Assembly: GCA_040757775.1 (NCBI GenBank)
Contig: JBFLWQ010000001.1
Coordinates: 58,917-122,916 of the forward strand
From: Thermodesulfobacteriota bacterium
GTDB lineage: Bacteria; Desulfobacterota; UBA8473
DNA length: 64,000 nucleotides
Reading direction: 5' to 3'
In this document: one piece after another, positions 1 to 64,000 of the stretch
Layout of the letters: each line of letters starts with the position of its first letter
How positions within the stretch are numbered: the stretch's first letter is position 1
Notes under the pieces: model-generated
The model's database searches: none
The model's input: only the letters and a program-made list of their open reading frames with translations
Told to the model about the DNA's origin: nothing
Program-made: the position numbers and the translations under genes

Positions 1-985
1 TTACGCCGTTCTCCGTTGCAAAGTACTTTGCCATACTGGTCTCCAGGGTATTACGCCGTCCCTGGTCTTTCTGAACAGCACACCTGTAAGTCAGTAACCT
101 GGCGGCTTCAGTCCCCACAACCATGTCGGCTATTACCTCTTGGTTCATCTGAAAGTTACCGATAAGCTGCCCGAACTGTTCCCTCTCATTGCAGTATTTT
201 ACACAGGCATCTATACATGCCTGAGCAACTCCAACTGCCCCAGCAGCACAGCTCAGGCGAGTACAGTCGAGGTCAGCCATAACTATAGCAAAACCCTGGC
301 CTATTTTTCCCAGCAGGTTTTCTTTTGGAACCTTTACATCTTCCATAATAACCTCGCCTGTAGGACAGGCATGCCATCCAAACTTATCAGCAATTTCAGG
401 GGTTGAAATACCTGGAGACTTCATATCCATTACAAATGCAGACATGCCTTTGTGTTTAAGGCTCCTGTCTGTATAGGCGAACATCACGGCTACATCCGCA
501 ACCGTAGCATAGGTAATCCATGTCTTTGTGCCATTTAGAACAAAATGATCTCCTTTTTCCACAGCAGTTGTCTTCATTGATGCCACATCTGACCCTGCAT
601 TTGGTTCAGTAATGGCAAAGGCACCTAACCATTCGGCGCTCACCAATTTGGGAATATACTTCTTCTTCTGTTCCTCATTTCCAAACTTCAGTATTGTCAT
701 AGAAGTACCCATGGTTTGCATATTAAAAGGGGCTCTCAGGGAACCGCTGACTCTCGCAATCTCCTCTGTTACTATGGCATGCCCCAAAAATCCTACACCG
801 GAACCACCGTACTCCTCAGGAATAGGACAGCCCAAGAACCCCAACTCCCCCATCTTTCTTACAATCTCCCTCTGAAACCTGTGGGCTTTTTCATCAGCAT
901 CAACCACAGGTGCAATCTCTTTCTCTGCAAAGTCTCTTGCCAATTTCTGCATCGCCAACTGTTCTTCCGTAAGATCAAAATCCAT
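1..985 (-). CDS. acyl-CoA dehydrogenase (C-terminus outside the window)
   Basis: Reverse translation from ATG 983-985 gives MDFDLTEEQ... then ...FAITEPNAGSD...; strong RBS (aagggggggaaataATG). The ORF runs off the window at position 1, so it is absent from the track. Confidence 0.8.
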   Translation of the reverse strand, partial: MDFDLTEEQLAMQKLARDFAEKEIAPVVDADEKAHRFQREIVRKMGELGFLGCPIPEEYGGSGVGFLGHAIVTEEIARVSGSLRAPFNMQTMGTSMTILKFGNEEQKKKYIPKLVSAEWLGAFAITEPNAGSDVASMKTTAVEKGDHFVLNGTKTWITYATVADVAVMFAYTDRSLKHKGMSAFVMDMKSPGISTPEIADKFGWHACPTGEVIMEDVKVPKENLLGKIGQGFAIVMADLDCTRLSCAAGAVGVAQACIDACVKYCNEREQFGQLIGNFQMNQEVIADMVVGTEAARLLTYRCAVQKDQGRRNTLETSMAKYFATENGV

Positions 986-1170
986 TATTTCCCCCCCTTA
1001 AGAATTGTGTAACCGTTCACGGTTCTCAGTTTACAGTTTGTGTTCTAGTAACCGTTAACTGCAAACCGTAAACTGTGAACTCTTACTCTTACTGAATAAC
1101 CATTCATTTTAACGATTAACATACAGGTACTGTTTTGTCAAGGTTTTTAGTAGAATCATAGACAAAACTG

Positions 1171-2655
1171 TCATGCAGCAATTTGCCCTGTTAATCTATC
1201 AGAGAGTGCCATGAGGTCTTTAGACACTTCATTGTCTGTTTTTATCATGTGGAAAGGTATTGCATACTCCCTTCCTGAAAGTACAGCCGGCATTAACCGG
1301 GAGGTGCCAACCTTTAAATAGGAAGCAACATTGTAAGCCATTCTTTGGGCGAGCGTAATGTCCTGATTATTAGGTGCTGCACCCCTGATGTCTCTTGAGA
1401 AAGGCTCACACACCACTCTTTTATTGATCTTTATACCTGTCTGTTTCAGTTCCTCGTAAAAATATTCTGCTGCATTCATCTTTTCCCCTTTTGCTTCCCT
1501 TTCATCCCTCTTATAGCCCTCAGCTACAACAATTACGCACTCTTCTCTCTTATTAATTGCATCTGCTACCTTTTTATGGTCTATTTCGCTACTGGGAAGA
1601 ACAGCCAGGTGGGCACGTGCTCCAAGGCAAGAATTCAAAGCATGGAATCCGCCTCGGGCGCCCATCATCTCTACAATGTAAACTCTTTTATGGGTTCTTG
1701 CATCTGCCATATATGACCTTATCTTTTCAGAACCAACCTCTATCCCTGTATGCTGTCCTATACAATCGGTTCCGGATAAATCACTATCGATTGTTACTGG
1801 GATAAAAAATGTTTGAACAGAAGCCGGAATAAACTCGCACAGTGAGCACAACCCTTTAAGCGTACCATCGCCGCCAATGGCAATTATGCTTTTTGCCTTT
1901 TTCTTTTTGACTGTTATGGCAGCTTTTTCTGCCATCCCTTTATTTTTAAACTCATTGTATCGCTCACTCCTCAACATTGCACCCCTGGCTTCAGAAAGGG
2001 GAGCCGCATGGTAAACTCCAGTGACATGATCCAGTTTCTTGAAAAGAACAGGGTCATACACTAAGCGTATAAAATCATCGTCCCCTCCCAGTACCAATGA
2101 TTTAAAGCCTTCCCTGGCAGCATAGACTTCTCTTCCCTGATCTTCCAGATGTTGGGTTATAAAAGCAGTAACAGAATTATATCCCGGGGCACATCCGCCG
2201 TCCTGTATAAGCAAAACATCAAACTCAGAGAACATCTTTTTCCATTCAAAGGCTGACTTTTTAATCTTAGATATCACCTTCTGAGCTATCCTAAGCCTTA
2301 CTTGAAGCTCCCCGGCATCAACTGGCTTAGTTAAATAGTCATCTGCTCCTTCGTTCATAAATTTAATCATCTCCCCCTTCTCCTCTAAGGGGGCTGTTAC
2401 TATGAAATATATCCCGGAATACGGGGAATCAGGATCGTCTTTCAAACGTTTGCACAAGTCTCTTGCGTCTATTCCTGGCATTTTAAGAGAGCAGATAACA
2501 ATATCGGGGACTGCCTTTTCCGATATCTTTACTGCCTCTTTACTACTCTTTGCTTCCCATAATAAGTAATCCTTTTTTTTTCCAAGTTGATTCATATACA
2601 TTTTTCGTGTTTCTACATCATTTTCCACCACTAAAATGCGACACTTTTCTATCAT
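1171..2655 (-). CDS. receiver-like domain fused to a phosphofructokinase-family (PFK-A) domain
   Basis: N-terminal ~120 aa is CheY-like (VVENDV, conserved Lys in YLTKP), but the phospho-acceptor position reads ICSLKMPG, i.e. Ser in place of Asp. C-terminal ~370 aa carries PFK-A motifs: DGGCAPGYN, IAIGGDGTL, PVTIDSDLSGTD, EMMGARGG. Confidence 0.6.
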   Translation of the reverse strand: MIEKCRILVVENDVETRKMYMNQLGKKKDYLLWEAKSSKEAVKISEKAVPDIVICSLKMPGIDARDLCKRLKDDPDSPYSGIYFIVTAPLEEKGEMIKFMNEGADDYLTKPVDAGELQVRLRIAQKVISKIKKSAFEWKKMFSEFDVLLIQDGGCAPGYNSVTAFITQHLEDQGREVYAAREGFKSLVLGGDDDFIRLVYDPVLFKKLDHVTGVYHAAPLSEARGAMLRSERYNEFKNKGMAEKAAITVKKKKAKSIIAIGGDGTLKGLCSLCEFIPASVQTFFIPVTIDSDLSGTDCIGQHTGIEVGSEKIRSYMADARTHKRVYIVEMMGARGGFHALNSCLGARAHLAVLPSSEIDHKKVADAINKREECVIVVAEGYKRDEREAKGEKMNAAEYFYEELKQTGIKINKRVVCEPFSRDIRGAAPNNQDITLAQRMAYNVASYLKVGTSRLMPAVLSGREYAIPFHMIKTDNEVSKDLMALSDRLTGQIAA

Positions 2656-2947
2656 TTATATCCTCCTTTCAATAAATGTTCTGACAGGTAAGACACCTGT
2701 CCTACTGATTGATTTCTGTTTTTCATATTATGTTTCTGTTTTTCATAAAGCTTTTGAGATTACCATTTCAATCGTATTGTCAAAACCTCCCAAGAATCGG
2801 CACTGACTTCCTCTAATTTCCCCCTCCCCTCAATCCCCTCCCACCAAGGGAGGGGATATTTTAGTTGACTGGATAGTCTTTTTTTGTTATTCTTACAGCC
2901 CGTGTTAATTCATTGATAAATTATTTATATCCCTGAGGTAAAAAACA

Positions 2948-3844
2948 ATGATGAAGGAACCAAAATACCTATTAGGGCCAATGCGCTTCCCTTTTCTTAT
3001 CTTAACACCAGCCTGCGTTTTTTTGGGGTTTGGAACTGCCATCTGGAGAACCCATGAGGTAAACATCTTTTACCTTGTTTTAGCCTTAGTTGGGGCTGTT
3101 TGTGCACACATCAGTGTCAATGCTCTTAATGAATACTTTGATTTCAGGAGTGGTTTAGACTTCAAAACAGAGCGAACTCCCTTCAGCGGCGGCAGCGGAA
3201 CCCTGCCTGAAAAGCCTGACATGGCACGTTCAGCTTTGAAGACAGGACTGATAACCTTTACCATTACAGGCATGATTGGGGTATACTTTGTTTATATAAG
3301 GGGTTTATTGCTTTTACCATTGGGCATTCTTGGACTGATAACCATATTTACCTATACTATCTGGATTACCCGTTATCCAATTTTGTGCCTGATTGCCCCG
3401 GGGTTGGGCTTTGGGACGTTTATGGTAATGGGTACGGACTTTGTCCTTACAGGCCAATATTCATGGACAGCGTTTATTGCCTCACTCGTGCCATTCTTTT
3501 TGGTAAGCGACCTCTTGCTTTTGAACCAATTCCCCGACACCGAGGCAGATCAGAGCATAGGCAGAAAACACTTTCCCATTCTTGTTGGCAGACAAACCAG
3601 CAGCCTTATCTACGGGATATTTCTCCTGTCAGCATATCTGTCTATCATATTTGGTGTTAACCTTGGATACCTGCCCAAAATCAGCCTCGTAGGGCTTGCT
3701 ACAATTGTTATAGCTGTGCCTGCCTTTGTTGGTGCATTTCGACATGCTGAAGACATAAAGAAGCTAACGCCTTATATGGGTTTGAACGTGATCATAAACA
3801 TAGCAACGCCGGTACTGGTTGCTACAGGACTGTTTATTGGATAG
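2948..3844 (+). CDS. UbiA-family polyprenyltransferase (MenA/UbiA-like membrane protein)
   Basis: 298 aa, multi-pass hydrophobic, Asp-rich motif NALNEYFDFRSGLD typical of UbiA prenyltransferases. Confidence 0.65.
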   Translation: MMKEPKYLLGPMRFPFLILTPACVFLGFGTAIWRTHEVNIFYLVLALVGAVCAHISVNALNEYFDFRSGLDFKTERTPFSGGSGTLPEKPDMARSALKTGLITFTITGMIGVYFVYIRGLLLLPLGILGLITIFTYTIWITRYPILCLIAPGLGFGTFMVMGTDFVLTGQYSWTAFIASLVPFFLVSDLLLLNQFPDTEADQSIGRKHFPILVGRQTSSLIYGIFLLSAYLSIIFGVNLGYLPKISLVGLATIVIAVPAFVGAFRHAEDIKKLTPYMGLNVIINIATPVLVATGLFIG

Positions 3845-3878
3845 GCGCTTAAAACAGAAGATGCAGGGCAGTCATCCA

Positions 3879-4748
3879 CTATCCTATCAGCTCCCTATAT
3901 GCCTTAGCTATACTTTTATATATCGGACCGGGGCTGCCGTCCTTTATCTTTTTATTATTTACTTCAACAACCGGCATTACTTCCATTATAGAATTTGTCA
4001 AGAATACCTCATCCGAGGTGAAGAGTTCATATGGTACAATTTTCTTTTCAGCTACCTCGAGGTTTAATTCATGAATAATACCCAGTACTGCCTTCCTTGT
4101 TACACCAGGTAATAAATGGCTTGAAACAGGGGGGGTAAAAATCTTCTCAGACTTTACTGTAAAGACATTGCTTGTAGCACCCTCTGTTACTTCTCCCTCA
4201 GAATTCAATAAGATAGCTTCAAATGCCCCTTTTATTCTGGCTTCTTCCTTTGCCAGGATGTTGTTAAGGTAGCTCAAGGATTTATGCTGGGGCAAAGGAG
4301 AAAATGAATTCTGTCTGATGCCTGATATTATTACATTAACACCTTGAGTATAGTATTCTTGAGGATATGGGGAGATTTCCTTTGCCATGATGACAACAGT
4401 GGGGTCATAGCTGTCATTGAAAGTCAGAGTGTCACGGTGGAGCCCCCTGGACACAGTAAGTCTTATATAGGCATCGGATAAGCGGTTGAGTTCTATCAAT
4501 CTGTCTATATCCGATTTCAGTTCTTCTTTATCCTTCCTGAGAGGAATCCGTAGCTTATCAAGGGAGTCGAATAATCGTGAGAGATGTCCGTCCAGCATAA
4601 AGACCCTGCCCGAATATGCCCTCATAGTCTCAAATAATCCATCTCCGTATAAAAATCCCCTGTCGAACACAGAGATTTTAGCTTCTTCCTTTGACACAAA
4701 ATCCCCGTTCAGATATACGTAATTGTTCATAATAACGATTCTCCGCAA
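3879..4748 (-). CDS. pabC: class IV PLP enzyme, probable aminodeoxychorismate lyase
   Basis: 289 aa; fold-type IV aminotransferase-like N-terminus (VFDRGFLYGDGLFET). Lies immediately downstream of the pabA/pabB-like genes on the same strand. Confidence 0.5.
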   Translation of the reverse strand: MRRIVIMNNYVYLNGDFVSKEEAKISVFDRGFLYGDGLFETMRAYSGRVFMLDGHLSRLFDSLDKLRIPLRKDKEELKSDIDRLIELNRLSDAYIRLTVSRGLHRDTLTFNDSYDPTVVIMAKEISPYPQEYYTQGVNVIISGIRQNSFSPLPQHKSLSYLNNILAKEEARIKGAFEAILLNSEGEVTEGATSNVFTVKSEKIFTPPVSSHLLPGVTRKAVLGIIHELNLEVAEKKIVPYELFTSDEVFLTNSIMEVMPVVEVNNKKIKDGSPGPIYKSIAKAYRELIG

Positions 4749-4969
4749 GACCTGAAAAACTATTTAGTTGGCACTGAAAAATTCCCTTTTCCGCTCTCTG
4801 GTGCAGGTTTTTTGACCCATCTATGACTTGCTCCAGGCATTTTCAGGAACTCTCCGCCTACGGCGGATCAAATCCGCCAAAGGCGGACTTATCTTCCGCT
4901 TCGTCAAGATGGGTACCCCAAAAATCCTGCTCATATTCGCTCCAAAGGAAATTTTTCGATGAACTATCT

Positions 4970-6409
4970 TCAACTGGTCAGGGCTTCAATCAATGCCTTT
5001 GCCTTATCCAGGGTTTCATCAAATTCCCCTTCCAGGGTAGAATCAGCAACTATCCCCCCGCCTACCTGGAAATAGACATCATCCCCCTTTATAAGGAAGG
5101 TACGAATAGCGATATTCAGGTCTATATGATTATTAAAGCCCAGATATCCGATAGACCCTGTATATACGCTTCTGGCAGTAGGTTCCAGCTCATCTATTAT
5201 CTCCATTGCCCTAATCTTCGGAGCACCTGTTATAGAACCTCCGGGGAAACATGCCTTTAACAAATCTATGTAATTATACCTGGGGAGCAACGTTCCTTCT
5301 ACTGTTGAAACCAGGTGAAAAACCGTAGCATAGGTCTCAGCAATAGCATGCTCCGTTACTCTGACTGAGCCATAGTCACATACCCGTCCCAGGTCATTTC
5401 GTTCCAAATCCACAATCATATTTAGCTCTGCCCTGTCTTTTTCGCTTTTTATAAGTTCTTCTTTCAACCTCTCGTCTTCACCATGGTCTTTTCCCCTTGG
5501 CCGGGTACCTTTTATCGGTCTTGTCTGGACCCTATCACCTTCTACTTTCAGGAACCTCTCCGGAGAAGAGCTGACTATTGTCACATCACTTAAGTTCAGG
5601 TAGCAGGCAAAAGGGGCTGGATTGACACTGCGGAGTTTCTTATACAATTGATAATGCCCCATGGGAAGCTTTGCATGAAACCTCTGAGACAGGTTCACCT
5701 GGTATATATCCCCGGCAAAGATATACTCTTTGGCCTTTTCTATAGCCTTTAAATAGTTTTCTCTCGTGAAGTTTGATTCAAGGGCCACTTTGGGTCTTGT
5801 TGCATTCATGGGATTTGATGGGTTTACCCCAGTATTTTTTAGCACAACCAATATCTCCTCTTCAAACTTTCTTATCCTGTCTTCAGTCGTCTTTTTTGTC
5901 ATAAAATCCTGGGTCCCATCAAAACGAGTCAAGCAGATATACCATCTGTTCTCCTGATGGTCATAGGCTAATATCCTATCATAGAAGCAGAAATAACAAT
6001 CTGGGAGGCTCAGGTCATCAACCACAGTTTTTGGTAACCTTTCAATAAAATGGCAGAGGTCATACGAAAAATAGCCAACCCCTCCACCGATAAAGGGAGG
6101 ATTGGCAAGGTCAGATTTAATCTTATAGCGCCTGATGATGCTATCAATGATATGGAATGGGTTACCCGTTATGGTATACTTATCGCCCCCAATGGCAATT
6201 TCTATCCTGTTACCTTTGCTCTTCAATATTAAAAAAGGGGCATACCCCATGAAGGAATATCTTCCAAGTTTGTACCTGTCCATGCCGCTGTCCAGAAAGA
6301 AACTGAAAGGCATTGAGTGAATCCTGTCGAAAACAGATTCAGGTGGTAAAAAGATGTTAAGCTCTCTTACTACAGGTCTCCCAATTTTTACCCCATTTAA
6401 AAAATTCAC
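4970..6409 (-). CDS. pabB: aminodeoxychorismate (or anthranilate) synthase component I
   Basis: 479 aa chorismate-binding enzyme (GGGVGYFSYD; PGGSITGAPK; ...SIGY). Operon context with a glutamine amidotransferase and a class IV lyase. Confidence 0.6.
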   Translation of the reverse strand: MNFLNGVKIGRPVVRELNIFLPPESVFDRIHSMPFSFFLDSGMDRYKLGRYSFMGYAPFLILKSKGNRIEIAIGGDKYTITGNPFHIIDSIIRRYKIKSDLANPPFIGGGVGYFSYDLCHFIERLPKTVVDDLSLPDCYFCFYDRILAYDHQENRWYICLTRFDGTQDFMTKKTTEDRIRKFEEEILVVLKNTGVNPSNPMNATRPKVALESNFTRENYLKAIEKAKEYIFAGDIYQVNLSQRFHAKLPMGHYQLYKKLRSVNPAPFACYLNLSDVTIVSSSPERFLKVEGDRVQTRPIKGTRPRGKDHGEDERLKEELIKSEKDRAELNMIVDLERNDLGRVCDYGSVRVTEHAIAETYATVFHLVSTVEGTLLPRYNYIDLLKACFPGGSITGAPKIRAMEIIDELEPTARSVYTGSIGYLGFNNHIDLNIAIRTFLIKGDDVYFQVGGGIVADSTLEGEFDETLDKAKALIEALTS

Positions 6410-6419
6410 AGATATGCCT

Positions 6420-7004
6420 CTAAAGGTCTATAAAGTTCCTGACAATCTTCTTCCCCTCACCGGTAAGAAACGATTCCGGATGAAACTGCACCCCTTCTAT
6501 TGTATAATCCCTGTGCCTTGTGCCCATTATAATGCTATCCTCTGTCCTTGCTGTAATCTCAAGACAGGGAGGGAATTCATCGTTTGACACAATAAGAGAA
6601 TGATACCTGGTGGCCTCAAAAGGATTTTCAACTCCCCTATAGACACCCTTTCCATCATGATAGATCATGGAGGTTTTGCCGTGCATAACTACATCTGCCC
6701 TTTTAACCTTACCTCCAAAAACTTCTCCTATGCATTGATGGCCCAGACAGACACCAAGTATACATTTCTTTTCTCCAAAATACCTGATGACGTCTTTCGA
6801 TATGCCAGCATCGTCCGGTGTACATGGACCAGGGGAGATGACTATCTTGTCCGGGTTTATATCTTCTATACCTTCCAGGGTTATCTTATCGTTCCTTATC
6901 ACCTTGAGTGTCACTCCAAGCTCACCGAAGTGCTGGACAAGGTTATAGGTAAAGGAATCGTAATTGTCTATCATCAGTATAAGCATCTTTTTCCCCTGGT
7001 GCAC
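6420..7004 (-). CDS. pabA: glutamine amidotransferase component II (PabA/TrpG type)
   Basis: 194 aa, MLILMIDNYDSFTYNLVQ, class-I GATase Cys in GVCLGHQ, and HPESF near the C-terminus. Confidence 0.7.
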   Translation of the reverse strand: MHQGKKMLILMIDNYDSFTYNLVQHFGELGVTLKVIRNDKITLEGIEDINPDKIVISPGPCTPDDAGISKDVIRYFGEKKCILGVCLGHQCIGEVFGGKVKRADVVMHGKTSMIYHDGKGVYRGVENPFEATRYHSLIVSNDEFPPCLEITARTEDSIIMGTRHRDYTIEGVQFHPESFLTGEGKKIVRNFIDL

Positions 7005-7125
7005 AACTATACCATTTCTTCTTAAGGTTTTCCAGTGGTTTTATAAAAAGAGCGCTAAAATACAAAAAAGGCTGGATTTTACCCAGTAATTGAGGTATAT
7101 CTATTTCTCGTAACTGGAGGATATT

Positions 7126-8493
7126 ATGATGCCCGTCAAACCAACCTATGAAGAGTTGGAGCAAAGAATAAAAGAATTAGAAACAGAAGCTATTAAACAT
7201 AAGAATATAGACAGGGCATTTAGGGAGAGTGAAGAACGGTTCCGAACCCTGTCGGAGGCTACTTTTGAAGGAATAGCAATCCATGAAGGGGGTGTACTTC
7301 TTACAGCAAATGAACAATACTTTCGGATGTTTGGGTATGATCCGCAAGAACTGATCGGGCAGCAGGTAATACCATTGACAGTGGCTCCTTTGTCCAGAGA
7401 ATTTATTGAAAAACAGATTAAATCTGGAGTCACAGGATCTCATGAGATTATGGGGCTTAAGAAAGACGGGACAGAGTTTCCGATAGAGACTAATGTGAAG
7501 TCTATGGAATATCAGGGACGTTTGGTCAGGGTAGTAGCAATCAGAAATATTTCTGAACGTAATCGAACCGATAAAGAACTGATAGAGGGCGAAGAGAGAT
7601 ATCGTACAATTTTAGATTCTAATCCTGATCCAGCGGTTATTTATGACATGGATGGCAAAGTAGTCTATCTTAATCCTGCATTTACAAGCGTGTTCGGGTG
7701 GACACAGGAGGAACGTCTGGGGAAAAAAATGGACAACTTTATCCCGGAGGAAGAATGGCCCATACTCCAAAAATTATTCGAAGAAGGCAATACCAATGCA
7801 TGTTTCCTGGATGTCGAGAGTAGAAGATATACCAAGGAAGGTAAAATTCTTGATGTCAGTATAAGCGGAGCATTTTTTAAGGATTCTAAAGGAATGCCGG
7901 CAGGAAGCTATGTTACTTTACGAAACATAACTGAAAATAAGAAGATGGAGAAGGCTTTGCGGGAAAGCGAGGAGAAATTTAGACGTCTTTCCTACATGGA
8001 TGATTTGACAGGTGTGGCAAATCGGCGTTATTTTGAAGAGATCTTTAATGTAGAGTGGGGACGTGGAGCACGTGACAGGTCTCCAATGTCACTGATCATG
8101 TGCGACATCGATTTTTTCAAGGCTTATAATGACAGACTGGGGCATCAAAGTGGTGATGATGCTCTGAAACAGGTAGCAGACTTATTGAGAAGTACGCTCC
8201 GCCGCCCCGGAGACATGGCGGCACGTTATGGCGGTGAGGAATTTGTGGTTGTGCTGCCGGATACGGATAAAAAGGGAGCTGCTCTTGTGGCAGAGCTATT
8301 GCGGGCTAATGTGGAGGTTTCAGGAATTGCACACCCTGACTCACCAATCTGTAAATCAGTAACCATCAGTATAGGGGTTGCCACTACAATCCCAGGTGGT
8401 AGGCATAAACCTGCTTCACTGATTTCAAAAGCAGACCATGCTATGTATCAGGCAAAAAAAGAAGGGCGTAACAGGGTTAAAATATCTGATTAA
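7126..8493 (+). CDS. PAS/PAC sensor diguanylate cyclase (GGDEF)
   Basis: 455 aa; two PAS-like segments followed by a GGDEF domain with active-site RYGGEEF. RBS ggagga lies upstream of the ATG pair at 7126/7129. Confidence 0.8.
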   Translation: MMPVKPTYEELEQRIKELETEAIKHKNIDRAFRESEERFRTLSEATFEGIAIHEGGVLLTANEQYFRMFGYDPQELIGQQVIPLTVAPLSREFIEKQIKSGVTGSHEIMGLKKDGTEFPIETNVKSMEYQGRLVRVVAIRNISERNRTDKELIEGEERYRTILDSNPDPAVIYDMDGKVVYLNPAFTSVFGWTQEERLGKKMDNFIPEEEWPILQKLFEEGNTNACFLDVESRRYTKEGKILDVSISGAFFKDSKGMPAGSYVTLRNITENKKMEKALRESEEKFRRLSYMDDLTGVANRRYFEEIFNVEWGRGARDRSPMSLIMCDIDFFKAYNDRLGHQSGDDALKQVADLLRSTLRRPGDMAARYGGEEFVVVLPDTDKKGAALVAELLRANVEVSGIAHPDSPICKSVTISIGVATTIPGGRHKPASLISKADHAMYQAKKEGRNRVKISD

Positions 8494-8577
8494 CGCGTAG
8501 TTTATAGAGGGCATCGCCACAGGAAACTTCAAACACAGGAACCCTTTGCCTATGGCAGGTCAACTTATATAAAATAT

Positions 8578-8606
8578 TTGACAAACCATATTGAAGGTGT
8601 TAATAA
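8578..8606 (+). promoter_or_regulatory. sigma70-like promoter for the tRNA (TTGACA-17 nt-TAATAA)
   Basis: TTGACA at 8578-8583, 17-nt spacer, TAATAA at 8601-8606, about 28 nt upstream of the tRNA 5' end. Confidence 0.4.
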
Positions 8607-8634
8607 AACATCCTCGAAATCATTAAATAACCGA

Positions 8635-8711
8635 GCCCCCGTAGCTCAGGTGGATAGAGCAAGGGATTCCTAATCCCTGTGCCGCGTGTTCGAGTCACGC
8701 CGGGGGCACCA
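8635..8711 (+). tRNA. tRNA-Arg (anticodon CCT), 77 nt with encoded CCA
   Basis: Cloverleaf read by hand: acceptor GCCCCCG/CGGGGGC, D-arm GCUC/GAGC, anticodon stem AGGGA/UCCCU with loop UUCCUAA (anticodon CCU), T-arm GCGUG-UUCGAGU-CACGC, discriminator A, then CCA. Confidence 0.85.
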
Positions 8712-8763
8712 TCCCATCAATAATTTCCTACGTTTTATTCAATAGTTAGCTTGTTTACCCATT

Positions 8764-8790
8764 TTCCACACTGTTCCACAGAATTCCAAA
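8764..8790 (+). repeat. three direct heptamer repeats at exact 10-bp phasing (TTCCACA, TTCCACA, TTCCAAA)
   Basis: Copies at 8764-8770, 8774-8780 and 8784-8790, about 55 nt 3' of the tRNA. Same-face spacing suggests a protein-binding array. Confidence 0.4.
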
Positions 8791-8890
8791 AAGTCGCATA
8801 TTTTTGACAAAGTTTTGGGTCAGGATTGGGTCAAAAAAATTATGCCTTAAAACCGCCACTGTAATTGTTGAATTAACTGGAAGGAAATTT

Positions 8891-9919
8891 ATGGAGAGAA
8901 CAGTAATTTATTGTCCAAGGGACAAACAGAGAAAGTTTTTGGTGATCTGTATACAAACGTGTAAGTCTAAGTCCGGGTGCGAAAGTATAAGAAATATTTC
9001 TCAAGAAACAATCGACGGAGAGCTGGAGGACTACAAAGGAAAAGAGGAAACTGTCAATGCCGTGAGGCAGGAATGCTCTCTTGAAAAGGATGAAAATGGT
9101 ATCTGCTCTCACCTGTGGGGAATGTCGTCTTGTATTGAAAGAGTAAAGTGCTGTTGTGAGTGTGAAAAGGAATTCTGTAACTCTCGATGTAGCAACTCTG
9201 AACCGAAAAAAGCAACGGTACCTGCCGTGATGGAAAAAGGTACAGATATAGAGAGGTCTGTTTATTGCAAGGAAAAGGCAGAGGAACTTTGCAATCGGAT
9301 CGAGGATAGTTATTATGAGTTGGCAATGATCCTGCGCGAGATTGAGAAGGAACAGTATTACATGAATTGGGGATATTCAGGCTTTGTGGAGTACGTAAAG
9401 GAGTGTTTAGGTTTTAAGGAGCGAAAGGCAAGATATTTGATAGCGATTGCGGATATGTGCCAGCGGTATAATATCACGAAGGATGAAAGAATAGGAATTG
9501 AGTGGTCAAAACTTAAGGAGTTACCTGGAGTAATCAATGAGGAAAATAAAGAAGAATGGCTTGGCAAAGCCCGGGAGAGTACTACAACCAATTTACAGGA
9601 TGAGGTAAGAAAGGCACGTGGGATTAGTCCAGGTGAAATGAAGTCGTTTATTACTTTTTCCCTTGCAGAAGGGCAAAAGCTGGTGGTTGAGAGTGCGTTG
9701 GACCTGGCAGGAAAATTAACTGGATCTGAGGTAAGGTCATATCTTCTTGAGGTCATATGCCAGGAGTTTGTCGGTACCTATATGAATATGGACGAACTTG
9801 CAATTAAAGCATTTGAGAGGTCTCATGGACTACAAGAAGATGAAGTTCCCGAAACAGGGGAAAGTGGTATTAAAAGGTATAGACTACGTGAGGTTCAAAA
9901 GATGGATTCACGAGCGTGA
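8891..9919 (+). CDS. hypothetical Cys-rich protein (first gene of the phage-like region)
   Basis: The track starts at a TTG at 8804; ATG 8891 has RBS ggaaggaaa. The N-terminal half is Cys-rich (CxxC/CCCEC clusters). No integrase motifs are present. Confidence 0.4.
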   Translation: MERTVIYCPRDKQRKFLVICIQTCKSKSGCESIRNISQETIDGELEDYKGKEETVNAVRQECSLEKDENGICSHLWGMSSCIERVKCCCECEKEFCNSRCSNSEPKKATVPAVMEKGTDIERSVYCKEKAEELCNRIEDSYYELAMILREIEKEQYYMNWGYSGFVEYVKECLGFKERKARYLIAIADMCQRYNITKDERIGIEWSKLKELPGVINEENKEEWLGKARESTTTNLQDEVRKARGISPGEMKSFITFSLAEGQKLVVESALDLAGKLTGSEVRSYLLEVICQEFVGTYMNMDELAIKAFERSHGLQEDEVPETGESGIKRYRLREVQKMDSRA

Positions 9920-10130
9920 TAGATGGACGTGTAAAAACCCATTCTGTAGATCGAGAAAGAATCTGACCCTAGCTCATTATGTGCCCAGGTCGAAATTAAG
10001 GCTTGATACACAGGAAAACTGTTACACGCTCTGCGTTGAGTGCCATGAACTCGAGGAGAGAGGAGATCTCATTGTTGAAAAGGTTGGACGTAACATGTAC
10101 CGATTTTGCTATAGAAACAGGAATAAATGA
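9825..10130 (+). CDS. HNH endonuclease (free-standing)
   Basis: CKNPFCRSRKNLTLAHYVPRS...NCYTLCVECHELEE is an HNH/zinc-finger nuclease motif. The start is uncertain (ATG 9825, 9840 or 9903); it overlaps the end of the upstream gene. Confidence 0.55.
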   Translation: MDYKKMKFPKQGKVVLKGIDYVRFKRWIHERDRWTCKNPFCRSRKNLTLAHYVPRSKLRLDTQENCYTLCVECHELEERGDLIVEKVGRNMYRFCYRNRNK

Positions 10131-10230
10131 GATGTAACTTATTGATATTGTTGATATTTTATACTTGACAACCTGATCCCCATTCTGTATAATATCCTCA
10201 TAAATCCATAAAATGTAAGGGAGGGATATA

Positions 10231-11121
10231 ATGGTTAATTTAGAGTTTGGAATGAGCAAGGAAGAGGTTAAAAAGGAACTGCAGGAAGAACAAAAGAAGG
10301 CCAAGTATGAGACGATGGGCTATAACCAAAAAGATGTTATTAGTGCTCTTATAAAGGAAATGAGGCTTGGTAACGTTGAGAATGCTCTATATTGGCTTCA
10401 AGTAACACAAGAAGCAGGAGATAGCTGGTGGTATATAGGCAGAAGACTTCTCATTTTTACGTATGAGGACTGTTTCGGGGTAGAAGCAGCTATCTACTCT
10501 AATGCTGCGTGGCAGGCTCTCAATTTTACGAAAGACTCAGAGAATATCCTCTTTGCCTGGGTAGAAAGGCTGTGTAAGCTCACAAAGTTTTGGGAAGTCG
10601 AGGATGGTCAGGAGAGGGAATGGGCATGGCATCGTGGAAGGAAGGATATAGAAAGTGGTAAGTACAGACCAATTCCATCCTACGCAAAGGATCGTCACTC
10701 CAAATCGGGTTGGGATGAAGTTAAGGCTGGTGGGAGTTTTGATGAGAGGTTTAGCGGAACGCTCAGTGGGCGAATAAATATGATAAAGCAATTTAAGTTG
10801 AATGGTTGTTTACTGTCTGCAAGTTCAAACGAAAGTCCGGAGAAAGAACGTAATGAGAGACCTGACGACATAGAATTGTTTAGTCCAAAGGAAATTAATG
10901 GAAGATATCGTCCTCGCATAGTAGTTGACAATAGACCAGGAATTTACAGCGTTGAAAGTGAAACAACAAATGATGTGACCTATATTGTAGACCTAAACGA
11001 ACCAAGTTGTGAGTGCCCCCACCACCAGACAAGGAAAGCGATATGCAAGCACTTGAGGGCTGTTGATGGAGCGATCAGGAGAAAAGAGCTTGAGGATACA
11101 AGGAAAGGGAGGCTTGTATGA
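10231..11121 (+). CDS. SWIM zinc-finger protein
   Basis: C-terminal CECPHHQTRKAICKHL matches the SWIM CxCxnCxH pattern; RBS aagggaggg precedes the ATG. Confidence 0.5.
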   Translation: MVNLEFGMSKEEVKKELQEEQKKAKYETMGYNQKDVISALIKEMRLGNVENALYWLQVTQEAGDSWWYIGRRLLIFTYEDCFGVEAAIYSNAAWQALNFTKDSENILFAWVERLCKLTKFWEVEDGQEREWAWHRGRKDIESGKYRPIPSYAKDRHSKSGWDEVKAGGSFDERFSGTLSGRINMIKQFKLNGCLLSASSNESPEKERNERPDDIELFSPKEINGRYRPRIVVDNRPGIYSVESETTNDVTYIVDLNEPSCECPHHQTRKAICKHLRAVDGAIRRKELEDTRKGRLV

Positions 11122-11306
11122 GTTATGATGTTGGGATGAAACTTTTTATGAGGTATGGAAAGGATGTACTTGTGCATATGGCTAATCAATATGGTATCTG
11201 TCCAGATGGCTCTAAGAAAGATCTGGCGAAGCGAATAGCACAAGAAGAGGACAAGAGGTTTGATGAAAAGTGGCGCAAGATTATTAAGCCTCACGAAATA
11301 TATTGA
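11118..11306 (+). CDS. hypothetical small protein
   Basis: ATGA start/stop overlap with the upstream gene; 62 aa. Confidence 0.3.
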   Translation: MSYDVGMKLFMRYGKDVLVHMANQYGICPDGSKKDLAKRIAQEEDKRFDEKWRKIIKPHEIY

Positions 11307-11498
11307 TGGTGGAATATTTTTTTTACAAAGAGTACTTAGTAATTTATATGTTACTACCAAGTTGTTGGGAAGCAGAGGGATGTGGGAATGATGACAGACT
11401 CAAGGAGGGCTAACGATAGAGCTAACGCGCCGGAGCGTAGCGGAGGTCGCCGTTGAGCGATTTGTTATGCACGGCCTTTCATTCATTAAGGAGGATTT

Positions 11499-11894
11499 AT
11501 GAAATTGTATGATTATGTTTCAGCCTATGCAGAAAGGGGAGCTTGTACCTGTGGAAGATGCTATGATGCACCAGAGAACCCCGAAGAAACACAACCGGAC
11601 GGCCATACCGTTGACTTGACCTTCTTCAAGGTGGCAGCAAAGGGTGGCGACAAAGACACGTTTTTGTCTTTGGTTCGTGCTGAACATCCCGGCTGGCTGG
11701 ACGGCAAAGAACACAGCTATATTCATGTAGGCGCCGAGATGGGAGATCAGGGGATTGCCTTGATGACGATAGGGCTCGGTCATCTTTTGGGCGCATGGAA
11801 GGCCCTTTCACCGGATACGATGATGCCGTTTCTTCCTTCTGACTTAAAGCAGCAGATGGCAGGACGCGGCATGGTGAGTTTGCAGAGTGCATAA
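11499..11894 (+). CDS. hypothetical protein (locally GC-richer gene)
   Basis: RBS aaggagg + ATG; 131 aa; composition differs from neighbouring genes. Confidence 0.35.
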   Translation: MKLYDYVSAYAERGACTCGRCYDAPENPEETQPDGHTVDLTFFKVAAKGGDKDTFLSLVRAEHPGWLDGKEHSYIHVGAEMGDQGIALMTIGLGHLLGAWKALSPDTMMPFLPSDLKQQMAGRGMVSLQSA

Positions 11895-12109
11895 CAAGGA
11901 GTTAAGTTGCGAGCGAAGCGAGACAATCTTGAACGATTAGTTAGCGTTTGCACTGCCTATGTTAAAAATAAGGATGGTACAGCTATCATCGCAGAATATA
12001 GACTGCAACATGGTTTACGGTTTACATTATATGAAATGAAACAATGGATATTGCAGAATCCTAAAGTTGAAAGCGTGAAATTTTTAAAACGCTAACCAGG
12101 AGTTTAGAC

Positions 12110-12796
12110 ATGACCGAACTGTTTAGGAAATGCATGGTTATTGTCCCTCACTGTGATGACGAATGCATCTCCGTAGCTGGAACGATTGCGAAAATAAAGG
12201 AGGTTGGTGGAGAGGTCTCCGTTATTGTTCTGGTTGCAGGAGATATATTTTTTTGTCACGCGGAGGAGAAGGTGACTGCAGAGACAAGAATCAGAGAGTT
12301 TGAAAATGCTATGAAGTATCTTGGAGTGGATTATTATGATGTTCTGTATCGGACAGGAGACCTAGAGTCTAGGTTGGATACGATTCCGATAAGGGATATT
12401 GTTCACCGAATTGATCGACTGATTGTAGAGCATCAAGCAAGCACTGTGTTTATTCCAAGAAAGTCATTCCACCAGGACCATATCGTAGCTCATCAGGCTG
12501 CCTTCGCTGCTTGTAGACCAAGCCCGGATAAAGCTACACCACGGTATGTTCTGGAACACGAGTATCCGGCTAGCACATGGAATCTGTCTGGAGAAGATAG
12601 TTGGGCAAACTTCTTCGTTGATATAGAGGACTATATCGAAAAAAAAGTGAAGGCAATAGAATACCACCAGTCACAGTTGAGAAGTAATCTCCACACTATA
12701 AGTATTGAAACGTGTGTACTTTGGGCTAAAACAAGAGGGCGAATTGTTGGGATTGAGTACGCCGAAGCGTTTCGGCTATTGAGGTATGTAGGATGA
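12110..12796 (+). CDS. PIG-L/LmbE-family sugar N-deacetylase
   Basis: VIVPHCDDECISVAGTI... (PHxDDE motif) plus HQDHIVAH; RBS aggag. Confidence 0.65.
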   Translation: MTELFRKCMVIVPHCDDECISVAGTIAKIKEVGGEVSVIVLVAGDIFFCHAEEKVTAETRIREFENAMKYLGVDYYDVLYRTGDLESRLDTIPIRDIVHRIDRLIVEHQASTVFIPRKSFHQDHIVAHQAAFAACRPSPDKATPRYVLEHEYPASTWNLSGEDSWANFFVDIEDYIEKKVKAIEYHQSQLRSNLHTISIETCVLWAKTRGRIVGIEYAEAFRLLRYVG

Positions 12797-13479
12797 GGGT
12801 AACCATAAATCAGCCGTTGTTTTTTCAGAGATTGCACATGTTTAATCGTATTGCGGAATGCGATATCGCAGTGGTACTTCATTCCGCACAATTCGTGAGG
12901 AATGGAGACCAGCCTAAGCTGTTTCTGAAGTCTGCAAACCGTTTGCAGGAAATGAAGGTCCCTACCCTTCACGACGGAAGACAGTCAATAAAAGATACCA
13001 GGATTGATTACGGTCAGCAGTGGCAAAGAAAGATGATAAGGACAATAGAAATGAATTATGGAAAAACACCCTTCTTCTCTACCTACTTCGATGCGATTAA
13101 AAAGATTATATGTCAAACATACGCCTCTATAGGCGAATTAAACATTGCAACCCTCAGGTATGGCATGGCGGTCCTTGGCATCGACGTTAAGCTTGTACTA
13201 GATGATGAGCTTGATATTGATCCGTATGACAATCCGTCAGATTGGATGTTAAATATCTGCAAGGCACTCCACGCAACTGAATACCATTGTGGGAAGGTTG
13301 CTGCTGACAAGTACCTGGATTACGACAGGTTTCGTAAGGTAGGAATAAAGGTTTTTCCACAGGACTGGACAGCACGGGAGTACGAACAACCGTATAAGCC
13401 GTTTATTGGGAATCTGTCTGTAATTGACCTGCTGATGAATGTTGGCGGAGGAGATGCAGGAAAGGAGATGTTAAGGTGA
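12793..13479 (+). CDS. WbqC-like family protein (O-antigen-cluster associated)
   Basis: MRVTINQPLFFQRLHMFNRIAECDIAVVLHSAQF matches the WbqC-like N-terminus; ATGA overlap with the upstream gene. Confidence 0.55.
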   Translation: MRVTINQPLFFQRLHMFNRIAECDIAVVLHSAQFVRNGDQPKLFLKSANRLQEMKVPTLHDGRQSIKDTRIDYGQQWQRKMIRTIEMNYGKTPFFSTYFDAIKKIICQTYASIGELNIATLRYGMAVLGIDVKLVLDDELDIDPYDNPSDWMLNICKALHATEYHCGKVAADKYLDYDRFRKVGIKVFPQDWTAREYEQPYKPFIGNLSVIDLLMNVGGGDAGKEMLR

Positions 13480-14069
13480 ATAAATCGTGGGATATAGGAT
13501 ACTTGTATGATGAGGTCTTTGAAAAGGAAGGAGATAGCTACAAGTCACTGTTGTGGGGAGGACAGAACCGACAGTTTGTAACGTATAGGACAATCTGTCA
13601 GGAGATCGATTTCAACGGTACTTCGATATTGGATGTCGGCTGTGGATTTGGTGACTTCTACGAGTTTTTGTATGAAAGGACTGGATGGTTGAAACGGTAT
13701 GTAGGGATAGACATTAAAAAGGAGTTTGTGGATATTGCCCGAAAACGATACTGTACAGGCCCGGAGTTAATGTTTGCCTGCTGTGATATTGACTCAATGC
13801 CTAAAGTAAAGGTTGATTATGCCCTTGCGATAGGAACGCTGGCAACGAAAGATATATTTGATGATTTGATACCTAAAATGTGGAAGATCGCCGATCTTGG
13901 AATCGTTTTTACGTGCCTGAGTGATATAGATTATAAAGGATCACTGGTTTCGTACCATCCCGACAGGATCCTTGCGACCTGTTTTGTGCTGTCACCCCAT
14001 GTGGTAATGAGGCATGATTATGGGGAACAGGAAGCAACCTTTTTTGTATTTAGAAAAGAAAGACGTTAG
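13476..14069 (+). CDS. class I SAM-dependent methyltransferase
   Basis: Motif I ILDVGCGFGDF; GTGA start/stop overlap (GTG start). Confidence 0.6.
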   Translation: MNKSWDIGYLYDEVFEKEGDSYKSLLWGGQNRQFVTYRTICQEIDFNGTSILDVGCGFGDFYEFLYERTGWLKRYVGIDIKKEFVDIARKRYCTGPELMFACCDIDSMPKVKVDYALAIGTLATKDIFDDLIPKMWKIADLGIVFTCLSDIDYKGSLVSYHPDRILATCFVLSPHVVMRHDYGEQEATFFVFRKERR

Positions 14070-14287
14070 TCAAAACAAGCTTACAAAAGGGAAAAACATT
14101 GTTTATACGTGTATTTTATGATGGAAAAGAAACTCGATATTGAAACAAATAGACAAAAACTACTGATTTTTTGTAATATTTAATAATATCAAGCACTTAA
14201 GGAACGCACACAATCGCCTACAATGATTTTTTTTATCGAACCTCTTATTATCCCATTCACTGGATACGACTTGAGGAGGTAAACTGA

Positions 14288-14881
14288 ATGGAAGTGATCA
14301 CAGCACCGCCAAGGGCATCTAGTAGGACGGCAGTTTTTCAGAAGATGTTTGATATATGCAAGTCTGTAAAAGCGGCAGGACCTTACCTGATTGTTGAGAT
14401 AGGAACATTCAGGGGAGATTTTGAGGGAGATGGAGGCAGCACTTATTTTTTTGCTAAGTGGCTTTCTGAAAATGGAGGTGGGAAACTTCACAGCGTAGAC
14501 AATAACCCACAAGCAATTGAGATTTCCAGAAACGTATGCAAAGAATTTGATCGGTACATTGAATGGCACAACATGAGGTCTGAGGATTTTTTGAGAACAT
14601 TTCATGAGCATATTGACATGGTTTACCTCGATAGTATCGGATGGCGTAAGGATGGTGTAGATCAGTTTACGTGCCAGTATCAGCATTTGAAGGACTGGAT
14701 GCTTGTAAAGGATCGGTTGAATGGAGCGTTAGGGATTGATGATACCGATGGACTAAAGTATGGAAAAGGAGCGCAGATTGTAGCGTATTTGAACGGGAAA
14801 GGAGTGCCATGGCAGACCGTATACTGTGTCGAGCATGGAAAATGGCCTTGTGGAGTGGTTGCGGAATGGAGGTATAGATGA
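14288..14881 (+). CDS. SAM-dependent O-methyltransferase-like (family 3/TylF-like)
   Basis: LIVEIGTFRGD ... MVYLDS resembles class I O-methyltransferase motifs; RBS gaggagg. Confidence 0.45.
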   Translation: MEVITAPPRASSRTAVFQKMFDICKSVKAAGPYLIVEIGTFRGDFEGDGGSTYFFAKWLSENGGGKLHSVDNNPQAIEISRNVCKEFDRYIEWHNMRSEDFLRTFHEHIDMVYLDSIGWRKDGVDQFTCQYQHLKDWMLVKDRLNGALGIDDTDGLKYGKGAQIVAYLNGKGVPWQTVYCVEHGKWPCGVVAEWRYR

Positions 14882-15078
14882 GGAGAATAAGGAGGATAGA
14901 GATGAAAAGCAAAGATTCAAAAAGAAAGGTCTCAAAAATGATTAAGCCAAAGTTTCGGAAGTATCAGGAGCTTACAGTTGAACAACGAACTGATCCTGAT
15001 TATCGGGTAAAGGAGTTAATGAAGCTCAGTGGAGATGAATCCTTCATTGGATGTACCAAGTGCCATCATTGCCGATAG
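14878..15078 (+). CDS. small basic hypothetical protein
   Basis: 66 aa, Lys/Arg-rich, C-terminal CTKCHHC. Confidence 0.25.
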   Translation: MRRIRRIEMKSKDSKRKVSKMIKPKFRKYQELTVEQRTDPDYRVKELMKLSGDESFIGCTKCHHCR

Positions 15079-15098
15079 AGAAAAGGAAGATGAACTAA

Positions 15099-16535
15099 GT
15101 GAGACTGTTGCTAGTGCCCCATACAGGGCTAAGAAATATCCATAGCGACTCGAACTATCTGTTGTTTCTGGACCTGGCTCGTTACCTTACCGAAAGTGGT
15201 CATTGGTGCTACATGCTGGTACCAGGCTTTGCTAAAGAAAAGGTATACAGAATGAAAAGGTTGATGTACGTATTCCATGACTTCATTCGATATGATTATT
15301 ACACGGCATACAATCTGATCGATGAGGATTGGTTGATAAAGACGTTTTCGAGAAGGTATGGGAGCGAGATCATAGATGCGATTATCACATCTAAAGCATC
15401 AGTTGTCCCACAGTGGCAGGCGATCCTTTCTGATTATGTACGGTGCAGGGATATTGAGTGTTGTATAATTGAACCAGGAGTTTTCGACCGGGAAAGTGGT
15501 GGAGCATTACGTGGGGACATCGGACTTGCACTGATGAGTCTTGGCTATTCTCAAGCAACGACAGTATTTTTGACCGAGTACGAGAGGGAGCGGGCAAAGA
15601 AACTTGCGTCGGAGTATGTATCGGCTGCACGTATCAAGAAGATCCACGAACAGGCAGTTGTGAGGTCTGTTGGAATCGATACTGAATATATTGATAAGAA
15701 GACTGAAGGGATCACAAGAGCGAAAAAATTCACACTCATATATGCGGCTAGGCTAAATTCGGTGAAGAAACCGGATAGGATTCTGGAGCTGTATGACACG
15801 ATGTACCGGAGCGGAAGGAATGTGAATATCGTTGTAACTACCGGGACTCAGCAGCTTCCTGTCAAACGACGTATGGATAAAATTCTGAAAGGAAGACCTG
15901 AAATTGTGGTTCATTACGGATGTCCAAAGGATGACTACCTTAAGATTGCCAAATCAGCTCATGCTTTCGTATGCTGGAGTGAATCGGAAGGCTTCCCTGT
16001 AGGGTATTACGAGCAGATGTATTTAGGCGCGGTAGGAATTTTCCCCAAAAAGAAGTGGGCTTTGAAGCAGTTGCCGCCTGAGTATAAATGGATGTTCTCG
16101 AGAAAAGAAGAAGCATACTCGATGCTCATGGAGATATACGACCACTATGACAAGATTTCGCAGGAAATGGATTGGATGAAGGAATTCATTGCCAAAAGTT
16201 ATGGATATAGAGAGGTATATTCGATACTCGAAAAGGCAGTATCTGGCAGGTTGAAATTGAAGAACTCGTATATCAGGCCGAATGGAATCAGGCAACTGCT
16301 CGACACGATTGTCCCAAGTCTACCGGATGAGTTCAGCCTCGATCTGGTAATCAGGTCTCTCGGCAAATACGGCAGGTGCTTTCTTGAAGACAGGTATGCG
16401 AGAGGAGGAACGTTCAGGTATCCGTCTGACTATGATATCCACCGAATGTTGACGGATGAATATGGATGTATCGACCTGTGCAATAGAAACAGACCAGTTT
16501 ATAGAAAAGGAGACATATATGGCAAGAAAGGCTAA
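15099..16535 (+). CDS. GT-B fold glycosyltransferase-like protein (GT4-like)
   Basis: 478 aa; an E-x7-E motif near the C-terminal lobe (SESEGFPVGYYEQ); GTG start. Confidence 0.4.
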   Translation: MRLLLVPHTGLRNIHSDSNYLLFLDLARYLTESGHWCYMLVPGFAKEKVYRMKRLMYVFHDFIRYDYYTAYNLIDEDWLIKTFSRRYGSEIIDAIITSKASVVPQWQAILSDYVRCRDIECCIIEPGVFDRESGGALRGDIGLALMSLGYSQATTVFLTEYERERAKKLASEYVSAARIKKIHEQAVVRSVGIDTEYIDKKTEGITRAKKFTLIYAARLNSVKKPDRILELYDTMYRSGRNVNIVVTTGTQQLPVKRRMDKILKGRPEIVVHYGCPKDDYLKIAKSAHAFVCWSESEGFPVGYYEQMYLGAVGIFPKKKWALKQLPPEYKWMFSRKEEAYSMLMEIYDHYDKISQEMDWMKEFIAKSYGYREVYSILEKAVSGRLKLKNSYIRPNGIRQLLDTIVPSLPDEFSLDLVIRSLGKYGRCFLEDRYARGGTFRYPSDYDIHRMLTDEYGCIDLCNRNRPVYRKGDIYGKKG

Positions 16536-17286
16536 AAAGGATAACGAGACTCCTGTTGGAAAGATAGATCATCCCCATCCAGAGACGATATTGATAGATG
16601 TCGGCATGATAGACAGAGCTGAGTGGAACCCTAACGTAATGAAGGACAGAAAGTTTAATAAACTGGTTGAACAGATTAGGGAAGTGGGGATTCTCGAAAA
16701 TATTGTGGTGAGAAAAACTGAGAAGGATAGGTATGAGGTGGTAAGCGGACATTGGAGATATGATGCTGCGAAAGTCGCAGGTTATGAAAAAGTCCCATGT
16801 GTTATAAGAGAAGATTGGGATGATGATAAAGCAAAGATACAGAATATGAGGTTTAATGTCCTCAAAGGAGATATAGACCCGCTCAAGTTCAGTAAGATGT
16901 GGGACGACATAGCGAAGAGCTATGATAATGAAGAGCTTAAGGCGTTGATGGGATTTGTGGAAGACAGAGAATTTGAGAGACTGTATATTGACATCAAAAA
17001 ATCGTTACCAGACGAAGTAGCTGGTAAGCTTGATAAGGCTAAGAATGAAATCAAGACAGTAGACGATCTGTCCAATATCGTTAACGAGTTGTTTACGAAG
17101 CACGGAGATACATTGGACAGGTCATATATGATATTCAGCTATGGAGGCAAGGAGCATCTGTATATTGTGATGGGCAAGGAGTTACGAAAGAAAATGGAGT
17201 TTGTGAAGGAAAAAAGCTCTGCGGAGGATAGGGATATTAACGAAGTAATGCTTGAAATGATGAGGGACGGAGGAACTGGACAATGA
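16519..17286 (+). CDS. ParB-like nuclease domain protein
   Basis: ATG 16519 with RBS aaaggag (the track's 16456 start lies inside the upstream gene). ILIDVGMIDRAEWNPN...VVSGHWRYDAAKVAGYEKVPCVIRE matches the ParB/Srx N-domain. Confidence 0.55.
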   Translation: MARKAKKDNETPVGKIDHPHPETILIDVGMIDRAEWNPNVMKDRKFNKLVEQIREVGILENIVVRKTEKDRYEVVSGHWRYDAAKVAGYEKVPCVIREDWDDDKAKIQNMRFNVLKGDIDPLKFSKMWDDIAKSYDNEELKALMGFVEDREFERLYIDIKKSLPDEVAGKLDKAKNEIKTVDDLSNIVNELFTKHGDTLDRSYMIFSYGGKEHLYIVMGKELRKKMEFVKEKSSAEDRDINEVMLEMMRDGGTGQ

Positions 17287-17480
17287 ACTGGATATATTTT
17301 GTGGTTTCGTTATGTATTGCTTTTGTGCTGGGAGGTGTCGTTGAATGGTTGACTGGAGGAGAGAGGTACTGTCCGAACTGCAGAAGCAGGATGACGTCAT
17401 ACTGTCCAGAATGTCTGAAGGATAGGATAATAAAAGGACAGATCAGGAGGAAGCAGGAGAAAATAGAAGAGGAGAAGTAG
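17283..17480 (+). CDS. small membrane protein with zinc ribbon
   Basis: One TM helix followed by CPNC...CPEC. Confidence 0.3.
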   Translation: MNWIYFVVSLCIAFVLGGVVEWLTGGERYCPNCRSRMTSYCPECLKDRIIKGQIRRKQEKIEEEK

Positions 17481-17482
17481 GC

Positions 17483-17659
17483 ATGGACATCGACAGAGCG
17501 GAAAGGATAATCCACTACCTTGAGGACTTCACCGAACAGATGAGCAAGTGGGAACAGAAGTTTTATGCAAACATGTGCAGAAGAGTAGAGGAACTGAATC
17601 AGGAGCCTACCGATGCACAGATGGGTGCACTTGAACGACTCTATGATAGGTTTCTATAA
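17483..17659 (+). CDS. hypothetical small protein (not in ORF track)
   Basis: MDIDRAERIIHYLEDF...; 58 aa; tightly packed between neighbours. Confidence 0.25.
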   Translation: MDIDRAERIIHYLEDFTEQMSKWEQKFYANMCRRVEELNQEPTDAQMGALERLYDRFL

Positions 17660-17668
17660 GACAGTAAA

Positions 17669-18280
17669 ATGGCAAGAAAACGTAAAAAAAGGAAGAAGTA
17701 CAAAAGTTTTGTAAGGCTGAAAAAGTTGAAGTGTTTTTCTGAGGTTGACGTTCGTTTGCGTTGTGGAGCATCGCCAGAAAAGGTAGCCAGTTTTATCCAG
17801 CAGGAAATGAATGAATACGAAGACGTTAAATGGGTGTCGCTTGTCAGGCAACTGTACAAGTACAAGAAATCGATACCTGTAACCCAGGTTCTTAGCCCAA
17901 CGTATATTGATAGAGCGGTAAAACAGATAGAGATGTACATAGATATTGCCAATGATGAAGCAAAGTTGATTCAGTACCAGAAAATAAGATTAGCGTACTA
18001 CGGACAAAGAGAAGAAGTCATGAACGTACCCATTCACGAACAAAGTCGGAATATCGAATTGCTTGCGAATCTGTTGAAACAGCATCGGGATACGCTAATC
18101 GAGCTAGGAATCGTCAAGAGACAGCCAATTGAAATCGAAGAGAGGGTTGCTGGAAGGCTTGAACTTGAGCACAAGCATAAGCTATCGCCCCAAGAGACTC
18201 AAAGAGTGACATCAGAGGCACGAAAACTTCTGAAGTTATTAAAGGGTGGTAAGGATGAACGTGAGAGAAATACCGCCTAG
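17669..18280 (+). CDS. putative terminase small subunit
   Basis: 203 aa, basic N-terminus (MARKRKKRKKYK). Sits immediately upstream of and overlapping the large terminase; assigned on position only. Confidence 0.3.
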   Translation: MARKRKKRKKYKSFVRLKKLKCFSEVDVRLRCGASPEKVASFIQQEMNEYEDVKWVSLVRQLYKYKKSIPVTQVLSPTYIDRAVKQIEMYIDIANDEAKLIQYQKIRLAYYGQREEVMNVPIHEQSRNIELLANLLKQHRDTLIELGIVKRQPIEIEERVAGRLELEHKHKLSPQETQRVTSEARKLLKLLKGGKDERERNTA

Positions 18281-20186
18281 TTATGAATACGCTGTAACTG
18301 AGACACTGGCGAATCTGAGGTCAGAACAAGAGAAGGAATACCTCATCAAAATTCTTGAAGAGGTATCGACGAGGGGTGAGTCGCAAACACTTCATGAGCT
18401 GGAGGAAATAAAGTACATTGAGCGACCGGTTGACATTGAGACATTCGTAACAGAACCGTATTATCTCGGTACCCATGGCGTTGACCTCTATCCAAAGCTG
18501 AAGGATGATCTTATTGAGTTGTTTGAAGGAAAGTATAATATAGTTATTTTAAGTGGTTCTATTGGCTGGGGAAAGGACTTCTTTACGTCATTTGTAATTT
18601 CGAGGCTTCTGTATGAGGTAAGTTGTCTAAGAAACCCGCAGAGAACGTATGGCTTGGCACAGGATTCGTCCCTTGTCTTTTTGAATCTCTCCATCAATGC
18701 TACAAAGGCTAGAAAGGTACTGTTTAAGGAAATTGCTACGAAGATAAAAGCATCCCAATACTTTAAGGAAAAGTTTCCGTATGAATCGCACATCATGTCT
18801 GAACTGCGCTTCCCGAAGGATGTTAGAGTTGAGCCCGGTAACTCTCTTGAGACGTCGATTATAGGAGAGAACGTATTCGGGACGGCAATCGATGAGGTCA
18901 ACTTCATGGCTTATGTAGAAGGTAGCAAAATGGCCAGAGGCAGGAAGGTTTATGACCAGGCTGAACTGTTGTTTAGTGCTGCACAGAGGAGAATGAAATC
19001 CAGACTGCCACTTGGGGACCCACCAGGCATGTTGATTGCTCTCTCGTCTAAGCAGTACCCGGATGATTTTATCGAACGTAAAAAAGATGAGTTAAGAGAC
19101 GACCCAAAGGTGTTTGTTAGAGAATATGCAGAATGGGAGACCAAACCTGCTTCGAGGTATTTAGGTAAAACGTTTAAGGTGGAGGTATCTGGCAGGCATG
19201 GTATGTCGAGGGTCCTTGTTGGAAATGAAGAGAACATTGAAGGTAAGGTAATAGATGTTCCGATTGAATATAGGCACGACTTTGAAACTGATCTTGAAGG
19301 ATCGATCAGGGATATTGCAGGAATTTCTGTCCTTTCGGTGGAGCCGTTTATTATGCAACGAAATAAGATATATGACTGCATTCAGAATGAGAGAGAGCAC
19401 CCCTTCACCATGGTAGAAAGCACGCTACAGGACGGTGGAAGTATAAGGCGTGAAATATTGTGTGAGCATGATGAGGAACTGGGAAGGTGGACGCCAAGGA
19501 TGAATCCTGAAGCACGACGGTTTATTCATATTGATCCGTCTTTGTCTGGAGATGCGACCGGTTTCGCAATGGGCCATGTTTATAAGTATGTGAATGTGGT
19601 TAGAACTGGAAGGGTCAGACAACCTAATGAGGATGAGCAGGAATCTAGTAGGTCTGAGATTCACGTTGAGTTTGCCCCTGTCATCTATATTGATTTTATG
19701 CTGCGGATCATCCCACCGCCTGGTGGGGAAATTATACTTGGTGATGTAAGGACTCTCGTATATGAACTGAGCGTTCTTGGGTTCAAGATACATACGGTAA
19801 GCCTTGATTCCTTTCAGTCAGCGGACAGCCTTCAGCAGCTTGGACAAAAAGGTTATAATACCGAATTGCTAAGTGTTGATACTGATATTACCCCATACTC
19901 AATGACGAAAATGGCATTGTATGAGGATCGGTTGATGCTCTACAACTATGAGTGGGTGAGATATGGAAGAACGTATGGTATTGTTGAGGAGTTGAAGAGG
20001 CTAGAACATAATAAGAAGAAAAGGAAGGTAGATCACCCTGCCCAGTATTGGAAGGATCTCGGAGATTCGCTTGCTGGTGTGGTGTATCATTGCGAAACGA
20101 AACGTCACGATGAACCAGTTGGGCCAAGTAAGGGGTACACCGATGATGAGAGAGGAGTAGAGTTCCTTGAAAGAAAGCATAGATAG
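18255..20186 (+). CDS. terminase large subunit
   Basis: About 640 aa; ATPase Walker-A-like ILSGSIGWGKD near the N-terminus and nuclease-like acidic residues in the C-terminal half. Followed downstream by the portal gene. Confidence 0.6.
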   Translation: MNVREIPPSYEYAVTETLANLRSEQEKEYLIKILEEVSTRGESQTLHELEEIKYIERPVDIETFVTEPYYLGTHGVDLYPKLKDDLIELFEGKYNIVILSGSIGWGKDFFTSFVISRLLYEVSCLRNPQRTYGLAQDSSLVFLNLSINATKARKVLFKEIATKIKASQYFKEKFPYESHIMSELRFPKDVRVEPGNSLETSIIGENVFGTAIDEVNFMAYVEGSKMARGRKVYDQAELLFSAAQRRMKSRLPLGDPPGMLIALSSKQYPDDFIERKKDELRDDPKVFVREYAEWETKPASRYLGKTFKVEVSGRHGMSRVLVGNEENIEGKVIDVPIEYRHDFETDLEGSIRDIAGISVLSVEPFIMQRNKIYDCIQNEREHPFTMVESTLQDGGSIRREILCEHDEELGRWTPRMNPEARRFIHIDPSLSGDATGFAMGHVYKYVNVVRTGRVRQPNEDEQESSRSEIHVEFAPVIYIDFMLRIIPPPGGEIILGDVRTLVYELSVLGFKIHTVSLDSFQSADSLQQLGQKGYNTELLSVDTDITPYSMTKMALYEDRLMLYNYEWVRYGRTYGIVEELKRLEHNKKKRKVDHPAQYWKDLGDSLAGVVYHCETKRHDEPVGPSKGYTDDERGVEFLERKHR

Positions 20187-20460
20187 AAAAAGTATTGATA
20201 CTGAGATTAAGAAACTGATAAACCAATCCAATGATCTGGAAAGGCAATGGAAAGAAACAGCAGTTGTTGAGCGTAAGCGGGAGATTCAGAGGGAAATTGA
20301 TAGAATTGACCGAAAAATAGACAGGCTCAAGCAAAAGAAGATGGATGAAGAGAAGAATGCAAAACGAGAGTTGGAAAACAACGAACTTGATGATGAGCTT
20401 GTTGAGTACGAGCCGGGGAAGTTTATAAAACGGAGAGAGTATGACTGGTTAATGGAGTAA
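20167..20460 (+). CDS. hypothetical coiled-coil protein
   Basis: 97 aa, highly charged KE/R-rich repeats. Confidence 0.3.
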   Translation: MKESIDRKSIDTEIKKLINQSNDLERQWKETAVVERKREIQREIDRIDRKIDRLKQKKMDEEKNAKRELENNELDDELVEYEPGKFIKRREYDWLME

Positions 20461-20484
20461 AAAGAATAGAAGAGGAGGAATGAA

Positions 20485-20769
20485 ATGGGAGGGAAAACTG
20501 ACGATACTGATAAGAGTGTCGAAGCTGCTGAGAAGGATGAGGAAGAGATAAGTATAGTAATACAGATCGGGATACGGAGGAAGGATGGAGGCATGGCGGT
20601 GTCGTCGGCGTTGCCTTTGAATGTATGTCAAATGTATCTCGATCAGGCAGCTAGAATGATAACGACTAAGATTGTTGCTGGTGAGGTAGCAAATATGCTT
20701 ATGAGGTCAGAAAGGAAGCAACCGCTTGTCGCCGTACCGTCAAGGTTCGGGCGTATTGCTGATATGTGA
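20485..20769 (+). CDS. hypothetical protein
   Basis: RBS gaggagg + ATG; 94 aa. Confidence 0.25.
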   Translation: MGGKTDDTDKSVEAAEKDEEEISIVIQIGIRRKDGGMAVSSALPLNVCQMYLDQAARMITTKIVAGEVANMLMRSERKQPLVAVPSRFGRIADM

Positions 20770-20776
20770 GCTGAAT

Positions 20777-20998
20777 ATGATTGAGAGCAACAGGTTTCTA
20801 TATGTTTATACAGTGGCTAAAACGCTTGCGTGCAGTCCTGGATTGGTCTATCAGCTTGTCAAACGTGGTGAATTGGATGCTATAAAGGTAGGGAAAAGAG
20901 GGATACGAATTAGTAGGAATAGTCTTGAACTGTACATCGAACGAAATTTATTACGCACAGAGCGCACAGAGCGCATGGAGTGTCGTGGAGGAAGTTGA
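20777..20998 (+). CDS. helix-turn-helix DNA-binding protein (excisionase/MerR-like HTH)
   Basis: ATG 20777 (the track's TTG at 20726 is probably spurious). YVYTVAKTLACSPGLVYQLVKRGELDAIKVGKRGIRI is an Xis-family HTH. Confidence 0.5.
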   Translation: MIESNRFLYVYTVAKTLACSPGLVYQLVKRGELDAIKVGKRGIRISRNSLELYIERNLLRTERTERMECRGGS

Positions 20999-21088
20999 AA
21001 TTATGTTGTTGTGCTGGTATGCTTGTGTTGAGGTATACGTAAGGACTTGGGAGTCCTTTGTCACATATCTGTTATGGTCTGCTTGAAG

Positions 21089-21122
21089 CCAAAGGACTTG
21101 TTGTCCTTTGGCTTTTCTGTTT
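21089..21122 (+). terminator. rho-independent terminator-like hairpin
   Basis: CCAAAGGAC-ttgtt-GTCCTTTGG (perfect 9-bp stem) followed by CTTTTCTGTTT. The track's TTG start for the portal (21108) lies inside this hairpin. Confidence 0.45.
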
Positions 21123-21137
21123 GAAAGGTACTCAGGC

Positions 21138-24100
21138 ATGTGGTTGATAGATAGAATTACTGATCTTCTGACGAAGGCCAAGTACGATCCGTCCGGAGTT
21201 GATGGTCCTGGAACTACGAGAACTGGTAATGAGCAGAACGGATGGTATTATAATCTGATAAAGCTCGAGGAGACACGAAAGGCACGATACAAAGATTATG
21301 ACACGATGGATGATGAGTTCCCGGAAATATCCTGTGTTACAGGAGACACAATAGTTCACTGTTTAGATGGAGATTTTACGATTAAGGAATTGACAGAGAA
21401 CAAGAAAGATGAAATGTTCTTGGTTTACAGTTGCGATGGGAATAGAATAGTTTTTGATGAAGCGTATGCTCCACGACTCTCAGGTAGAAAAGTAAAAGTT
21501 ATTCGCGTAAGGTACAGAAGCAACAACCGATGGACCCATGAACTACGAGTTACTGGCGACCATAAATTTATGATGAGGGACGGTAGCATGAAAATGGCTG
21601 GAAAGTTAAGGTCAGGAGATAGCCTAATGCCGTTCAACGCTCAGTATGTAAATGATAGGCGGGTCATTAAAGATTTGGATGGTAGGAAGGTCTATGCGTC
21701 CCATCTGGTATTTGAGCAATACGCCAATAGAGCAGTTGATCTTGGCAAAGTGATTCACCACATTGATGGGAACCGGAGAAACGACAATCCACTAAATTTG
21801 CATGAATTATCGCTTGAAGAACATTGCCGTAAGCATAGCATGGGGAATCAGCATACATTGGGAATGATATGGAACGATGATACTGAACGAGTGGAAAAGC
21901 ATAGAAAGCGGATGCTTGGGAATAAGCATAAAAAGGGGAAGGCCAATAGTATAGAAACACGAATGAAGATGAGGAAAGCTCATGCTGAAAGACGACTGCT
22001 AGGGCTAAAACGAAACAGAGAATATGGAAAGCCATGGAACAAGATACAAATTACGCCGGAAGATTTGGTAAATGCTGTTGAAAGAACGAATGATTATAGA
22101 GAAGCAAGCGAACTGTTAGGAATTTCAGTTCCTGTGTTTTTCAGGCGTGTGAAGGATTTTGGTTTAAGGGGAGCTGTTGATTATAATCATGTGGTAGTAG
22201 GTATCGAAGATGGAGGGTTTGAGGATGTTTATGATTTGACGACACGGCGTACTCATAAGTTTGCTGCGAATCACCTAATTATATCGAATTCGAGTATCGA
22301 TATATATTCAGACAATGCGACACAGTCGGTTGATGGAACGCATGAGTCGTTTTGGATAGAATCCGAAGACCAGAAAGTAAAGGATGTTCTGACCAGGATT
22401 AACGAGGAGACTGGACTGCAAGATTCGATTTGGTCTATTGGGCGAAATCTGGTTAAGTATGGAGATGATTTTGAGGAAATAGTATTAAACTCAAGTATGT
22501 TCGTAGTAGATATAAAAGGATTGCCCTGTGAGCAGATGTACAGGAATGAGGATGAATACGGCAGGTTGCTAGAGGATGGTGCGTTCACGCAGAGAGACGT
22601 AAGCACAAACAAGGAGCTTGCAGAGTTTAAGAGCTGGCAGATCGTCCATTTCAGAAATGTGGTGAAGAGAGGGACGAAATACGGGAGGAGTTTACTGTAT
22701 CCTGCAAGAAAGGTATTCAAACAGTTACAGATGATGGAAGACGGTATGGTGATTGCGAGGCTGACCAGGAGCAACATGAGGTACAAGTGGAAAATCGATG
22801 TCGGCAATATGTCTGCAAATGAGGCACGTACATTCCTGAGAGATGTCAAGATGGAGCTCAGAAAGAAGCGCGTTATTGACCCTGCTACGGGCAAGTTTAA
22901 ACTGACCGATAATCCATTAAAAGATGAGGAAGATTTTTTTGTGGCTGTAAGGGATGGATCTCCGGCTGACGTTGATGCCATACAAGGTTCTGCAACGCTT
23001 GGTACTATTGGTGATGTAGAGTATTTTCAGAATAAGCTGTTTTCGATGCTGAAGGTACCGAAGGCGTATCTTGGATTGGAGAGAGATGTGAATGCTAAAT
23101 GTTTGGCTGGCGATACCCCGATATGTCTTGCAAATGGGAAAGATATGCCGATTCGTGAATTAGTAAAGCTTTATAGTAATGGGCAAAGGTTTTACGTGTA
23201 TTCATGCCGTAGAGATGGTGAGATAGTAATAGCAGAAGCACATTCCCCAAGGATAACAAGAAGAAATGCCGAAATGGTAAAAGTGACGCTCGATAGTGGG
23301 GTGAGCTTCAGGTGTACACCTGACCATCCGATAATGTTGCGCTCAGGTTCTTTTTGTCAGGCGAAAGATATTAAGAATGGCACAAGCATTATGCCTTTGT
23401 ATAGAAAGATCTCCGAGAAACCTGAGAATAGTATTAGCGGATACGAGTTACATAGAAATCCACGAACGGGCCAATGGAGATATACGCATAGGCTTGTTGG
23501 AAGACATCTTCCCAGGCCGATCGGTGAAAAGCGTTGGGTCATGCACCATGTTGATTTTGATAAGAGAAATAACTCGCCAGACAACCTTGTTCTCATGACG
23601 TGGGACGATCATGTAAAGCTACACATGGCTTTTGTAGCGTTGTTGCATACCGAAGAAGTTAAGAAGCGTAGCAGAGAGGGCGTTTTGAAATCTGCAAAAT
23701 TCAAAAAAAGACTGTTGAGCATGAATAGCAGCCTTTGGAAGAGAGCGAAGTCTAGCAAGACATTGAGACGATTGTATGCTGAAGGCGTTATGAATGTAAA
23801 GGGTGTCCTAAATCCAAGATACAGAAAGGATGTCACGGTTGAAAGTATAGCGAATGCAGCTCGAGAAGCAAAATGTTCATCTGCAAAAGAGATACAAGAA
23901 AAAACTGGAATTAATTATTCGTTGTTAAGAAGACGACTTGACAAGTTGGGACTAAGTTATCAAGAGTTTGCAGATAAAGTTTTGGAAGCGGGGTATAGAA
24001 AAACTGGATGGCATCGCCCTGACTTAAGTCTTGAAAAAATAGGTGAAGCCATCGCTTCCTTCGCAACAGTAAAAGAGGCAGCAGAAAAATTAGGTGTTAA

Positions 24101-24752
24101 CCGGCCTGACCTTTACCAGATATGTAAAAGAAGAGGGACGACTGTTCAGGAATTGCGGGCATCCAACCATAAAGTAGTGAGCGTTGAACCCGACGGCGTG
24201 GATGCCGAAACGTACGACTTAACTGTAGATAACTATCATACGTTTGCAATAGGGTGTGGTATCTTTGTTCATAATAGCACCCTGACCGTACAGGATGTAC
24301 AATTCGCAAGGACTGTCCGTAGGTATCAGAAGATATTAACGAATCAGATAAGATCGATATACAATCTAGGGCTAATCTTGCAATCATTGGATCTTGCGAA
24401 GTCTCCGTATTATGTTTTCTTTCCACCTATAAATACTGTTGATGAGCTTGCTAGGTGGCAAACCGAAAAGGTAAAGGCTGAGATAGCAAAGATTTACGGG
24501 ATTGATATTAACTGCGTGTCTGAGGAATTTATTCTGTCCTATTATCTTGGACTGACTGACAATGAGATTAAGGATGTTTCAGGACAGACGAAACCGGTAC
24601 GGCAGGGCAAGGAGCAGCAGGTAGTAGAAACGATCACGACTTCCAACATCGAACCGCATGAGCTACTAGAGCTTGGAAATCTACTGGAAGCTCTGAGAGA
24701 CCTTGTTGAAATTGAACTGGAGAAGAAGGAACAAGAACGATGGGAGCATTAG
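21138..24752 (+). CDS. portal protein interrupted by two HNH-type inteins
   Basis: First ATG after the hairpin. Removing the two inteins leaves an extein of about 500 aa, typical for a portal, in the position after the terminase. Confidence 0.55.
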   Translation: MWLIDRITDLLTKAKYDPSGVDGPGTTRTGNEQNGWYYNLIKLEETRKARYKDYDTMDDEFPEISCVTGDTIVHCLDGDFTIKELTENKKDEMFLVYSCDGNRIVFDEAYAPRLSGRKVKVIRVRYRSNNRWTHELRVTGDHKFMMRDGSMKMAGKLRSGDSLMPFNAQYVNDRRVIKDLDGRKVYASHLVFEQYANRAVDLGKVIHHIDGNRRNDNPLNLHELSLEEHCRKHSMGNQHTLGMIWNDDTERVEKHRKRMLGNKHKKGKANSIETRMKMRKAHAERRLLGLKRNREYGKPWNKIQITPEDLVNAVERTNDYREASELLGISVPVFFRRVKDFGLRGAVDYNHVVVGIEDGGFEDVYDLTTRRTHKFAANHLIISNSSIDIYSDNATQSVDGTHESFWIESEDQKVKDVLTRINEETGLQDSIWSIGRNLVKYGDDFEEIVLNSSMFVVDIKGLPCEQMYRNEDEYGRLLEDGAFTQRDVSTNKELAEFKSWQIVHFRNVVKRGTKYGRSLLYPARKVFKQLQMMEDGMVIARLTRSNMRYKWKIDVGNMSANEARTFLRDVKMELRKKRVIDPATGKFKLTDNPLKDEEDFFVAVRDGSPADVDAIQGSATLGTIGDVEYFQNKLFSMLKVPKAYLGLERDVNAKCLAGDTPICLANGKDMPIRELVKLYSNGQRFYVYSCRRDGEIVIAEAHSPRITRRNAEMVKVTLDSGVSFRCTPDHPIMLRSGSFCQAKDIKNGTSIMPLYRKISEKPENSISGYELHRNPRTGQWRYTHRLVGRHLPRPIGEKRWVMHHVDFDKRNNSPDNLVLMTWDDHVKLHMAFVALLHTEEVKKRSREGVLKSAKFKKRLLSMNSSLWKRAKSSKTLRRLYAEGVMNVKGVLNPRYRKDVTVESIANAAREAKCSSAKEIQEKTGINYSLLRRRLDKLGLSYQEFADKVLEAGYRKTGWHRPDLSLEKIGEAIASFATVKEAAEKLGVNRPDLYQICKRRGTTVQELRASNHKVVSVEPDGVDAETYDLTVDNYHTFAIGCGIFVHNSTLTVQDVQFARTVRRYQKILTNQIRSIYNLGLILQSLDLAKSPYYVFFPPINTVDELARWQTEKVKAEIAKIYGIDINCVSEEFILSYYLGLTDNEIKDVSGQTKPVRQGKEQQVVETITTSNIEPHELLELGNLLEALRDLVEIELEKKEQERWEH
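21333..22289 (+). mobile_element. intein 1 (319 aa) with HNH homing-endonuclease domain
   Basis: Begins ...PEIS|CVTGDTIVHCLDG (block A); block B TGDHKF; HNH core HHIDGNRRNDNPLNLHEL...EEHCRKH; ends VYDLT...THKFAANHLIISN|S (blocks F/G, Ser+1). Confidence 0.5.
23100..24275 (+). mobile_element. intein 2 (392 aa) with HNH homing-endonuclease domain
   Basis: Begins ...NAK|CLAGDTPICLANG; HNH core HHVDFDKRNNSPDNLVLMTWDDHVKLH; ends TYDLTVDNYHTFAIGCGIFVHN|S (canonical HN + Ser+1). Confidence 0.6.
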
Positions 24753-25891
24753 CACAACTAGGTATCGAGGACCTAAGAAAACTGAAAGAGATGACGGGAA
24801 CTGCACTTGGAGCGGTATATGGTCTTGAGGAAGGCAAGGTATATGGCACGAGACGTTCTGTATCTCAGGTAAAGGCTTCGTTGGCTACGACAGGAAGACA
24901 AATTTCTCCATCACAAAGAAAGTTCCAGAAAAAGGCAAAGAGGGATTTTGAAAGGATAAAGACTGAATTTAGCTCTAAAATGTTCAACGGAATAAATGAT
25001 TTTGCTGCTGACAAGATAACTCACACGCAGGCTTCGATGATATTAAAGGATGCTATACGAATCGGTTATGAGAACGCATACGTAGCCGGGATGGAAGCCG
25101 TAGGTAATTTCCAAGGATTGTATCCTGAGGATATTGCCTGGCTGAAAGGAGCCAGGCAGCAAGAGTTTCGATACCTGAACAGGTTTATTGACGATGTTAA
25201 GTCAGGCAATCTGAAAATGCCCCTTGAAGATAGAATGCAAATGTACGTTGATACGCTCAATTTTACATATGACCATGCTCGAGTCGAGAGTTCGCCTGAC
25301 AATGTGATGATAGTATGGAACCTGCAATCGTTTAACCCATGTCCTGATTGTATTGAAAGAGCTAGTGGGAGCCCATATACGAAGGAAACACTGCCGTCTG
25401 TTCCTCGGGATGGAAGTACACGATGCCTGTCAAGATGTTACTGCTCATTGACTATAAGAACCGTTCCAATTGATAAGATGCCCCCTGCTGTTGTAAAAAG
25501 GCCCACTTCTGTACCTGCTGTATCGCCTGTGAAGACTGCAAAGATTCCTTCCGGCTATAAGAAGCCGAGTGTTGACCAGTTGGCCAAAATTGACGCTATG
25601 ATAATGTCAGCTAGGTTCTATCGAGAAATGGTTAGACAGGTATCGGCGGCAGAGAGGGTGAGTATTGTAGCTATGAGAAAGAAAGTCACTGATGAACTCG
25701 CAGATTATGTTCAGGATAACATGCTGTTTGTTCCTCCACGAGTGACGTCTGCGGATGTGGCTGTGGATATGGAGACAAGAAAACGGATAGTAAGACGTTC
25801 GTTGACTGGAGCTGCCTTAATTGCTATGACTGTAAAGGAGTTTGACAGATACCTTGAGAGCATTGATGAGGAAGGGTACGCGGAGGAGTAA
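24740..25891 (+). CDS. head morphogenesis / minor capsid protein (SPP1 gp7 / Mu F-like)
   Basis: Located directly after the portal; a CPDC...G-containing C-terminal region resembles the Mu-F/SPP1 gp7 family. Confidence 0.4.
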   Translation: MGALAQLGIEDLRKLKEMTGTALGAVYGLEEGKVYGTRRSVSQVKASLATTGRQISPSQRKFQKKAKRDFERIKTEFSSKMFNGINDFAADKITHTQASMILKDAIRIGYENAYVAGMEAVGNFQGLYPEDIAWLKGARQQEFRYLNRFIDDVKSGNLKMPLEDRMQMYVDTLNFTYDHARVESSPDNVMIVWNLQSFNPCPDCIERASGSPYTKETLPSVPRDGSTRCLSRCYCSLTIRTVPIDKMPPAVVKRPTSVPAVSPVKTAKIPSGYKKPSVDQLAKIDAMIMSARFYREMVRQVSAAERVSIVAMRKKVTDELADYVQDNMLFVPPRVTSADVAVDMETRKRIVRRSLTGAALIAMTVKEFDRYLESIDEEGYAEE

Positions 25892-26161
25892 GTGTTACGA
25901 ATATACTATTACAGGATGCTTGATATGAGGAGCCTGTTCCGAGGTTTCAAGGCAATCGCCAGGTTTGTCCGTGAAAAGAAGGTTAAGGATGTAATGCTTG
26001 GCCCTGGTGATAGCGAAATGCTGATTGACCACGGTATCTGGATTGAAGGAGAAGAAAAGGTAGTTAGTTGGCTGTTGAAGGAAATTGAACAGATCTTTGA
26101 TAGGATGAAGATTGTGTGGGTGAGAGGTCAATGGAAGGAAGGAGCTACTACGAATGAATGA
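25892..26161 (+). CDS. hypothetical protein
   Basis: GTG start after RBS ggaggag; 89 aa. Confidence 0.25.
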   Translation: MLRIYYYRMLDMRSLFRGFKAIARFVREKKVKDVMLGPGDSEMLIDHGIWIEGEEKVVSWLLKEIEQIFDRMKIVWVRGQWKEGATTNE

Positions 26162-26426
26162 TAGGGATGCTCGCAATGTTCGATCTCTGGTTGATGTTGA
26201 GGAGATAAAGAGGTTGGCTATCAGGCAACTACGAAGGAGTGACTGCAAGGGGAACATAAGTGTTCCAACGTCAGGCAAAAAGGTCGGACAGATAAAACTG
26301 GAATTGTTCATTGATTTGAAGGATGGAGGGACTCACGATAAAGGCTGGAGAAATGACGGAAGGACTGGCACACGTCTCCTTATGGAAGGAAAAAAGGAAG
26401 ATACAAGGAATTACAATGAATTTTAA
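26154..26426 (+). CDS. hypothetical protein
   Basis: Overlapping start; 90 aa. Confidence 0.25.
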   Translation: MNDRDARNVRSLVDVEEIKRLAIRQLRRSDCKGNISVPTSGKKVGQIKLELFIDLKDGGTHDKGWRNDGRTGTRLLMEGKKEDTRNYNEF

Positions 26427-26505
26427 CAGGCGCATATTGGTCTGGTAATATCTTCCACTTAAAATTAATACTGCAAGCGGTTTGCAGGCGGGTAATAGTA
26501 ATGAC

Positions 26506-26556
26506 TAGCCCGGTTGATTTGCTATCTGTGTATAGCAATTAACCGGGCTTTTTTAT
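26506..26556 (+). terminator. rho-independent terminator
   Basis: TAGCCCGGTT...AACCGGGCT stem followed by TTTTTTATT. Confidence 0.5.
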
Positions 26557-26559
26557 TGG

Positions 26560-27144
26560 ATGGATAGTATGCCCTACCCTAATGAACATTCAGCGAGGAT
26601 TGAGGATCCAAGTAATTTTAAAAAAGATAGTTTTAGAACAAAGGAAATTGCCCCTGGGGTAACAATAATTATTGCGAAACGCACCGGAGATAAAAATGGA
26701 TCGATGATTACCCAGGCTTACAGGTTTGATAAGACTAAGTTTACGGTCAAACAGGCAAAGGACTGGTTAAAGAAGTACAAGGTTAAGTACATTATGTTTG
26801 AACCGGCTAAGGAGGAGGAAAGCATTATGAAAAATGATATGTTATCAGAGCAAAGGATTGAAGGGAGCTTTGAAAAGTTACGGGATGATCTTACCATTAT
26901 TGCTAAGAACAGTGGTAAGTTCGGAAAGTATCCTTGGATTGTTGCAACGTTTCCGAAGTATTTCATCATTAAGGATGACGAGTTTGAAAAGACGTATAGA
27001 GTTGACTGGACTTTGACTGATGGGCAGTACGTTCTTGGAGATGTCGTTCAGGTAACTGAAAAGACGCAGTACGTTAAGGTCGAATCGCTTGGTCAGGTGC
27101 GGGATCTTGTTAAACAACAGGTTCTCAAAGAACTTAGAATATGA
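26560..27144 (+). CDS. hypothetical protein
   Basis: 194 aa; ATG directly after the terminator. Confidence 0.35.
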   Translation: MDSMPYPNEHSARIEDPSNFKKDSFRTKEIAPGVTIIIAKRTGDKNGSMITQAYRFDKTKFTVKQAKDWLKKYKVKYIMFEPAKEEESIMKNDMLSEQRIEGSFEKLRDDLTIIAKNSGKFGKYPWIVATFPKYFIIKDDEFEKTYRVDWTLTDGQYVLGDVVQVTEKTQYVKVESLGQVRDLVKQQVLKELRI

Positions 27145-27153
27145 GGTGATGTT

Positions 27154-28446
27154 ATGGAATGGCTAATTGAGACTTTGCCCGCTCGCCTCGAGATCGTTGA
27201 AGAGGCGACTGAGGCAAACGGTGGAAGGATGAAGGTTCGTGGCAAGTTCCAGGAAGCCGACGTGATAAATGGCAATGGTAGGGTTTATCCACGAAAGATA
27301 TTGAAAAGGGAAGTGGAAAGGTTGAAGCAGGACGTAGCTGAGCGGAGAGCGTTTGGAGAAGGAGACCACCCAAAAGATGGGAGGTCCACGATTTCTGGAA
27401 CGGTAAGTATCCTGACAGATATTGACATGCCTGACAATGAGGTATTCGGAGAGGCTATAATCCTGAATACCGCAAAGGGCAAAGACCTTCAGGAGATAAT
27501 TCGAGCCGGTGGTCGAGTTGGTGTGTCTAGCAGGGGCAGTGGAACAACAAAGAGAGGTAGATGGAATGGAGAAATGGCCGATGAGGTGGGGGAAGACTTT
27601 AGACTGAAAACGTTTGATTTTGTGATAGGCGCAAGCGTCAAAGGTGCTGAGGTGGGTTCATACACAGAACAGCAGCTTGATGTAATAAACATTCTCTCTG
27701 ATAGCCAGCGTGAGTTGGGAGAGGAGCAAAAAGGGGAAAAGGAGGAGGTTATGAAACTAGGAGAATTGAAGGAAAAGTATCCAGAGCTGGTGAAGCAACT
27801 GGATGAGGAGGTCACTGCTAGAGTGACTGATGAAATCACCAAGAAGGTAACCGAGGAAGTCACGAAAAGACTGTCCGATGACTTTGATAAGAAAGTCACC
27901 GAGGCAATTGATCAGCAAAGACAGGAGATTGTGAAACAGGTACGAGTGGAAATAGAGGGGTCGCCTGAGTTCAAAGCTGGTAATGACGTGCTTCGCAAGA
28001 TAATCGAATCGGTGAAACCACTACTCGGAGAAAACAAAGCAGATGATACCGATGATGAGAATAAGAAGATTATCGAGGGCTTGAAGGCATCCATTGAGGA
28101 GCAGGAAAAGAAGATTGAGAAGTTAGATAACCAGGTTAAGTCGCTGACTGGCCAGCTCTCTGAGGAAAAGTCTAAGGTTGAGGTAAAGGCATACATCGAG
28201 GAGAAGACCAAGGGCGAGGTTTTACGAAATAGCCTGATGGAGCGACTTGGTGACTGCAAGACAAAGGAAGAGGTTGATGAGCGGTTGCCCAAGGAAAAGG
28301 AAGCTATCAAGAAGGTAATCGATGAGTCCAAGCGTCCCCCAGGACATGGTAAAGTGCTGGATGAAGATAAGGAAGAGAAAGGGCTTACGGAAAACCAGAA
28401 AAGGCAACGTAGGGCTGCCGGTATCAAGGAGAAGTCCGACAAGTAG
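27154..28446 (+). CDS. prohead protease-like domain fused to a coiled-coil scaffolding domain
   Basis: N-terminal ~130 aa resemble the HK97-type (S78/U35) prohead protease (VRGKFQEADVINGNGRVYP; GEGDHPKDG; VGVSSRGSG). The C-terminal ~300 aa are E/K-rich heptad coiled coil. Lies upstream of the capsid gene. Confidence 0.45.
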   Translation: MEWLIETLPARLEIVEEATEANGGRMKVRGKFQEADVINGNGRVYPRKILKREVERLKQDVAERRAFGEGDHPKDGRSTISGTVSILTDIDMPDNEVFGEAIILNTAKGKDLQEIIRAGGRVGVSSRGSGTTKRGRWNGEMADEVGEDFRLKTFDFVIGASVKGAEVGSYTEQQLDVINILSDSQRELGEEQKGEKEEVMKLGELKEKYPELVKQLDEEVTARVTDEITKKVTEEVTKRLSDDFDKKVTEAIDQQRQEIVKQVRVEIEGSPEFKAGNDVLRKIIESVKPLLGENKADDTDDENKKIIEGLKASIEEQEKKIEKLDNQVKSLTGQLSEEKSKVEVKAYIEEKTKGEVLRNSLMERLGDCKTKEEVDERLPKEKEAIKKVIDESKRPPGHGKVLDEDKEEKGLTENQKRQRRAAGIKEKSDK

Positions 28447-28488
28447 TAACGTTTGAACGAGAAGAATATAAATAAGGAGGTTCAAATC

Positions 28489-29592
28489 ATGAAAGAGAGG
28501 AAACGATTATCACTGCCAGGTGTTGCACCTGCGTGGTTGAATGAGGATGAGGAAAGAAGGGAAAGATGGGCGTATCTGACAGAAGATATAAAGGATGATC
28601 TGCTAAGACGACAGGTCGAGACGATGTTGGATAACGAAGCATGGTACATGGATTATCTTGAAGAGACATCGCAGACCTCTAACGTAGGTACGTTTACTAC
28701 GTTTGCGTTCCCGCTCGTCAGAAGGATTTATCCAAAGCTGATCGCAACAGAGCTGGTTTCGGTTCAACCCATGACCCAGCCTACAGGCAAAATCTTCTAC
28801 CTGGATTTCAAGTACAATACCGGAGGTCAGAGAATCGACACGAATCCAGATAAGACCTATGCCAATGCAACCGAGGGCGGTGCAGTAAAGGAGATTAACT
28901 TTGATATCACCTCTGTGACTGTTGAGGCAGGAGAAAAGAAGCTCAAGGCAAAATGGACTATCGAGGCTCAGCAAGACTTGATGGCGTACCATGGCCTTGA
29001 TGCTGAAACTGAGTTAATGGGCGTCTGTGGAGATGAAATTACAAGAGAGATTGACAGAGACATCATAGACGATGTTGTTGCTCAGGCTTCTGCTGGTAAC
29101 GTCAACTGGTCAAAGACGATTCCGACAACTGCGCCATGGAACGTATTGGATCCAAAGGTCTACAAGGAAACCTTGTACGATGCGATCATCGATGCGAACA
29201 ACATGATTTTCAAGAAGAGGTATAGGAATGCTTCCTGGATTGTGGCCGACCCCGATACCTGTACCAGATTTGAGAAGCTCGAGAAATTCAAGTTGTTCGA
29301 AGGGGCTGATGACGCCACAATGAATATGGGAGTGATCAGATTCGGTACCCTTGCTAACAAGTATCGAGTCTATAAAGATCCGTGGTTCGCTGCCGACAAG
29401 ATACTGTTAGGTTACAAGGGGCCTACGTGGTTGGAGACAGGGTACGTCTATGCGCCGTACATTCCGTTGTACGTGACGCCTTTGATAATCGACCCTAATG
29501 ATTTCATACCAAGACGAGGGATGATGAGTCGGTTTGCCAAGAAGGTAGTTAGTGGCGACTTCTTCGCAACGGTAACGCTGACCGGGTCATAA
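28489..29592 (+). CDS. major capsid protein (putative)
   Basis: ATG 28489 with RBS aaggagg (the track's TTG at 28453 rejected). About 367 aa, following the scaffold/protease. Confidence 0.5.
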   Translation: MKERKRLSLPGVAPAWLNEDEERRERWAYLTEDIKDDLLRRQVETMLDNEAWYMDYLEETSQTSNVGTFTTFAFPLVRRIYPKLIATELVSVQPMTQPTGKIFYLDFKYNTGGQRIDTNPDKTYANATEGGAVKEINFDITSVTVEAGEKKLKAKWTIEAQQDLMAYHGLDAETELMGVCGDEITREIDRDIIDDVVAQASAGNVNWSKTIPTTAPWNVLDPKVYKETLYDAIIDANNMIFKKRYRNASWIVADPDTCTRFEKLEKFKLFEGADDATMNMGVIRFGTLANKYRVYKDPWFAADKILLGYKGPTWLETGYVYAPYIPLYVTPLIIDPNDFIPRRGMMSRFAKKVVSGDFFATVTLTGS

Positions 29593-29593
29593 A

Positions 29594-30631
29594 ATGCTGA
29601 TGTGGAATTGGACTCCTGTACCTCAAGTCTTCTATGACGAGGTACAGGAGCCGTTCGCCGTGCTGCCCGGATTTTGCATCGACCACCAACTGGTACGAAA
29701 TGCAGAAAGCGAATATCTCCGACCTGCCCCCGTTCTAGCCAAGTTTCTTGCAAGTCGGAAGACTGCCAGTGTGTGTCTTGTAAGAGGGTATGCACTCGGC
29801 GACCTGATAATGCTAACACCCGTCATTGAACAGTTGAAGGAAGACTATCCTGGAGTCAAGATTTCGCTGGTAGTACAGGATAGGTACAAGGAACTGTTTC
29901 GGTATTATCGTAGCGTTGAGGACGTACTGGACTACAAAAGGGTCGGATCAAGGACGTTTGACTATGGGGTAATGCTGGATGGTGTTTTGGAGGTTGACCA
30001 TAGGAAAAGCTGTAAGAATAGGTCTCATAGAAGTGACATGTATGCAAGGTTTCTTGGTATGACGCTCATGAAGCACGTATTTCGACTTCCGATTTCTGAC
30101 CTTGACCGAAAGTGGGCTTTTAGGTTTCTTGCTGAGGCGGGAGTTGGCAAGGATGAACGGATCGTTGCTATACAAATCAAAGGGTCTACACCTGTTAAGA
30201 CGCTGCCGAAAGAAAAGGTAGTAAGGATATGTAAGGCGATTGTCGCTCTTGGTGCAAAGGTACTACTCATCGACCATGATAGAAACACTGGCTGGGAAGG
30301 AACTGGAATAATCAATGCCTGTGGGAAAACGAATGTACATCGGCTAGTAGCATTGCTTGAAAGAAGCAATCTCGCTGTTTGTATGGATAGTGGAGTGCTG
30401 CACCTGACTCACTGTACTGGGACCCCCACCGTAGCTTTGCTCGGAGCGACAAGGCCTCAAGATCGAACGGTATACCATCCTGATTGTGTAGCTGTTGAGC
30501 TAAATAAGGAAATAGGATGCGAGTCATGTTTTGAGGCGATGAGTGCATGTGGAGGTAGGGCAAATTGCATGGTTGCTGCAAATGAGAAAACAATTATACA
30601 GGCAATCGAAAGGAGAATTGCTAATGATTGA
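29594..30631 (+). CDS. glycosyltransferase family 9 (ADP-heptose heptosyltransferase-like)
   Basis: N-terminal GYALGDLIMLTPVIEQLKEDYPGVKISLVV; C-terminal NLAVCMDSGVLHLTHCTGTPTVALLGAT; terminal CxxC...C cluster. Confidence 0.65.
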   Translation: MLMWNWTPVPQVFYDEVQEPFAVLPGFCIDHQLVRNAESEYLRPAPVLAKFLASRKTASVCLVRGYALGDLIMLTPVIEQLKEDYPGVKISLVVQDRYKELFRYYRSVEDVLDYKRVGSRTFDYGVMLDGVLEVDHRKSCKNRSHRSDMYARFLGMTLMKHVFRLPISDLDRKWAFRFLAEAGVGKDERIVAIQIKGSTPVKTLPKEKVVRICKAIVALGAKVLLIDHDRNTGWEGTGIINACGKTNVHRLVALLERSNLAVCMDSGVLHLTHCTGTPTVALLGATRPQDRTVYHPDCVAVELNKEIGCESCFEAMSACGGRANCMVAANEKTIIQAIERRIAND

Positions 30632-31007
30632 AATGATGCAAGCTGTAGCGCCGGTTGTCAATTTTTCGCTCGTTATTGTCCTTGTAGCTTATATATGGAA
30701 GGCCAGGTCTCAAGGAATTGATGCCATGCAGCAAAAGATCGATATGGCAGCGACCCGCACCGAACTTGATAAGGTTGAGACCAGGCTTGGCGATTATGCC
30801 AGAAAGCAGGACTTGGATATGGTAATCAAGACGCTGGAAACGCTGGATGAAAAATGGGAACGAAGAGAGGAACGAATTATGACACGTCTTGATGATGGCA
30901 ACAAGGAGTTCAGGAAGATTGGTGAATGCATTGCTAGTCTTGACACACTGACAGACCTGTTGAAGAGGCAGGTAAACAGTATAACTGGAGCAAGAACTTG
31001 TGGTTAG
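30624..31007 (+). CDS. membrane-anchored coiled-coil protein
   Basis: ATG 30624 with RBS aaggaga (the track's 30543 start is inside the GT gene). One N-terminal TM helix followed by coiled coil. Confidence 0.3.
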   Translation: MIEMMQAVAPVVNFSLVIVLVAYIWKARSQGIDAMQQKIDMAATRTELDKVETRLGDYARKQDLDMVIKTLETLDEKWERREERIMTRLDDGNKEFRKIGECIASLDTLTDLLKRQVNSITGARTCG

Positions 31008-31041
31008 GTGGGTTAAATAACGAAAGAAAAAAGGGGGAAGT

Positions 31042-31239
31042 ATGCAGGTACAGACCGTAAAGATTAAGAACCATAGCAGAATTGACCAGATCGTTTACGA
31101 CAGGGCTTTTGATCCGACCATTGTCAGGCCTGGCGATACCGTTGAAGGAGAGTTTTTTGTCGAGAAGACGAAGGGACTGACCATAACAAAGGTCAAGAGT
31201 TCCGATGTGAAGATGAGGCAGAAAAAAGAAGAGGAATAG
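31042..31239 (+). CDS. hypothetical small protein
   Basis: RBS aaggggga + ATG; 65 aa. Confidence 0.3.
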   Translation: MQVQTVKIKNHSRIDQIVYDRAFDPTIVRPGDTVEGEFFVEKTKGLTITKVKSSDVKMRQKKEEE

Positions 31240-31242
31240 AAT

Positions 31243-31860
31243 ATGGCATACTGTACTGAGGATATTGTGTCTCTATGGGTAAGCCTGACCGGAAAGTCCA
31301 CTACTGTCAAAAACGTCCTGATGGAGGCAGCAACTGAGTATGTTGATAATGCTACAGGAGACAAGTTTGTAAAAGAGGACGGGGCAGCAAAGCTGTTTGA
31401 CGGAATGGGCAGTGAGGTTCTGAAAGTCTGGCCCAAGCTCAGGTCGATTACCAAACTTGAGGTTATGGATGATGCTGGTGATTGGGAAGAGGTGTCAAGT
31501 GATGAGTACAGGATTGCTGACAACTGGATTGAGCGTACTGATGGGACATTCCCGAATGGAATTGACAATGTGAGGGTTACTGGTAATTGGGGCTGGACCT
31601 CTACGCCGAACATAATAAAGCTGGTGACCGGCAGAATTGCTGCGGTAATGCTGGAGCAGAAAGGACAGATAACGAGTGAGACGATTGGAGCGTATTCTGT
31701 GACCACCGGAAAGGATGGAGCGATCACTGTTGAGCAGGTATTGAATATGTACAGACTTCACGCTCCTGTTGATATGGGAACGATACCGTTTAGGAGAGAG
31801 ATTGAACTCGCTGATGAGACTATTGACGATTTTTACAGGGACATATTGAGAGGACTGTGA
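31243..31860 (+). CDS. hypothetical virion protein (possible head–tail connector)
   Basis: 205 aa in the late structural module; no motif recognised. Confidence 0.3.
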   Translation: MAYCTEDIVSLWVSLTGKSTTVKNVLMEAATEYVDNATGDKFVKEDGAAKLFDGMGSEVLKVWPKLRSITKLEVMDDAGDWEEVSSDEYRIADNWIERTDGTFPNGIDNVRVTGNWGWTSTPNIIKLVTGRIAAVMLEQKGQITSETIGAYSVTTGKDGAITVEQVLNMYRLHAPVDMGTIPFRREIELADETIDDFYRDILRGL

Positions 31861-32855
31861 TGATTGGGATTGACCAAATAGACTACGATTTGAGGACAAT
31901 GGAGCCTATCATCAGGCGTGCACAGCCGGTGAAAAAACCGGAGGGGTCTAAAGGAGTTAGTCCTATTGATGATGGACATATGTTCTACCCGCGTGTGGCA
32001 TGGGTTCAGGACTGGTCGACGACAGGTGGTGCTGAGCTAAGTAATCTCGAAGTTATCCGAGTCGGTAGACTGCTTGGGTTTAGTATTCAGCAGATAACAC
32101 CTAAGAATTTTGATCTGAAATGGCTCAGGAGTGCCGACCTGATAGTAATCAATAATTTTTTCCAGTTCAAGGATGACCAGGCGAAGAAAGTACTCGAGCT
32201 GATATTTGAAAAGAATGTCCCGTATGTCAAGTACGAACATGACCACAGGGAGATAGAAAGGCTTGGGCTATCCAGACGACTCTTTGGAAAATCGAGGCTG
32301 AACGTGTTTATTTCCCCACTACAGGAGAAAGGTCATAGGAAAGTTATCGAGGTGGATCCCTGTATCGTGCTGCCTCTCGCATACGATACGCACAGGTTTT
32401 GCAATGGTGGAGAGGACGTAAGGAAAAAGAACACTGTTGTGTCAACGACCGGCAAGCTATGGAATAGTAAAGGACTGATGAATATCTACGCATTTGTAAT
32501 GAATAGGCCTGATTTGATCTTCGATGTGTACTCGATAAAGAACGATATTATTTCCCAGTTGCTTGGGAACAAGAAGAATGTGAGGCTGCATGAGCCAATT
32601 CCGATTGAGCAAATGCCCAATGTTTACAGACAGGCTGAATATGTAATTCACCTACCAACGTATCCAGAAGCATGTGGGAGGAGTGTTGTTGAAGGTGTCC
32701 TATGTGGATGTAAGCCAGTAGTTAATGAGCTATGTGGCGTTGCTTCTTACGATTGGTGGGGAGATAGAAAGAAACTCGTTGATGCTGTCAAAAAGGCTCC
32801 GTATAAGTTTTGGAAAGCTATTGACAGCATAGAAAGGTGGAAGTCATGCACATGA
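31857..32855 (+). CDS. GT-B glycosyltransferase (GT4-like)
   Basis: EACGRSVVEGVLCGCKPVV is an E-x7-E retaining-GT motif; ATGA overlap with the upstream gene. Confidence 0.5.
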   Translation: MMIGIDQIDYDLRTMEPIIRRAQPVKKPEGSKGVSPIDDGHMFYPRVAWVQDWSTTGGAELSNLEVIRVGRLLGFSIQQITPKNFDLKWLRSADLIVINNFFQFKDDQAKKVLELIFEKNVPYVKYEHDHREIERLGLSRRLFGKSRLNVFISPLQEKGHRKVIEVDPCIVLPLAYDTHRFCNGGEDVRKKNTVVSTTGKLWNSKGLMNIYAFVMNRPDLIFDVYSIKNDIISQLLGNKKNVRLHEPIPIEQMPNVYRQAEYVIHLPTYPEACGRSVVEGVLCGCKPVVNELCGVASYDWWGDRKKLVDAVKKAPYKFWKAIDSIERWKSCT

Positions 32856-33460
32856 AAGAGTATTGGATCAGTAGATTCAAGTCACAAGGTCCGACTATGG
32901 TTGAGGGGACTCCAAGCGAGTATGAGACCAGAACGAAACAGAAGGTTGCCCTGCTTAGTGGGCTGATCAAGATGCACTTCACAAAGAAGTCGTTGCTGCT
33001 TGACTATGGATGTTGTAACGGAAGACTTGCGCATCCGTTGTCGGAGCTGGTGCAAAAGGTGTACGGAGTGGATATCGTGCCGGATGCGATAGCGATGGCG
33101 AAAGCTGTGGACAATAAGAAAGCAGATTTTTTTCTACTTGAGGAAGGTCCCCTACCCTTCCGAACAGGGTTCTTCAGTGGTGCGTATGCGATCACTACGC
33201 TTGCACATGTCCCACATGATGAAATAGGACAGGTAGCTCAGGAAATAAAGAGGGTTGTGCGGAAAAACGGGATTATGATTCTCTACGAGAATGTCTCGTA
33301 CTGGATTGAGAAACCAAAGAGCCATATGTTTTTCAGATCTGTTAAAAAGTATGCCGAGCTTTTTGGACCCTGTGAGGTAATCGAAGGGGTTGATAAACCA
33401 CGACCGGATGACCTCATGAAAGAAGAACACGTAGTAATGATATTCAGGAACTTGAAGTGA
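32846..33460 (+). CDS. class I SAM-dependent methyltransferase
   Basis: Motif I LLLDYGCCNGRLA. Start ATG 32846 or 32852, overlapping the upstream stop. Confidence 0.6.
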   Translation: MHMKEYWISRFKSQGPTMVEGTPSEYETRTKQKVALLSGLIKMHFTKKSLLLDYGCCNGRLAHPLSELVQKVYGVDIVPDAIAMAKAVDNKKADFFLLEEGPLPFRTGFFSGAYAITTLAHVPHDEIGQVAQEIKRVVRKNGIMILYENVSYWIEKPKSHMFFRSVKKYAELFGPCEVIEGVDKPRPDDLMKEEHVVMIFRNLK

Positions 33461-34389
33461 GAACAGATCAGGTAAGGAAAATAGCGGTTCACTTCCAGAA
33501 TGGCATAGGGAACTGGATCATGTTCACTCCATCAGTGCAGGCTCTGAAATCACTGTACCCGAATGCTACCATGACAGTGGTCCTTGACTCTGGTTGGCAG
33601 GATAATAGAAAGAATGCTATCAGAGAGCTTGTTGGATCCCTGGATGTCGTTGATAAGGTAATAGAGTACCCGAAACAATCAGTTGACGGATACGATCTGT
33701 ACTTTGCGAATAATTGGGGAGAGCCATGTGATACACACAGGCTTTTTGTGGAGAAAGGATTCAAACAAAGGCAGCCTGAATGGAGAACAAGACTGATTCA
33801 TGAAACTGAGTTTTACATGGAAGATGTGTACGCTCTTGGCTATCGAGGCCCAATGCCGAAACAGCATGTGTCTGTTGCTGCTATGCCTGTAGTGAAAAAG
33901 AATGGGATGAGAATAGGTCTTTGTAATGGTTACTTTAAGGATAGTGGTAGATGGAACTGGAAGAGGAAGGCATGGGACAAATTTCCCGAGCTTGCAAGTG
34001 TACTGAAGTTGTATTTTGATGCCGAAATAGTCCTGTTCGGCAATGCGGATGAGCTTGAAGGAGTGGAAGGAGATATTGATTATAGGGGTAAGCTGAAAAT
34101 AACCGAGACGGCAAAGGCAATATCTCAGTGCGACCTGATGGTAAGTAGTGATAGTGGGCTTATGCACGTAGCTGATGCGTTGGAGGTACCGCTTGTAGCC
34201 ATTTTTGGGGCCACGCTGTGTTCAAAGAATGGGCCGATACAGACCAAGAATGTTGTAGTGAGGTCTCCTGTTGCATGTGCTCCATGTCAGTTTACGTTTG
34301 TATTCAGGGCGTGCAGTGATTTCGTGTGTATGAGAGCTATTCAGGTAGGGGATGTTATGGCTGCTGTCCGCCAGTTGATTAAGGATTAG
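33457..34389 (+). CDS. glycosyltransferase family 9 (heptosyltransferase-like), second copy
   Basis: KIAVHFQNGIGNWIMFTPSVQALKSLYPNATMTVVLD; SSDSGLMHVADALEVPLVAIFGAT; terminal CAPC; GTGA overlap with the upstream gene. Confidence 0.65.
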   Translation: MRTDQVRKIAVHFQNGIGNWIMFTPSVQALKSLYPNATMTVVLDSGWQDNRKNAIRELVGSLDVVDKVIEYPKQSVDGYDLYFANNWGEPCDTHRLFVEKGFKQRQPEWRTRLIHETEFYMEDVYALGYRGPMPKQHVSVAAMPVVKKNGMRIGLCNGYFKDSGRWNWKRKAWDKFPELASVLKLYFDAEIVLFGNADELEGVEGDIDYRGKLKITETAKAISQCDLMVSSDSGLMHVADALEVPLVAIFGATLCSKNGPIQTKNVVVRSPVACAPCQFTFVFRACSDFVCMRAIQVGDVMAAVRQLIKD

Positions 34390-34393
34390 AGCT

Positions 34394-34723
34394 ATGAGTT
34401 TTGGATCTCTGTTGAACATGAAAGGGACAATAACACGGTATACAGTGACGTATCCTGAAGACAAAATGGGAGCTGCAACCAAGACCCCAACCCCAACAGT
34501 AATTGCAACTGATGTTCCATGTACGATACAGCCTAAGAGTGGCAGGCTGAGGGCTATAGAGTATGGTCAGACGCTCCAAGCAATGTATATCGGATTCTTC
34601 CTTATTGGAACAGACCTTCAGGAGGCTGATGAGGTAGAGGTTAATAGTGTAGTGTACAAGGTCAAGTTTGTGAGTGATGCGGCTGGTAGAAGTCACCATA
34701 TTGAAGCAGACCTATCGAGGTAG
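34394..34723 (+). CDS. head–tail adaptor-like small protein
   Basis: 109 aa; RBS aaggatta; position between the glycosyltransferase block and the gp10-like gene. Confidence 0.3.
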   Translation: MSFGSLLNMKGTITRYTVTYPEDKMGAATKTPTPTVIATDVPCTIQPKSGRLRAIEYGQTLQAMYIGFFLIGTDLQEADEVEVNSVVYKVKFVSDAAGRSHHIEADLSR

Positions 34724-34725
34724 AT

Positions 34726-35121
34726 ATGGCATTTGATAAGACGAAGACTATGGTTGACATCGAACGGGAACTTGAGAAGCGGTGCATTCTCGGTGCGAAG
34801 AAACTCTCCGAAATGCTTGAGTACGAACAGAAGGTGCCTGCTAGGGTCAAAACCGGAAGAATGAAACATAGCGTTGCAGGGAATTACACCGGAAGTGGCA
34901 TTACAAGGACGAAGGTATTTCAGGGTGAGGTTGTCACCGTTGTACCTGAACCGAAGGAAGGGAAGTATGTATTTACGGCTATAAGCGATACGCAGGTGTA
35001 CTATGCTAAGTTTGTGGAGTTTGGTACGAGAAGAAGCAGGCCGTACCCGTTTATGAGGCCCGGGTATGAAAAGGTTAGACAACAGGCTAATAGAATTTGG
35101 ACCGAGGCATTACGAGGATGA
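34726..35121 (+). CDS. HK97 gp10-family head–tail joining protein
   Basis: AKFVEFGTRRSRPYPFMRPGYEKV is the characteristic gp10-family C-terminal motif. Confidence 0.55.
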   Translation: MAFDKTKTMVDIERELEKRCILGAKKLSEMLEYEQKVPARVKTGRMKHSVAGNYTGSGITRTKVFQGEVVTVVPEPKEGKYVFTAISDTQVYYAKFVEFGTRRSRPYPFMRPGYEKVRQQANRIWTEALRG

Positions 35122-35552
35122 AGGAGATTAAGGATTTTCTATATAAGTTGATTAGAAATGATGCAACGTTTAAGAGTTTGACCGGCGCGGACAGCAAGGA
35201 TCCACGAATATACTTTTTCTATCCACCTGATGACGTTGTGGTATCGGATGAAAAGCCATGCTATGTGACGTATTACCTCGGAGCAGGAGCCGGGCTGCCG
35301 GATCCACACGTTAACAGTGTTCAAAGGCCGGATGAAGTATACACGTTTGATATATGGGGTAAGGATATTGATGTTATTGAGGATGTTTTTGAGCGGATTG
35401 ATGCGTTGTTCTTTGAAACGAATCGATTCGAAACGAGTGGATACAGGATATTGCGGGCCTCGAGAGAGAGACAAAACGATTTGCCAGATCCTGACGATGA
35501 GTTCCGACGTAAGATAGTGGAATATCGGATCGGGCATATTATGAAAAAGTAA
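35118..35552 (+). CDS. tail completion/terminator-like protein
   Basis: ATGA overlap start; 144 aa; assigned on position only. Confidence 0.3.
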   Translation: MKEIKDFLYKLIRNDATFKSLTGADSKDPRIYFFYPPDDVVVSDEKPCYVTYYLGAGAGLPDPHVNSVQRPDEVYTFDIWGKDIDVIEDVFERIDALFFETNRFETSGYRILRASRERQNDLPDPDDEFRRKIVEYRIGHIMKK

Positions 35553-35579
35553 CGAAGTTAAAAGTAAAGGAGGTTTGAA

Positions 35580-36077
35580 ATGGGAGCTGAGAACATTGAA
35601 TTGGGGTATTGTGAGGCAAAGTATAACAATATAGACCTCGGTCTGACAAAGGGTGGGTGTGTAGTAACCATAACTCCGAATCTGTACGAGATCACCGTAG
35701 ACAAGTATGGGAAGACTCCGATAGATGATAGGGACCTAGGCTATAGTGTTAAAGCTACGGTACCGTTGGTAGAAAAGACGCTATCGAACCTGAAGGTTGC
35801 ATTCCCGTTCGGAGATCTGTCAGGTGGGAAGCTAAAGTTGGGTGGTAAGCTTGGAGGAAGCATAGCAAAGTACGAACTGAATCTCCATCCTGCAGAGATG
35901 GATGCTGGAGATAAGTCTAGGGATGTCACCATCTACAAGGCTGCATCGGTCAATGAAGTTGCTATCGGACATACTAACGAAGGTGAGAGAATAATTCAGG
36001 TCACGTTCAAAGGATACATTGACACGACACGACCGAAGGGTGACCAGCTTGTAAGGTTTGGATTGGATGGCAGTTAG
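35580..36077 (+). CDS. major tail (tube) protein
   Basis: 165 aa immediately before the chaperone G/GT pair and the tape-measure gene; RBS aaggagg. Confidence 0.5.
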   Translation: MGAENIELGYCEAKYNNIDLGLTKGGCVVTITPNLYEITVDKYGKTPIDDRDLGYSVKATVPLVEKTLSNLKVAFPFGDLSGGKLKLGGKLGGSIAKYELNLHPAEMDAGDKSRDVTIYKAASVNEVAIGHTNEGERIIQVTFKGYIDTTRPKGDQLVRFGLDGS

Positions 36078-36112
36078 TGTTAAGCCTTAACAATTAAATA
36101 ATTGGAGGATCT

Positions 36113-36523
36113 ATGCCTGTTAGAGATTACGACCAGTTAGTAGGCAAGAGTACGTACGTCAAACTGTTTGGAAAAGAGTATGAGGTTTCAGTGCCAACGC
36201 TTGATGCAGTGCTGAAGTTTGAGGAACTGTCAAATGAACTCAGGACGCCTGAAGTTATTAAAAGCGTAAAGGCTAGTGTTGAAACCACTATCAGAGCGAT
36301 TAAGACGATCTACAGTGAAATCCCTGACGAAGACTTCAGGCGTCTTACAATAGAACAGTTGGGACAGATGGCTAAAGATGTTGCGACGCTCATATACAGT
36401 TCGCTTTTGCTTAGTGGACCTGGGTCTGAAAAGGAAGGGGATAAGCCAGGAGTGCCGAAAAAAAAAGTGGCGAAGCCGAAGGGAAAAGTAAGCACACCTT
36501 CGGCTGGTACTGCTCACGCCTAG
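36113..36523 (+). CDS. tail assembly chaperone (G product)
   Basis: 136 aa, upstream of the tape-measure gene; RBS ggagga. Contains a slippery A9 run near its 3' end. Confidence 0.55.
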   Translation: MPVRDYDQLVGKSTYVKLFGKEYEVSVPTLDAVLKFEELSNELRTPEVIKSVKASVETTIRAIKTIYSEIPDEDFRRLTIEQLGQMAKDVATLIYSSLLLSGPGSEKEGDKPGVPKKKVAKPKGKVSTPSAGTAHA

Positions 36524-36798
36524 CACGGTTCTATGGATGGACACACTCTCAGATAATGTCATTAACTCCAGGGCAGTATCGGTTTTACCTGTCTGGTATG
36601 GACAGACTTAATGCTAGTGAACGCCTTGAGGAAATTGTTGTTCATTCAATTCCATATCTTAGTTCTGGAAGTAGAGCTGGTATTGTTCAAAGGTATCGAA
36701 ATGAACTTATGAACGATCTATGCGAACCATACGAACCATGTCTCGATGAAACTGCTTTTTTAAATATAAAAAGACGACTGCCTAGAGGACGTGCATAA
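36458..36798 (+). CDS. tail assembly chaperone -1 frameshift extension (GT product, 36113..36466 joined to 36466..36798)
   Basis: Slippery A_AAA_AAA at 36460-36466 (within the A9 run 36458-36466). The -1 frame is open from the slip site through the 36556 ORF to 36798, where ATGA couples to the tape-measure start. Confidence 0.5.
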
Positions 36799-39700
36799 TG
36801 TTTGACGCTGGTAGTTTAGTTTCTAAGCTCACGCTTGATGCGACTGAATATTTCAAAAAGCTTGGTGAAGCCTTGTCCAAGTTTGAAGGACTTGGTACGT
36901 CTATCGGCAAAGAAATGGATAAAATCCAAAAGGATGGACAGATTGCAGCCGATAAGATGGCTAGCTCCTGGAATAAGGCACTGAAGGACATTGAAAAGAA
37001 TTCCGATATGTTCAAGAGCATCGGAATGAAGATAAGTGCTATCGCTGCGGCTGGTACTGCTGGACTAACAGCGACTGTTATGGCGTCGTCGAAATTCGAG
37101 GCGTCCCTTGCTAATGTGTCTACTCTGGTTAATACGAGTGAAGTCAGCATGGCAAAGCTAAAGCAAGGTATCATGGATTTGCCTCCTGAACTTGGGCGGG
37201 CAACCATGTTGAGTGAAGGCTTGTATCAGGCGTTGTCTGCTGGAGTAAAGCCTGCTGAGGCGATAGGTTTTGTCACTGCTGCGGCTAAGGCGGCAAAGGC
37301 AGGTTTGACTGATGCGTTTACCGCTGTCGATGCTGGAACAACGATCCTGAACGCGTTTGGAATGCAGACTTCCGACGCTGGCATAGCTTTTGATCAGATG
37401 TTCAAGACTGTTGAGCTTGGCAAGGTCACATTTGAAGGTTTGGCAGTAACGGTTGGAAATGTAGCACCTACGTTTGCCACTGCAAAGCTGTCCACCGAAG
37501 AGATGTTCGCCGCCATAGCGACCTTGACTGCTGGCGGTATTGACGCTGCACGTGCTACTACGTCATTGAACAGTGTAGTTTTAAATATAATCAGGCCACA
37601 GGAAAATGCTATTGAAGTTGCACGACAGTACGGGATTGATTTGAGCCTGGCTGGACTACAGGCGAAGGGGTTCAGTGGATTTTTGAAAGAGCTTCAGGAT
37701 AAAGTTGGAGGTAATACTGAGGCACTCGTTAAGATTATACCCAACATCGAAGCCTTACGAGCTATCCTGCCGTTGGTTGGAACACAGGCTAATATGTTTG
37801 GAGAAGCCCTGGACGCTATCGGAGCGAAATCAAAAGGTGCTATTGACAAAGCTTTCTTAAAACAGATGGACACAACTAAGGAGTCATTTGCTGCTCTTGG
37901 AGTTAGTGTTGAAAAGTTTGCGATTGCTATTGGAGACAAGCTTGCACCTGTCATAAGGGTTGTAACAGAGCGTGTAACGGATATGGTTAAATGGTTCAAT
38001 GACTTGAACGATGGATGGAAAACTGCCATCGGTCTCTCGGTAGCTCTTGGTACTGGACTGGCTGCTATTACTGGTCCTGCACTTCTGCTGATAGGATACC
38101 TTCCACGAATAGCGGAAGGTATTGCGATGATAGGTACTTTTATTGCTGCGCACCCGATCGGGCTGGCGATCACTGGGATTGCTGCAGCGATAGGTGCGCT
38201 TACTATTGCGTTTTTGTCATATAAAGCAGCCCTAGCCGATGTGACCCCATTTCAGGAATATTCACATAATCTTGCCGTTGTAGATAAAGAGCTAGAAAGA
38301 TTGAGGGGACGAGTTGAGACCCTAGAAAAACAACCATGGATTTTCGGACCAACGAAGGGCATGATTCAGGAGACACTGGATCGGATTAAAGAACTGGAAG
38401 AGAAAAGGCAACAGATCATACGTGACTTTGCCAAGATAGGAGACAAAGAAGAGGAGGATAGGAAGAAGGCAAAAGAGGAAAAAGAGAAGCTGGAAAAGGA
38501 GAAAAAGAGAATAGAGGAGCAAGAGGAAAGGAATAGACGAAAGCAATTAAAGTCGCAAGCAGATGATGAGGCAAGAAAGGAACGAGTGAAGCTCAACCGT
38601 GAACTAGAGTTGTCTCTTATGAACGAGAAGGAAAAAGCCATTGCCATAATGAATGAAAAGGTTGAGGCGTTCAGGAAGGCTGGTCTGGATGAGACTAAGA
38701 TTCAGGGATATATTGATCAGGAAAAGCTTGAAATTGAGCAAAAGTATACAGGGTTGACACAAAAAGAGTACGATAAGCTCGTGGAACACTGGAGGCAGGC
38801 TAATAAGTACAAGGCAGAACTGGCTGGGAAGGCCCTTGAAGAAGAACTCAGAGAGACTGATAATGCTATTAACCAGCAGGAAGCCATGTATCGTGATTTG
38901 TTCTACAAGTCAGGTCAATATGCTAAGGAATATACATACTTTAGAGAGCTTCAAATCGATATTGAAACCGATGACTTGATAGAGTCCCTGACAAAGAATG
39001 TTCGAAGCATAGAAGAAGCTAATGAAATCATCTTGCTTATAGAACAGCAAGCGGTAGAAAAGAAGAGACAACTCCATCTAGAAACCAATAAGGCAATGCT
39101 TCAGTATTCAAATGATTTTGTTATGGGGTGGAGTATAGGACTGGATGAAATGCTAGCAAAGCAATACACCTGGGGACAGGCGGGCTATGATGTGTTCAAA
39201 GCCTTTACGGATGGTGCAAAGACTATGTTCTCCAGTATGTTTATGGACTTTTTCACGAGCGATCTCAAGACGTTTGGGGATTACTGGGAGTCGTTTTGGA
39301 ACTCTATGCAAAGAAAGTTCTCGGAAATTTTGTCACAGATGCTGGTGGAATGGATGATGACGCAAGGAAGGATGCAATATGCCACAGGCGGCGGATATAC
39401 ACAGACTGGAGCAGGAGGACAGGTCGTACAGACCAGCTATGGGATGTTGTCAGGGGCAGCATTGGCTGGGATTCCTGCAGGTTCCGAGGTTGCGTTCGTG
39501 CCTCTATCCGAATTGTCTCAGGCAGAAATCACGGCGGCCGTGCAGCAGGGGGCGAACATTACCACCACATCAGAGGGTGTCCAGGGGCTTGCGGTGACAA
39601 AAGTTGCGGAGGCTGGGTTCTGGCAATACGCCGGGACGGCGGGTATTAGCTATATGGGGTCTAATCTTGTTGCTTCTCTTTTGGGAACGGAAAAGGGAAG

Positions 39701-40193
39701 TGCTGAAGACCTGGCAACAAGAGCTTTGTCAGGAGCAGCAACAGGGGCTGCTTGGGGCACATGGGTAATGCCTGGTGTAGGTACAGGCATAGGTGCAATC
39801 ATAGGAGGGATTACAGGACTGCTCGGTGGTTTGTTCCATGAGGGTGGCATCATCAAGGCTCATGGAGGGCTGAAGATAGGAAGTGCTATCTCCGATATGA
39901 TGTCATCTGTTTTTAAGCCAAGAGAAAAGCTAGTCCTTACTGAAGTTGGCGAAGGGATCCTACCTGTTCCAGTCATGGATAGACTTGGTGACATAGGTTT
40001 TGAGAGCCTACGGAGTGGGAACTTTGAGATTAAATCCGAACGTAGCTCTGTATCAGGAACTGGAAACCATTTCTATATTGATAAGTTGGTAGCGATTGAA
40101 GGTGACTACCACGTGTTTGATGATAGGTTTATTGAAAATCTGACCAGAAAGGTAAGAACTGAATTACAAAATCTTGCAGAACTGAGGCACTAA
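36798..40193 (+). CDS. tail tape-measure protein
   Basis: 1131 aa; N-terminal TP901-type region, long EK-rich coiled coil, Gly-rich hydrophobic C-terminal segments. Confidence 0.8.
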   Translation: MFDAGSLVSKLTLDATEYFKKLGEALSKFEGLGTSIGKEMDKIQKDGQIAADKMASSWNKALKDIEKNSDMFKSIGMKISAIAAAGTAGLTATVMASSKFEASLANVSTLVNTSEVSMAKLKQGIMDLPPELGRATMLSEGLYQALSAGVKPAEAIGFVTAAAKAAKAGLTDAFTAVDAGTTILNAFGMQTSDAGIAFDQMFKTVELGKVTFEGLAVTVGNVAPTFATAKLSTEEMFAAIATLTAGGIDAARATTSLNSVVLNIIRPQENAIEVARQYGIDLSLAGLQAKGFSGFLKELQDKVGGNTEALVKIIPNIEALRAILPLVGTQANMFGEALDAIGAKSKGAIDKAFLKQMDTTKESFAALGVSVEKFAIAIGDKLAPVIRVVTERVTDMVKWFNDLNDGWKTAIGLSVALGTGLAAITGPALLLIGYLPRIAEGIAMIGTFIAAHPIGLAITGIAAAIGALTIAFLSYKAALADVTPFQEYSHNLAVVDKELERLRGRVETLEKQPWIFGPTKGMIQETLDRIKELEEKRQQIIRDFAKIGDKEEEDRKKAKEEKEKLEKEKKRIEEQEERNRRKQLKSQADDEARKERVKLNRELELSLMNEKEKAIAIMNEKVEAFRKAGLDETKIQGYIDQEKLEIEQKYTGLTQKEYDKLVEHWRQANKYKAELAGKALEEELRETDNAINQQEAMYRDLFYKSGQYAKEYTYFRELQIDIETDDLIESLTKNVRSIEEANEIILLIEQQAVEKKRQLHLETNKAMLQYSNDFVMGWSIGLDEMLAKQYTWGQAGYDVFKAFTDGAKTMFSSMFMDFFTSDLKTFGDYWESFWNSMQRKFSEILSQMLVEWMMTQGRMQYATGGGYTQTGAGGQVVQTSYGMLSGAALAGIPAGSEVAFVPLSELSQAEITAAVQQGANITTTSEGVQGLAVTKVAEAGFWQYAGTAGISYMGSNLVASLLGTEKGSAEDLATRALSGAATGAAWGTWVMPGVGTGIGAIIGGITGLLGGLFHEGGIIKAHGGLKIGSAISDMMSSVFKPREKLVLTEVGEGILPVPVMDRLGDIGFESLRSGNFEIKSERSSVSGTGNHFYIDKLVAIEGDYHVFDDRFIENLTRKVRTELQNLAELRH

Positions 40194-40196
40194 CTG

Positions 40197-41276
40197 ATGG
40201 GTAGTTGTAGGTTCATGTACCAAAACGAAATCACTGATGCGTCACTGATAACGGTATCATCCTTGCTGTATGGAACTATAGGTGGGGTTTTTGCGGAACA
40301 GTTGGGGTCTGCAACGGTTCAGAATGGTGGTGTGTACTCTGGTAATATTGATCGTCAATTTGTTGTTGAGATAGATAGCGTTGCTGGAGGCAAAGAGGTT
40401 GGTCAGGCAACGTTCAAGTGGTCTGATACAGGAGGGGTGACATGGAATGAAACAGGAGTGTTGACGCAGACCGATCCGTACTTGATGAGTTATGGTGTTA
40501 CGGTTAAGTTTACTACCGGAAGTGGAGATGACTTTGAACTCGAAGACAGGTGGTCATGGATATGCTCGAATAATTATGGTACGCAGAAATTGATAGACCT
40601 GGATAGGGAGTATTGGTATCAGTCTCGGTCTCTCGATAACCCCAACACGATTACGGTGGATTTAGGTAGTGCTAAGAATATTAAGGCATGTGAGATTTTC
40701 GACCATAACTTCTCTTCCGTAGCAGTAATTACGTTAATGGCTAATGATGCTGATTCATGGGGTTCCCCCTCTTATTCACGTGTCCTGACATGGAATGACG
40801 AAAAGATTGGTGTGTACCTTGATGAGACGTATAGGTATTGGAGATTGCAAGTTTCTAACCAGACTAACCCTGATGGATATATCAGGGTGGGAGAATTGTA
40901 TCTTGGATCCTATATGGAACTGTCACGCAACTTCGAGCTGGGACGTGGACAGAAAACCGTTGCATCGGAAAGCAGTCAACGGTCTAAAGCAGGAATTGAA
41001 AGAAGAGAGCTTAACTATCTTCAGGAGGTATTTGGTATTACGTTTAAGGACCTTGTTGAGAATGACATAACTCTTCTGTTAGCAATGTTTAAGCAATTGA
41101 AGAGCGTGTCTCAAAGAAAAAGTTTACCGTTTTTTTTCAATGTAGACTGCGAGAATCCAAACGATACGTTTTTAGTTCATATTGAGAAAGAACTTGATCG
41201 GTCGAATATACGGCAGTACCTAGACCTGTACGATGTTAGTATGACATTAACGGAGGTAAGTAAGTCAAGTGCATAA
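40197..41276 (+). CDS. distal tail protein (Dit-like)
   Basis: 359 aa directly after the tape-measure gene. Confidence 0.4.
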   Translation: MGSCRFMYQNEITDASLITVSSLLYGTIGGVFAEQLGSATVQNGGVYSGNIDRQFVVEIDSVAGGKEVGQATFKWSDTGGVTWNETGVLTQTDPYLMSYGVTVKFTTGSGDDFELEDRWSWICSNNYGTQKLIDLDREYWYQSRSLDNPNTITVDLGSAKNIKACEIFDHNFSSVAVITLMANDADSWGSPSYSRVLTWNDEKIGVYLDETYRYWRLQVSNQTNPDGYIRVGELYLGSYMELSRNFELGRGQKTVASESSQRSKAGIERRELNYLQEVFGITFKDLVENDITLLLAMFKQLKSVSQRKSLPFFFNVDCENPNDTFLVHIEKELDRSNIRQYLDLYDVSMTLTEVSKSSA

Positions 41277-41331
41277 TAGGTCTCTAGCGTTTGCTACAAG
41301 ACAAAACAGAGGGGAGCGGGAAGTAGTTGTT

Positions 41332-41781
41332 ATGCGGATTACTAACACTGCTGGACTACGTATATTCTCGGAAAGACGTCCACCAGAAAACATAGTTCAA
41401 GTAACTGAAATTGCGCTCTTCGATGGAAGCTATACGTTCAACGGTGACATACTTTACGGAGATGGATATGAAGCAATATTGGACTTTGGTGGACGTGTAC
41501 TGAACTGGGGAGAGTTACGAAATACCCTATTGCCCGGTGGTAATGACCTTTTTTCGAGTCTGCAGTCACAGGAAATATCCACCATCTCAATTAGTATGGA
41601 CAACACGGATAAGTATTTCTCCAAAATCCTTGGAACTGAAAATCTGCTGTCTGCTGGTGTTGAGGTACTAGTTGGGTTTGATGGTATTGCCAGGGATGAA
41701 TTTATAAAACAGTTCACAGGAATAGTTCAGAAAGTCTCTCTTGGTGATGGAAAAACTACTCTTAACCTTCGTGCTGTATAG
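41332..41781 (+). CDS. hypothetical tail-associated protein
   Basis: ATG 41332 with RBS aggggagcggg (the track's GTG at 41269 overlaps the upstream gene). Confidence 0.3.
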   Translation: MRITNTAGLRIFSERRPPENIVQVTEIALFDGSYTFNGDILYGDGYEAILDFGGRVLNWGELRNTLLPGGNDLFSSLQSQEISTISISMDNTDKYFSKILGTENLLSAGVEVLVGFDGIARDEFIKQFTGIVQKVSLGDGKTTLNLRAV

Positions 41782-41790
41782 GATTTAGTA

Positions 41791-43839
41791 ATGAGCATCA
41801 ATTTGCAAGAAACGTTTAAGCTAGGTCATGCGTGGCGGTACAGTAATCCCCGCACTCCGACTGATTATTTGCCTTTGGTTTACGGATACATGAAAGGTGG
41901 GAGCAAAGGAATATGGAATTGTCCATGTATTGATACTGTGAATTTCTACTACCTCATCTCTGATAGCACGATACTGAGTGCAGGAGATGGGAATAGCTTT
42001 ACGGTTTACGACAAGGATGGAAATGTTATTGACCCTGCAGATTACACCATTGTTGACGACCACACCGATGAGAATGGTAAGCATATAGCAATCATTGATT
42101 TTGTTGCAGACCAGGCTACGAAAGAGCCTATATCAATTAGATGTAAGGGTAAGAATAGTAGTTCATCGCTCATAGAGAATCCGATTGAGGTCATAGAAGA
42201 TTTTGTTGTTAATGTTGTTGGTGGTGCATCCTCAGATTTCGATGCCTTTGCTTTGCAGAAGGCAAAGGATATCTGTAGCGGATACGAATGTGCTGGGTTA
42301 ATAAATGGAGACAGGTCTATAGGTACTACGCTGTCCGAGATTCTCTATTCTTTTAATGGTGAGTGGTGGAAGAATAACGTTGGTAAAATAGTAATATTGA
42401 TTAATACCATCAACCAGGTGTTTGACCATAAGGGCGAAGTATTCGAGAAGTATGTAAGTAATCTGGTGGCTACACAAGATGAGAAAAATCTCTGCAACCA
42501 GGCAGAAGTTCTCTATGCCTATAACTACAGGCTGAATACGTATGAGGAAGGAGATGATGGTAACTCCACTAAGGATCAGTTATCGCAGAGTATACACGGA
42601 GCCAAGATTAAGACGTGTGAATTTAAATGGTGCAGGGACTTAAGTACGGCAAATGCTGTTCAGTCGGTTATAGTTGATAGGTTTAAAGACTCTGTATGGA
42701 TGATCAGTTTTGATGATGCTACGCTGAGGAATGTTCATTTTGAGACAGGAGACTTTGTTCTGTTTAGCCACTCTGAGCTTTATGATAAGACACGAAGTCC
42801 GTTTCAGAATAGAATTGTTCAGGTGATGTCGAAAGTTGTTAGTCTCAATGAGGGGTTCGTCTCGTTTGAGGTTGTTGATAAGAATGTATCTTATCACAGC
42901 TTTGAGGAGACGTTTGAAGACGTTGTTAATGTTTCGGAACTAATCTCAAAGACTTTTGGCAAGGGTGCGTTTGAGCAGATTGGCATATCAGAGCTTATTG
43001 CGATGGCGGTTACTAAGGTAGCGGCCGATGGAGTATCTATAAGTGAGGCAGTAGCTAAGGATGTCCATAAGATAGGAAGAAATGTTGTTACCTCTCTTGG
43101 TTCTATTACTTGTAACCTATCCCTAGTCAATGGGGTTGCCTTTGTAACCAATCCGTCAGTGGACTTAACTCCTTATATTGGAAAGTTACTTACCTTGAAG
43201 GCAGGAGGTAAAACTCTAACGGGCTGGATCAAGGCGGCAGGGACTGGGGAAACATATGGTTCAGAAACACTTTCAAATCCAGAATTCATTGATGCGAGTG
43301 CATGGAATACTGTATTGACTGGATGGACATTAGGGGGAGGAGTTGCCACATATGCACCCGGAGACGTGTATGCACATATATATCAGGCTACATCTCCATC
43401 TGTGGGCAGTCTGATGAGAGTAGTTGTTATCGCTAATTCAGTTTCTGCAGGTTGGTTCATTCTGGATTGGCCGGTTTCGTATTTTTATAATACGGCAGGC
43501 ACTAAAATTATTTATGGGGTTGCTACGGGTGGGTTAGATAATAAACTGATAGCATATTATAGTTTGATAGCGGAATTTGAGAGTTATTCAGTTAAACAAG
43601 TTTTAACCCCTTCGCCTACAGGTGTTACGATAGTATCTACCAAGGGTGGGTCAGTATATAACTGGGCATCAAATGACGGTATAGACCCTAATGCAGTAGC
43701 TTTTGATGCTTATATTGGAGATGAAGCAGAGAAGGTTTGGCTCTCTGAGCAGGCATGGAAAAACTGGTTCAAGTATGATGGGGTGTATGACCATAATGGA
43801 GCAATCTATTACGGAAAGGATTATGGGGTGCTGGTATGA
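41791..43839 (+). CDS. tail-associated lysin/baseplate (Tal-like) or fibre protein
   Basis: 682 aa; largest baseplate-region gene. Confidence 0.4.
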   Translation: MSINLQETFKLGHAWRYSNPRTPTDYLPLVYGYMKGGSKGIWNCPCIDTVNFYYLISDSTILSAGDGNSFTVYDKDGNVIDPADYTIVDDHTDENGKHIAIIDFVADQATKEPISIRCKGKNSSSSLIENPIEVIEDFVVNVVGGASSDFDAFALQKAKDICSGYECAGLINGDRSIGTTLSEILYSFNGEWWKNNVGKIVILINTINQVFDHKGEVFEKYVSNLVATQDEKNLCNQAEVLYAYNYRLNTYEEGDDGNSTKDQLSQSIHGAKIKTCEFKWCRDLSTANAVQSVIVDRFKDSVWMISFDDATLRNVHFETGDFVLFSHSELYDKTRSPFQNRIVQVMSKVVSLNEGFVSFEVVDKNVSYHSFEETFEDVVNVSELISKTFGKGAFEQIGISELIAMAVTKVAADGVSISEAVAKDVHKIGRNVVTSLGSITCNLSLVNGVAFVTNPSVDLTPYIGKLLTLKAGGKTLTGWIKAAGTGETYGSETLSNPEFIDASAWNTVLTGWTLGGGVATYAPGDVYAHIYQATSPSVGSLMRVVVIANSVSAGWFILDWPVSYFYNTAGTKIIYGVATGGLDNKLIAYYSLIAEFESYSVKQVLTPSPTGVTIVSTKGGSVYNWASNDGIDPNAVAFDAYIGDEAEKVWLSEQAWKNWFKYDGVYDHNGAIYYGKDYGVLV

Positions 43840-44282
43840 AAAGTACGATAAAGATCAAGGGTAAGGTAAAGATAGAATTGTTTGATAAAGATGGCAAGCT
43901 GAAGGATGTCAGGGATATCGCTGGCAATCTAGTTGTGGATGATGGACTTAGTCATATAGCTGACCAGATGAGTGACCAGGGGGAGGCGCAGATGTCGCAC
44001 ATGGCGATTGGAGTAGGAACGACTGCCCCTGATCCTAGCGATACGGCTCTTGAATCAGAACTCGATAGGAATGCACTAACGTCTGTAACCCAAACAGATA
44101 ATGAAGTCGAGTATATCGGTGATTGGGCTGCTGGTGACGGAACCGGTGCAATAACCGAAGCTGGAATTTTCAACGATCCGGCTGCAGGAACAATGCTTGC
44201 CAGAATAACTTTTGCCGTAATCAACAAAGCTGCCAATGATCAGCTCAGGATAACCTGGACGCATACATATAGTGCAGCATAG
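43836..44282 (+). CDS. tail fibre-associated protein
   Basis: ATGA overlap; 148 aa. Confidence 0.3.
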   Translation: MKSTIKIKGKVKIELFDKDGKLKDVRDIAGNLVVDDGLSHIADQMSDQGEAQMSHMAIGVGTTAPDPSDTALESELDRNALTSVTQTDNEVEYIGDWAAGDGTGAITEAGIFNDPAAGTMLARITFAVINKAANDQLRITWTHTYSAA

Positions 44283-44293
44283 GAGAATAGAAT

Positions 44294-45160
44294 ATGGAAA
44301 CTCCATCTTGGATACAATATACAGAATCAGTGGTAGGAGAGAATCATCCCTCACTGGCTGATGTTGCCAACAGGCCGGCAAAGACGATACACACAAATCA
44401 CTTGAGTTTGCTTCTTGGGCTAAGAATCAAGCATTCCATCCTGAAATATGTCGATGATGATGAATTTAAAGTTTCGTTTCCTTTCACACCACCTGGTGAA
44501 TCGGCTTGGTCAGATGTCACCCTGAAGCTTGCCCTTGTTGCAGGTGGTGGACAACTTAAGGCAGGTGATGCAGTCACAGCCCATGAGTTTTATGTCGTCT
44601 ATATTGCTAACACCGTAACCGAACAGCCCATTGCTGGTGATTTTGTTATACGAGAGGGGCAGACGACTACCGAATCAGGTTACGCAAAGATTGGAGTAAT
44701 CTACAACACCCAAGTAACAAATGCAGTTATCAGAGCGTTTGACATGGCTGAGCACAATGTATATATGTGGCGGGATGGAAAAGATCTTAGACCATTGGAT
44801 ACTGGTGCTCAAACGAGCTGGACAGATGTTGATCTTGATCCCGCTGTAGGGTCAACACGTTATGCTCCATCAACGGCTCGGCAAGCAATCATGTTTGCTG
44901 TTTTGGTAATTAGAGTTACTGATTATCAATATGGAATAGCATGGGCTCGAAAAGATGGTGGGGCTGGTAATGGAAGATATGTAGCCTTTGCTCAGCAAAA
45001 TAGTAATGGAGATATAGCTAGGGATGCTAATGAGTTTAGAATTGAATTGGTTAATGGAGTTTTTGAGTATAAGCTTTCAGGAGATGCAGCAACTTTATTA
45101 ACAGTTGATATATATTGCCACGGTTTTGTGGATTCAGACAGCGTAAGCGTAAGTGATTAG
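44294..45160 (+). CDS. tail fibre / receptor-binding candidate
   Basis: 288 aa; RBS aggaga. Confidence 0.3.
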   Translation: METPSWIQYTESVVGENHPSLADVANRPAKTIHTNHLSLLLGLRIKHSILKYVDDDEFKVSFPFTPPGESAWSDVTLKLALVAGGGQLKAGDAVTAHEFYVVYIANTVTEQPIAGDFVIREGQTTTESGYAKIGVIYNTQVTNAVIRAFDMAEHNVYMWRDGKDLRPLDTGAQTSWTDVDLDPAVGSTRYAPSTARQAIMFAVLVIRVTDYQYGIAWARKDGGAGNGRYVAFAQQNSNGDIARDANEFRIELVNGVFEYKLSGDAATLLTVDIYCHGFVDSDSVSVSD

Positions 45161-45168
45161 GAGGCAAT

Positions 45169-45375
45169 ATGGCAGTACATTGGGGGTATGTAGAAAAAAG
45201 ACTGGCTGACGGAAAAATAGTTGGGTGGATATGCTCTCCCAAACCACCAGAGGCAAGAAAAGGGTACGACTGGGTGGAGGTGGAAGATCAACCCGTGGTT
45301 GAGGGAGAAACACTACTGGTTAGGGATAAAAAGGTTGGAGAACGGGTGAGTTCTGATGAATTAAAGGTTATATGA
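45169..45375 (+). CDS. hypothetical small protein
   Basis: RBS aggagg + ATG; 68 aa. Confidence 0.3.
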   Translation: MAVHWGYVEKRLADGKIVGWICSPKPPEARKGYDWVEVEDQPVVEGETLLVRDKKVGERVSSDELKVI

Positions 45376-45397
45376 ATGATTTAAGCTTAGAAAGAAA

Positions 45398-45799
45398 GTG
45401 ATACGAATTATGAAAACAAAGATAGTTAGACTTGAAGAAAGTACTCAGGGAGCCTTGGGGGTATTGCTAATTGATGATGTTATCTTCTGTTTTACATTAG
45501 AACCAGACAGAAATGAAAAAGGAAAGTTATATATCCCACAAGGAGAATATCATTGTAAGAGATTTCACGGTACAAAGTGGAAGAATACCTTTGAGATAGT
45601 AGTACCTGGTCATACAGCAGTTTTATTCCATTCAGGAAATACCGAAGCCGATACTCTGGGTTGTATTCTTCTTGGTGCCACTACTGGTAAACTAAAGGGG
45701 AATAGGGCTGTTTTAAATAGTGGAGAGACGTTTAAAAACTTCTTAGACAGAACCAAAGATGTTAATGAGTTTCCTCTTATTATTGAAGATAGCTATTAA
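45398..45799 (+). CDS. L,D-transpeptidase-fold (YkuD-like) protein, candidate cell-wall hydrolase
   Basis: HSGNTEADTLGCILLG resembles the His...(S/T)xGC(I/V) catalytic signature of YkuD domains. Weak, motif-level only. Confidence 0.3.
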   Translation: MIRIMKTKIVRLEESTQGALGVLLIDDVIFCFTLEPDRNEKGKLYIPQGEYHCKRFHGTKWKNTFEIVVPGHTAVLFHSGNTEADTLGCILLGATTGKLKGNRAVLNSGETFKNFLDRTKDVNEFPLIIEDSY

Positions 45800-45967
45800 A
45801 CATTGGGTAAGCTATGTATGTGAGGGGCTGGAAGATTAGAAGTGCATGGTATTGGAGCGAGTTAAAGATTGGTATTGTCATTGATATTAGTCGCAACCGA
45901 ATAGAAATCGAACTCCAGCCTTTTCCTTGTTGGTGTATTTCAGTATGGAAAAGACGGAAATCACATA

Positions 45968-46336
45968 ATGGAGGTTGAGCCAATGGAAGGATTTGGTCGT
46001 CATTTTACTTTTGATGGAGTAATCAAGGATATAAGTTTGATTGAACCAGAAAGGGTAAGAGATTTTCTTAATAAATGCCCTGATGAAATAGAGATGACCA
46101 AGATTACACTTCCATCGGTGTATGAAATAGGCGGTAAAGTTATTGGGATGGTTATTATAGCTGAAAGCCATATAAGTTTTCATGGAAACCTGAACACAGG
46201 ATTAATAAATATTGATGTATTTTCCTGCATGTTTTTCAGTTTTAAAACAGCCTTTGATACAGCAGAAAAATATTTCCCTTGCAACAGGGTTAAAACCAAT
46301 TTTATTGAAAGAGGTTTAGAATTTGTAAGAACCTAG
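45968..46336 (+). CDS. S-adenosylmethionine decarboxylase-like pyruvoyl enzyme (small SpeH/SpeD class 1a type)
   Basis: 122 aa; ...GKVIGMVIIAESHISFHGNLNTGLINIDVFSC aligns with the AdoMetDC proenzyme core (ESH self-cleavage site ... DVFTCG). Confidence 0.55.
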   Translation: MEVEPMEGFGRHFTFDGVIKDISLIEPERVRDFLNKCPDEIEMTKITLPSVYEIGGKVIGMVIIAESHISFHGNLNTGLINIDVFSCMFFSFKTAFDTAEKYFPCNRVKTNFIERGLEFVRT

Positions 46337-46349
46337 AAAGGAGGACAAT

Positions 46350-46901
46350 GTGGATTGGTCAGATGTAGTCGATGTCATAAAGAAGGTAGCTCCAACAGCA
46401 GAGGGATTATTGTCTGCTTTTGGAGGTCCACCAGGGATGATAGCTGCGGGGGCGATTAAGGCAGCAGCGATGGCTTTTGGATTATCCGAGACCGCTAAGC
46501 CAGATGAGTTAGTTTCAGCAATAGCTAATGATCCTCAAGCCGCTTTAAAACTTGCGCTAGCCGATCAGGATTTCAAGCTGAAAATGAGAGAGCAGGATAT
46601 TGAAGAGATAAAGACTAAGCTTGTGGATGTTCAAAATGCTCGTAATATGAATGTTGAAGGAGTTAAAGCGACTGGAAAAAGAGATGTGGAAGATAAAGTT
46701 TTTGACTGGTTCCTCATTATTGGTTTCTTTACAATACTTGGACTTATGCTTTGGTTAAAGCCGCCTGAAAGTACCAATCTAGGATTAATGATAGGGGCGG
46801 TTATTATGGCATTCGGACAAGTAGTCAATTTTAGGAAGGGAACAACAGTAAATAGTTCGAGAAAAACAGAATTGCTTGCGAAAGCGGAACCAATATTTTA
46901 A
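46350..46901 (+). CDS. membrane protein (holin-like candidate)
   Basis: GTG start after RBS aaggagg; two C-terminal TM helices (FDWFLIIGFFTILGLMLWL; LGLMIGAVIMAFG). Confidence 0.35.
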   Translation: MDWSDVVDVIKKVAPTAEGLLSAFGGPPGMIAAGAIKAAAMAFGLSETAKPDELVSAIANDPQAALKLALADQDFKLKMREQDIEEIKTKLVDVQNARNMNVEGVKATGKRDVEDKVFDWFLIIGFFTILGLMLWLKPPESTNLGLMIGAVIMAFGQVVNFRKGTTVNSSRKTELLAKAEPIF

Positions 46902-47119
46902 CTAAGAAAACTAAGAAATTTATCGATAAAAAAAGGATTACAACGCTTTTTATCGCTTTACGTAGTATCAACAGTAAAGCATCTGTAAAAATATCGGGGC
47001 TTTTCTGAAAACATCAATAACATTAACTACTTACATGATGTCTAAAAACGCCTACAATGAATTTTCTTTTTTAAACCCATATAAACCTACCTTTGTTTGA
47101 CATCCATTGATTTTGTTCC

Positions 47120-47240
47120 AGATCAATACCATCAACTGTTTACCGATTCAACAATATCAATACTTCACCGTCCATAGTCACCGAATCAATAAAATCAAGC
47201 CTTTACCGATTCAATAATATCAAGTATTTACCGTCAAGAA
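47120..47240 (+). repeat. iteron-like direct repeat array (TCAAYAAYATCAA core, >=4 copies)
   Basis: TTTACCGATTCAACAATATCAA at 47139-47160 and TTTACCGATTCAATAATATCAA at 47202-47223 (21/22 identical), with degenerate copies at ~47121, ~47178 and another ~46987. Confidence 0.45.
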
Positions 47241-47277
47241 AAACGGCATAAGTACTTAAAATCATTGCATTTTTTTC

Positions 47278-47306
47278 TTGACACCAGTTTATCTGTATGC
47301 TAGAAT
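47278..47306 (+). promoter_or_regulatory. sigma70-like promoter P1 (TTGACA-17-TAGAAT) with conserved leader
   Basis: TTGACA at 47278-47283, 17-nt spacer, TAGAAT at 47301-47306; downstream leader GAAATCATAAAACATAAATCACAAAGG, then RBS + ATG 47346. Confidence 0.55.
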
Positions 47307-47345
47307 GAAATCATAAAACATAAATCACAAAGGGGGAAAAAGGAG

Positions 47346-47555
47346 ATGCCAAGCCAGGAAGCAATTGAGGAGATTGAGAACATAACCGAGTATCTCATAA
47401 GGTTCGCAACCAGGCCCCCAAAGGGCTCCCTTACACCTTACCTAATCGGTACTAAGCTCCTAAATGAGGGATTGAACAACCCTTCAAATCTCGCAATAGT
47501 AATGGCTGATCTTAAGAAAGCAGGAGTAAAGATTCAATCTGCCAGAAGGTATTAA
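47346..47555 (+). CDS. hypothetical early protein
   Basis: RBS aaaaaggag + ATG; 69 aa. Confidence 0.35.
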   Translation: MPSQEAIEEIENITEYLIRFATRPPKGSLTPYLIGTKLLNEGLNNPSNLAIVMADLKKAGVKIQSARRY

Positions 47556-47556
47556 G

Positions 47557-47733
47557 ATGATGGAAATAGAAAGAAGTATAGTCAAGAAAAAATTGATGGA
47601 CGCTGAAGGATACTTCCTTGATAGGAAAATGATAGCGTTCGATGGAACTGGAGACCTTCATATTCAGTGGCTACTGGCAATAGTGAAATTAATAGTGGCA
47701 GGAAAGCTAACCCTAAAAGGAGAATTAGAATGA
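47557..47733 (+). CDS. hypothetical small protein (not in ORF track)
   Basis: 58 aa; ATGA coupling to the next gene. Confidence 0.25.
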   Translation: MMEIERSIVKKKLMDAEGYFLDRKMIAFDGTGDLHIQWLLAIVKLIVAGKLTLKGELE

Positions 47734-47951
47734 GGTCAATTGAAGAAATTGTTGAAAGTGTTCTTATGGAAGAAAAGAAATTGTTTCCACAGGAGTCTGA
47801 CACAGAGAGGCTAAAAGCAACAAAGCATCTCTGCAAAAGATGCGAATCCCCTGTTATCAATGGACGCATTATCTGTCCAAGGCTCGAAAGGGAGATAGCA
47901 CTTGAAGGATGCAACCGCATTTATGGAGGTAACTGTGCACCAGTTTTATAA
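47730..47951 (+). CDS. zinc-ribbon small protein
   Basis: ATG 47730 with RBS aaaaggag (the track's GTG at 47667 rejected); CKRCESP...CPRLE. Confidence 0.3.
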   Translation: MRSIEEIVESVLMEEKKLFPQESDTERLKATKHLCKRCESPVINGRIICPRLEREIALEGCNRIYGGNCAPVL

Positions 47952-48420
47952 CGAAATTGAAGGATGGTTAACTGATTCAAAATTGAAGGTAAATGGCTGC
48001 CCGGACTTCCCGAGAAAGATCGCTCTTGATTGTTTGGTGTTAGGAGGTCCTGAAAAATATGGAGTTGCCAAGAAAATGTGGCGAAGTGCTTATGAGAACG
48101 TGAGACATCTTCTCACCGATGAAGCCTTTGCTGATTTTGCTTCCGTTGGATTAACAGTTTGGATAGCGGAGCAAGGACTTGATGGAACGCTGACCGAATT
48201 CATAATGGACTATGTTGCTTACCTGGTTGAGAAAGACCTAGAGGTTGAGATCAAGGGAAATACGACATCGAAGAAATCAATGGGGGTTAGAATTAGAGGC
48301 AAAACCCCTGAAATTGCAAATTTAGTATATCAGAAAATGATGGATGGTGCTTTGAAACTGGTTGGGAGCATCGATGAGGTATTTGCTAATCTTCTCAATA
48401 CCATAATTCTAGCAAGATAA
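47902..48420 (+). CDS. hypothetical protein
   Basis: 172 aa, no motif recognised. Confidence 0.3.
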   Translation: MKDATAFMEVTVHQFYNEIEGWLTDSKLKVNGCPDFPRKIALDCLVLGGPEKYGVAKKMWRSAYENVRHLLTDEAFADFASVGLTVWIAEQGLDGTLTEFIMDYVAYLVEKDLEVEIKGNTTSKKSMGVRIRGKTPEIANLVYQKMMDGALKLVGSIDEVFANLLNTIILAR

Positions 48421-48430
48421 GGAGAAATGT

Positions 48431-48811
48431 ATGAAAAAAGGTACGTACTATATAGGGGATCCAGGTTACGTCTTCGATGAGTCTTGGGAAGATTTTTTAG
48501 AAGAAACGGAATACTGCGAAGATGGGATATATGAATATACAGGGGAAATGGTATGTGTTGGCAAAACGGCTTATGGAGATGGTGCTTACTATGATATGCA
48601 GAGAAGGAGGTATGCGGTTGACTCTGGTTCGTTGGGTATTTTACCAGTTTCTTTGCTAGAGATGGATAATATAGAGACCGTTGAAAGTATCAAAAGCAAA
48701 TGCTTTTCCCATATCGTAGAAATGAAAGAAGATTTTGATTGCAACGTAAAAAATGGGGTTTTTAGGTTTGGAAATATTGTAATTGATACAAAAGATGATG
48801 GAGAAGAATAA
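48431..48811 (+). CDS. hypothetical protein
   Basis: 126 aa; YIGDPGYVF...GDGAYYD...VDSGSLG motifs, family unknown. Confidence 0.3.
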   Translation: MKKGTYYIGDPGYVFDESWEDFLEETEYCEDGIYEYTGEMVCVGKTAYGDGAYYDMQRRRYAVDSGSLGILPVSLLEMDNIETVESIKSKCFSHIVEMKEDFDCNVKNGVFRFGNIVIDTKDDGEE

Positions 48812-48821
48812 GGAGGAAGTT

Positions 48822-49049
48822 ATGGCTTACGATCCGGACTTAGATAAGGTGGTGAAGGAGTTTACGCATGAGAATGGTCTCTGTGTATCGATAAACCGCT
48901 ACAATGGTGGAGACGAGAAGGTACAGATAGGACCAAGGGTTATTGGAAAGGGGACTATCGCCGAAAAAAAAGTGAAGGCTGGAAGGCTGTCTAAGGAAGA
49001 GTTTGAATGGGTTTGCTCATTGAGAGAGAAGATAGAGAAGTGTTTGTAG
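48822..49049 (+). CDS. hypothetical small protein
   Basis: ATG 48822 with RBS aaggagg (the track's TTG at 48783 rejected). Confidence 0.3.
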   Translation: MAYDPDLDKVVKEFTHENGLCVSINRYNGGDEKVQIGPRVIGKGTIAEKKVKAGRLSKEEFEWVCSLREKIEKCL

Positions 49050-49092
49050 TCATTGCAAACTGATTGCAGGATGATAGATGAAAGGAGACAAA

Positions 49093-50505
49093 ATGGCTAC
49101 AGGTGATAATTGGCTTGAGGTTTCAAGAAGTGGCCTCAGAGAGTTACAGGAAGGTAAGCCGAAGCACTTTATTGTCCGGGAACTTGTGCAGAACGCTTGG
49201 GATGAAAAGGTAACGTACTGCAAGCTGACCACAAGTTGGAATAAAGGTGTTGCTAAGATTGAGGTTGAAGATGATAGCCCGGAAGGATTCAGAGATTTAT
49301 CGGATGCCTTTACGTTGTTTTCCCATACATACAAGAGGTCTGATCCTGAGAAGCGTGGTAGGTTTAATCTTGGCGAGAAGGAAGTTCTAGCGATGTGTGA
49401 TTATGCCTTGATACGGACTACGAAAGGGACCCTAGTTTTTGATAATAACGGGAGGCATAGGTCTGGTCGAAAGCGGATAGCTGGTACGGTTATAATGGTA
49501 CATGTCAAGATGAAGAAGTTCGAGTACGATGATATGCTGAAGGCACTACGAAAGTACATGGTGCCTGATGGAATCAGGTTTAGTGTCAACGGAGAAGAGG
49601 TCTTGTATCGTCGACCGTTCAAGGTATTTGAGGCTACGCTTCCTACAGAATACGTAGTGAATGGTGTGTTTACAAGGACAAGAAGAAAGACTCGAATCCA
49701 TGTTATGCATCGTAACCCTGAAAGCGGTGCAATGTTGTATGAATTAGGAATCCCGGTCTGTGAGATTGAGTGTCTATACGACATTGATGTTCAGCAGAAG
49801 GTTCCGCTGTCAACCGACAGGAGTATGGTTCCCGAAAGCTATTTGTCAAACGTCTATGCGGAAGTGCTCAATGCGGTATACGAGGTTGTGCCTGAAGAGT
49901 GTGCATCTGAGCAATGGATTAGAGAGGCGATTGGGAATAGCAGAATAGGACGTGAGGCACTCAAGGATGTTATTGAAAAGAGATTTGGAGACAAGGTTGT
50001 AGTTGCCAACCAGTGGGATAGAACGTCTATTGATAGAGCTGTTTCGGAAGGATATAGAGTAATTAGGGGGCAGGATCTCTCAAAGGCTGAATGGACGAAT
50101 GTACATCAGTATGAACTGATTAAGTCATCGAGCGTTCTGTTCGGTACGAGGTTTGTAGGATTCACGGAAGTGGACCCCGATGATAACATGAGGAAGGTAG
50201 CCGAGCTTGCCCGAAAGATTGCGAAAGGATATCTTGGGGTGGATATTCTGGTTAAGTTTGCTCGATGGGAAGGGAATACAGGAGCAGAGTATGGCAATAA
50301 GGAGTTGTCGTTTAATGTTGCATGTCTTGGCGTGGGTTTTTTCAATCCACCACTGTCCGAAAAGGTAATAGATCTGATTGTTCACGAAATATGTCACGAG
50401 CGTGGTTTGCACACGCAGGCAAGTTATCATAATGCACTGACTGGGGTTTGTGGAATGCTGGTTATGATTGCTTTGAAGGAACCTGAATTCTTTGAAGTTG
50501 ATTAA
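49093..50505 (+). CDS. GHKL/HATPase-like ATP-binding domain protein with C-terminal HExxH motif
   Basis: ATG 49093 with RBS aaaggagac. N-terminus FIVRELVQNAWDE...IEVEDDSPEGF...GRFNLGEKEV matches a Bergerat-fold N-box/G1/G2 layout of the sacsin/HATPase_c_3 type; C-terminus LIVHEICHERGLH. Confidence 0.45.
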   Translation: MATGDNWLEVSRSGLRELQEGKPKHFIVRELVQNAWDEKVTYCKLTTSWNKGVAKIEVEDDSPEGFRDLSDAFTLFSHTYKRSDPEKRGRFNLGEKEVLAMCDYALIRTTKGTLVFDNNGRHRSGRKRIAGTVIMVHVKMKKFEYDDMLKALRKYMVPDGIRFSVNGEEVLYRRPFKVFEATLPTEYVVNGVFTRTRRKTRIHVMHRNPESGAMLYELGIPVCEIECLYDIDVQQKVPLSTDRSMVPESYLSNVYAEVLNAVYEVVPEECASEQWIREAIGNSRIGREALKDVIEKRFGDKVVVANQWDRTSIDRAVSEGYRVIRGQDLSKAEWTNVHQYELIKSSSVLFGTRFVGFTEVDPDDNMRKVAELARKIAKGYLGVDILVKFARWEGNTGAEYGNKELSFNVACLGVGFFNPPLSEKVIDLIVHEICHERGLHTQASYHNALTGVCGMLVMIALKEPEFFEVD

Positions 50506-50529
50506 ACAGATAGTAAAGGAGGTGAAAAG

Positions 50530-50778
50530 ATGTTTTGTAAAAAATCGGATCACCAGTACGCTGAGAAGGAATGCCCGCAGTGTGGACAGGAGTTTTGCTA
50601 CGCCTGTTGTAACGGGACAAACGTAGACCAGGAAGGAAATTATGACCCTGATTACATGAACTGTCCCTATTGTGGAGCAGACTACTACGGAGCAGATTAC
50701 TACACTCCTGTCCGTGATATAGCAGGGCAAATTGTAAACGGATTGCAAAAAAGCTCGGTACCCCACCCCAAACGTTAA
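50530..50778 (+). CDS. zinc-ribbon protein
   Basis: CPQCGQEFCYACC...CPYCGADYYGADYY; RBS aaggaggtg. Confidence 0.35.
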   Translation: MFCKKSDHQYAEKECPQCGQEFCYACCNGTNVDQEGNYDPDYMNCPYCGADYYGADYYTPVRDIAGQIVNGLQKSSVPHPKR

Positions 50779-50795
50779 AGGAAGGAGAATGAGAA

Positions 50796-51005
50796 GTGGA
50801 AATAACAAAAGAAGCAATGGAACAATATGAGAAAGTTAGGGCAAGCGGGATTTGTAATATGTTTGATATGAATTGTGTCGCTACGGTATCCAAGAAGCTG
50901 AAATTCAAAGAATTATACAAGATAGTTCAAAGCAGGAAAGAATATGGAAATTTATTGGAGAATTTCAGCGTTCTAATGAAAAAATATGGAATAAAACAGA
51001 GATAA
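50796..51005 (+). CDS. hypothetical small protein
   Basis: GTG start after RBS aaggaaggagaa. Confidence 0.3.
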   Translation: MEITKEAMEQYEKVRASGICNMFDMNCVATVSKKLKFKELYKIVQSRKEYGNLLENFSVLMKKYGIKQR

Positions 51006-51078
51006 GAGGTAAGCCCATGGTAAACCAAACATAGGGTGCAAAAATTTGCTAAGTATTTGATATTACGTCATTTTTTAT

Positions 51079-51107
51079 TTGACAACTAAATTTTTTTCTG
51101 CTAGAAT
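51079..51107 (+). promoter_or_regulatory. sigma70-like promoter P2 (TTGACA-17-TAGAAT), near-identical module to P1
   Basis: TTGACA at 51079-51084, 17-nt spacer, TAGAAT at 51102-51107; leader GAATCATAAACCACAAATCATAAGG parallels the P1 leader. Confidence 0.55.
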
Positions 51108-51154
51108 GAATCATAAACCACAAATCATAAGGCAATGGAAGGAAGGTGAGCGAA

Positions 51155-51568
51155 ATGGCATTGGTTAAGCAAACTGGAACATTGGAAGAAGTGGTTGATA
51201 ATGCAAGGATTGATATTGAAGAACTGCGTGATGAAATGGAAAGTTGGCGGGACAATATATCCGGGACTGGACTGGAATCTACCGAGAAGTATGAAAGAGT
51301 CGACGATACTGCTGATACACTTGATAGAATTGTTGATGCCCTGAATGATATTACATGGATGGATATTAGGGAAAGTGAGGTTAAGTTTCAAGTTGATCAA
51401 AGGAAAAAGGCTCCACGATGGCTTAGACTACAGAATTCGGTATCTGCTCTTAATGCGGCATCTGAGGTTATTGACAATATTATTGAAAACCTTAACGATA
51501 TTAAAGAGAGTCTTGATACTGCAGTCTCCGAGGCAGATGGTGTTGATTTCCCCACAATGTACGGTTAG
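51155..51568 (+). CDS. hypothetical acidic protein
   Basis: ATG 51155 with RBS aggtga; 137 aa. Confidence 0.3.
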   Translation: MALVKQTGTLEEVVDNARIDIEELRDEMESWRDNISGTGLESTEKYERVDDTADTLDRIVDALNDITWMDIRESEVKFQVDQRKKAPRWLRLQNSVSALNAASEVIDNIIENLNDIKESLDTAVSEADGVDFPTMYG

Positions 51569-51579
51569 GAGGTGCTTGA

Positions 51580-51945
51580 ATGGCAATGGATAAGGAAATA
51601 TGTGCCGAGTGTGGCAAAAGTGTGGCTCCTGGTTCGGGAAGGTTTGTTAATAGGATATTTGTATCAGATAATTATGAATATCGAAAAGAGATGGGATATC
51701 CATTCCCTGATGGAGAGCATATCTGTGAGGAATGCGAAGATGAGGTCTGTTGTGAAAGCAATGAGATGGAGGGGAACAGTGTTCGGGATGTAATGAAGGA
51801 TAGCATTAGAGAGGTTCTGGCGCAAAACTACAATATTTCCACAGAAGAGGTTGATACCGACCTCGTTGCTCATTTGGCTGATGAGGCGTTTCGTGTCTGT
51901 GGTATCGGCGATAAAGAGCAGGACGAACTCTGGAAGAAGGAATAA
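51580..51945 (+). CDS. zinc-ribbon protein
   Basis: CAECGKS...CEECEDEVC; RBS aggagg. Confidence 0.35.
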   Translation: MAMDKEICAECGKSVAPGSGRFVNRIFVSDNYEYRKEMGYPFPDGEHICEECEDEVCCESNEMEGNSVRDVMKDSIREVLAQNYNISTEEVDTDLVAHLADEAFRVCGIGDKEQDELWKKE

Positions 51946-51954
51946 GGAGGAGTC

Positions 51955-52566
51955 ATGGGATGGTATATAGAAATTAGTGGTACCGTAACTGGCTTATCTG
52001 AAAAAGCATGGCTGTTTATTCAAGATAAAGTTGAGAACAGATTCGAGACAGTAGAGTGGACACCTGAAAATGGTGGCACACTTGAGGTTGATACATATGG
52101 AAAATGGGATATGTTAAACGATAAGGATTTCTTGAAGATGTTGGCATTCTCTCTATCTGAAGGTGGTTGGGGGGAGTTTACGTTGAGTGACGACGATGGA
52201 AAGAGCTGTGTGTTCATTGGAGCCCCTACGAAGGATGATCCGTATGGAAAGGTTGTTGTTGATTTTGTCAGGGAAGTGTGGCCTGAAAATCCATTCCGAA
52301 AAGGAAGGCTCTTCGCTTTCACGCTAGAAGAGAGGAATGGAGAGCAAGAATACAGCTATGACCATCTGGTGAGGGCTGGTAGCATTGAAGAGGCAATACA
52401 AAAGGCTGAAGACTACGCTAGTAGGTTCTATGGGGTTGAGGGTGATGATGAAGATGGAGGGTATTACTTCTTTGGTGGTTGCCTGTTTGTTAAGGTAAGG
52501 GATGTCCGGGAGATGAACGAGAGCGACTGGTGTCTTGAGATGTACCGTAAGTGCTCGATTGATTGA
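51955..52566 (+). CDS. hypothetical protein
   Basis: RBS aaggagga + ATG; 203 aa. Confidence 0.3.
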   Translation: MGWYIEISGTVTGLSEKAWLFIQDKVENRFETVEWTPENGGTLEVDTYGKWDMLNDKDFLKMLAFSLSEGGWGEFTLSDDDGKSCVFIGAPTKDDPYGKVVVDFVREVWPENPFRKGRLFAFTLEERNGEQEYSYDHLVRAGSIEEAIQKAEDYASRFYGVEGDDEDGGYYFFGGCLFVKVRDVREMNESDWCLEMYRKCSID

Positions 52567-52596
52567 GGGGAATGGCATAAGTAAAGGAGGGGTGTA

Positions 52597-53016
52597 ATGC
52601 CAAGGATGAAGAAAGTTGTAGAAGAAATCCTTACGAACCATGGGCTGATAGATAAGTTTAGAAAGGATGAGTTTTTCCATGCAAGAATTGAAAGTCCTGG
52701 GTTTATGAGACTTGTGATTGAAAGATTGGGTGGAGGACGGGTATCTGTTGCTCACTACTACGAGCAGAACGGTGACCTCATGGCGGACCCTGACATCGTG
52801 TTTGATATGATGGATCATGATTGGGTACCAGTGGAGTACACACAGCATAATCTTGGGATTTATCAAAGAGTTGTACATGATAAAGGTGGTCAGGAGTTTG
52901 TAGACATAAAATTGCAGAAAAGTATTGCAAGTTTTGCGAATGGTCTATGGGCAAAGAACTTGAAACATCAAGGCTTCGCTGATCCTAAGCAATCAGTAGT
53001 AGCGGAGAGGTTGTGA
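52597..53016 (+). CDS. hypothetical protein
   Basis: RBS aaggagggg + ATG; 139 aa. Confidence 0.3.
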   Translation: MPRMKKVVEEILTNHGLIDKFRKDEFFHARIESPGFMRLVIERLGGGRVSVAHYYEQNGDLMADPDIVFDMMDHDWVPVEYTQHNLGIYQRVVHDKGGQEFVDIKLQKSIASFANGLWAKNLKHQGFADPKQSVVAERL

Positions 53017-53020
53017 GATT

Positions 53021-55138
53021 ATGGGAATAGAAAAGATAAGAGAGGAAATGAGGAAAGACTTTGTTGAACGGTCTGAGCTTGTTGATGGATGCCTTGTTGC
53101 TGTGTTGGCAAAACAGCACTTATTGATGATAGGTCCTCCAGGAACGGCTAAGAGTTTGCTCTGCAATGATCTCTGTCTCAGGGTGGATGGTGCCGTGTAT
53201 TTCCAGTGGCTACTCACGAAGTTCAGTACACCGGAAGAGATATTTGGGCCGATTTCGCTAAGCCACCTGGAGAAGGATGAGTACAAAAGGATAACTGCAG
53301 GGAAGTTACCGGAAGCTCATATTGGGTTCTTGGACGAAGCTCTTGACTTGGATACTCCACTAGCAACGCAGGAAGGATGGAGCACGGTAGGACAGGTTAA
53401 AATAGGAGATACGATCTTCGGAGCAAATGGAAGTCTAGTCAATGTAATAGGCATGACGGAGATAGCAGCAAATAGAGACTGTTATAAAGTGACTTTACAG
53501 AATGGAGAGTCTATTGTAGCTGATGCTGGGCATAACTGGCTATGTCGAAGAGGTAGAGGTCATCATAGGGTTCCTTTCAAGGTTAGAACGACTTTGGAAA
53601 TGGCAAATGAACTTAAGAAGAACGGATTCTTGCAGCTTCCACTTCCTAAGCCTGTCCAGCTACCGGAGCAAGACTTACCAATAGACCCGTATGTTTTAGG
53701 GCTATGGTTGGGTAATGGTAATTCGTGGAACGGTGAAATTTTAATGCGGAGAGAGTGGGCCGATGCTGCTCTAGCAGAGATACGGAAGTCACTGCCAAAG
53801 GCAAGAATAGTTGAAAGGGCAAATTGTTCCAAACAGTTGAGAACTATTTCCGTGGGAGATACTGGCTTACGATCCAAATTGGGAGATGCAGGATTGCTGC
53901 TTTCCAGAAGTGTTTACAGGGGGAGTGGCAAGAGCGTCCCGTTGGTATATTTACGTAGCTCGCTTGGTCAGCGCTTGCGATTAGTACAGGGGTTAATGGA
54001 TACGGATGGATATATGCAAAAGGGAGGAACATGTACGTTTAGCAATACGAATGAGAACATCGTTGACGGCATAGTTGAACTGCTTAATAGCTTAGGAATC
54101 AGGTGTTCAAAAAGGCTAACCAACGATAAAAGGGTAGGAGCTAAAGGGCGGCATAAGAGATGTTGGAAGGTAAATTTTAGGGCAACGCCGGGTATGCCTC
54201 CGTTTCTGGCTAGGAAAGTTTATATTCCCCCTTTGAAACAGCGACGCCATATCAGAGTTGTGTCTGTCAAAAAGGTAAAGTCACGTCCGGTAAGATGTAT
54301 TGCGGTTGACTCAAAGGATCATCTGTTTTTGGCTGGCAGAGTGATGGTGGTTACGCATAACTGTTTCAAGGCAAACTCGGCCATCCTGAATAGCTTACTG
54401 AGCATCGTAAACGAGCGTGTTTACCACAACGACTCGAAGCCAATGCCTGTTCCACTGTTCTCGTTGTTTGGTGCTAGCAACGAGTTACCCCATGGAGAGG
54501 AGCTTGGAGCACTGTACGATAGGTTTCTGCTTCGGTATGAGGTTGGATACATAGGAGAGGATTCAGGCTTCAAGGAGATGCTGCTGTTGGAAGAAAGACC
54601 TACGAAGGAGATGATGAGCCTTCAGGAGTTGGAAAAACTACAGGCCGAGGTTGTGAAAGTTGAAATCCATGATGATTTGATTGAAATGGTTATCAAGCTA
54701 CGTGGTGAATTGAAGAAGGAAGGTATCATCGTATCCGATCGTAGGTGGAAGCATAGCCTGACATGTCTTCAGGCGTTTGCACTGTTGAATGGGCGTAGCA
54801 AGGTTGTTGAAGAGGACCTTGAAATTCTACATCACATTCTGTGGTCGTACCCTGAACAGAAAAAGGTTGTAACCAGGATTGTTAACTCGATTGCAAATCC
54901 GTTGAACCAGAGAGCAATGGAAATATTGGACCAGGCTACCGAAATCTACAACGATGCAGTGGTTAATGGCACAACAGAGCTTGGGATCGAGGCAAATGCA
55001 AAACTGAAGAAACTAAGAGCTGAGATCGATAGTCTGATTAAGAACGCAACTGGTGGTATGACAAAGGCTGAAGAAGTACGAGAGAAGGTGAAGGAGTTCA
55101 ACAAGGTCATAGTCCAGAAGTGCCTCGGTCTCGAATAG
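53021..55138 (+). CDS. MoxR-type AAA+ ATPase interrupted by an intein
   Basis: Walker A MIGPPGTAKSLL; Walker B HIGFLDE, then a 341-aa insertion, then CFKANSAILNSLLSIVNER (MoxR sensor region). The extein is about 364 aa. Confidence 0.6.
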   Translation: MGIEKIREEMRKDFVERSELVDGCLVAVLAKQHLLMIGPPGTAKSLLCNDLCLRVDGAVYFQWLLTKFSTPEEIFGPISLSHLEKDEYKRITAGKLPEAHIGFLDEALDLDTPLATQEGWSTVGQVKIGDTIFGANGSLVNVIGMTEIAANRDCYKVTLQNGESIVADAGHNWLCRRGRGHHRVPFKVRTTLEMANELKKNGFLQLPLPKPVQLPEQDLPIDPYVLGLWLGNGNSWNGEILMRREWADAALAEIRKSLPKARIVERANCSKQLRTISVGDTGLRSKLGDAGLLLSRSVYRGSGKSVPLVYLRSSLGQRLRLVQGLMDTDGYMQKGGTCTFSNTNENIVDGIVELLNSLGIRCSKRLTNDKRVGAKGRHKRCWKVNFRATPGMPPFLARKVYIPPLKQRRHIRVVSVKKVKSRPVRCIAVDSKDHLFLAGRVMVVTHNCFKANSAILNSLLSIVNERVYHNDSKPMPVPLFSLFGASNELPHGEELGALYDRFLLRYEVGYIGEDSGFKEMLLLEERPTKEMMSLQELEKLQAEVVKVEIHDDLIEMVIKLRGELKKEGIIVSDRRWKHSLTCLQAFALLNGRSKVVEEDLEILHHILWSYPEQKKVVTRIVNSIANPLNQRAMEILDQATEIYNDAVVNGTTELGIEANAKLKKLRAEIDSLIKNATGGMTKAEEVREKVKEFNKVIVQKCLGLE
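53339..54361 (+). mobile_element. intein (341 aa) with LAGLIDADG homing-endonuclease motifs, Ala at position 1
   Basis: Starts FLDE|ALDLDTPLAT (block-A-like with Ala1); LAGLIDADG-like YVLGLWLGNGN and RLVQGLMDTDGYM; ends VMVVTHN|C (HN + Cys+1), inserted at Walker B. Confidence 0.55.
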
Positions 55139-55169
55139 AAAAAAAGAGGCTGTAGGTTTGTTGGAGAAG

Positions 55170-56672
55170 ATGATGGATAAAAATAATGGAGAGTTTGTAA
55201 TCAGAAATGATGCTTACGATAGGCTGTCCTTTGGTTCGATTAAGGAAGAGTCGAAAGAGTTGAAACGGCTTGAAGAGGATGGTAGTGCGTTCTTTTCGAC
55301 GTTCAGCCCACTCATGCAGGATTTCTACTCTGCGCTGTACAAGATAACACCACGGATGTCTGAGGAACTGTTTCCCGCATACGAGCTGAATAGGGTGCTG
55401 CTTGAGGAAGCCATGGGAACGCAAGAGTTTAGGAACCTAAAAGAATTTACGAAGCTTGATGATTTTAATTCTGCTATGGGGGTGCTAAGCGTTGGAGGCA
55501 AGGTGTTGTCGCAACTTCCCGAAGATGTCACTGATGAAACAAATATGATGATGAAAGCTCAGAGGTTTCTTGAAGGTATGATGACAGAAGTTGATAGCTT
55601 GGATGACCTATCAAGTCAGGCTAAAGGCAAGAAAAAGCAGAAGTACCATGGAATGATTGAAAACTTGAATAAGCAGATTAATGAGGTAGAAGCCTTAGTA
55701 AGAAATCATGGAGAGAAAATTGAAAAGTTACTCGATGGCAAAAAGGACGATATTAGACGAATAATGAGAAAGGTGTGTCAGGAAGCTATGAATGACGTGC
55801 AGGAGACATCTGAGTTCCTGGACACATGGGGGTCTGAGCCGGGTAAGCCTTGCCTGTTACCTGTTGACCAGAAGCTCGAATTGGGCAGGGAGATTATGAG
55901 ATCGAATAAGCTGAAACAGATTGCGAAGATAGCTGGACGATTTCAGAGGATTGCTTTGCATAAGCAGGCTACGAAGACGAAGCATGGAGTTGATGAGATA
56001 GTTGAGCTTGAAATTGGGAATGATCTTGGAAGAATTGTTCCTTCTGAACTGGTAAGGCTTGCCCACCCTATTCTTAAGATGGACTTCATGAGGAAGTACC
56101 ACGAACGACAGCTCTTGCAGTACCGAATGGAAGGAGTTGAAAAGAAAGGAAGAGGTCCGATAGTCTTCTGTTGTGATAGCAGTGGTTCTATGGAAGGAGC
56201 GAATGAGATATGGAGCAAGGCTGTTATGCTAGGGCTTTTGACTATTGCTCGCAAGGAAAAACGTAATATGGCTGTTATCCATTTTGGAAACAAGGATCAG
56301 ATTAAGACGTTCGAGTTTGTTAATGGACAGACTGACCCACATATTGTTGTTGAAGCTGCATCGTGGTTTTTCGGTGGTGGTACTGATTTTGAAGCTCCGC
56401 TTCATAAATCGATGGACTTGATCAGTCAATCTGAATGGAACAAGGCTGATATCGTATTCTGTACTGATGGTGAATGTGGTGTTAGCGAAGAGTTTCTTGC
56501 CGAGTATCTGGAGATTAAGAAAAGCAAGGAGTTTAAGTGCTTCTCGATTTTGCTCAATGTCGGTATTAACCCGAATAGCGATTACACACTGAAGTTGTTC
56601 TCTGATGATGTTGCGACACTGACGGATTTGTCAAGGGATGGTGAAGCAATTGATCTGGCGTTCACAATATAA
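55170..56672 (+). CDS. von Willebrand factor A (VWA) domain protein, MoxR partner
   Basis: MIDAS motif IVFCCDSSGSMEG in the C-terminal third; directly downstream of the MoxR ATPase. Start ATG 55170/55173 (the track's TTG at 55158 rejected). Confidence 0.6.
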   Translation: MMDKNNGEFVIRNDAYDRLSFGSIKEESKELKRLEEDGSAFFSTFSPLMQDFYSALYKITPRMSEELFPAYELNRVLLEEAMGTQEFRNLKEFTKLDDFNSAMGVLSVGGKVLSQLPEDVTDETNMMMKAQRFLEGMMTEVDSLDDLSSQAKGKKKQKYHGMIENLNKQINEVEALVRNHGEKIEKLLDGKKDDIRRIMRKVCQEAMNDVQETSEFLDTWGSEPGKPCLLPVDQKLELGREIMRSNKLKQIAKIAGRFQRIALHKQATKTKHGVDEIVELEIGNDLGRIVPSELVRLAHPILKMDFMRKYHERQLLQYRMEGVEKKGRGPIVFCCDSSGSMEGANEIWSKAVMLGLLTIARKEKRNMAVIHFGNKDQIKTFEFVNGQTDPHIVVEAASWFFGGGTDFEAPLHKSMDLISQSEWNKADIVFCTDGECGVSEEFLAEYLEIKKSKEFKCFSILLNVGINPNSDYTLKLFSDDVATLTDLSRDGEAIDLAFTI

Positions 56673-56698
56673 TAAACCACAATAGAGGAGGTAACAAG

Positions 56699-57625
56699 AT
56701 GGAGAAAAGATTTGAGCTAGAAAAGGTAAAAGGGCAGTATCAAAATTTCCCAAAGATTGGTGACATAGTCTGGTGGTCGTTAAGTAACATAAAGGTTAGG
56801 AGAGATGATATTGAGAATATGTTCAGGCAGGTTGGCCTCGGGGAAAACTACTTGCCGGCGGTAATAACGAATGATTCCGCTTACAGGAAGGCAATCAAGT
56901 ACAATCGAAAAGTATCTGATCCGCAGCTTCTCAGGTTGATCTTGGACGATAGTGACATAATCGTCCACGGCATTGTCAACGAAAAGGCCGATATGGAAAA
57001 CATGAACCTCGACTATGCGCTTGAGGCAAGGGTGTCTCTGGACAAAGGAACTGGAGTATTCCACAGTACGACTGAGACAGATAAAACCAAGAAGATCCAT
57101 GAAGACTATGACTTTTACATGCTGTATTACACAACGGATGATGTCAGGAGTATAGTCGTCCGGGTGATAAGGAGCCTGAACCCAACAGTAATCCGGGAAG
57201 GCGGTGGTGTCTACTTTGTGCCTGTTACGTATGAGGATACCGTCAAGAAACTTGAGCAGTTGATCCCAATGATGTCGTGGTCTTCTGTCGTGTATTCGCT
57301 CCCTATTATTGACACGGAGAAGACAAGGAAGAACATCTTTGCGGTTTATACGACCCAAGTTGAGAAGGAGATAGAAAGAGTTGTAGCTGAACTTGAAGGG
57401 TTCGATAACCCCACTGTTGATGTATTGAAAAACAGGGTTGAGAAATTTAATGCTATTCGTTTAAAGGCGGAAATGTACGAGGATCTGATAAAGATGTCAG
57501 CAGATGGGATTAGGTCCAGAATAGATTCGGCTGTTGATGCTGTGACGAAAATAATGTTGGGAACAAAAGGCGATGCGGAGCAATGTAGTCTCAGTATTGG
57601 CAACGTTGCAGGAGGAGCACTATGA
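56699..57625 (+). CDS. hypothetical protein co-transcribed with MoxR–VWA
   Basis: RBS gaggaggt + ATG; 308 aa; no motif recognised. Confidence 0.35.
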   Translation: MEKRFELEKVKGQYQNFPKIGDIVWWSLSNIKVRRDDIENMFRQVGLGENYLPAVITNDSAYRKAIKYNRKVSDPQLLRLILDDSDIIVHGIVNEKADMENMNLDYALEARVSLDKGTGVFHSTTETDKTKKIHEDYDFYMLYYTTDDVRSIVVRVIRSLNPTVIREGGGVYFVPVTYEDTVKKLEQLIPMMSWSSVVYSLPIIDTEKTRKNIFAVYTTQVEKEIERVVAELEGFDNPTVDVLKNRVEKFNAIRLKAEMYEDLIKMSADGIRSRIDSAVDAVTKIMLGTKGDAEQCSLSIGNVAGGAL

Positions 57626-57795
57626 CACTAGCCGAGATGGGGGAAAAGATACTTGCTAGCGATCTGGATGATGAAACGAAAGCTGAGTTGCTTGAGGTGT
57701 TGTGTGAGTATTCACGAAGGGCAAAGGAAGAATGGCATGGGTATGACGATAATTGTACATGCAAGGCGTGTCAGGCTGAACAGACTGGACCATAG
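57622..57795 (+). CDS. hypothetical small protein (not in ORF track)
   Basis: RBS ggagga, ATGA-type coupling; 57 aa, C-terminal CTCKAC. Confidence 0.3.
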   Translation: MTLAEMGEKILASDLDDETKAELLEVLCEYSRRAKEEWHGYDDNCTCKACQAEQTGP

Positions 57796-57893
57796 GGTTT
57801 TCTTACCGATGAAAATTCCTGACTCTAAATGACAAAACAAAGGAAAAACAGGAGGGTAAACTCTTACCCCCTACCCTACCATTCCCCCAACTT

Positions 57894-57908
57894 TGCAAAC
57901 GGTTTGCA
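57894..57908 (+). promoter_or_regulatory. perfect palindrome TGCAAAC-G-GTTTGCA upstream of the clamp gene (candidate operator)
   Basis: 7-bp inverted arms around a single nt; followed by TAGAATGAAAATAAG (57931-57945), a -10/leader resembling P1/P2. Confidence 0.35.
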
Positions 57909-57966
57909 GCTAAAATAATTTGACATTGGATAGAATGAAAATAAGTTAAGGAAAACGAGGTGATAG

Positions 57967-59043
57967 ATGAAAATTAAAATTGGAAGAAAGGAATTAAAAG
58001 GCAAATTGCCTATGCTTAAAAAGGTAGCTGGTAGTAAAGCATCGCTGTCTATCCTTACGCATAGTCTTCTTGAGGTTAAAGATGATGGCATATTCATTAT
58101 TGCGACAAACCTTGAAACAGGTATGTGCATAAAGTTAAGAAATGTTGAGGTGCATGAAAAAGGACAGGTAGTTTTAGATCATGCTATGTTATTGAAAATC
58201 GCTACAAACGTTAATAGTGAATATCTTGAAGTCGAAACAGGTGATGACTGTGCTCATGTTCATGCCGGGACATATAAGGCTAAGATGCCTATAAACTTTA
58301 CACCTGAGGACTTTCCGAAAATGCCTGATATGCCAGAAGATTGCATGAAACCTATACTGAAAAGTGAGTTTCTAGAGGCAGTCGGGAAGGTCATGCATGC
58401 ACTTCCTTCAGATGCATACTACGCTAATGTTAGGTTTAATGGTGTTTATGTTGGTAAGGATGTGGTTGCTATGGATGGTCATAGAATGGCAGTGGTTAGA
58501 AAGGATTTTGGTTTGGGAAATATTCTTGTTCCCAAAGACTTTATGGATAATCTCCAGTGGTTAGAAGACGAGGAAGGCGATGAGATAAAAGTTACAGTTA
58601 ATAAAGGTACGATAGTTTTTGAGTGTGGTGACATTATATTGTTTGGAAGATTGATAGAGGGGGAATACCCTGATTATGAAAGCATTGTCTCAGATGAAAC
58701 TACGAAAACCGTAGTTTTTGAGAGAAGAGAACTGGCAAGAACTATAAAAATGTTAAAGGCTGTAGGATCGTTCAGCAGGATCGTGATTGAGTTTGGAGAT
58801 GGTGATATGGGTAGCGTTAATATAAGGTCATTTGATAATTCTGGCGTAGGAACAAATGAAATCCCTGTCACATATATTGGCAATGAATCGTTGGCGATAG
58901 CGTTCAACGGCAAGTATCTTCTGGATATGCTTAATGTTGGAAATGGAAAGGAAGAGTTTGTTGTAAAGATGAGCGATAATAGGTCTGTTGTCATCGTTGA
59001 GGAAGAAGATGCAGTATTTTGCATAATGCCTATGTCTCTGTAA
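57967..59043 (+). CDS. dnaN: DNA polymerase III beta subunit (sliding clamp)
   Basis: 358 aa; N-terminus MKIKIGRKELKGKLPMLKKVAGSKASLSILTHSLLEV... parallels DnaN; three-domain length. Confidence 0.6.
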   Translation: MKIKIGRKELKGKLPMLKKVAGSKASLSILTHSLLEVKDDGIFIIATNLETGMCIKLRNVEVHEKGQVVLDHAMLLKIATNVNSEYLEVETGDDCAHVHAGTYKAKMPINFTPEDFPKMPDMPEDCMKPILKSEFLEAVGKVMHALPSDAYYANVRFNGVYVGKDVVAMDGHRMAVVRKDFGLGNILVPKDFMDNLQWLEDEEGDEIKVTVNKGTIVFECGDIILFGRLIEGEYPDYESIVSDETTKTVVFERRELARTIKMLKAVGSFSRIVIEFGDGDMGSVNIRSFDNSGVGTNEIPVTYIGNESLAIAFNGKYLLDMLNVGNGKEEFVVKMSDNRSVVIVEEEDAVFCIMPMSL

Positions 59044-59061
59044 GAATAATTGGAGAATAAA

Positions 59062-59496
59062 ATGGAGATTCAAATAAAAGAGGGAATGAAAATAACCAAA
59101 CCTCAAAAAGTAGCAAAAGTACTTCAATTGATTTTAAACGGAGAGAACGATTTAGATCAAGACAAGGAACACTTTTGGGTAGTAGGGCTCACTGCAGCTA
59201 GCTGCATTAAATATGTCGAATTGGTAACTCTTGGCATATTAAACCAAAGCGTAGTACATCCTCGGGAAATTTTTAGAATGGCGATCCTCAAAAGTGTTGT
59301 TGCACTAATTGTTGGACATAACCATCCATCAGGAAAAGTAGCTCCATCTGATACTGATAAACGTATAACAGAGGTGATAGCGTCTGCTGGTGATATAATT
59401 GGTATTAAGCTGGTAGATCACATAATAATTGGCAATAACACAAAAAGATATTACTCGTTTAAGGAGGATGGTTTTGAAGATAATAGGCAGACATAA
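59062..59496 (+). CDS. RadC-like JAB/MPN domain protein
   Basis: GHNHPSGKVAPSDTDKRIT is the JAB HxHPxG...PSxxD signature. ATG 59062 with RBS tggag (the track's TTG at 59050 rejected). Confidence 0.7.
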   Translation: MEIQIKEGMKITKPQKVAKVLQLILNGENDLDQDKEHFWVVGLTAASCIKYVELVTLGILNQSVVHPREIFRMAILKSVVALIVGHNHPSGKVAPSDTDKRITEVIASAGDIIGIKLVDHIIIGNNTKRYYSFKEDGFEDNRQT

Positions 59497-59731
59497 ATGT
59501 GTAGCAGGAGCCACTATCACAGAAAGCTATGATGAAAAAAGAGAAGGATACAAGGACATATTATATAGACGTTTCACTGCCACTATACGAGGCTGGCAAA
59601 ACTGGAAACTTTTCGAGGGGTATATAGAAGAAGATACCTTTGAAAAAGTAGTAAATAAGGCAATAGAAATTCGAGTTCGTATAGATAGCGGAGATGAAAC
59701 CGTTTTTGAACACAAGGGATTTTGGCTATAA
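59468..59731 (+). CDS. hypothetical protein
   Basis: ATG after aaggagg; start ambiguous (the track's 59429 start overlaps the RadC-like gene). Confidence 0.25.
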   Translation: MVLKIIGRHKCVAGATITESYDEKREGYKDILYRRFTATIRGWQNWKLFEGYIEEDTFEKVVNKAIEIRVRIDSGDETVFEHKGFWL

Positions 59732-59760
59732 GCAGGAAAGTGAAGGAGGTTAGGATAGCT

Positions 59761-60006
59761 ATGGATATTTATGACTTGGATCACAACAAGATGGTTGTTC
59801 ACGCTCCAACAACGGACGTTCTTGACATGCTTCACGCACGTGCCTACAAGAGGACTGTCTTCTGCCTGGATATGGATGACGTTGAATGGCTAAAGGAAGA
59901 ACATGAAAGTGCCGATGGAATGACAAAGGGGCAAATTGATCTGATCCTGAAGGCTCTTGAGGGGATAAATGATGGTTTTGCGTTTCTTAACCTGATGGTT
60001 GAATGA
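59761..60006 (+). CDS. hypothetical protein
   Basis: ATG 59761 with RBS gaaggaggt. Confidence 0.3.
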   Translation: MDIYDLDHNKMVVHAPTTDVLDMLHARAYKRTVFCLDMDDVEWLKEEHESADGMTKGQIDLILKALEGINDGFAFLNLMVE

Positions 60007-60061
60007 TTATGATGGACAGAACCAAGAACAATATGGTTTGCTATGAGAAAGGAAATAACCC

Positions 60062-61636
60062 ATGATAAATGATACTTTTTATCCTACTCCAAGACCATTA
60101 ATAGAAAAGATGGTAGGCAAAATAACACGAAAAAGCGGATTAATGATCCTCGAACCTAGTGCCGGAAAAGGGGATATTGTTGAATATTTACAAAACAACT
60201 GGGATTATAGGGGTATTCAAATTGACGCTATAGAGATAGATGAGACCCTACGAGCTACATTGTGGGGGAAATATATTAATGTAGTTGATAGTGATTTTCT
60301 TAACTTTGTTGGGCTAGATAAATACGATGTAATAATAGCAAATCCTCCCTTTGATGAAGGGGATAAACATTTACTCAAAGCTATTGAGATAATGTATTGT
60401 GGGGAGATAATTTTTCTCTTGAATGCAGAAACCATTAAAAACCCATATACAAATACTAGAAAAGAACTTGTAAAGCAGTTAAATAAATTAGGGGCAGAGA
60501 TTGAATATATCCAAAATGGTTTTATGGACGCAGAGAAAAAAACCGGTGTTGAGGTAGCTTTGGTTTATATCAAGATAGTAAAGAGTGTTGAAGAAGATTT
60601 ATTTGAGGGAGCAAATGATAAAGCCAAGGATACGCAAGAAACGATAGAGACCCCTTATGAAATAGCAACGCTGAACAATATACAAAACATGGTGGATGAT
60701 TTCAACAGAGTTGTTTCCGTGGGAAGTGAAACCCTGATTAACTACTACAAAAACTACAAACACATATCGAAGTTCATAAAGTTAGCCAGCAAAGATGGAA
60801 AATGCCAGGAATACTATAATGATGAAACCTTAACTCAGATCATGCAAGACAAGCTAAATGTTTTTTTAAGAGAGGTAAGAAAGTCGTATTGGGAAGAGGT
60901 GTTAAATCTCGACGTAATTAAAAATAGACTGACCAGAGCAAAAAGAGATATTTTTTATCATCAGTTAAAGGCTCGGTCTTATATGGATTTTACAGAAAAC
61001 AATATTAGGACTTTTGTCCTCAATATAATTAATGGATTTGGGAAGACCCTCACAGAGGCAGTTGTCGAGCTATTTGACATGATGACAATAAAGCATTCAT
61101 GGGATAAGAATAAACTTTACGAAGAAAACATCCATTATTTTAATGGATGGCAAACCAATAAAGCCTTTTATGTAAATCAGAAAGTCATTTTGCCCTATTT
61201 CTATTTTTGGGACAATATATTCAATAAGTGGAGAATGGGCTATGATACAGAGCGAAAGTTAAGTGATATTGATGTGGTTATGAATTATTTTGATGGTATG
61301 AATAATCGTTATTTGTCAATAGCTCAAGCATTAAGAGGGGCTTTTGATAGGGGACAAACCAAGAAAGTGCTATCTACCTATTTTGAGATTACGGTCTATA
61401 AAAAGGGGACAATACATCTGGTTTTTAGGAATGAAGGAATGAGGCGTAGATTTAATATTACTGCTTGTAAAGGCAAACATTGGCTCCCTGCAGATTATGG
61501 GGTTAAGCCTTTTGAACAACTGCCGGCTCCTGAGCAAGAAATAGTAATGTCGTTTGAAGGGAAAGAAACTTATGATAAAAATGTTGGTGATTGTTTTTAT
61601 ATTCCTACGATAGAATCTAATCTGTTAACAATATAA
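60062..61636 (+). CDS. N6-adenine DNA methyltransferase
   Basis: Motif I LEPSAGKGDIV, motif IV IIANPPF; 524 aa (extra C-terminal region likely target recognition). Confidence 0.7.
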   Translation: MINDTFYPTPRPLIEKMVGKITRKSGLMILEPSAGKGDIVEYLQNNWDYRGIQIDAIEIDETLRATLWGKYINVVDSDFLNFVGLDKYDVIIANPPFDEGDKHLLKAIEIMYCGEIIFLLNAETIKNPYTNTRKELVKQLNKLGAEIEYIQNGFMDAEKKTGVEVALVYIKIVKSVEEDLFEGANDKAKDTQETIETPYEIATLNNIQNMVDDFNRVVSVGSETLINYYKNYKHISKFIKLASKDGKCQEYYNDETLTQIMQDKLNVFLREVRKSYWEEVLNLDVIKNRLTRAKRDIFYHQLKARSYMDFTENNIRTFVLNIINGFGKTLTEAVVELFDMMTIKHSWDKNKLYEENIHYFNGWQTNKAFYVNQKVILPYFYFWDNIFNKWRMGYDTERKLSDIDVVMNYFDGMNNRYLSIAQALRGAFDRGQTKKVLSTYFEITVYKKGTIHLVFRNEGMRRRFNITACKGKHWLPADYGVKPFEQLPAPEQEIVMSFEGKETYDKNVGDCFYIPTIESNLLTI

Positions 61637-61663
61637 TTGTAAAGGACATGGGGTGGTGGATTA

Positions 61664-61843
61664 ATGAAGCGCAAGTTAAAGGTGATAGAAAGGTACTACG
61701 ATAACGAATTTCGAGGTGGGGGTCACTCTGAAATCAGGCTAAAGGGTAAATGGCTTTTGAAGTTTGGGTTCAAGCCAGGAGCTAAGGTGGAAGTGGTGCC
61801 TGAGGATGGTAGGTTGGTTATTCAGTTGATAAAAGATGGTTGA
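61664..61843 (+). CDS. SymE-like / AbrB-fold small protein (not in ORF track)
   Basis: 59 aa; IRLKGKWLLKFGFKPGAKVEVVPEDGRLVIQLI resembles the SymE-family core (LxGxWLxxxGFxxGxxVxV...GxLxI); RBS ggggtggtgga. Confidence 0.35.
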   Translation: MKRKLKVIERYYDNEFRGGGHSEIRLKGKWLLKFGFKPGAKVEVVPEDGRLVIQLIKDG

Positions 61844-61912
61844 TGTTTCCGATAGATTCCACTTGACATAAAGTATAAAACATATTACCTTCTGTTGCAG
61901 GAGGTAATTAGA

Positions 61913-62380
61913 ATGCGGAGGATGCGAATGTATGGTAATCCAAAGGTACTAGCGGAGAGGTTAAATGCGGTTTATGGTAATATGGAGTCTCCTGTCTATC
62001 TAAGAATTAAAGTGAAAGGGTTTTCTGATGTTCTTGTTTTGAAGGCTCGCTCTAATAGTTCCTGGATGGTCTCTAACGAAAGTATGGCTCCTGATATGTT
62101 CAAGGATTATGATAATTCTGAATTTTCTGGATATGATGAGAATGAGGTAATATTACAGCTTGAGGATCGAATTAGCCGAATATGGTTGGATGACAAGACA
62201 GTGTTTAGTACCTGGGCTGACTTTATTGACTGGCTTGATGATCTTGATGTCCGTGAACCAGAGTTCAGGACCACGGTTCACCTGCCCATGTCTGTTACTG
62301 TTGCACTGAGAGCATTGAAGGATAAGACCGGTAAGGATATGAGGCATATAATCTGTGATGCTGTAAAAGCGTACTTGTAG
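61913..62380 (+). CDS. hypothetical protein
   Basis: ATG 61913 with RBS gcaggaggt (the track's TTG at 61895 rejected). Confidence 0.35.
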   Translation: MRRMRMYGNPKVLAERLNAVYGNMESPVYLRIKVKGFSDVLVLKARSNSSWMVSNESMAPDMFKDYDNSEFSGYDENEVILQLEDRISRIWLDDKTVFSTWADFIDWLDDLDVREPEFRTTVHLPMSVTVALRALKDKTGKDMRHIICDAVKAYL

Positions 62381-62393
62381 AGGGGAAAGGAAT

Positions 62394-62654
62394 ATGGATT
62401 CTAATAAAATTTATCGTTTAAATTATATTATTGAAAAAAACATTAAGATTCCTGAAATACAGGAGTTTCAATTCCCTTTCACTAAGATGGAAATTGATGA
62501 TTCTTTTTTTATTCCATTACTTGATTGGGTATCTATGGGGGTGGTAAATAGGCGGAGTGGTTTTTGGGAATGCGTACAAAAATATTCGCCTAAAGGCAGA
62601 GAATATGAAGTGAGAACTGTCGATGGTGGATTTAGAGTATGGAGAATAAAATAA
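62394..62654 (+). CDS. hypothetical protein
   Basis: RBS gggaaagga + ATG; 86 aa. Confidence 0.3.
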   Translation: MDSNKIYRLNYIIEKNIKIPEIQEFQFPFTKMEIDDSFFIPLLDWVSMGVVNRRSGFWECVQKYSPKGREYEVRTVDGGFRVWRIK

Positions 62655-62675
62655 GGAAGAAAAGAAACGATTAAA

Positions 62676-63002
62676 ATGGTAAGAGATAGCCTGTGCTACG
62701 AGGTTGTTGAGCAGAAGGATATAAGTTATGCCGGGACACCACGAATAGCGCTCAAGGCTGTTGTTCAGGCAGATGGTATTCCAAGCAAAGAGCAGCTAGA
62801 ACAAACAGCTAGTCAGATATATCGCCAGTGTATCAAGAAGATGAAGGTACGCAAAAAGAAGCGTGATGAAGTAGAGGTGACTGTATTTATATATCTGCCT
62901 GATATGGATACGGCTTGGTCCGCCTACGGAGTGGCAGAATTCAAGGAGACTGATGGTCTTAAGAAATTTTGGATTAATGATAGTGTGCTTATCTCTCTCT
63001 GA
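62676..63002 (+). CDS. hypothetical protein
   Basis: 108 aa. Confidence 0.3.
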   Translation: MVRDSLCYEVVEQKDISYAGTPRIALKAVVQADGIPSKEQLEQTASQIYRQCIKKMKVRKKKRDEVEVTVFIYLPDMDTAWSAYGVAEFKETDGLKKFWINDSVLISL

Positions 63003-63028
63003 TAGGTCCTGACTCTTATATTTCACCG

Positions 63029-63235
63029 TTACCTCTTTTTAATCCTGTCTATCTCACCTTTTAGCATCTTTTCCTTTACAGCCTGTATTTCCTCAAGTAC
63101 TTCTGCTTTGGTGATTATGCCTTTCCTATCTAGAACGTTTATAAGTGCCTCGGTTGTTACCATTTCTGACACCAAAAGGTCTTCAGTACTCACCATTTCT
63201 CGAATGTCTAATTTTTCTGCCATGGGGTACCTCAT
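63029..63235 (-). CDS. hypothetical small protein (minus strand)
   Basis: 68 aa; RBS (revcomp) precedes ATG at 63233-63235; strand switch relative to the upstream phage genes. Confidence 0.35.
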   Translation of the reverse strand: MRYPMAEKLDIREMVSTEDLLVSEMVTTEALINVLDRKGIITKAEVLEEIQAVKEKMLKGEIDRIKKR

Positions 63236-63320
63236 TTATCAGAAAAGTAGGAGTGCCTGATGTCTATCAAACTTTCCGTTAGAGTAACACAAACTCTTGA
63301 TTCTTGTTCCCCCGTTACGT

Positions 63321-63938
63321 TTATTTATCAAGAACATTTGCGATTAATATTATTCCAGGATAGTAGCAACCCTTATATTCTAGTTGACGCACAATCTTGG
63401 GAAAACACCAAGCAATTGCATGATCTTGTCTTGGAAGAATCATATTTATGAAGGCTTGGATATCATTGTCCAGGTTTGTTGCTTCCTCTTTTTTGATACA
63501 GGGTTCAATGAAAGCAACACCGACCCCAATACCACCATTGCAACGGACACGTTTAATGTCATCAATTGCTTTAAGGATTGTCTTTTCTATCTGACTCGAA
63601 GCCTGTAAAGTCTTTAAATTAACTCCATCGTACTTCGTTTCAATAGACCACTCTTCCTCACTGGTGCCTATCCATAAATCGACTCTTCCCTTATAGATTT
63701 CTTCTGATTCAGCAGTCACCTTTTTTTCATCCGAATATGCCTCTACGGCCACAAAGCCTGAACGCCAAGCTGCAGCAGCAAGCATACTAGTATTTGCTCT
63801 TTCATTGTACCAGTAAGGTGCATCACCTTTACAAACTGTTACATATTTCTCAACTACCCAAATCCAGTCTTTCAAAAGAAAACCCCAAGGCTCTAACGAT
63901 GCATTATTAATAAGATAACCATCAATTGATTGAACCAT
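63321..63938 (-). CDS. hypothetical protein (minus strand)
   Basis: 205 aa; RBS aggaggtag (revcomp of 63939-63950) upstream of the start. Confidence 0.4.
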   Translation of the reverse strand: MVQSIDGYLINNASLEPWGFLLKDWIWVVEKYVTVCKGDAPYWYNERANTSMLAAAAWRSGFVAVEAYSDEKKVTAESEEIYKGRVDLWIGTSEEEWSIETKYDGVNLKTLQASSQIEKTILKAIDDIKRVRCNGGIGVGVAFIEPCIKKEEATNLDNDIQAFINMILPRQDHAIAWCFPKIVRQLEYKGCYYPGIILIANVLDK

Positions 63939-64000
63939 GGAAACTACCTCCTATTTTCGTTTCCTATGTTTCCCCCACAACCCCAACCCCTTTTCCCTCG

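Follow-up and report, generated by a model that had tools for sequence, protein, structure and literature searches.

We found that four direct copies of an asymmetric 23-nt motif stand upstream of a near-consensus promoter (P47278) in a prophage-like block of DNA, and that the motif recurs at other promoters of the same prophage. The window, which is the whole 64-kb stretch of DNA that was analyzed, begins in host genes and runs into the prophage. From its sequence we lean, with slightly better than even confidence, toward the interpretation that the array is a multi-site transcriptional operator or enhancer for P47278, probably one that bends DNA, and that it is shared with other promoters of the prophage.

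The original prediction described two 22-bp repeats at this location. Both 22-mers (TTTACCGATTCAAYAATATCAA) are present, at 47139-47160 and 47202-47223, where they lie 63 bp apart and are identical at 21 of 22 positions. A repeat search placed them within a tandem repeat of two 63-nt units (47122-47184 and 47185-47247, 73% identity), and a better repeat unit is the motif TCAAYAMWATCAA-N3-TTYACCG, which is 23 nt long and in which three free bases separate a 13-mer (TCAAYAMWATCAA, the A box) from a 7-mer (TTYACCG, the B box). Four copies of this motif, each with 0-1 mismatch, are arranged as direct repeats at a copy-to-copy spacing of 25/38/25 nt and together make up the two 63-nt super-repeats (Table 1). 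The further degenerate copies that had been predicted were found in part inside the array, where two of them belong to the four copies, and a weaker third was located at 47014-47036 (PWM 15 bits). This last copy falls outside the predicted span of 47120-47310, and the array itself starts at 47122. The repeats are real and far beyond chance: with up to three mismatches allowed, the window holds five motif matches compared with 0.07 expected, and none of the shuffles reached five. An Rfam scan returned nothing above gathering score, and single-strand folding of the array DNA was unremarkable (z = -1.3).

Table 1. Features of the array, the other motif sites and the prophage. Positions are those of the window; centers of sites are given relative to the predicted transcription start of P47278 at 47313.
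Feature	Position	Strand	Remarks
tRNA-Arg(CCT)	8635-8711		directly at the prophage left edge
Satellite site, TCAACAATATCAATAAGTTACAT	10132-10154	-	17/20 positions, 13-mer exact; 10 nt upstream of -35
Promoter TTGACA-17-TATAAT	10165-10193		12/12, the only perfect one in the window
Satellite site, TTAATAATATCAAGCACTTAAGG	14180-14202	+	in the module II copy 14167-14253, upstream of the gene at 14288
Large terminase (likely)	18246-20186		by position only; no family hit
Module II	47001-47087	+	weak motif copy 47014-47036 overlapping the -35 of CTTACA-17-TACAAT (47030-47058); paralogue of 14167-14253
Inverted partial A box, ATTGATTTTGTT	47105-47117	-	just upstream of the array; from the repeat search
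Array site 1, TCAATACCATCAACTGTTTACCG	47123-47145	+	PWM 31 bits; one mismatch to IHF core; center ~-179
Array site 2, TCAACAATATCAATACTTCACCG	47148-47170	+	PWM 30 bits; one mismatch to IHF core; center ~-154
Orphan 7-mer GTCACCG (B box without A box)	47177-47183	+	in the 15-nt gap behind the 38-nt spacing, between sites 2 and 3
Array site 3, TCAATAAAATCAAGCCTTTACCG	47186-47208	+	PWM 33 bits; exact IHF core 47193-47205; center ~-116
Array site 4, TCAATAATATCAAGTATTTACCG	47211-47233	+	PWM 33 bits; exact IHF core 47218-47230; center ~-91
Degenerate inverted motif copy	47246-47268	-	12/20 positions; 9 nt upstream of the -35 of P47278; center ~-51
Promoter P47278, TTGACA-17-TAGAAT	47278-47306	+	11/12, TG extended -10
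Conserved leader	47307-47345	+	three 8-nt CAYAAA repeats and Shine-Dalgarno, before the 69-aa ORFan gene at 47346
Satellite site	51047-51069	-	13/20 positions, exact IHF core; 9 nt upstream of -35
Promoter TTGACA-17-TAGAAT with TG	51079-51107		

Divergence between the copies is unevenly distributed. When one 63-nt unit was compared with the other, 36 of 40 motif positions were identical versus 10 of 23 other positions (Fisher p = 2e-4), and in pairwise comparisons of the copies the motif agreed at 16-19 of 20 positions and the spacers at 0-2 of 5. Because the spacers are saturated with change while the motif has remained constant, this pattern of substitution argues that the array motif is under selection and that the copies do not simply reflect a recent duplication.

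The non-coding stretch that holds the array had been given as 330 bp and turned out to measure 444 bp (46902-47345). It has a GC content of 31% and is composite, with module II, the array and module I following one another in that order. The consensus promoter that had been predicted at its end was found in the expected form, and the degenerate inverted motif copy next to its -35 pairs tail-to-tail with array site 4. A perfect 11-nt inverted repeat (GTCAAGAAAAA / TTTTTCTTGAC) also occupies this region, at 47233-47243 and 47272-47282, and its right arm includes the -35 of P47278; read on the reverse strand, the left arm contains a divergent -35-like TTGACG that is followed 17 nt on by TTGAAT. 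Upstream of the gap are genes for a DUF5675 protein, an AdoMet_dc-like protein and a 183-aa protein (46350-46901), and downstream of it are small ORFan genes. Homologues of the 183-aa protein were retrieved in five other contexts, and in four of these they come after lysozyme, SLT, Hydrolase_2 or GH108 genes; the 183-aa gene therefore closes a lysis cassette, which makes the predicted boundary between late or lysis genes and early genes a reasonable one.

The motif search of the whole window, which the original prediction had proposed as a check, identified other good copies only at strong promoters (10132-10154 and 51047-51069) and in a duplicated promoter-like module (14180-14202 and 47014-47036). 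The degenerate 13-mer has four exact matches in 64 kb. Three are within the array. The fourth, at 10142-10154 on the reverse strand, stands upstream of the one promoter in the window that scores 12/12, 10 nt from its -35. When a PWM derived from the four array copies was run over the window, further hits of at least 15 bits appeared only at 10132(-), 14180(+) and 47014(+), all of them inside non-coding DNA, which amounts to 3.5% of the prophage.

The three near-consensus sigma-70 promoters (10165, 47278 and 51079) are the three best in the window and belong to paralogous modules that align over ~80-110 nt. In this module I an inverted motif copy is followed by a T tract, the -35, the -10 and a leader in which three 8-nt CAYAAA repeats lead to the ribosome-binding site. 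Local alignment of 47249-47330 with 51050-51130 scored 36 (shuffles 10.7 +/- 1.4), and that of 10135-10220 with 51050-51132 scored 19 (shuffles 9.7 +/- 1.7). The promoter-proximal inverted copies match the motif at 12-17 of 20 positions, those at 47246 and 51047 being weak and that at 10132 better, and part of this likeness could come from the shared ancestry of AT-rich upstream regions. Promoter and leader together span 10165-10230, 47278-47345 and 51079-51145 in the three copies of module I, and the CAYAAA leader could act as an operator at the transcription start or work at the level of translation or of RNA. The -10 and discriminator of module I (TAGAATGAA) have a third and last copy in the window at 57921-57940, upstream of the beta-clamp gene, with a TTGACA only 5 nt upstream of it; this element is either a decayed or a variant promoter.

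Module II is a second duplicated element, and its 87-nt copies (14167-14253 and 47001-47087) align with a score of 27 (shuffles 12.2 +/- 1.8). In module II a motif copy on the + strand overlaps the -35 of a CTTAMR-17-TACAAT element, the module has a T-rich tail, and CGCCTACAATGA is common to both copies without a mismatch. The copies stand at the two ends of a ~33-kb block in which genes for DNA modification, packaging, structural proteins and lysis are found. The one at 14.2 kb, which is directly upstream of the long block leading into the packaging, structural and lysis genes, is possibly the late-operon promoter. More generally, module II may be an activator-dependent late promoter, or it may be a recombination scar flanking the late block.

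The 3′ two-thirds of the repeat unit read as WATCAANNNNTTR, which we take to be the E. coli IHF consensus; its likeness to the array motif was then tested as a pattern alone, and the three variable bases (N3) of the motif lie within the N4 of the consensus. Exact matches to WATCAANNNNTTR number nine in the window, versus 4.7 expected, and five of these are at motif sites (47193, 47218, 10135, 14187 and 51050), so that five of the nine motif sites carry an exact core. After allowing for the number of consensus sequences that one could try, the significance of the pattern is ~0.01-0.05. Conservation extends to bases outside the E. coli IHF consensus, with a 5′ TCAA kept in seven of nine sites and a 3′ CCG kept in the array alone. 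Sites 1 and 3, like sites 2 and 4, are 63 bp apart, which is exactly six helical turns. The footprint of IHF is ~35 bp, and neighboring sites are 25 bp apart from center to center; four IHF dimers could therefore not all bind together, and simultaneous occupancy by IHF would be possible only at alternate sites, 63 bp apart. No HU or IHF homologue encoded by the phage was found in the 64-kb window. In Geobacter, which belongs to the same phylum as the host, IHF binds promoter regions, and the sites there were predicted from the E. coli consensus (PMC7962754). A sigma-54 promoter and the Fur, CRP and H-NS consensus sequences were also compared with the region by eye and were dropped.

We suggest that the four high-affinity copies of the 23-bp site, together with the fifth, weak inverted copy, would form a docking platform upstream of P47278. 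Each of the other strong promoters of the prophage has one copy of the motif, so that a single DNA-binding factor could coordinate a small promoter regulon, and the array would be the strongest nucleation or bending center of that factor. From the IHF-consensus core and the phasing of six helical turns we infer that the upstream DNA is bent or wrapped on binding. The ligand may be host IHF, a phage protein with IHF-like specificity, or IHF in combination with a phage factor that reads the flanks (5′ TCAA and 3′ CCG). Binding would probably set the activity of the promoter: it may activate it by way of upstream contacts, or it may repress or insulate it in the lysogen. Candidate DNA-binding proteins of the prophage are an excisionase-family HTH_17 protein (20777-20998), which is the helix-turn-helix protein at 20777 named in the original prediction, a ParB_N protein (16456), a SymE/AbrB-like protein (61664) and the 69-aa ORFan; none is tied to the motif. 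The 69-aa product of the first gene downstream was modeled by AlphaFold as three helices (pLDDT 69), and Foldseek matched it to no known fold. A bolder version, which we consider quite improbable, sees in the array a composite nucleoprotein scaffold of a type undescribed so far, in which host IHF and a phage-specific factor would jointly read the alternating 13-bp A and 7-bp B boxes and which would serve as the master switch of a regulon of paralogous promoters, or as an origin and an enhancer in one.

The original prediction allowed for a phage replication origin as well as an operator. As an origin, the four repeats would be iterons for a phage initiator that melts the nearby AT-rich DNA, and the adjacent promoter would activate the origin transcriptionally; we think this unlikely. 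The array does present at least three direct repeats of ~17-23 bp, as iteron origins do, in the form of four 23-nt copies, but their spacing is not the regular ~two helical turns of classical iterons, and only the 63-nt super-repeat is in helical phase. The position of the array between the late and the next gene block is also that of the origins of lactococcal c2-type and 936-type phages. However, Pfam, PHROGs and NCBIfam revealed no gene of the Rep, O or primase type overlapping the array or next to it, the neighbors being a lysis accessory gene and ORFans; a phage replication module was not found within the window, and the initiator could be encoded elsewhere. While the repeats sit in non-coding DNA of low GC content, this AT-richness is equaled at 14.0, 50.9 and 60-62 kb, and no unwinding element stands out. 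IHF-type sites are common in origins (pSC101, R6K and oriC), but a search allowing up to one mismatch found no DnaA box between 43942 and 58124, that is, for 3 kb upstream and 10 kb downstream, and the GC skew shows no inflection. Copies of the motif at three other promoter regions would be unexpected for iterons. It is these copies that lend support to the operator half of the original prediction, whereas the lack of an initiator gene and of a DnaA box nearby counts against the origin half.

Two other explanations fare worse. The array could be a parS- or parC-type site for the ParB_N protein (16456-17286), or a terminase pac or cos site built with IHF, which we judge very unlikely. P1 parS and lambda cosB are sites built with IHF, and known parC sites are repeat arrays upstream of a promoter; the array is reminiscent of P1 parS in particular, in that 13-mer A boxes alternate with 7-mer B boxes and the core is of the IHF type. 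The prophage does encode a protein with a ParB_N domain, but this protein scores far below the cut-offs of partition families, no ParA, ParM or TubZ-type NTPase is present in the window, and the element adjoins tRNA-Arg and host genes and so appears integrated. For a packaging site, the terminase genes are 27 kb away from the array. It is hardly credible that the array is a functionless remnant, in which part of a promoter module was once duplicated in tandem and the copies are now decaying without any role. Such a history would account for the resemblance of the unit to the element beside the -35 of the paralogous promoters, in a region that clearly arose through duplications (seen in the 63-nt super-repeat and in the paralogues of modules I and II), but neutral decay would not concentrate divergence in the spacers and leave the motif positions ~90% identical, which is the signature of purifying selection.

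The window, which comes from a Thermodesulfobacteriota MAG, starts with host genes for a PFK-receiver fusion, UbiA, PabA/B-like enzymes and a GGDEF protein, after which the prophage-like block extends from ~8.8 kb to 63 kb or beyond; its genes are all on the + strand, and its GC skew is positive throughout. The block contains an HNH gene, genes for PIG-L, WbqC, methyltransferase and glycosyltransferase proteins and the ParB_N protein, followed by a T4-type portal gene with inteins and by tail genes up to ~45 kb. Beyond the ORFans that follow the gap, it encodes a GHKL-like ATPase, DUF6908, a MoxR ATPase with an intein, VWA, DUF6744, a beta-clamp, RadC, a DUF4942 methyltransferase and a SymE-like protein. 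No integrase was found in the 64-kb window, nor was a repeat of the 3′ end of tRNA-Arg, and the right end of the prophage is thus probably beyond 64 kb. An attP remnant was ruled out, given that none of the 12-mers of the tRNA region is found again in the window. Partial motif-like strings, TCAATAATTTC at 8717 and ATTGTTGAAT at 8864-8873, lie in the interval (8712-8881) that separates the tRNA from the first phage gene. The portal gene (21108-24752) carries intein splicing, HNH and HTH insertions, and the MoxR-type AAA ATPase gene (53021-55138) carries a LAGLIDADG (Hom_end) intein. PIG-L deacetylase, WbqC-like, methyltransferase (three) and glycosyltransferase genes are clustered at 12110-16535, and an AdoMet-decarboxylase-like gene is located in the lysis region (45968-46336); together these may be a DNA- or surface-modification module. 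Near the right end, a small protein of the SymE family (AbrB fold) is encoded at 61664-61843 (Pfam E = 7e-10), and downstream of it are small reverse-strand genes (63029-63938) that gave no family hit.

The prophage is novel, having neither a syntenic relative nor a second array in INPHARED, IMG/VR, the GTDB species genomes or the JGI metagenomes. INPHARED phages returned nothing by megablast, blastn or tblastn, and IMG/VR returned nothing with the flanking proteins or the motif. The 23-mer pattern was found at 109 loci in GTDB genomes, and each of the 80 listed has a single motif hit and thus no second array. Among the matches listed were a repeated element of two Rhodobacterales MAGs (Ruegeria sp. 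and Paracoccaceae), with 12 identical copies, and one orthologous intergenic site kept in four Pandoraea genomes, and both are unrelated to the phage. A two-unit pattern had no hit in JGI metagenomes, and a promoter-module pattern had none among viruses and five in metagenomes, which are unrelated. A search of 5.8 billion proteins matched the downstream 69-aa and 172-aa proteins to nothing but themselves. Loci reached by way of the 126-aa and DUF6908 proteins have no more than single genes in common with the prophage, and the contexts downstream of homologues of the upstream 183-aa gene are unrelated.

If the operator or enhancer reading is correct, the motif and the two promoter modules would supply a map of transcription units for a prophage that otherwise defies annotation and whose phylum has been little studied. 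These units would be 10231-14069, 14288-46901 (the late block), 47346-51005 and 51146 onward. As a 23-bp sequence in four copies, the motif would also be a defined DNA bait with which the regulator could be fished out. The array is an ordinary element of a known kind in a novel phage; it would add one more case of phage IHF-type bending sites that control early promoters and would open no long-standing question.

Several known systems resemble the array in part. In phage Mu, an IHF site in the operator/enhancer region affects the early promoter Pe (PMC3820752). The Mu early operator/enhancer (O1-O2 and the IHF site) is like the array in combining asymmetric sites with an IHF-type site upstream of an early promoter of a temperate phage. 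However, the motif differs, the repeated unit of the array itself carries the IHF-type core, the ligand of the array is putative, and a Mu-like repressor or transposase is absent here. Apl of phage 186 and Cox of P2, small winged-helix regulators and recombination directionality factors, bind cooperatively to direct repeats that lie between or near early promoters, bend the DNA and act at other sites too (PMC7498355). The prophage likewise encodes an excisionase-family protein of the HTH_17 type, which is a candidate only, but Apl and Cox sites are ~10-11 bp apart and low in information, whereas the units of the array are 23 bp long, spaced at 25 bp and highly specific. Iteron origins (lambda ori, P1 oriR and iteron plasmids) share with the array a set of 3-5 direct repeats of ~20 bp in AT-rich DNA by a promoter; the array departs from them in its irregular spacing, in having no adjacent initiator gene or DnaA boxes, and in the copies of its motif at other promoters. 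Single IHF sites, such as those of lambda pL, Mu Pe, sigma-54 promoters and Geobacter targets, are also found upstream of promoters, and the exact core is present at five of the nine sites here. As in those systems, the host phylum has a functional IHF (PMC7962754). Unlike known IHF sites, those of the array stand in tandem at a spacing of 25 bp and have the extra conserved flanks TCAA and CCG. The RK2 KorB OB sites, the gp71 stoperators of mycobacteriophage L5 and the early-promoter repeats of phiC31 are cases of one motif at many promoters, including positions just upstream of the -35. Their motifs and proteins are unrelated to those found here; OB sites are palindromic, whereas the array motif is asymmetric, and L5 stoperators keep a single orientation relative to transcription, whereas the prophage copies do not. 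The array is nevertheless like these three systems in that its motif is spread over several promoter regions of a mobile element.

Follow-up and report, generated by a model that had tools for sequence, protein, structure and literature searches.

The prophage described here carries two near-identical cassettes of about 100 bp, P1 and P2, each joining a near-perfect promoter to a conserved, unstructured leader, and probably a third copy, P0. Regulatory repeats of this sort are commonplace in phages; the one unusual detail here is a set of three back-to-back 7-bp repeats lying over the predicted start site. Our preferred reading, which we hold as plausible but tentative, is that P1 and P2 are strong sigma70-type prophage promoters that share a DNA operator built from these heptads. 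The analysis covered a single 64-kb stretch of DNA (the window), whose setting we prefer to read as a tailed prophage at tRNA-Arg in a Thermodesulfobacteriota MAG; 55 kb of the prophage lie inside the window, it continues past it, and the three cassette copies fall in the included part.

P1 and P2 share a near-consensus core and conserved flanks

The initial annotation had described paired modules with TTGACA, a 17-nt spacer and TAGAAT, and both are present at P1 and P2 as described (Table 1). When both strands of the 64 kb were searched for TTGACA-N16-18-TAGAAT, these two sites alone were recovered, against a shuffle mean of 0.03. Each scores 11/12 against the consensus and adds a TGn extension, P0 scores 12/12, the spacer is 17 nt in all three, and across the 64 kb no other site combines a score of 11-12/12 with a 17-nt spacer; P1 and P2 are also the top sigma70-type promoter matches of their region. 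Directly 5' of each -35 lies an A/T-rich tract (CATTTTTTTC in P1, CATTTTTTAT in P2 and ATATTTTATAC in P0). By hexamers and spacing, all three qualify as sigma70-type promoters and would be expected to be active, with predicted transcription starts at A47313 (P1), A51113 (P2) and A10200 (P0), the first placed provisionally 7 nt past the -10. The tRNA-Arg of the host is itself preceded by TTGACA-17-TAATAA, a single example, read by eye, which suggests that the host polymerase may recognise this consensus.

We judged the similarity of P1 and P2 block by block against composition-controlled shuffles. The upstream 29 nt (p=0.004) and the 28 nt 3' of the -10 (p=0.0002) are conserved whereas the spacer is not (p=0.9), only 8 of its 17 positions being identical, three of them the TGC. 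Similarity extends 5' to 47249/51050 (repeat family D2), further than had been noticed in the initial annotation, with 70% identity between the P1 upstream region and 51050-51110, and the conserved blocks of the two line up without an indel between -64 and the -10. On the 3' side it ends at the ribosome-binding site, and the downstream genes are unrelated. Conservation of the flanks and not of the spacer suggests constraint on more than the two hexamers, a pattern that fits a shared cis-regulatory input. The earlier proposal of a shared regulatory input agrees with this pattern and with the position of each site before a plus-strand block of non-structural genes, but its RNA-structure version does not survive (see below). 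The mosaic of conservation could also stem from recombination inside the cassettes, as has been shown for PeSL (promoter-early stem-loop) cassettes (PMC2839356). Being homologous, P1 and P2 amount to one evolutionary observation only, and a search for relatives returned none.

Each cassette occupies a short gap between genes, and the next gene, on the plus strand, begins at once and has a good ribosome-binding site. The structural module of the phage, whose genes include those for the major head protein, tape measure and T4-like portal, ends before P1, and the phage also has a prohead protease gene. The cassettes head successive blocks of non-structural genes, on the plus strand at P1 and P2; the genes downstream of the cassettes are mostly orphans. 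A distant homologue of the first P2 gene (33% identity) is preceded by TTGACA-16-TATATT and then by an A/C-rich leader, aataacaacacaacaagg. The downstream genes are presumably early, although they could instead be accessory genes expressed in the lysogen.

Three contiguous heptads lie over the predicted start sites

The leader pattern ATCATAAAnCAnAAATCAyAA occurs at 47310 and 51110 only, with up to 3 mismatches allowed (0.12 sites expected); the consensus previously written for it was correct except that P1 has one additional A ahead of GG. P1 and P2 are identical at 19 of the 21 positions of this block, which in both cassettes consists of unspaced 7-bp direct repeats with the consensus AAYCAYA. 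Self-match within the block is significant at a shift of 7 and at no other shift, and AATCATAA is present twice in P2, 14 nt apart. The conserved TC precedes the predicted start, nearly the whole block falls inside the predicted transcript, and TC-A at -2 to +1 agrees with the usual preference for a pyrimidine-purine start. The pattern TCATAAA-N1-2-CAYAAA has exactly three occurrences in the window, always 3-4 nt past the consensus -10 of one of the three cassettes (0.02 expected).

A probable third, diverged cassette and a family of 24-nt boxes

The site at 10165, P0, does not appear in the initial annotation and is, judged by its sequence, probably a third and more diverged copy of the cassette. 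Its TATAAT is followed by TCATAAAtcCATAAA, and 7-nt periodicity is absent from it. All three cassettes have an upstream block (about -67 to -38) that is related to a 24-nt box. In P1 only a weak remnant of the box remains, in a register that matches P0 and P2 and with a perfect 10-bp palindrome, TAAGTACTTA (47249-47258), inside it; the nearby box array stops 45 nt 5' of the P1 -35. The segment TATCAAATACTTA of P2 (51050-51062) fits the IHF consensus WATCAANNNNTTR, which is matched in P0 (10135-10147) as well, is not matched in P1, and has 9 matches in the window, 5 of them inside box copies; all of these are consensus fits and not binding evidence. No terminator-like site was found near P1, P2 or P0. 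Their upstream regions fold weakly, and P1 has no more than an AT-rich inverted repeat whose 11-bp arms enclose a 28-nt loop.

Table 1. Coordinates of cassette elements, related boxes and the site before dnaN in the window.
Feature	Position	Strand	Details
P0 cassette	10132..10230	+	TTGACA 10165-10170, 17-nt spacer, TATAAT 10188-10193
P0 24-nt box, full, inverted	10132-10155	-	5' of P0 -35
P0 start-site motif TCATAAATCCATAAA	10198-10212	+	followed by ribosome-binding site GGGAGGG, ATG 10231
Box plus CGCCTACAATGAATTTT, second promoter-like module	47013..47065	+	250 nt 5' of P1; duplicate at 14179-14231
Tandem array of four 24-25-nt boxes, ATCAAnAAnATCAAsyAyTTACCG	47122..47233	+	TRF period 25, 86% matches
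P1 upstream block	47246..47269	-	-67 to -44 of predicted start; box PWM score 1.1
P1 -35 TTGACA	47278..47283	+	T-tract CATTTTTTTC just 5' of hexamer
P1 extended -10 TGcTAGAAT	47298..47306	+	hexamer TAGAAT 47301-47306; 17-nt spacer after -35
P1 triple heptad AATCATA, AAACATA, AATCACA	47309..47329	+	about -4 to +17; shift-7 self-match 11/14, p=0.002
P1 ribosome-binding region (GGGGG/GGAG) and first ORF	47331..47555	+	69 aa, ATG 47346, no family match
P2 upstream block	51047..51070	-	inverted partial copy of 24-nt box
P2 -35 TTGACA	51079..51084	+	CATTTTTTAT just 5' of hexamer
P2 extended -10 TGcTAGAAT	51099..51107	+	17-nt spacer after -35
P2 triple heptad AATCATA, AACCACA, AATCATA	51109..51129	+	shift-7 self-match 10/14, p=0.006
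P2 ribosome-binding site GGAAGGTGA and first ORF	51141..51568	+	137 aa, ATG 51155, identical to NCBI AB1401_00620
Site before dnaN	57894..57936	+	palindrome TGCAAACGGTTTGCA 57894-57908, TTGACA 57920-57925, TAGAAT 57931-57936

A candidate operator shared by two predicted strong promoters

Under our preferred reading, the near-consensus core of each cassette would be a promoter that the housekeeping (sigma70-type) RNA polymerase of the host recognises. Even unmodified, this polymerase would be expected to fire the cassettes unaided, and because it would need no help the cassettes would make natural immediate-early promoters. Silencing would be required in the lysogen, or once the early phase ends. 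The heptad block may act as a DNA operator that covers the start site of each of the two promoters P1 and P2, so that both operons would be switched together by one repeat-reading repressor comparable to omega, a ribbon-helix-helix protein of pSM19035; both the operator function and its protein are putative. In one large-scale promoter escape study in E. coli, A/U-rich initial transcribed sequences were not of the fast-escape type (PMC5961368), and optimisation of promoter strength is therefore no obvious account of the conservation.

The omega2 operators consist of unspaced heptads, 5'-WATCACW-3', of which two contiguous copies suffice for binding, and one omega protein represses three promoters (PMC4627068). 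P1 and P2 resemble them in placing unspaced 7-bp direct repeats in the promoter regions of more than one operon, and in a post hoc comparison P1 and P2 each match WATCACW at 18 of 21 positions, a score that no other triple in the window reaches; the sole perfect WATCACW heptad in the two is AATCACA at 47323-47329. In contrast to the 6-10 heptads of omega operators there are three here (enough for the two-heptad minimum), and they lie over the start site, from -4 to +17, whereas those of omega lie at or upstream of the -35. The host phylum and the type of element also differ, and no omega-family gene was detected in the window. We take the resemblance as a lead rather than a demonstrated relationship. 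No clear repressor gene was found in the window; the C-terminus of the orphan protein encoded by the ORF at 61913-62380 matches RHH_1 below the cut-off (E=0.11-0.15, profile positions 1-37/39), and its structure model, at a pLDDT of 41.7, is unusable.

Other phages offer partial parallels. Like lambda, with its OL/OR and nutL/nutR, this prophage has near-identical cis elements beside or just 3' of the promoters of two presumably early units, an arrangement that would let one factor serve both. The operators of lambda are, however, palindromic and overlap the core promoter, whereas direct repeats are found here; its promoters are divergent, whereas P1 and P2 are co-directional and their spacer is unconserved; and its nut sites need a boxB hairpin, whereas the present leader RNA is unstructured. 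The strong early promoters of T7 (A1-A3), T5 (N25/N26) and T4 likewise come as sets that point in one direction, lie close to the consensus of the host polymerase, have A/T-rich tracts upstream and keep their context around +1, and the initial transcribed sequence is a working element of such promoters (PMC12464699, PMC5961368). These phages are, however, virulent, and for them repression in a lysogen is unneeded. To our knowledge, heptad periodicity has not been described in T7, T5 or T4 early promoters.

Alternative explanations for the conserved block

The alternative to which we give most weight, while considering it unlikely, does away with a dedicated regulator and holds that homologous promoter cassettes have spread in the phage by duplication or recombination, in the manner of PeSLs, and that the A/T tracts, start context and initial transcribed sequence would feed near-consensus promoter strength, which would keep them similar. 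PeSLs are known from the T4-type phages RB49 and phi1 (PMC2839356; PMC4122927) as cassettes of about 100 bp with an AT-rich upstream region and a strong sigma70-like promoter. They are conserved through the Shine-Dalgarno sequence, stand mostly before ORFans in hyperplastic regions, and recombine among themselves into chimeric cassettes (PMC2839356). The layout here is similar in its roughly 100-bp repeat, strong sigma70-like promoter, A/T tract 5' of the -35, conservation toward the Shine-Dalgarno sequence and unrelated flanking coding sequences. Such spread would suit the unrelated genes 3' of P1 and P2, with similarity stopping at the ribosome-binding site, the T4-like portal and prohead protease of this phage, and the match of TC-A at -2 to +1 to ordinary start preference. 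It would suit, too, the finding that what a strong phage promoter yields can vary as much as 25-fold with its initial transcribed sequence (PMC12464699). PeSLs differ, however, in numbering about 50 copies per genome against three in the 55 kb of prophage covered here, in carrying a stable G/C-rich stem-loop, which terminates transcription arriving from upstream, that is absent from P2 and P0 and to which P1 offers only its AT-rich inverted repeat, and in belonging to a lytic coliphage as opposed to an integrated prophage of a Thermodesulfobacteriota host; the heptad-built start-site block is a further difference. A spacer at background identity beside a near-identical 21 bp calls for selection or a recombination joint exactly there, promoter strength does not account for the 7-nt periodicity, and A/U-rich initial transcribed sequences are not fast-escaping in E. 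coli.

Somewhat less probable again is that the heptads serve as operator for a protein, encoded by the phage and so far undescribed, which recognises 7-bp (or 7-nt) units in tandem. Such a protein could be a global repressor of the omega-like ribbon-helix-helix kind that acts on the DNA transcribed first, or an RNA-binding oligomer that reads the 7-nt-spaced CAY/AAA of the nascent leader. If this were true, every immediate-early operon of this Thermodesulfobacteriota prophage would be switched jointly by the heptad reader, beside a second phage-wide promoter class, TA[CG]AATGA without a -35 element.

We give a similarly low standing to the idea that the conserved block works in the RNA, as a ribosome-loading enhancer or as a site for an RNA-binding protein or small RNA that would coordinate both operons post-transcriptionally, the first ~20 nt of both mRNAs forming an unstructured, G-poor, A/C/U-rich 5' UTR. 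The block does lie nearly all in the predicted transcript and continues straight to the ribosome-binding site; it is single-stranded, as is usual for protein or sRNA targets and translational enhancers, P0 retains an A-rich transcript start, the distant homologue of the P2 gene also has an A/C-rich leader, and CAY/AAA recurs at 7-nt intervals, a spacing that would fit an RNA-binding oligomer. A generic enhancer, however, needs composition and not 19/21 identity with a fixed 7-nt phase, and the conserved TC is 5' of the predicted start. No complement of the leader was found on either strand of the window with up to 3 mismatches, in a search with the whole leader as distinct from short seed pairing, and no candidate RNA-binding protein was identified.

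Chance convergence of two independent near-consensus promoters in A/T-rich intergenic DNA would by itself predict identical hexamers, and A-rich leaders raise the number of chance matches, but it is very improbable given the composition-preserving shuffles (p=0.0002 downstream, p=0.004 upstream), a 21-nt leader pattern found nowhere else at up to 3 mismatches and blocks that keep register without an indel from -64 to -10. A structured RNA leader common to both operons (riboswitch, attenuator or nut/put-like antitermination hairpin), an idea invited by the layout of lambda, where the leaders of both early operons contain almost the same nut site, is hardly credible. RNA structure in the leaders had been suggested in the initial annotation, yet with minimum free energies of 0 and -2 kcal/mol the 5' UTRs fold no more stably than shuffled sequences (z-scores +0.3 and +0.6), and a consensus fold of the three leaders contains 0 pairs. 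Rfam, run over the whole window at the gathering threshold, returned tRNA-Arg (8635-8708) alone and no match to the leaders, no terminator was found between the promoters and their genes, and the leaders have no hairpin of the kind found in lambda nut or HK022 put sites (boxB or put stem-loops). These folding results refute any structure within the 33-42-nt leaders.

A second class of sites in the phage

A site before dnaN had been regarded as a degenerate third copy of the module, preceded by a perfect palindrome. Palindrome and site are both present, but the site has only TAGAATGAA in common with P1 and P2, and we rejected it as a cassette copy: no -35 stands 16-18 nt from its TAGAAT, the TTGACA there being just 5 nt 5' of that hexamer, and both the leader motif and the upstream block are missing. 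By its sequence it is a member of a TA[CG]AATGA class without a -35 element, which has seven sites in plus-strand intergenic DNA where 0.3 would be expected. These sites occur phage-wide, and two of them are followed by leader terminators.

Prophage setting of the promoters

From ~8.8 kb onwards, the rest of the window carries almost exclusively + strand genes, among them those for a T4-like portal with inteins, a prohead protease, a major head protein and a tape measure protein; this region is a tailed prophage integrated beside a tRNA-Arg gene. The tRNA, at the host/prophage junction, is the likely integration site and has its own promoter (TTGACA-17-TAATAA at 8578-8606). Since the tRNA 3′ end occurs only once in the 64-kb window, the right end of the prophage lies past 64000. 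The structural module ends at 46901 and is followed by small orphan genes and a GHKL-type ATPase gene, then by genes for a DUF5049 protein, DUF6908, an intein-containing MoxR ATPase, a VWA protein and DUF6744, and the region closes with a DnaN-like clamp, RadC and a DUF4942 methyltransferase. PADLOC detected no known defence system in the gene blocks behind the two promoter-plus-leader modules P1 and P2. The window is part of a 266-kb MAG contig labelled Thermodesulfobacteriota bacterium, and three of its proteins match NCBI entries AB1401_00605, AB1401_00620 and AB1401_00690 at 100% identity.

Relatives of the prophage region were found neither at the DNA level nor through neighbouring proteins. 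None of 50,697 phage records gave a near DNA match, and searches via a tail protein and a 126-aa protein returned no syntenic relatives. A 24-base leader pattern was absent from the genome_contigs and viral_contigs sets, and relaxing it to 19 bases brought up 11 metagenome matches, all with unrelated flanks. DUF6908 occurs at 35 viral loci, all with 48% identity or less and without synteny, and TTGACA-N16-18-TAGAATG is present in none of them. The first gene of the P2 block matched itself and one homologue with 33% identity on a 4.6-kb Logan contig, which lacks synteny and whose neighbouring genes are unrelated. This homologue lies directly behind TTGACA-16-TATATT and an A/C-rich leader (L036, 660-740).

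Promoter-associated features and their genomic setting (window coordinates)
Feature	Position	Strand	Description
Host genes	1-8500		Ordinary host genes: PFK-response regulator fusion, UbiA, class IV aminotransferase, chorismate-binding and GATase enzymes, GGDEF protein
tRNA-Arg(CCT)	8635-8711		Host/prophage junction
P0	10131-10230		Probable third cassette; fills the gap from an HNH endonuclease ORF to a 296-aa gene
P1	-35, 47278-47283; -10, 47298-47306	+	TTGACA; 17-nt spacer; TGcTAGAAT
P2	-35, 51079-51084; -10, 51099-51107	+	TTGACA; 17-nt spacer; TGcTAGAAT
P1 heptads	47309-47329	+	AATCATA, AAACATA, AATCACA
P2 heptads	51109-51129	+	AATCATA, AACCACA, AATCATA
TA[CG]AATGA sites	14219, 20652, 26412, 47053, 47301 (P1), 51102 (P2), 57931	+	57931 precedes dnaN
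24-nt box, tandem	47122-47233		Four copies of 24-25 nt, just 5′ of P1
24-nt box, single	47013-47036, 14179-14202		Overlap the -35 position of the duplicated CGCCTACAATGAwTTTT module
24-nt box, inverted	10132-10155	-	Full copy in P0
15-bp palindrome TGCAAACnGTTTGCA	12933-12947, 26472-26486, 49054-49068, 57894-57908 (and 50733-50747)		At most one mismatch in the first four

P1 and P2 share a regulatory cassette

Re-reading of the sequence confirmed exactly the positions that the initial annotation had assigned to P1 and P2. Within the window, the pattern TTGACA-17-TGcTAGAAT is confined to these two promoters (0.03 expected from shuffles), which together with a site at 10165 are the sole ones to combine an 11-12/12 score with a 17-nt spacer. 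The leader motif ATCATAAAnCAnAAATCAyAA is unique to P1 and P2 on either strand, even with three mismatches. To control for A/T-rich composition, segments were aligned one by one and then shuffled. The likeness starts 29 nt 5′ of the -35 hexamer (TAAGTAyTT...CATTTTTT) and is significant both in this upstream block (p=0.004) and in the 28 nt after the -10 (p=0.0002), with the 17-nt spacer at background (p=0.9; 8/17 positions identical, three of them the extended -10 TGC). Similarity does not continue past the ribosome-binding sites, and the proteins encoded downstream are unrelated, indicating that P1 and P2 share a regulatory cassette of ~100 bp rather than a duplicated gene segment. The block-wise conservation suggests that control resides in the flanking blocks.

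Neither the stretch from the structural module to P1 nor that from the P1 block to P2 yielded a convincing terminator. P2 thus has the appearance of a booster promoter inside a long co-directional unit, for which the tandem early promoters in T7 or T5 offer a parallel. A perfect 11-bp inverted repeat with an A/T-rich stem and a 28-nt loop (GTCAAGAAAAA / TTTTTCTTGAC, 47233-47243 / 47272-47282), whose right arm covers the -35 hexamer, is specific to P1. Its left arm contains a mirror-image TTGAC, which on reading was rejected as a divergent minus-strand promoter as it has no usable -10.

The site at 10165 marks P0, a probable and clearly more diverged third member judging from its sequence, in which TTGACA-17-TATAAT (12/12) is followed by atcc, TCATAAATCCATAAAATGTAAGGGAGGG and ATG. 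There are exactly three matches to TCATAAA-N1-2-CAYAAA in the window, one 3-4 nt past the -10 of each of P0, P1 and P2 (0.02 expected), a test that is not fully independent as the gap was widened after P0 was seen. In pairwise block tests, P0 resembles P2 in both the upstream and the downstream block (p ~0.02 for each), and its resemblance to P1 is not significant.

The conserved leader and a candidate operator

With transcription assumed to start 6-7 nt past the -10 (A47313 in P1, A51113 in P2 and A10200 in P0), the predicted 5′ UTRs are 31-42 nt long. In both P1 and P2, the conserved leader resolves into three unspaced 7-bp repeats, or heptads, that extend from about -4 to +17 across the predicted start. 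Self-match at a shift of seven is 11/14 in P1 (p=0.002) and 10/14 in P2 (p=0.006), and no other shift from 3 to 10 is significant; the periodicity is missing in P0. Elsewhere in the window, heptad pairs with at most one mismatch occur only at 61867, 5′ of an ORF with a ribbon-helix-helix (RHH)-like C-terminus, and not above chance.

Near-consensus promoters in an integrated prophage must either be under repression or serve genes expressed in the lysogen. We tentatively favor the view, to which we give slightly less than even confidence, that the heptad block is an operator common to P1 and P2, where a protein bound across -4 to +17 would prevent the open complex from forming, or the polymerase from escaping, at both promoters together. 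A well-studied precedent for unspaced heptads at promoters is omega, the ribbon-helix-helix protein encoded by pSM19035. It binds 5′-WATCACW-3′ arrays, for which two contiguous heptads are enough, and coordinates three promoters (PMC4627068). P1 and P2 each match WATCACW at 18/21 positions, a score that no other triple in the window reaches, in a resemblance noticed post hoc. The two systems differ in that omega uses 6-10 heptads placed at the -35, whereas the cassettes have three over the start site; omega serves here as a model of how the heptads could work, and membership of its family is not claimed.

The sole, and weak, regulator candidate in the window is the ORF at 61913-62380. Its product is an orphan of 155 aa whose C-terminus aligns with nearly the full RHH_1 profile at a sub-threshold E=0.11-0.15, and its single-sequence structure model was unusable. 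The genes heading the P1 and P0 blocks matched no DNA-binding family except for a weak SAP-like hit. Before the candidate ORF lies a gene for a 59-aa SymE/AbrB-fold protein (61664-61843, E=7e-10), and the sequence 5′ of the ORF contains TTGACA (61863) and the heptad-like units TGACATA, AAGTATA and AAACATA, which are not above chance.

It is also conceivable, if doubtful, that P1 and P2 are simply homologous cassettes with no dedicated regulator, like the promoter-early stem-loop cassettes (PeSLs) of T4-type phages, which recombine within the cassette and could also yield the mosaic pattern of conservation (PMC2839356). An RNA-level role for a single-stranded leader seems to us improbable; the strong promoter and A/C-rich leader preceding the 33%-identical homologue of the P2 first gene speak for it. 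RNA structure, one of the shared inputs raised in the initial annotation, is removed by three results: the leaders have minimum free energies of 0 (P1) and -2 kcal/mol (P2) with shuffles as good, the consensus fold of all three contained zero pairs, and Rfam returned no match. An antisense or sRNA partner of the leader inside the window was rejected by complement search. Optimization of promoter escape is not an obvious explanation either, because in E. coli stable G/C-rich initial hybrids favor escape and A/U-rich ones do not (PMC5961368).

A second promoter-like class and a repeated box

The site before dnaN, proposed earlier as a degenerate third copy of the cassette, does not hold up as one: it has only TAGAATGAA in common with P1 and P2, its TTGACA stands 5 nt rather than 17 nt before TAGAAT, and it lacks both leader motif and upstream block. 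It belongs instead to a set of seven TA[CG]AATGA sites, all on the + strand and none on the - strand of 4.1 kb of prophage intergenic DNA, where 0.31 are expected and 5000 shuffles gave at most 4, for a pattern picked after inspection. The sites sit 36-150 nt 5′ of + strand genes, the one at 47053 being 5′ of P1. Only P1 and P2 pair this motif with a consensus -35, which assigns the dnaN site, like the other four without a -35 element, to a second promoter-like class; their sequences suggest factor-dependent promoters.

The perfect 15-bp palindrome described before dnaN is indeed present (TGCAAACGGTTTGCA), with its centre 30 nt before the -10, a spacing that would fit the class II activator geometry established for CRP/FNR-type promoters. 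Related copies recur in the window, often followed by GG, where a rough calculation expects ~0.01 such sites. A sigma54 reading of this TGCAAAC..GTTTGCA palindrome was rejected on inspection, as the -24 position lacks GG.

Strong + strand hairpins of intrinsic-terminator type, with U-runs, stand within the leaders behind two of the -35-less sites, at 21085-21115 (z=-6.4) and at 26507-26549 plus a U-run (26507-26555; z=-3.5), directly 5′ of the portal gene and the head-gene block, respectively. This leader-terminator layout brings to mind lambda PR′-tR′ and resembles that of a late operon under antitermination control.

The upstream block of the cassettes is related to a 24-nt box, ATCAAnAAnATCAAsyAyTTACCG. 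Beyond the full inverted copy in P0, about two-thirds of an inverted box survives in P2 and less in P1, in the same register. The IHF consensus WATCAANNNNTTR falls in five box copies, out of nine matches window-wide, and from its sequence the box, which may bind IHF or a phage protein, could represent IHF sites or an array of operators or iterons. A box also forms part of a duplicated module of ~53 bp (14179-14231 and 47013-47065) together with CGCCTACAATGAwTTTT (16/17 identical); one copy lies 5′ of the methyltransferase-to-structural block and the other 250 nt 5′ of P1, so placed that they bracket the 33-kb structural region.

Relation to known phage promoter systems

In kind, repeated strong host-type promoter cassettes are known phage practice, as in PeSLs and the early promoters of T4, T5 and T7, and lambda and omega likewise use shared cis elements to put several early units under one factor. 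The one detail that we could not match to a described system is the heptad block over the start site. The outcome mainly refines the initial picture; no new mechanism emerges from it. How phages of Thermodesulfobacteriota control transcription is almost unexplored, and close relatives of this prophage were not detectable; the resulting catalogue of three consensus host-type promoters with a common start-site element, TA[CG]AATGA sites without a -35 element, a repeated 24-nt box, a recurring palindrome and two leader terminators provides concrete targets for 5′-end mapping and DNA pull-downs. The compact strong-promoter cassette might also serve for expression in Thermodesulfobacteriota hosts.

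Other genes of the region

The gene at 49078-50505 encodes a 475-aa GHKL/sacsin-like ATPase with 1682 homologues, the best 120 of which are 48-57% identical. Genomic context was retrieved for two homologues, and both belong to unrelated mobile elements, with DUF932, integrase, primase or Mu-like portal neighbours; this is a widespread, uncharacterised mobile-element gene. Two genes contain inteins: the T4-like portal gene (21108-24752), with Intein_splicing and HNH_3 domains, and the gene for the MoxR-type AAA ATPase (53021-55138), which is split by a LAGLIDADG homing-endonuclease domain.

Follow-up and report, generated by a model that had tools for sequence, protein, structure and literature searches.

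The window, by which we mean the whole stretch of 64,000 nucleotides under analysis, contains four co-directional open reading frames (ORFs) between positions 53021 and 57795, encoding the precursor of a RavA-like MoxR AAA+ ATPase, a ViaA-like VWA protein, a DUF6744 protein and a short acidic protein (Table 1). Successive ORFs are separated by 19, 26 and -4 nt, and each is preceded by a Shine-Dalgarno sequence; the tight coupling of the four frames, put forward in an earlier reading of this DNA (the original prediction), is thus borne out.

The four genes had also been placed under a conserved promoter block, P2. This block does exist as a 61-nt copy, at 70% identity, of a further block termed P1 (47249-47309). 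It agrees with the consensus at 11 of 12 positions and carries the TG extension in addition (TTGACA-17-TGcTAGAAT, with the predicted extended -10 element ending at 51107), together with a conserved leader. However, it lies 1.9 kb upstream of the ATPase gene, and four tightly packed genes intervene (gaps of 11, 9, 30 and 4 nt), none of which is conserved beside the ATPase, VWA and DUF6744 genes in the other loci compared. If transcribed from P2, the unit would hold at least eight genes, and co-transcription of the module from this block is plausible judging from the sequence. The gene previously described as an adjacent GHKL-like ATPase gave only sub-threshold profile matches and, because it is situated upstream of P2, belongs to another unit than the module.

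Within the window, the morphogenesis block extends from the portal gene at 21.1 kb to the tail genes at ~45 kb, and the module is located outside it. Its neighbours encode a DnaN-type sliding clamp, RadC, a DUF4942 methyltransferase and a DUF6908 protein, and a position in the non-structural (early/replication) arm of the prophage is supported.

Table 1 Features at and around the module (positions in the window; amino acid numbers refer to the encoded protein).
Feature	Position	Strand	Details
'GHKL-like ATPase' gene	49078-50505		HATPase_c_3, E 1e-3; sub-threshold matches only
Promoter block P2 (predicted function)	51050-51110	+	61 nt; -35 TTGACA at 51079-51084
Four packed genes between P2 and ATPase gene	51146-53016	+	140, 121, 203 and 139 aa
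DUF6908 protein	52597-53016	+	139 aa; profile match, E 1e-33
RavA-like MoxR AAA+ ATPase precursor gene	53021-55138	+	705 aa
N-extein	53021-53338	+	aa 1-106; from alignment with intein-less phage homologues and motif coordinates
Class 3 intein	53339-54361	+	aa 107-447, 341 aa; LAGLIDADG domain embedded
Intein GHNW	53522-53539	+	Trp at block B position 12
Intein LAGLIDADG motifs (two)	53696-53722 and 53981-54010	+	
Intein VRCIAVD	54290-54310	+	Cys at block F position 4
Intein end VVTHN	54347-54361	+	terminal Asn447
C-extein	54362-55138	+	aa 448-705; +1 Cys, then FKANSAILNSLLSIVNER (aa 449-466)
ViaA-like VWA protein	55158-56672	+	504 aa; VWA_2, VWA_CoxE and phrog_24053 matches
DUF6744 protein	56699-57625	+	308 aa; Pfam PF20529
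Acidic ORF	57622-57795	+	57 aa; Cys-rich C-terminus CTCKAC; GGAGGAG Shine-Dalgarno
DnaN-type sliding clamp gene (context)	57967-59043	+	all three DNA_pol3_beta domains matched

A MoxR ATPase split by a class 3 intein

The first ORF is 705 aa long, compared with ~365 aa expected for a MoxR ATPase. It had been read as a plain ATPase, a reading that missed a class 3 intein of 341 aa, in which a LAGLIDADG endonuclease domain is embedded. The intein splits the gene in frame immediately after the Walker B Asp-Glu and separates Walker B from the remainder of the AAA+ fold. The N-extein harbors Walker A (GPPGTAKS, aa 38-45, 53132-53155) and Walker B (GFLDE, aa 102-106, 53324-53338), while the C-extein contributes the sensor-1 motif GASNE, the arginine of DRF, the lid domain and, at its C-terminus, a helical tail that closes with a conserved CLG.

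The predicted spliced ATPase has 364 aa (41 kDa). Its match to bpMoxR (Pfam PF20030; 170.1 bits, cut-off 27, E 4e-50) falls into two stretches flanking the intein, and AAA_lid_8 (71.9 bits, cut-off 22.8) and AAA_5 (66.8 bits) were matched as well. RavA is its best match in the PDB (E 7e-56, AAA+ module, aa 3-275). Judging from these matches, the ATPase falls in the MoxR clade, nearest RavA, in agreement with the family assigned in the original prediction on the basis of GPPGTAKS and the sensor region. It does not qualify as a RavA orthologue, as the NCBIfam RavA profile (PRK13531) scored 216.7 bits against an equivalog cut-off of 681, with profile positions 12-320 of 498 aligned and the LARA region unmatched.

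Two homologues without the intein, encoded by Moorella phage MTATph1 and Bacillus phage 0305phi8-36, can be aligned through the junction and have Val or Ile where the ATPase has Cys448, while at least 14 other homologues carry the same intein at this site. The 15 intein-bearing MoxR proteins are otherwise only 36-57% identical, and Ala1, GHxW, the Cys at block F position 4, T(H/S)N and the +1 Cys are conserved in all of them. Thus, the insert lies in frame at a conserved extein site, has intein-less alleles and ends in Asn447. For the class assignment we followed PMC2807308. The first intein residue is the non-nucleophilic Ala107, Ala being found in 15/15 inteins, and the WCT triplet consists of W173 (H171-N-W173), C426 (VRCIAVD) and T445 (VTHN, block G position 5); these three residues align with the DnaB intein chains 6bs8/6rix and are invariant in the 15 homologues. 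Class 3 inteins typically have Ser or Thr at +1, whereas Cys448 occupies this position here and its counterpart is Cys in 15/15 homologues. A single WCT intein with Cys+1, Bvi IcmO, provides a precedent (PMC2807308), and Cys+1 here is an atypical variant of class 3 rather than a ground for exclusion from it. By these sequence features the insert is a class 3 intein, predicted to be splicing-competent.

The best PDB matches of the intein are the intein chains 6bs8/6rix/6riy from the replicative helicase DnaB (E ~1e-22, covering blocks A/B and F/G), whereas its middle part matches PI-SceI. The embedded domain matches Hom_end (29 bits, cut-off 21.1) and LAGLIDADG_3 (24.8 bits, cut-off 22.5). Its second endonuclease motif, GLMDTDG, retains the acidic residue; the first, WLGNGN, has Asn at the acid position and is invariant in the 15 proteins, while PI-SceI-type enzymes have Asp at the motif 1 position. 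With the class 3 inteins of mycobacteriophage Bethlehem DnaB and M. smegmatis DnaBi1 (PDB 6bs8; described as class 3 in PMC6195587) and with 6rix/6riy, the MoxR intein shares Ala1, the WCT triplet and the terminal His-Asn, similarity in both splicing halves and a site in an ATPase catalytic motif. Unlike these, it resides in a MoxR AAA+ ATPase, follows Walker B instead of interrupting the P-loop, has Cys in place of Ser/Thr at +1 and contains a full LAGLIDADG domain with the invariant first motif. We did not find this MoxR intein in the searchable literature.

The VWA protein and the DUF6744 protein

The second gene, which probably starts with TTG at 55158 after AAGAGG, begins 19 nt downstream of the ATPase gene, the adjacent position expected for the VWA partner of a MoxR ATPase. 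In its product, the VWA domain is preceded by an N-terminal part (aa 1-~330) that is helical and uncharacterised. The VWA protein with a DxSxS motif announced earlier is confirmed at a length of 504 aa: VWA_2 (35.6 bits, cut-off 27), VWA_CoxE (27.3 bits) and phrog_24053 (E 2e-72) were all matched. The MIDAS is complete, comprising DSSGS (aa 340-344, 56175-56189; D340, S342 and S344), T409 and D437, each at least 85% conserved among 23 homologues. NCBIfam ViaA (PRK10997) is the best match, yet at 101.7 bits against an equivalog cut-off of 500 and with only aa 242-438 matched, the protein was not accepted as a ViaA orthologue.

Both remaining genes had been regarded as partners of unknown kind. 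The 308-aa protein is a conserved family member, matching DUF6744 with 126.4 bits (cut-off 27, E 1.5e-36, aa 15-282), and the identical protein at NCBI is named 'DUF6744 family protein'. At the N-terminus, aa 1-205 form a two-lobed α/β domain, aa 207-290 a three-helix bundle, and the tail is disordered. The protein features the conserved motif RxGGVYFVP (57194-57223); we found neither a solved structural relative nor a catalytic signature. The start of the 57-aa ORF overlaps the DUF6744 stop (ATGA). This ORF gave no family match in profile searches against Pfam, phrog, NCBIfam and PADLOC and has no homologue in any related locus compared; judging from the sequences, it is a lineage-specific add-on outside the conserved module.

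The trio recurs on phages, plasmids and integrative elements

In ~40 loci of the DUF6744 family, which numbers ~4,600 cluster representatives, the DUF6744 gene was accompanied by those of an ATPase of the MoxR class and of a VWA protein, the exceptions being only those in which DUF6744 lies less than 2 kb from a contig end. Adjacency is not absolute, as the DUF6744 homologue of 0305phi8-36 (ORF046) is 8.5 kb away from gp63/gp66. The combination with bpMoxR and VWA appears, in gene orders that vary from locus to locus, in L003, L007, L009, L010 and L011, in the Moorella phage locus L001, in 16 IMG/VR loci, in the plasmids L040/L041, and in L042, L043 and L046-L050. In the rest of the IMG/VR loci, the place of this pair is taken by an AAA_5/AAA_3 ATPase together with a DUF2201 peptidase-VWA protein, a variant present in about one third of DUF6744 loci. 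Carriers of the trio include MTATph1, 0305phi8-36, 27 IMG/VR contigs, plasmids and integrative elements. Among them is the conjugative plasmid pAZOBL1, which, besides the trio, carries Rep and Par genes as well as genes for type IV secretion and relaxation, and has no annotated virion gene. SIR2 and type I-C CRISPR-Cas genes are also encoded on pAZOBL1.

A Pfam census covered 283 co-directional neighbours in the ~40 loci, taken from crude same-strand ORF calls, most of them without a Pfam match. The families encountered were helicases, DnaN, ParB_N, sigma-70, Toprim, DnaB, ribonucleotide reductase, uracil-DNA glycosylase, ligase and RuvB. The top lists of these neighbours contained no family of virion proteins. 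DnaN follows DUF6744 directly on its 3' side in L010, L046, L047, L048 and L050, a DnaN-like gene directly precedes the MoxR gene in L013, and DnaN flanks the trio in the window as well; several of these cases come from a single set of related elements in Acidobacteriota and are hence not independent.

Relation to known MoxR-VWA systems

Phage MoxR-VWA pairs are not new, having been annotated in 2007, 2011 and 2021, and together with the distribution of the trio this makes the former statement that the set is 'not a standard phage module' too strong. In 0305phi8-36, the pair gp66/gp63 was annotated in 2007 as subunits of a 'metalloprotein chaperonin' (PMC2147016); its ATPase and VWA protein are 33% and 28% identical to those of the window. 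The corresponding values for MTATph1 CDS0115/0114 are 45% and 35%, and its DUF6744 homologue is CDS0119. Jumbo-phage MoxR-vWA(peptidase) pairs were noted in 2021 with a proposed role in assembly (PMC7824862), and a role in tail development is attributed to p618/p892 of Acidianus two-tailed virus (ATV), as cited in PMC7159879. The ATPases of MTATph1, 0305phi8-36, ATV and the jumbo phages lack the intein. We found no mention of a DUF6744 partner in the papers on phage MoxR-VWA pairs, nor the DUF6744 trio as such in the searchable literature.

RavA-ViaA of E. coli, the best match of both proteins, shares the order of ATPase and VWA genes and an intact MIDAS. The module differs from it by scores far below the cut-offs (217 vs 681 and 102 vs 500 bits), the unmatched LARA region, its location on a mobile element, the obligate third gene DUF6744 and the intein-split ATPase. 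The bpMoxR family was defined on MoxR-vWA-β-propeller conflict systems (PMC7159879; Kaur, Burroughs, Iyer & Aravind 2020). The module resembles these ternary systems in its family and in joining a MoxR-vWA core to a third specificity component; unlike them, it has DUF6744 in place of VMAP or a β-propeller, no fused effector and no PADLOC match, and it occupies replication/early regions of phages and plasmids. An assignment as a MoxR-vWA-VMAP/β-propeller conflict system was rejected, since the third gene matches DUF6744 only and none of the four proteins has an effector domain.

Alternative functions of the module

The ATV pair, the jumbo-phage proposal, related ATPases in Sulfolobus monocaudaviruses and the DUF2201 peptidase-VWA variant, which is discussed in that proposal, would all be in line with a virion-assembly chaperone, in which MoxR-VWA folds or assembles the tail or head and DUF6744 is an assembly factor. 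We consider this improbable, as the genomic context does not support it: in the window the module is separate from the morphogenesis block, has a consensus early-type promoter upstream and lies near DnaN, RadC and a methyltransferase; virion families are missing among the frequent neighbours in the ~40 loci; and pAZOBL1 combines the trio with conjugation genes and has no annotated virion genes. The module might instead insert a metal cofactor into a metalloenzyme of the element such as ribonucleotide reductase, comparable to NorQ/D, CoxD/E and CobS/T. Apart from the annotation of gp66/gp63, this would fit the ribonucleotide reductase large subunit gene that adjoins the DUF6744 gene in MTATph1 and the metal insertion by NorQD (PMC13036017). 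Yet no metalloenzyme gene lies near the module in the window, ribonucleotide reductase accounts for 1 of the 283 neighbours and the loci share no consistent metalloenzyme partner, which leaves this function barely credible.

Host take-over or counter-defence, as suggested in the original prediction, would have the machine remodel a respiratory or defence complex of the host, with DUF6744 as the adaptor for the host target. The early arm with RadC, the DUF4942 methyltransferase and DUF6908, types common in establishment regions, agrees with this, as does the range of carriers, which comprises phages, integrative elements and a conjugative plasmid, each exposed to host defences; moreover, the RavA/ViaA relatives target respiratory complexes of the host according to PMC3893208 and PMC10585395. 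Our searches gave this reading no support: similarity to known anti-defence proteins was found neither in sequence nor in structure, there is no effector domain and no match in PADLOC (which covers defence rather than anti-defence proteins), and it is replication and partition genes, rather than methylases or Ard-type genes, that recur most strongly in the neighbourhood. We therefore judge it unlikely. A further option is a defence or superinfection-exclusion system borne by the element, akin to the MoxR-vWA 'ternary' systems, with DUF6744 as sensor or effector. The best Pfam family bpMoxR, named for those conflict systems, the frequency of such cargo on prophages and plasmids, and the defence genes of pAZOBL1 speak for it. 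Against this, VMAP, β-propeller and effector domains are absent from the module, DUF6744 lacks a catalytic signature, 0/4 proteins match PADLOC and, in virulent-type large phages such as 0305phi8-36 and MTATph1, the module is found within core replication/early clusters and not in cargo islands; we regard this option, too, as having little chance of being correct.

A proposed remodelling module of mobile elements

The 705-aa precursor should be unable to form the AAA+ fold and, therefore, protein splicing would have to come first, ligating the exteins (...GFLDE-CFKAN...) into the 364-aa ATPase. Along the class 3 route, Cys426 of block F would attack the N-terminal junction, the acyl group would pass to Cys448 and Asn447 would cyclise. 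By analogy to RavA/ViaA, NorQ/NorD and CbbQ/CbbO, the hexameric ATPase may then dock the VWA protein, whose MIDAS would grip an acidic residue of the client, and ATP hydrolysis would remodel the latter.

The three proteins are linked through the co-localisation of their genes. In chromosomes, bpMoxR-VWA pairs have a different third gene beside them, for DUF2207 or for a radical SAM protein, and lack DUF6744; because of this, DUF6744 is most likely a mobile-element-specific client or a client-selecting adaptor, as far as the analogy holds. The neighbourhood points less to virion assembly than to a role in how the element replicates, partitions or becomes established. Taken together, we propose, with a probability of roughly 55%, that mobile elements carry a three-component MoxR-type AAA+ remodelling module that serves in their replication, partition or establishment, with DUF6744 as its client or client adaptor.

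A RavA/ViaA-like ATPase-VWA pair

Profile HMM searches placed the 705-aa product of ORF 1 in the MoxR class, as the original prediction had it (Pfam bpMoxR, 170 bits against a cut-off of 27, with further matches to AAA_lid_8 and AAA_5). The DxSxS motif of the metal-ion site (MIDAS) read in the 504-aa VWA protein of ORF 2 was likewise borne out: it consists of DSSGS at aa 340-344 together with T409 and D437, each at least 85% conserved among 23 homologues. When VWA_CoxE and VWA_2 were compared, ORF 2 matched both models. The closest relative of the spliced ATPase is RavA (PDB E 7e-56 across the AAA+ module; NCBIfam 217 bits) and that of the VWA protein is ViaA (NCBIfam 102 bits). However, both NCBIfam scores are far below the cut-offs for orthologues (681 bits for RavA and 500 bits for ViaA), and the window ATPase shows no match to the LARA region. 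By these profiles, the pair is RavA/ViaA-like rather than RavA/ViaA. We also considered the N-terminal part of the VWA protein as a degenerate DUF2201 metallopeptidase. This idea was dropped because hhalign against DUF2201-type partners found only the VWA domain to be homologous, the N-terminal domains of the two types being unrelated.

A class 3 intein directly after Walker B of the ATPase

ORF 1 is about twice as long as a MoxR ATPase; bpMoxR matches it in two stretches, with homing-endonuclease models matching in between. When it is aligned with its homologues in Moorella phage MTATph1 (about 45-46% identical) and Bacillus phage 0305phi8-36, neither of which has an intein, a clean insert of 341 residues stands out between GFLDE and FKANS. 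The intein junctions are FLDE/ALDLDT and VVTHN/CFKAN, and the position of Cys448 is occupied by V or I in the intein-less phage homologues. This element had been overlooked in the original prediction.

Both ends of the intein match intein chains of the replicative helicase DnaB (6bs8, 6rix and 6riy; E about 1e-22), and its middle matches PI-SceI. The DnaBi1 intein of M. smegmatis is a class 3 intein (PMC6195587). The window intein has the class 3 features described by Tori et al. (PMC2807308), namely a non-nucleophilic first residue (Ala107), a Trp two residues past the block B His (GH171-N-W173), a Cys at block F position 4 (VRC426IAVD) and a Thr at block G position 5 (VT445HN). Its sole atypical feature is the Cys at +1, where class 3 inteins usually have Ser or Thr and for which there is one precedent within the class (PMC2807308).

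The intein recurs at the identical Walker B position, with every key residue conserved, in at least 14 other bpMoxR proteins (705-767 aa; 36-57% identical), and both of the two intein-bearing homologues inspected for neighbours adjoin VWA and DUF6744 genes. The window intein thus belongs to a lineage and is not a one-off. The first LAGLIDADG motif reads WLGNGN in 15 of 15 homologous inteins, and the second retains its acid (DTDG/DTEG). The first motif is a conserved variant and not random decay. PI-SceI-type enzymes have their catalytic Asp at the position where WLGNGN has Asn; because of this exchange, homing-endonuclease activity of the intein is uncertain. The searchable literature gave no account of a recurrent class 3/Cys+1 intein at the Walker B site of these MoxR proteins, and papers there that mention both inteins and MoxR describe no MoxR intein in their MoxR passages.

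Among the homologous proteins retrieved, the RuvB AAA+ proteins P0152 and P0160 contain a class 3 intein of the same type (ALALxTPLPTPTGW...) after Walker B (LFIDE/AL), the terminase GpA-like protein P0205 has a related intein, and P0119 seems to hold two. In the closest viral relative (L013:2618-4846, IMGVR_UViG_3300033141_003168), the intein of the 742-aa MoxR gene is a different one and lies in the Walker A loop (GPPGTGK/C...SHN/S; Cys1/Ser+1; LAGLIDADG). Among related phages, inteins have thus entered the same gene at two catalytic motifs.

DUF6744 is the conserved third partner

Two unknown partners had been proposed for the pair. The 308-aa protein stands as such, being a conserved member of Pfam DUF6744 (E 1.5e-36), whereas the 57-aa ORF, despite good translation signals, is without homologues in all related loci and therefore does not belong to the conserved module. 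A full HMMER search yielded 4,627 DUF6744 cluster representatives at 50% identity at E <=1e-3 and 2,451 at 1e-10, and no mention of the family was found in the searchable literature. In a BFVD structure search, DUF6744 retrieved only uncharacterised viral proteins, one of them from Haloarcula vallismortis tailed virus 1. A clamp-binding-like peptide (QCSLSI) in the disordered DUF6744 tail was rejected, as it is not conserved among homologues.

Related loci were gathered with DUF6744 itself as the query. Five metagenomic or MAG contigs (L003, L007, L009, L010 and L011) encode bpMoxR, a 410-570-aa VWA protein and DUF6744 in varying gene order, and the same bpMoxR/ViaA-like pair is present in 16 of 27 IMG/VR loci. 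The remaining IMG/VR loci represent a second variant, in which an AAA_5/AAA_3 ATPase is combined with a DUF2201 peptidase-VWA protein. A pair is missing only from loci where DUF6744 lies less than 2 kb from a contig end. MTATph1 carries the trio, with DUF6744 as CDS0119, and in 0305phi8-36 the DUF6744 homologue ORF046 lies 8.5 kb from gp63 and gp66 (VWA protein and ATPase). Large Brevibacillus and Streptomyces plasmids carry the trio as well, and RefSeq calls its members 'AAA family ATPase', 'VWA domain-containing protein' and 'DUF6744 family protein'; Alicyclobacillus and Pseudanabaena plasmids have DUF6744 genes, known here from that gene alone. The reciprocal linkage failed: chromosomal bpMoxR-VWA pairs lacking DUF6744 adjoin a DUF2207 or radical SAM gene. 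DUF6744 thus predicts a MoxR-VWA pair, whereas such a pair does not predict DUF6744. On a 539-kb metagenomic contig (L010:1043-9077), ParE/ParD toxin-antitoxin and HNH genes are inserted between the ATPase, VWA and DUF6744 genes, all three of which are retained.

The set had been described as not a standard phage module, which goes too far: viral MoxR-VWA pairs are already documented (PMC2147016; PMC7824862; Scheele 2011, as cited in PMC7159879). They are rare in sequenced phages, relatives of the window ATPase occurring in 25 of 50,697 phage records, several of which are host contigs. No description of DUF6744 as the third partner that stays constant in both ATPase/VWA variants was found in the searchable literature. 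At the nucleotide level, positions 52597-57795 gave no megablast match among the 50,697 phage records, so that relatives exist at the protein level only.

Gene organisation and prophage context

The four ORFs exist as claimed, separated by 19, 26 and -4 nt and each preceded by a Shine-Dalgarno sequence. The promoter block P2, named as their source, is real but lies 1.9 kb upstream of the ATPase gene with four genes in between. The last of these, the DUF6908 gene, leaves a gap of 4 nt to the start codon of the ATPase. No plus-strand intrinsic terminator was found inside the four-gene cluster, between genes or after the 57-aa ORF, and the hairpin located at 57851-57872 (z = -1.7) lacks a U-tract. 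Co-transcription from P2 is plausible from this arrangement; the unit would then exceed the four genes. The neighbouring gene at 49078-50505, taken for a GHKL-like ATPase, has sub-threshold matches only and is located upstream of P2, so that this part of the original prediction was not upheld. Profiles of DUF6908, the upstream ORFs of 140, 121 and 203 aa, the GHKL-like gene, RadC and the 57-aa ORF had no matches in the related loci, which places these genes outside the module.

P1 and P2 with their leaders (47249-47335 and 51050-51135) have a common -35, extended -10 and transcribed leader GAA(A)TCATAAAaCAtAAATCAcAAgG, which suggests that they share a regulatory site. Part of the -10 element recurs as TAGAATGAA at 57931-57939 upstream of dnaN, with a -35 at proper spacing absent. 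Directly upstream of P1, two tandem 63-nt repeats (47122-47247; 73% identical) contain the sub-repeats ATCAATA / TTTACCGATTCAA and could be operator or iteron-like sites. An Rfam search of 46-64 kb of the window returned no match.

The window contains a tailed prophage, whose left boundary is probably near 6.5-7 kb and whose non-structural arm begins at ~47 kb. Its ATPase and DUF6744 proteins have identical counterparts among NCBI entries, on a 266,592-bp contig of a Thermodesulfobacteriota MAG. Downstream of dnaN lie RadC-like JAB and DUF4942-methyltransferase genes, both of kinds that mobile elements often carry in their early or establishment regions. The portal gene apparently holds two more inteins, both with HNH endonucleases, which together with the MoxR intein makes three inteins in one prophage.

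Table. Features of the prophage and of the module region
Feature	Position	Strand	Remarks
Host-like gene	1171-2655	-	left end of window
Anthranilate synthase component I	4970-6409	-	host gene, left end
Portal gene	21108-24752	+	1214 aa; structural block
Portal intein 1 (apparent)	about 21333-22289	+	aa 76-394; FPEIS/CVTGD...LIISN/SS
Portal intein 2 (apparent)	about 23100-24275	+	aa 665-1056; NAK/CLAGD...FVHN/ST
Phage protease	starts 27154		structural block
Major head protein	starts 28453		structural block
Tape measure	starts 36798		structural block
P1 block	47249-47309		repeated as P2
P2 block	51050-51110		61 nt; TTGACA-17-TGcTAGAAT
Four tightly packed genes	51146-53016		between P2 and ATPase gene; last is DUF6908
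MoxR ATPase (ORF 1)	53021-55138		intein-split precursor
Intein	53339-54361	+	341 residues; ligated ATPase predicted 364 aa, 41 kDa
First LAGLIDADG motif	53696-53722		WLGNGN
VWA protein (ORF 2)	55158-56672		ViaA-like
DUF6744 protein	56699-57625		308 aa
57-aa ORF	57622-57795
DnaN sliding clamp gene	57967-59043	+	directly after the 57-aa ORF
RadC-like JAB gene	59050-59496		downstream of dnaN
Methyltransferase	60062-61636		524 aa; DUF4942 domain; downstream of dnaN

Neighbouring genes suggest a role in replication, partition or establishment

In a Pfam census of 283 neighbours on the trio's strand (up to 4 kb away, in about 40 non-redundant loci), the most frequent families were helicase domains (Helicase_C 10, ResIII 6, DEAD 5, SNF2 3), ParB_N (7), sigma-70 region 2 (5) and DnaN domains in about 6 loci, with one or two matches each for Toprim, DnaB, ribonucleotide reductase, uracil-DNA glycosylase, ligase, RuvB and PD-(D/E)XK. 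DnaN lies directly 3' of DUF6744 in five loci (L010, L046, L047, L048 and L050) and directly after the 57-aa ORF in the window; in L013, a DnaN-like gene lies directly 5' of the ATPase gene. The Brevibacillus plasmid pAZOBL1 combines the trio with Rep, ParA, ParM, a VirB4-like DUF87 protein, a type IV coupling protein, a replication-relaxation protein and Tad-like pilus genes. PLSDB lists this plasmid (NZ_CP032411.1; L040, L054-L056) as 'non-mobilizable' despite its VirB4-like, coupling, relaxation and pilus genes, and it also encodes SIR2 and type I-C Cas proteins.

A role in virion assembly is known for ATV p618/p892 (cited in PMC7159879) and has been proposed for jumbo phages (PMC7824862). 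For the present module we consider it very unlikely, since portal, capsid, tail and terminase families are absent from both top-25 family lists of the census, DnaN is a recurrent neighbour and the annotation of pAZOBL1 contains no virion gene. As far as genomic context can tell, these observations instead favour functions in replication, partition or establishment. Host take-over or counter-defence appears unlikely, and a defence system carried by the element is a still more doubtful proposal: no effector domain was found in the module, and a PADLOC search with the four ORF proteins returned no match.

A working model for the module

Our model for a module acting in replication, partition or establishment builds on the observed domain content, motifs, intein anatomy and gene linkage. 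The precursor would be inactive because 341 residues part Walker B from the next helix and sensor 1. Class 3 splicing would join the ATPase halves: Cys426 would attack the Glu106-Ala107 bond, the acyl group would pass to Cys448 and Asn447 would cyclise. The ATPase hexamer would then bind the VWA protein, whose MIDAS would grip an acidic residue, either in DUF6744 itself or in a client bound to it, for remodelling via ATP hydrolysis. In the usual logic of MoxR systems, a generic ATPase-VWA engine serves a client set by the neighbouring gene; we thus infer that DUF6744 is probably a mobile-element-specific client or client adaptor. More speculatively, the two catalytic cysteines might render splicing redox-sensitive; such splicing has been shown for DnaBi1 of M. 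smegmatis (PMC6195587).

In its boldest form, to which we assign roughly one chance in ten, the trio would be a replisome-directed remodelling machine of mobile elements with the intein as its redox-sensitive switch. Through DUF6744, the VWA/ATPase engine would be anchored to a factor of replication or partition, such as the sliding clamp; this factor would be loaded, unloaded or hijacked for the element's own replication, and the Walker B intein, through Cys426 and Cys+1, would keep the machine off under oxidative stress, comparable to DnaBi1.

The intein corrects the present annotation of ORF 1, which is merely 'AAA family ATPase', and the recurrent class 3/Cys+1 lineage targeting Walker B of AAA+ proteins (MoxR, RuvB) should be useful to studies of intein mechanism. 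MoxR-VWA pairs are widespread and their clients mostly unknown; DUF6744 is a consistent third partner that marks a mobile-element-specific branch. MoxR, VWA and DUF6744 provide a concrete three-protein system for reconstitution, with 0305phi8-36, MTATph1 and pAZOBL1 as tractable carriers. Should the client turn out to serve replication or establishment, the module would represent a new class of accessory function common to phages, integrative elements and conjugative plasmids.
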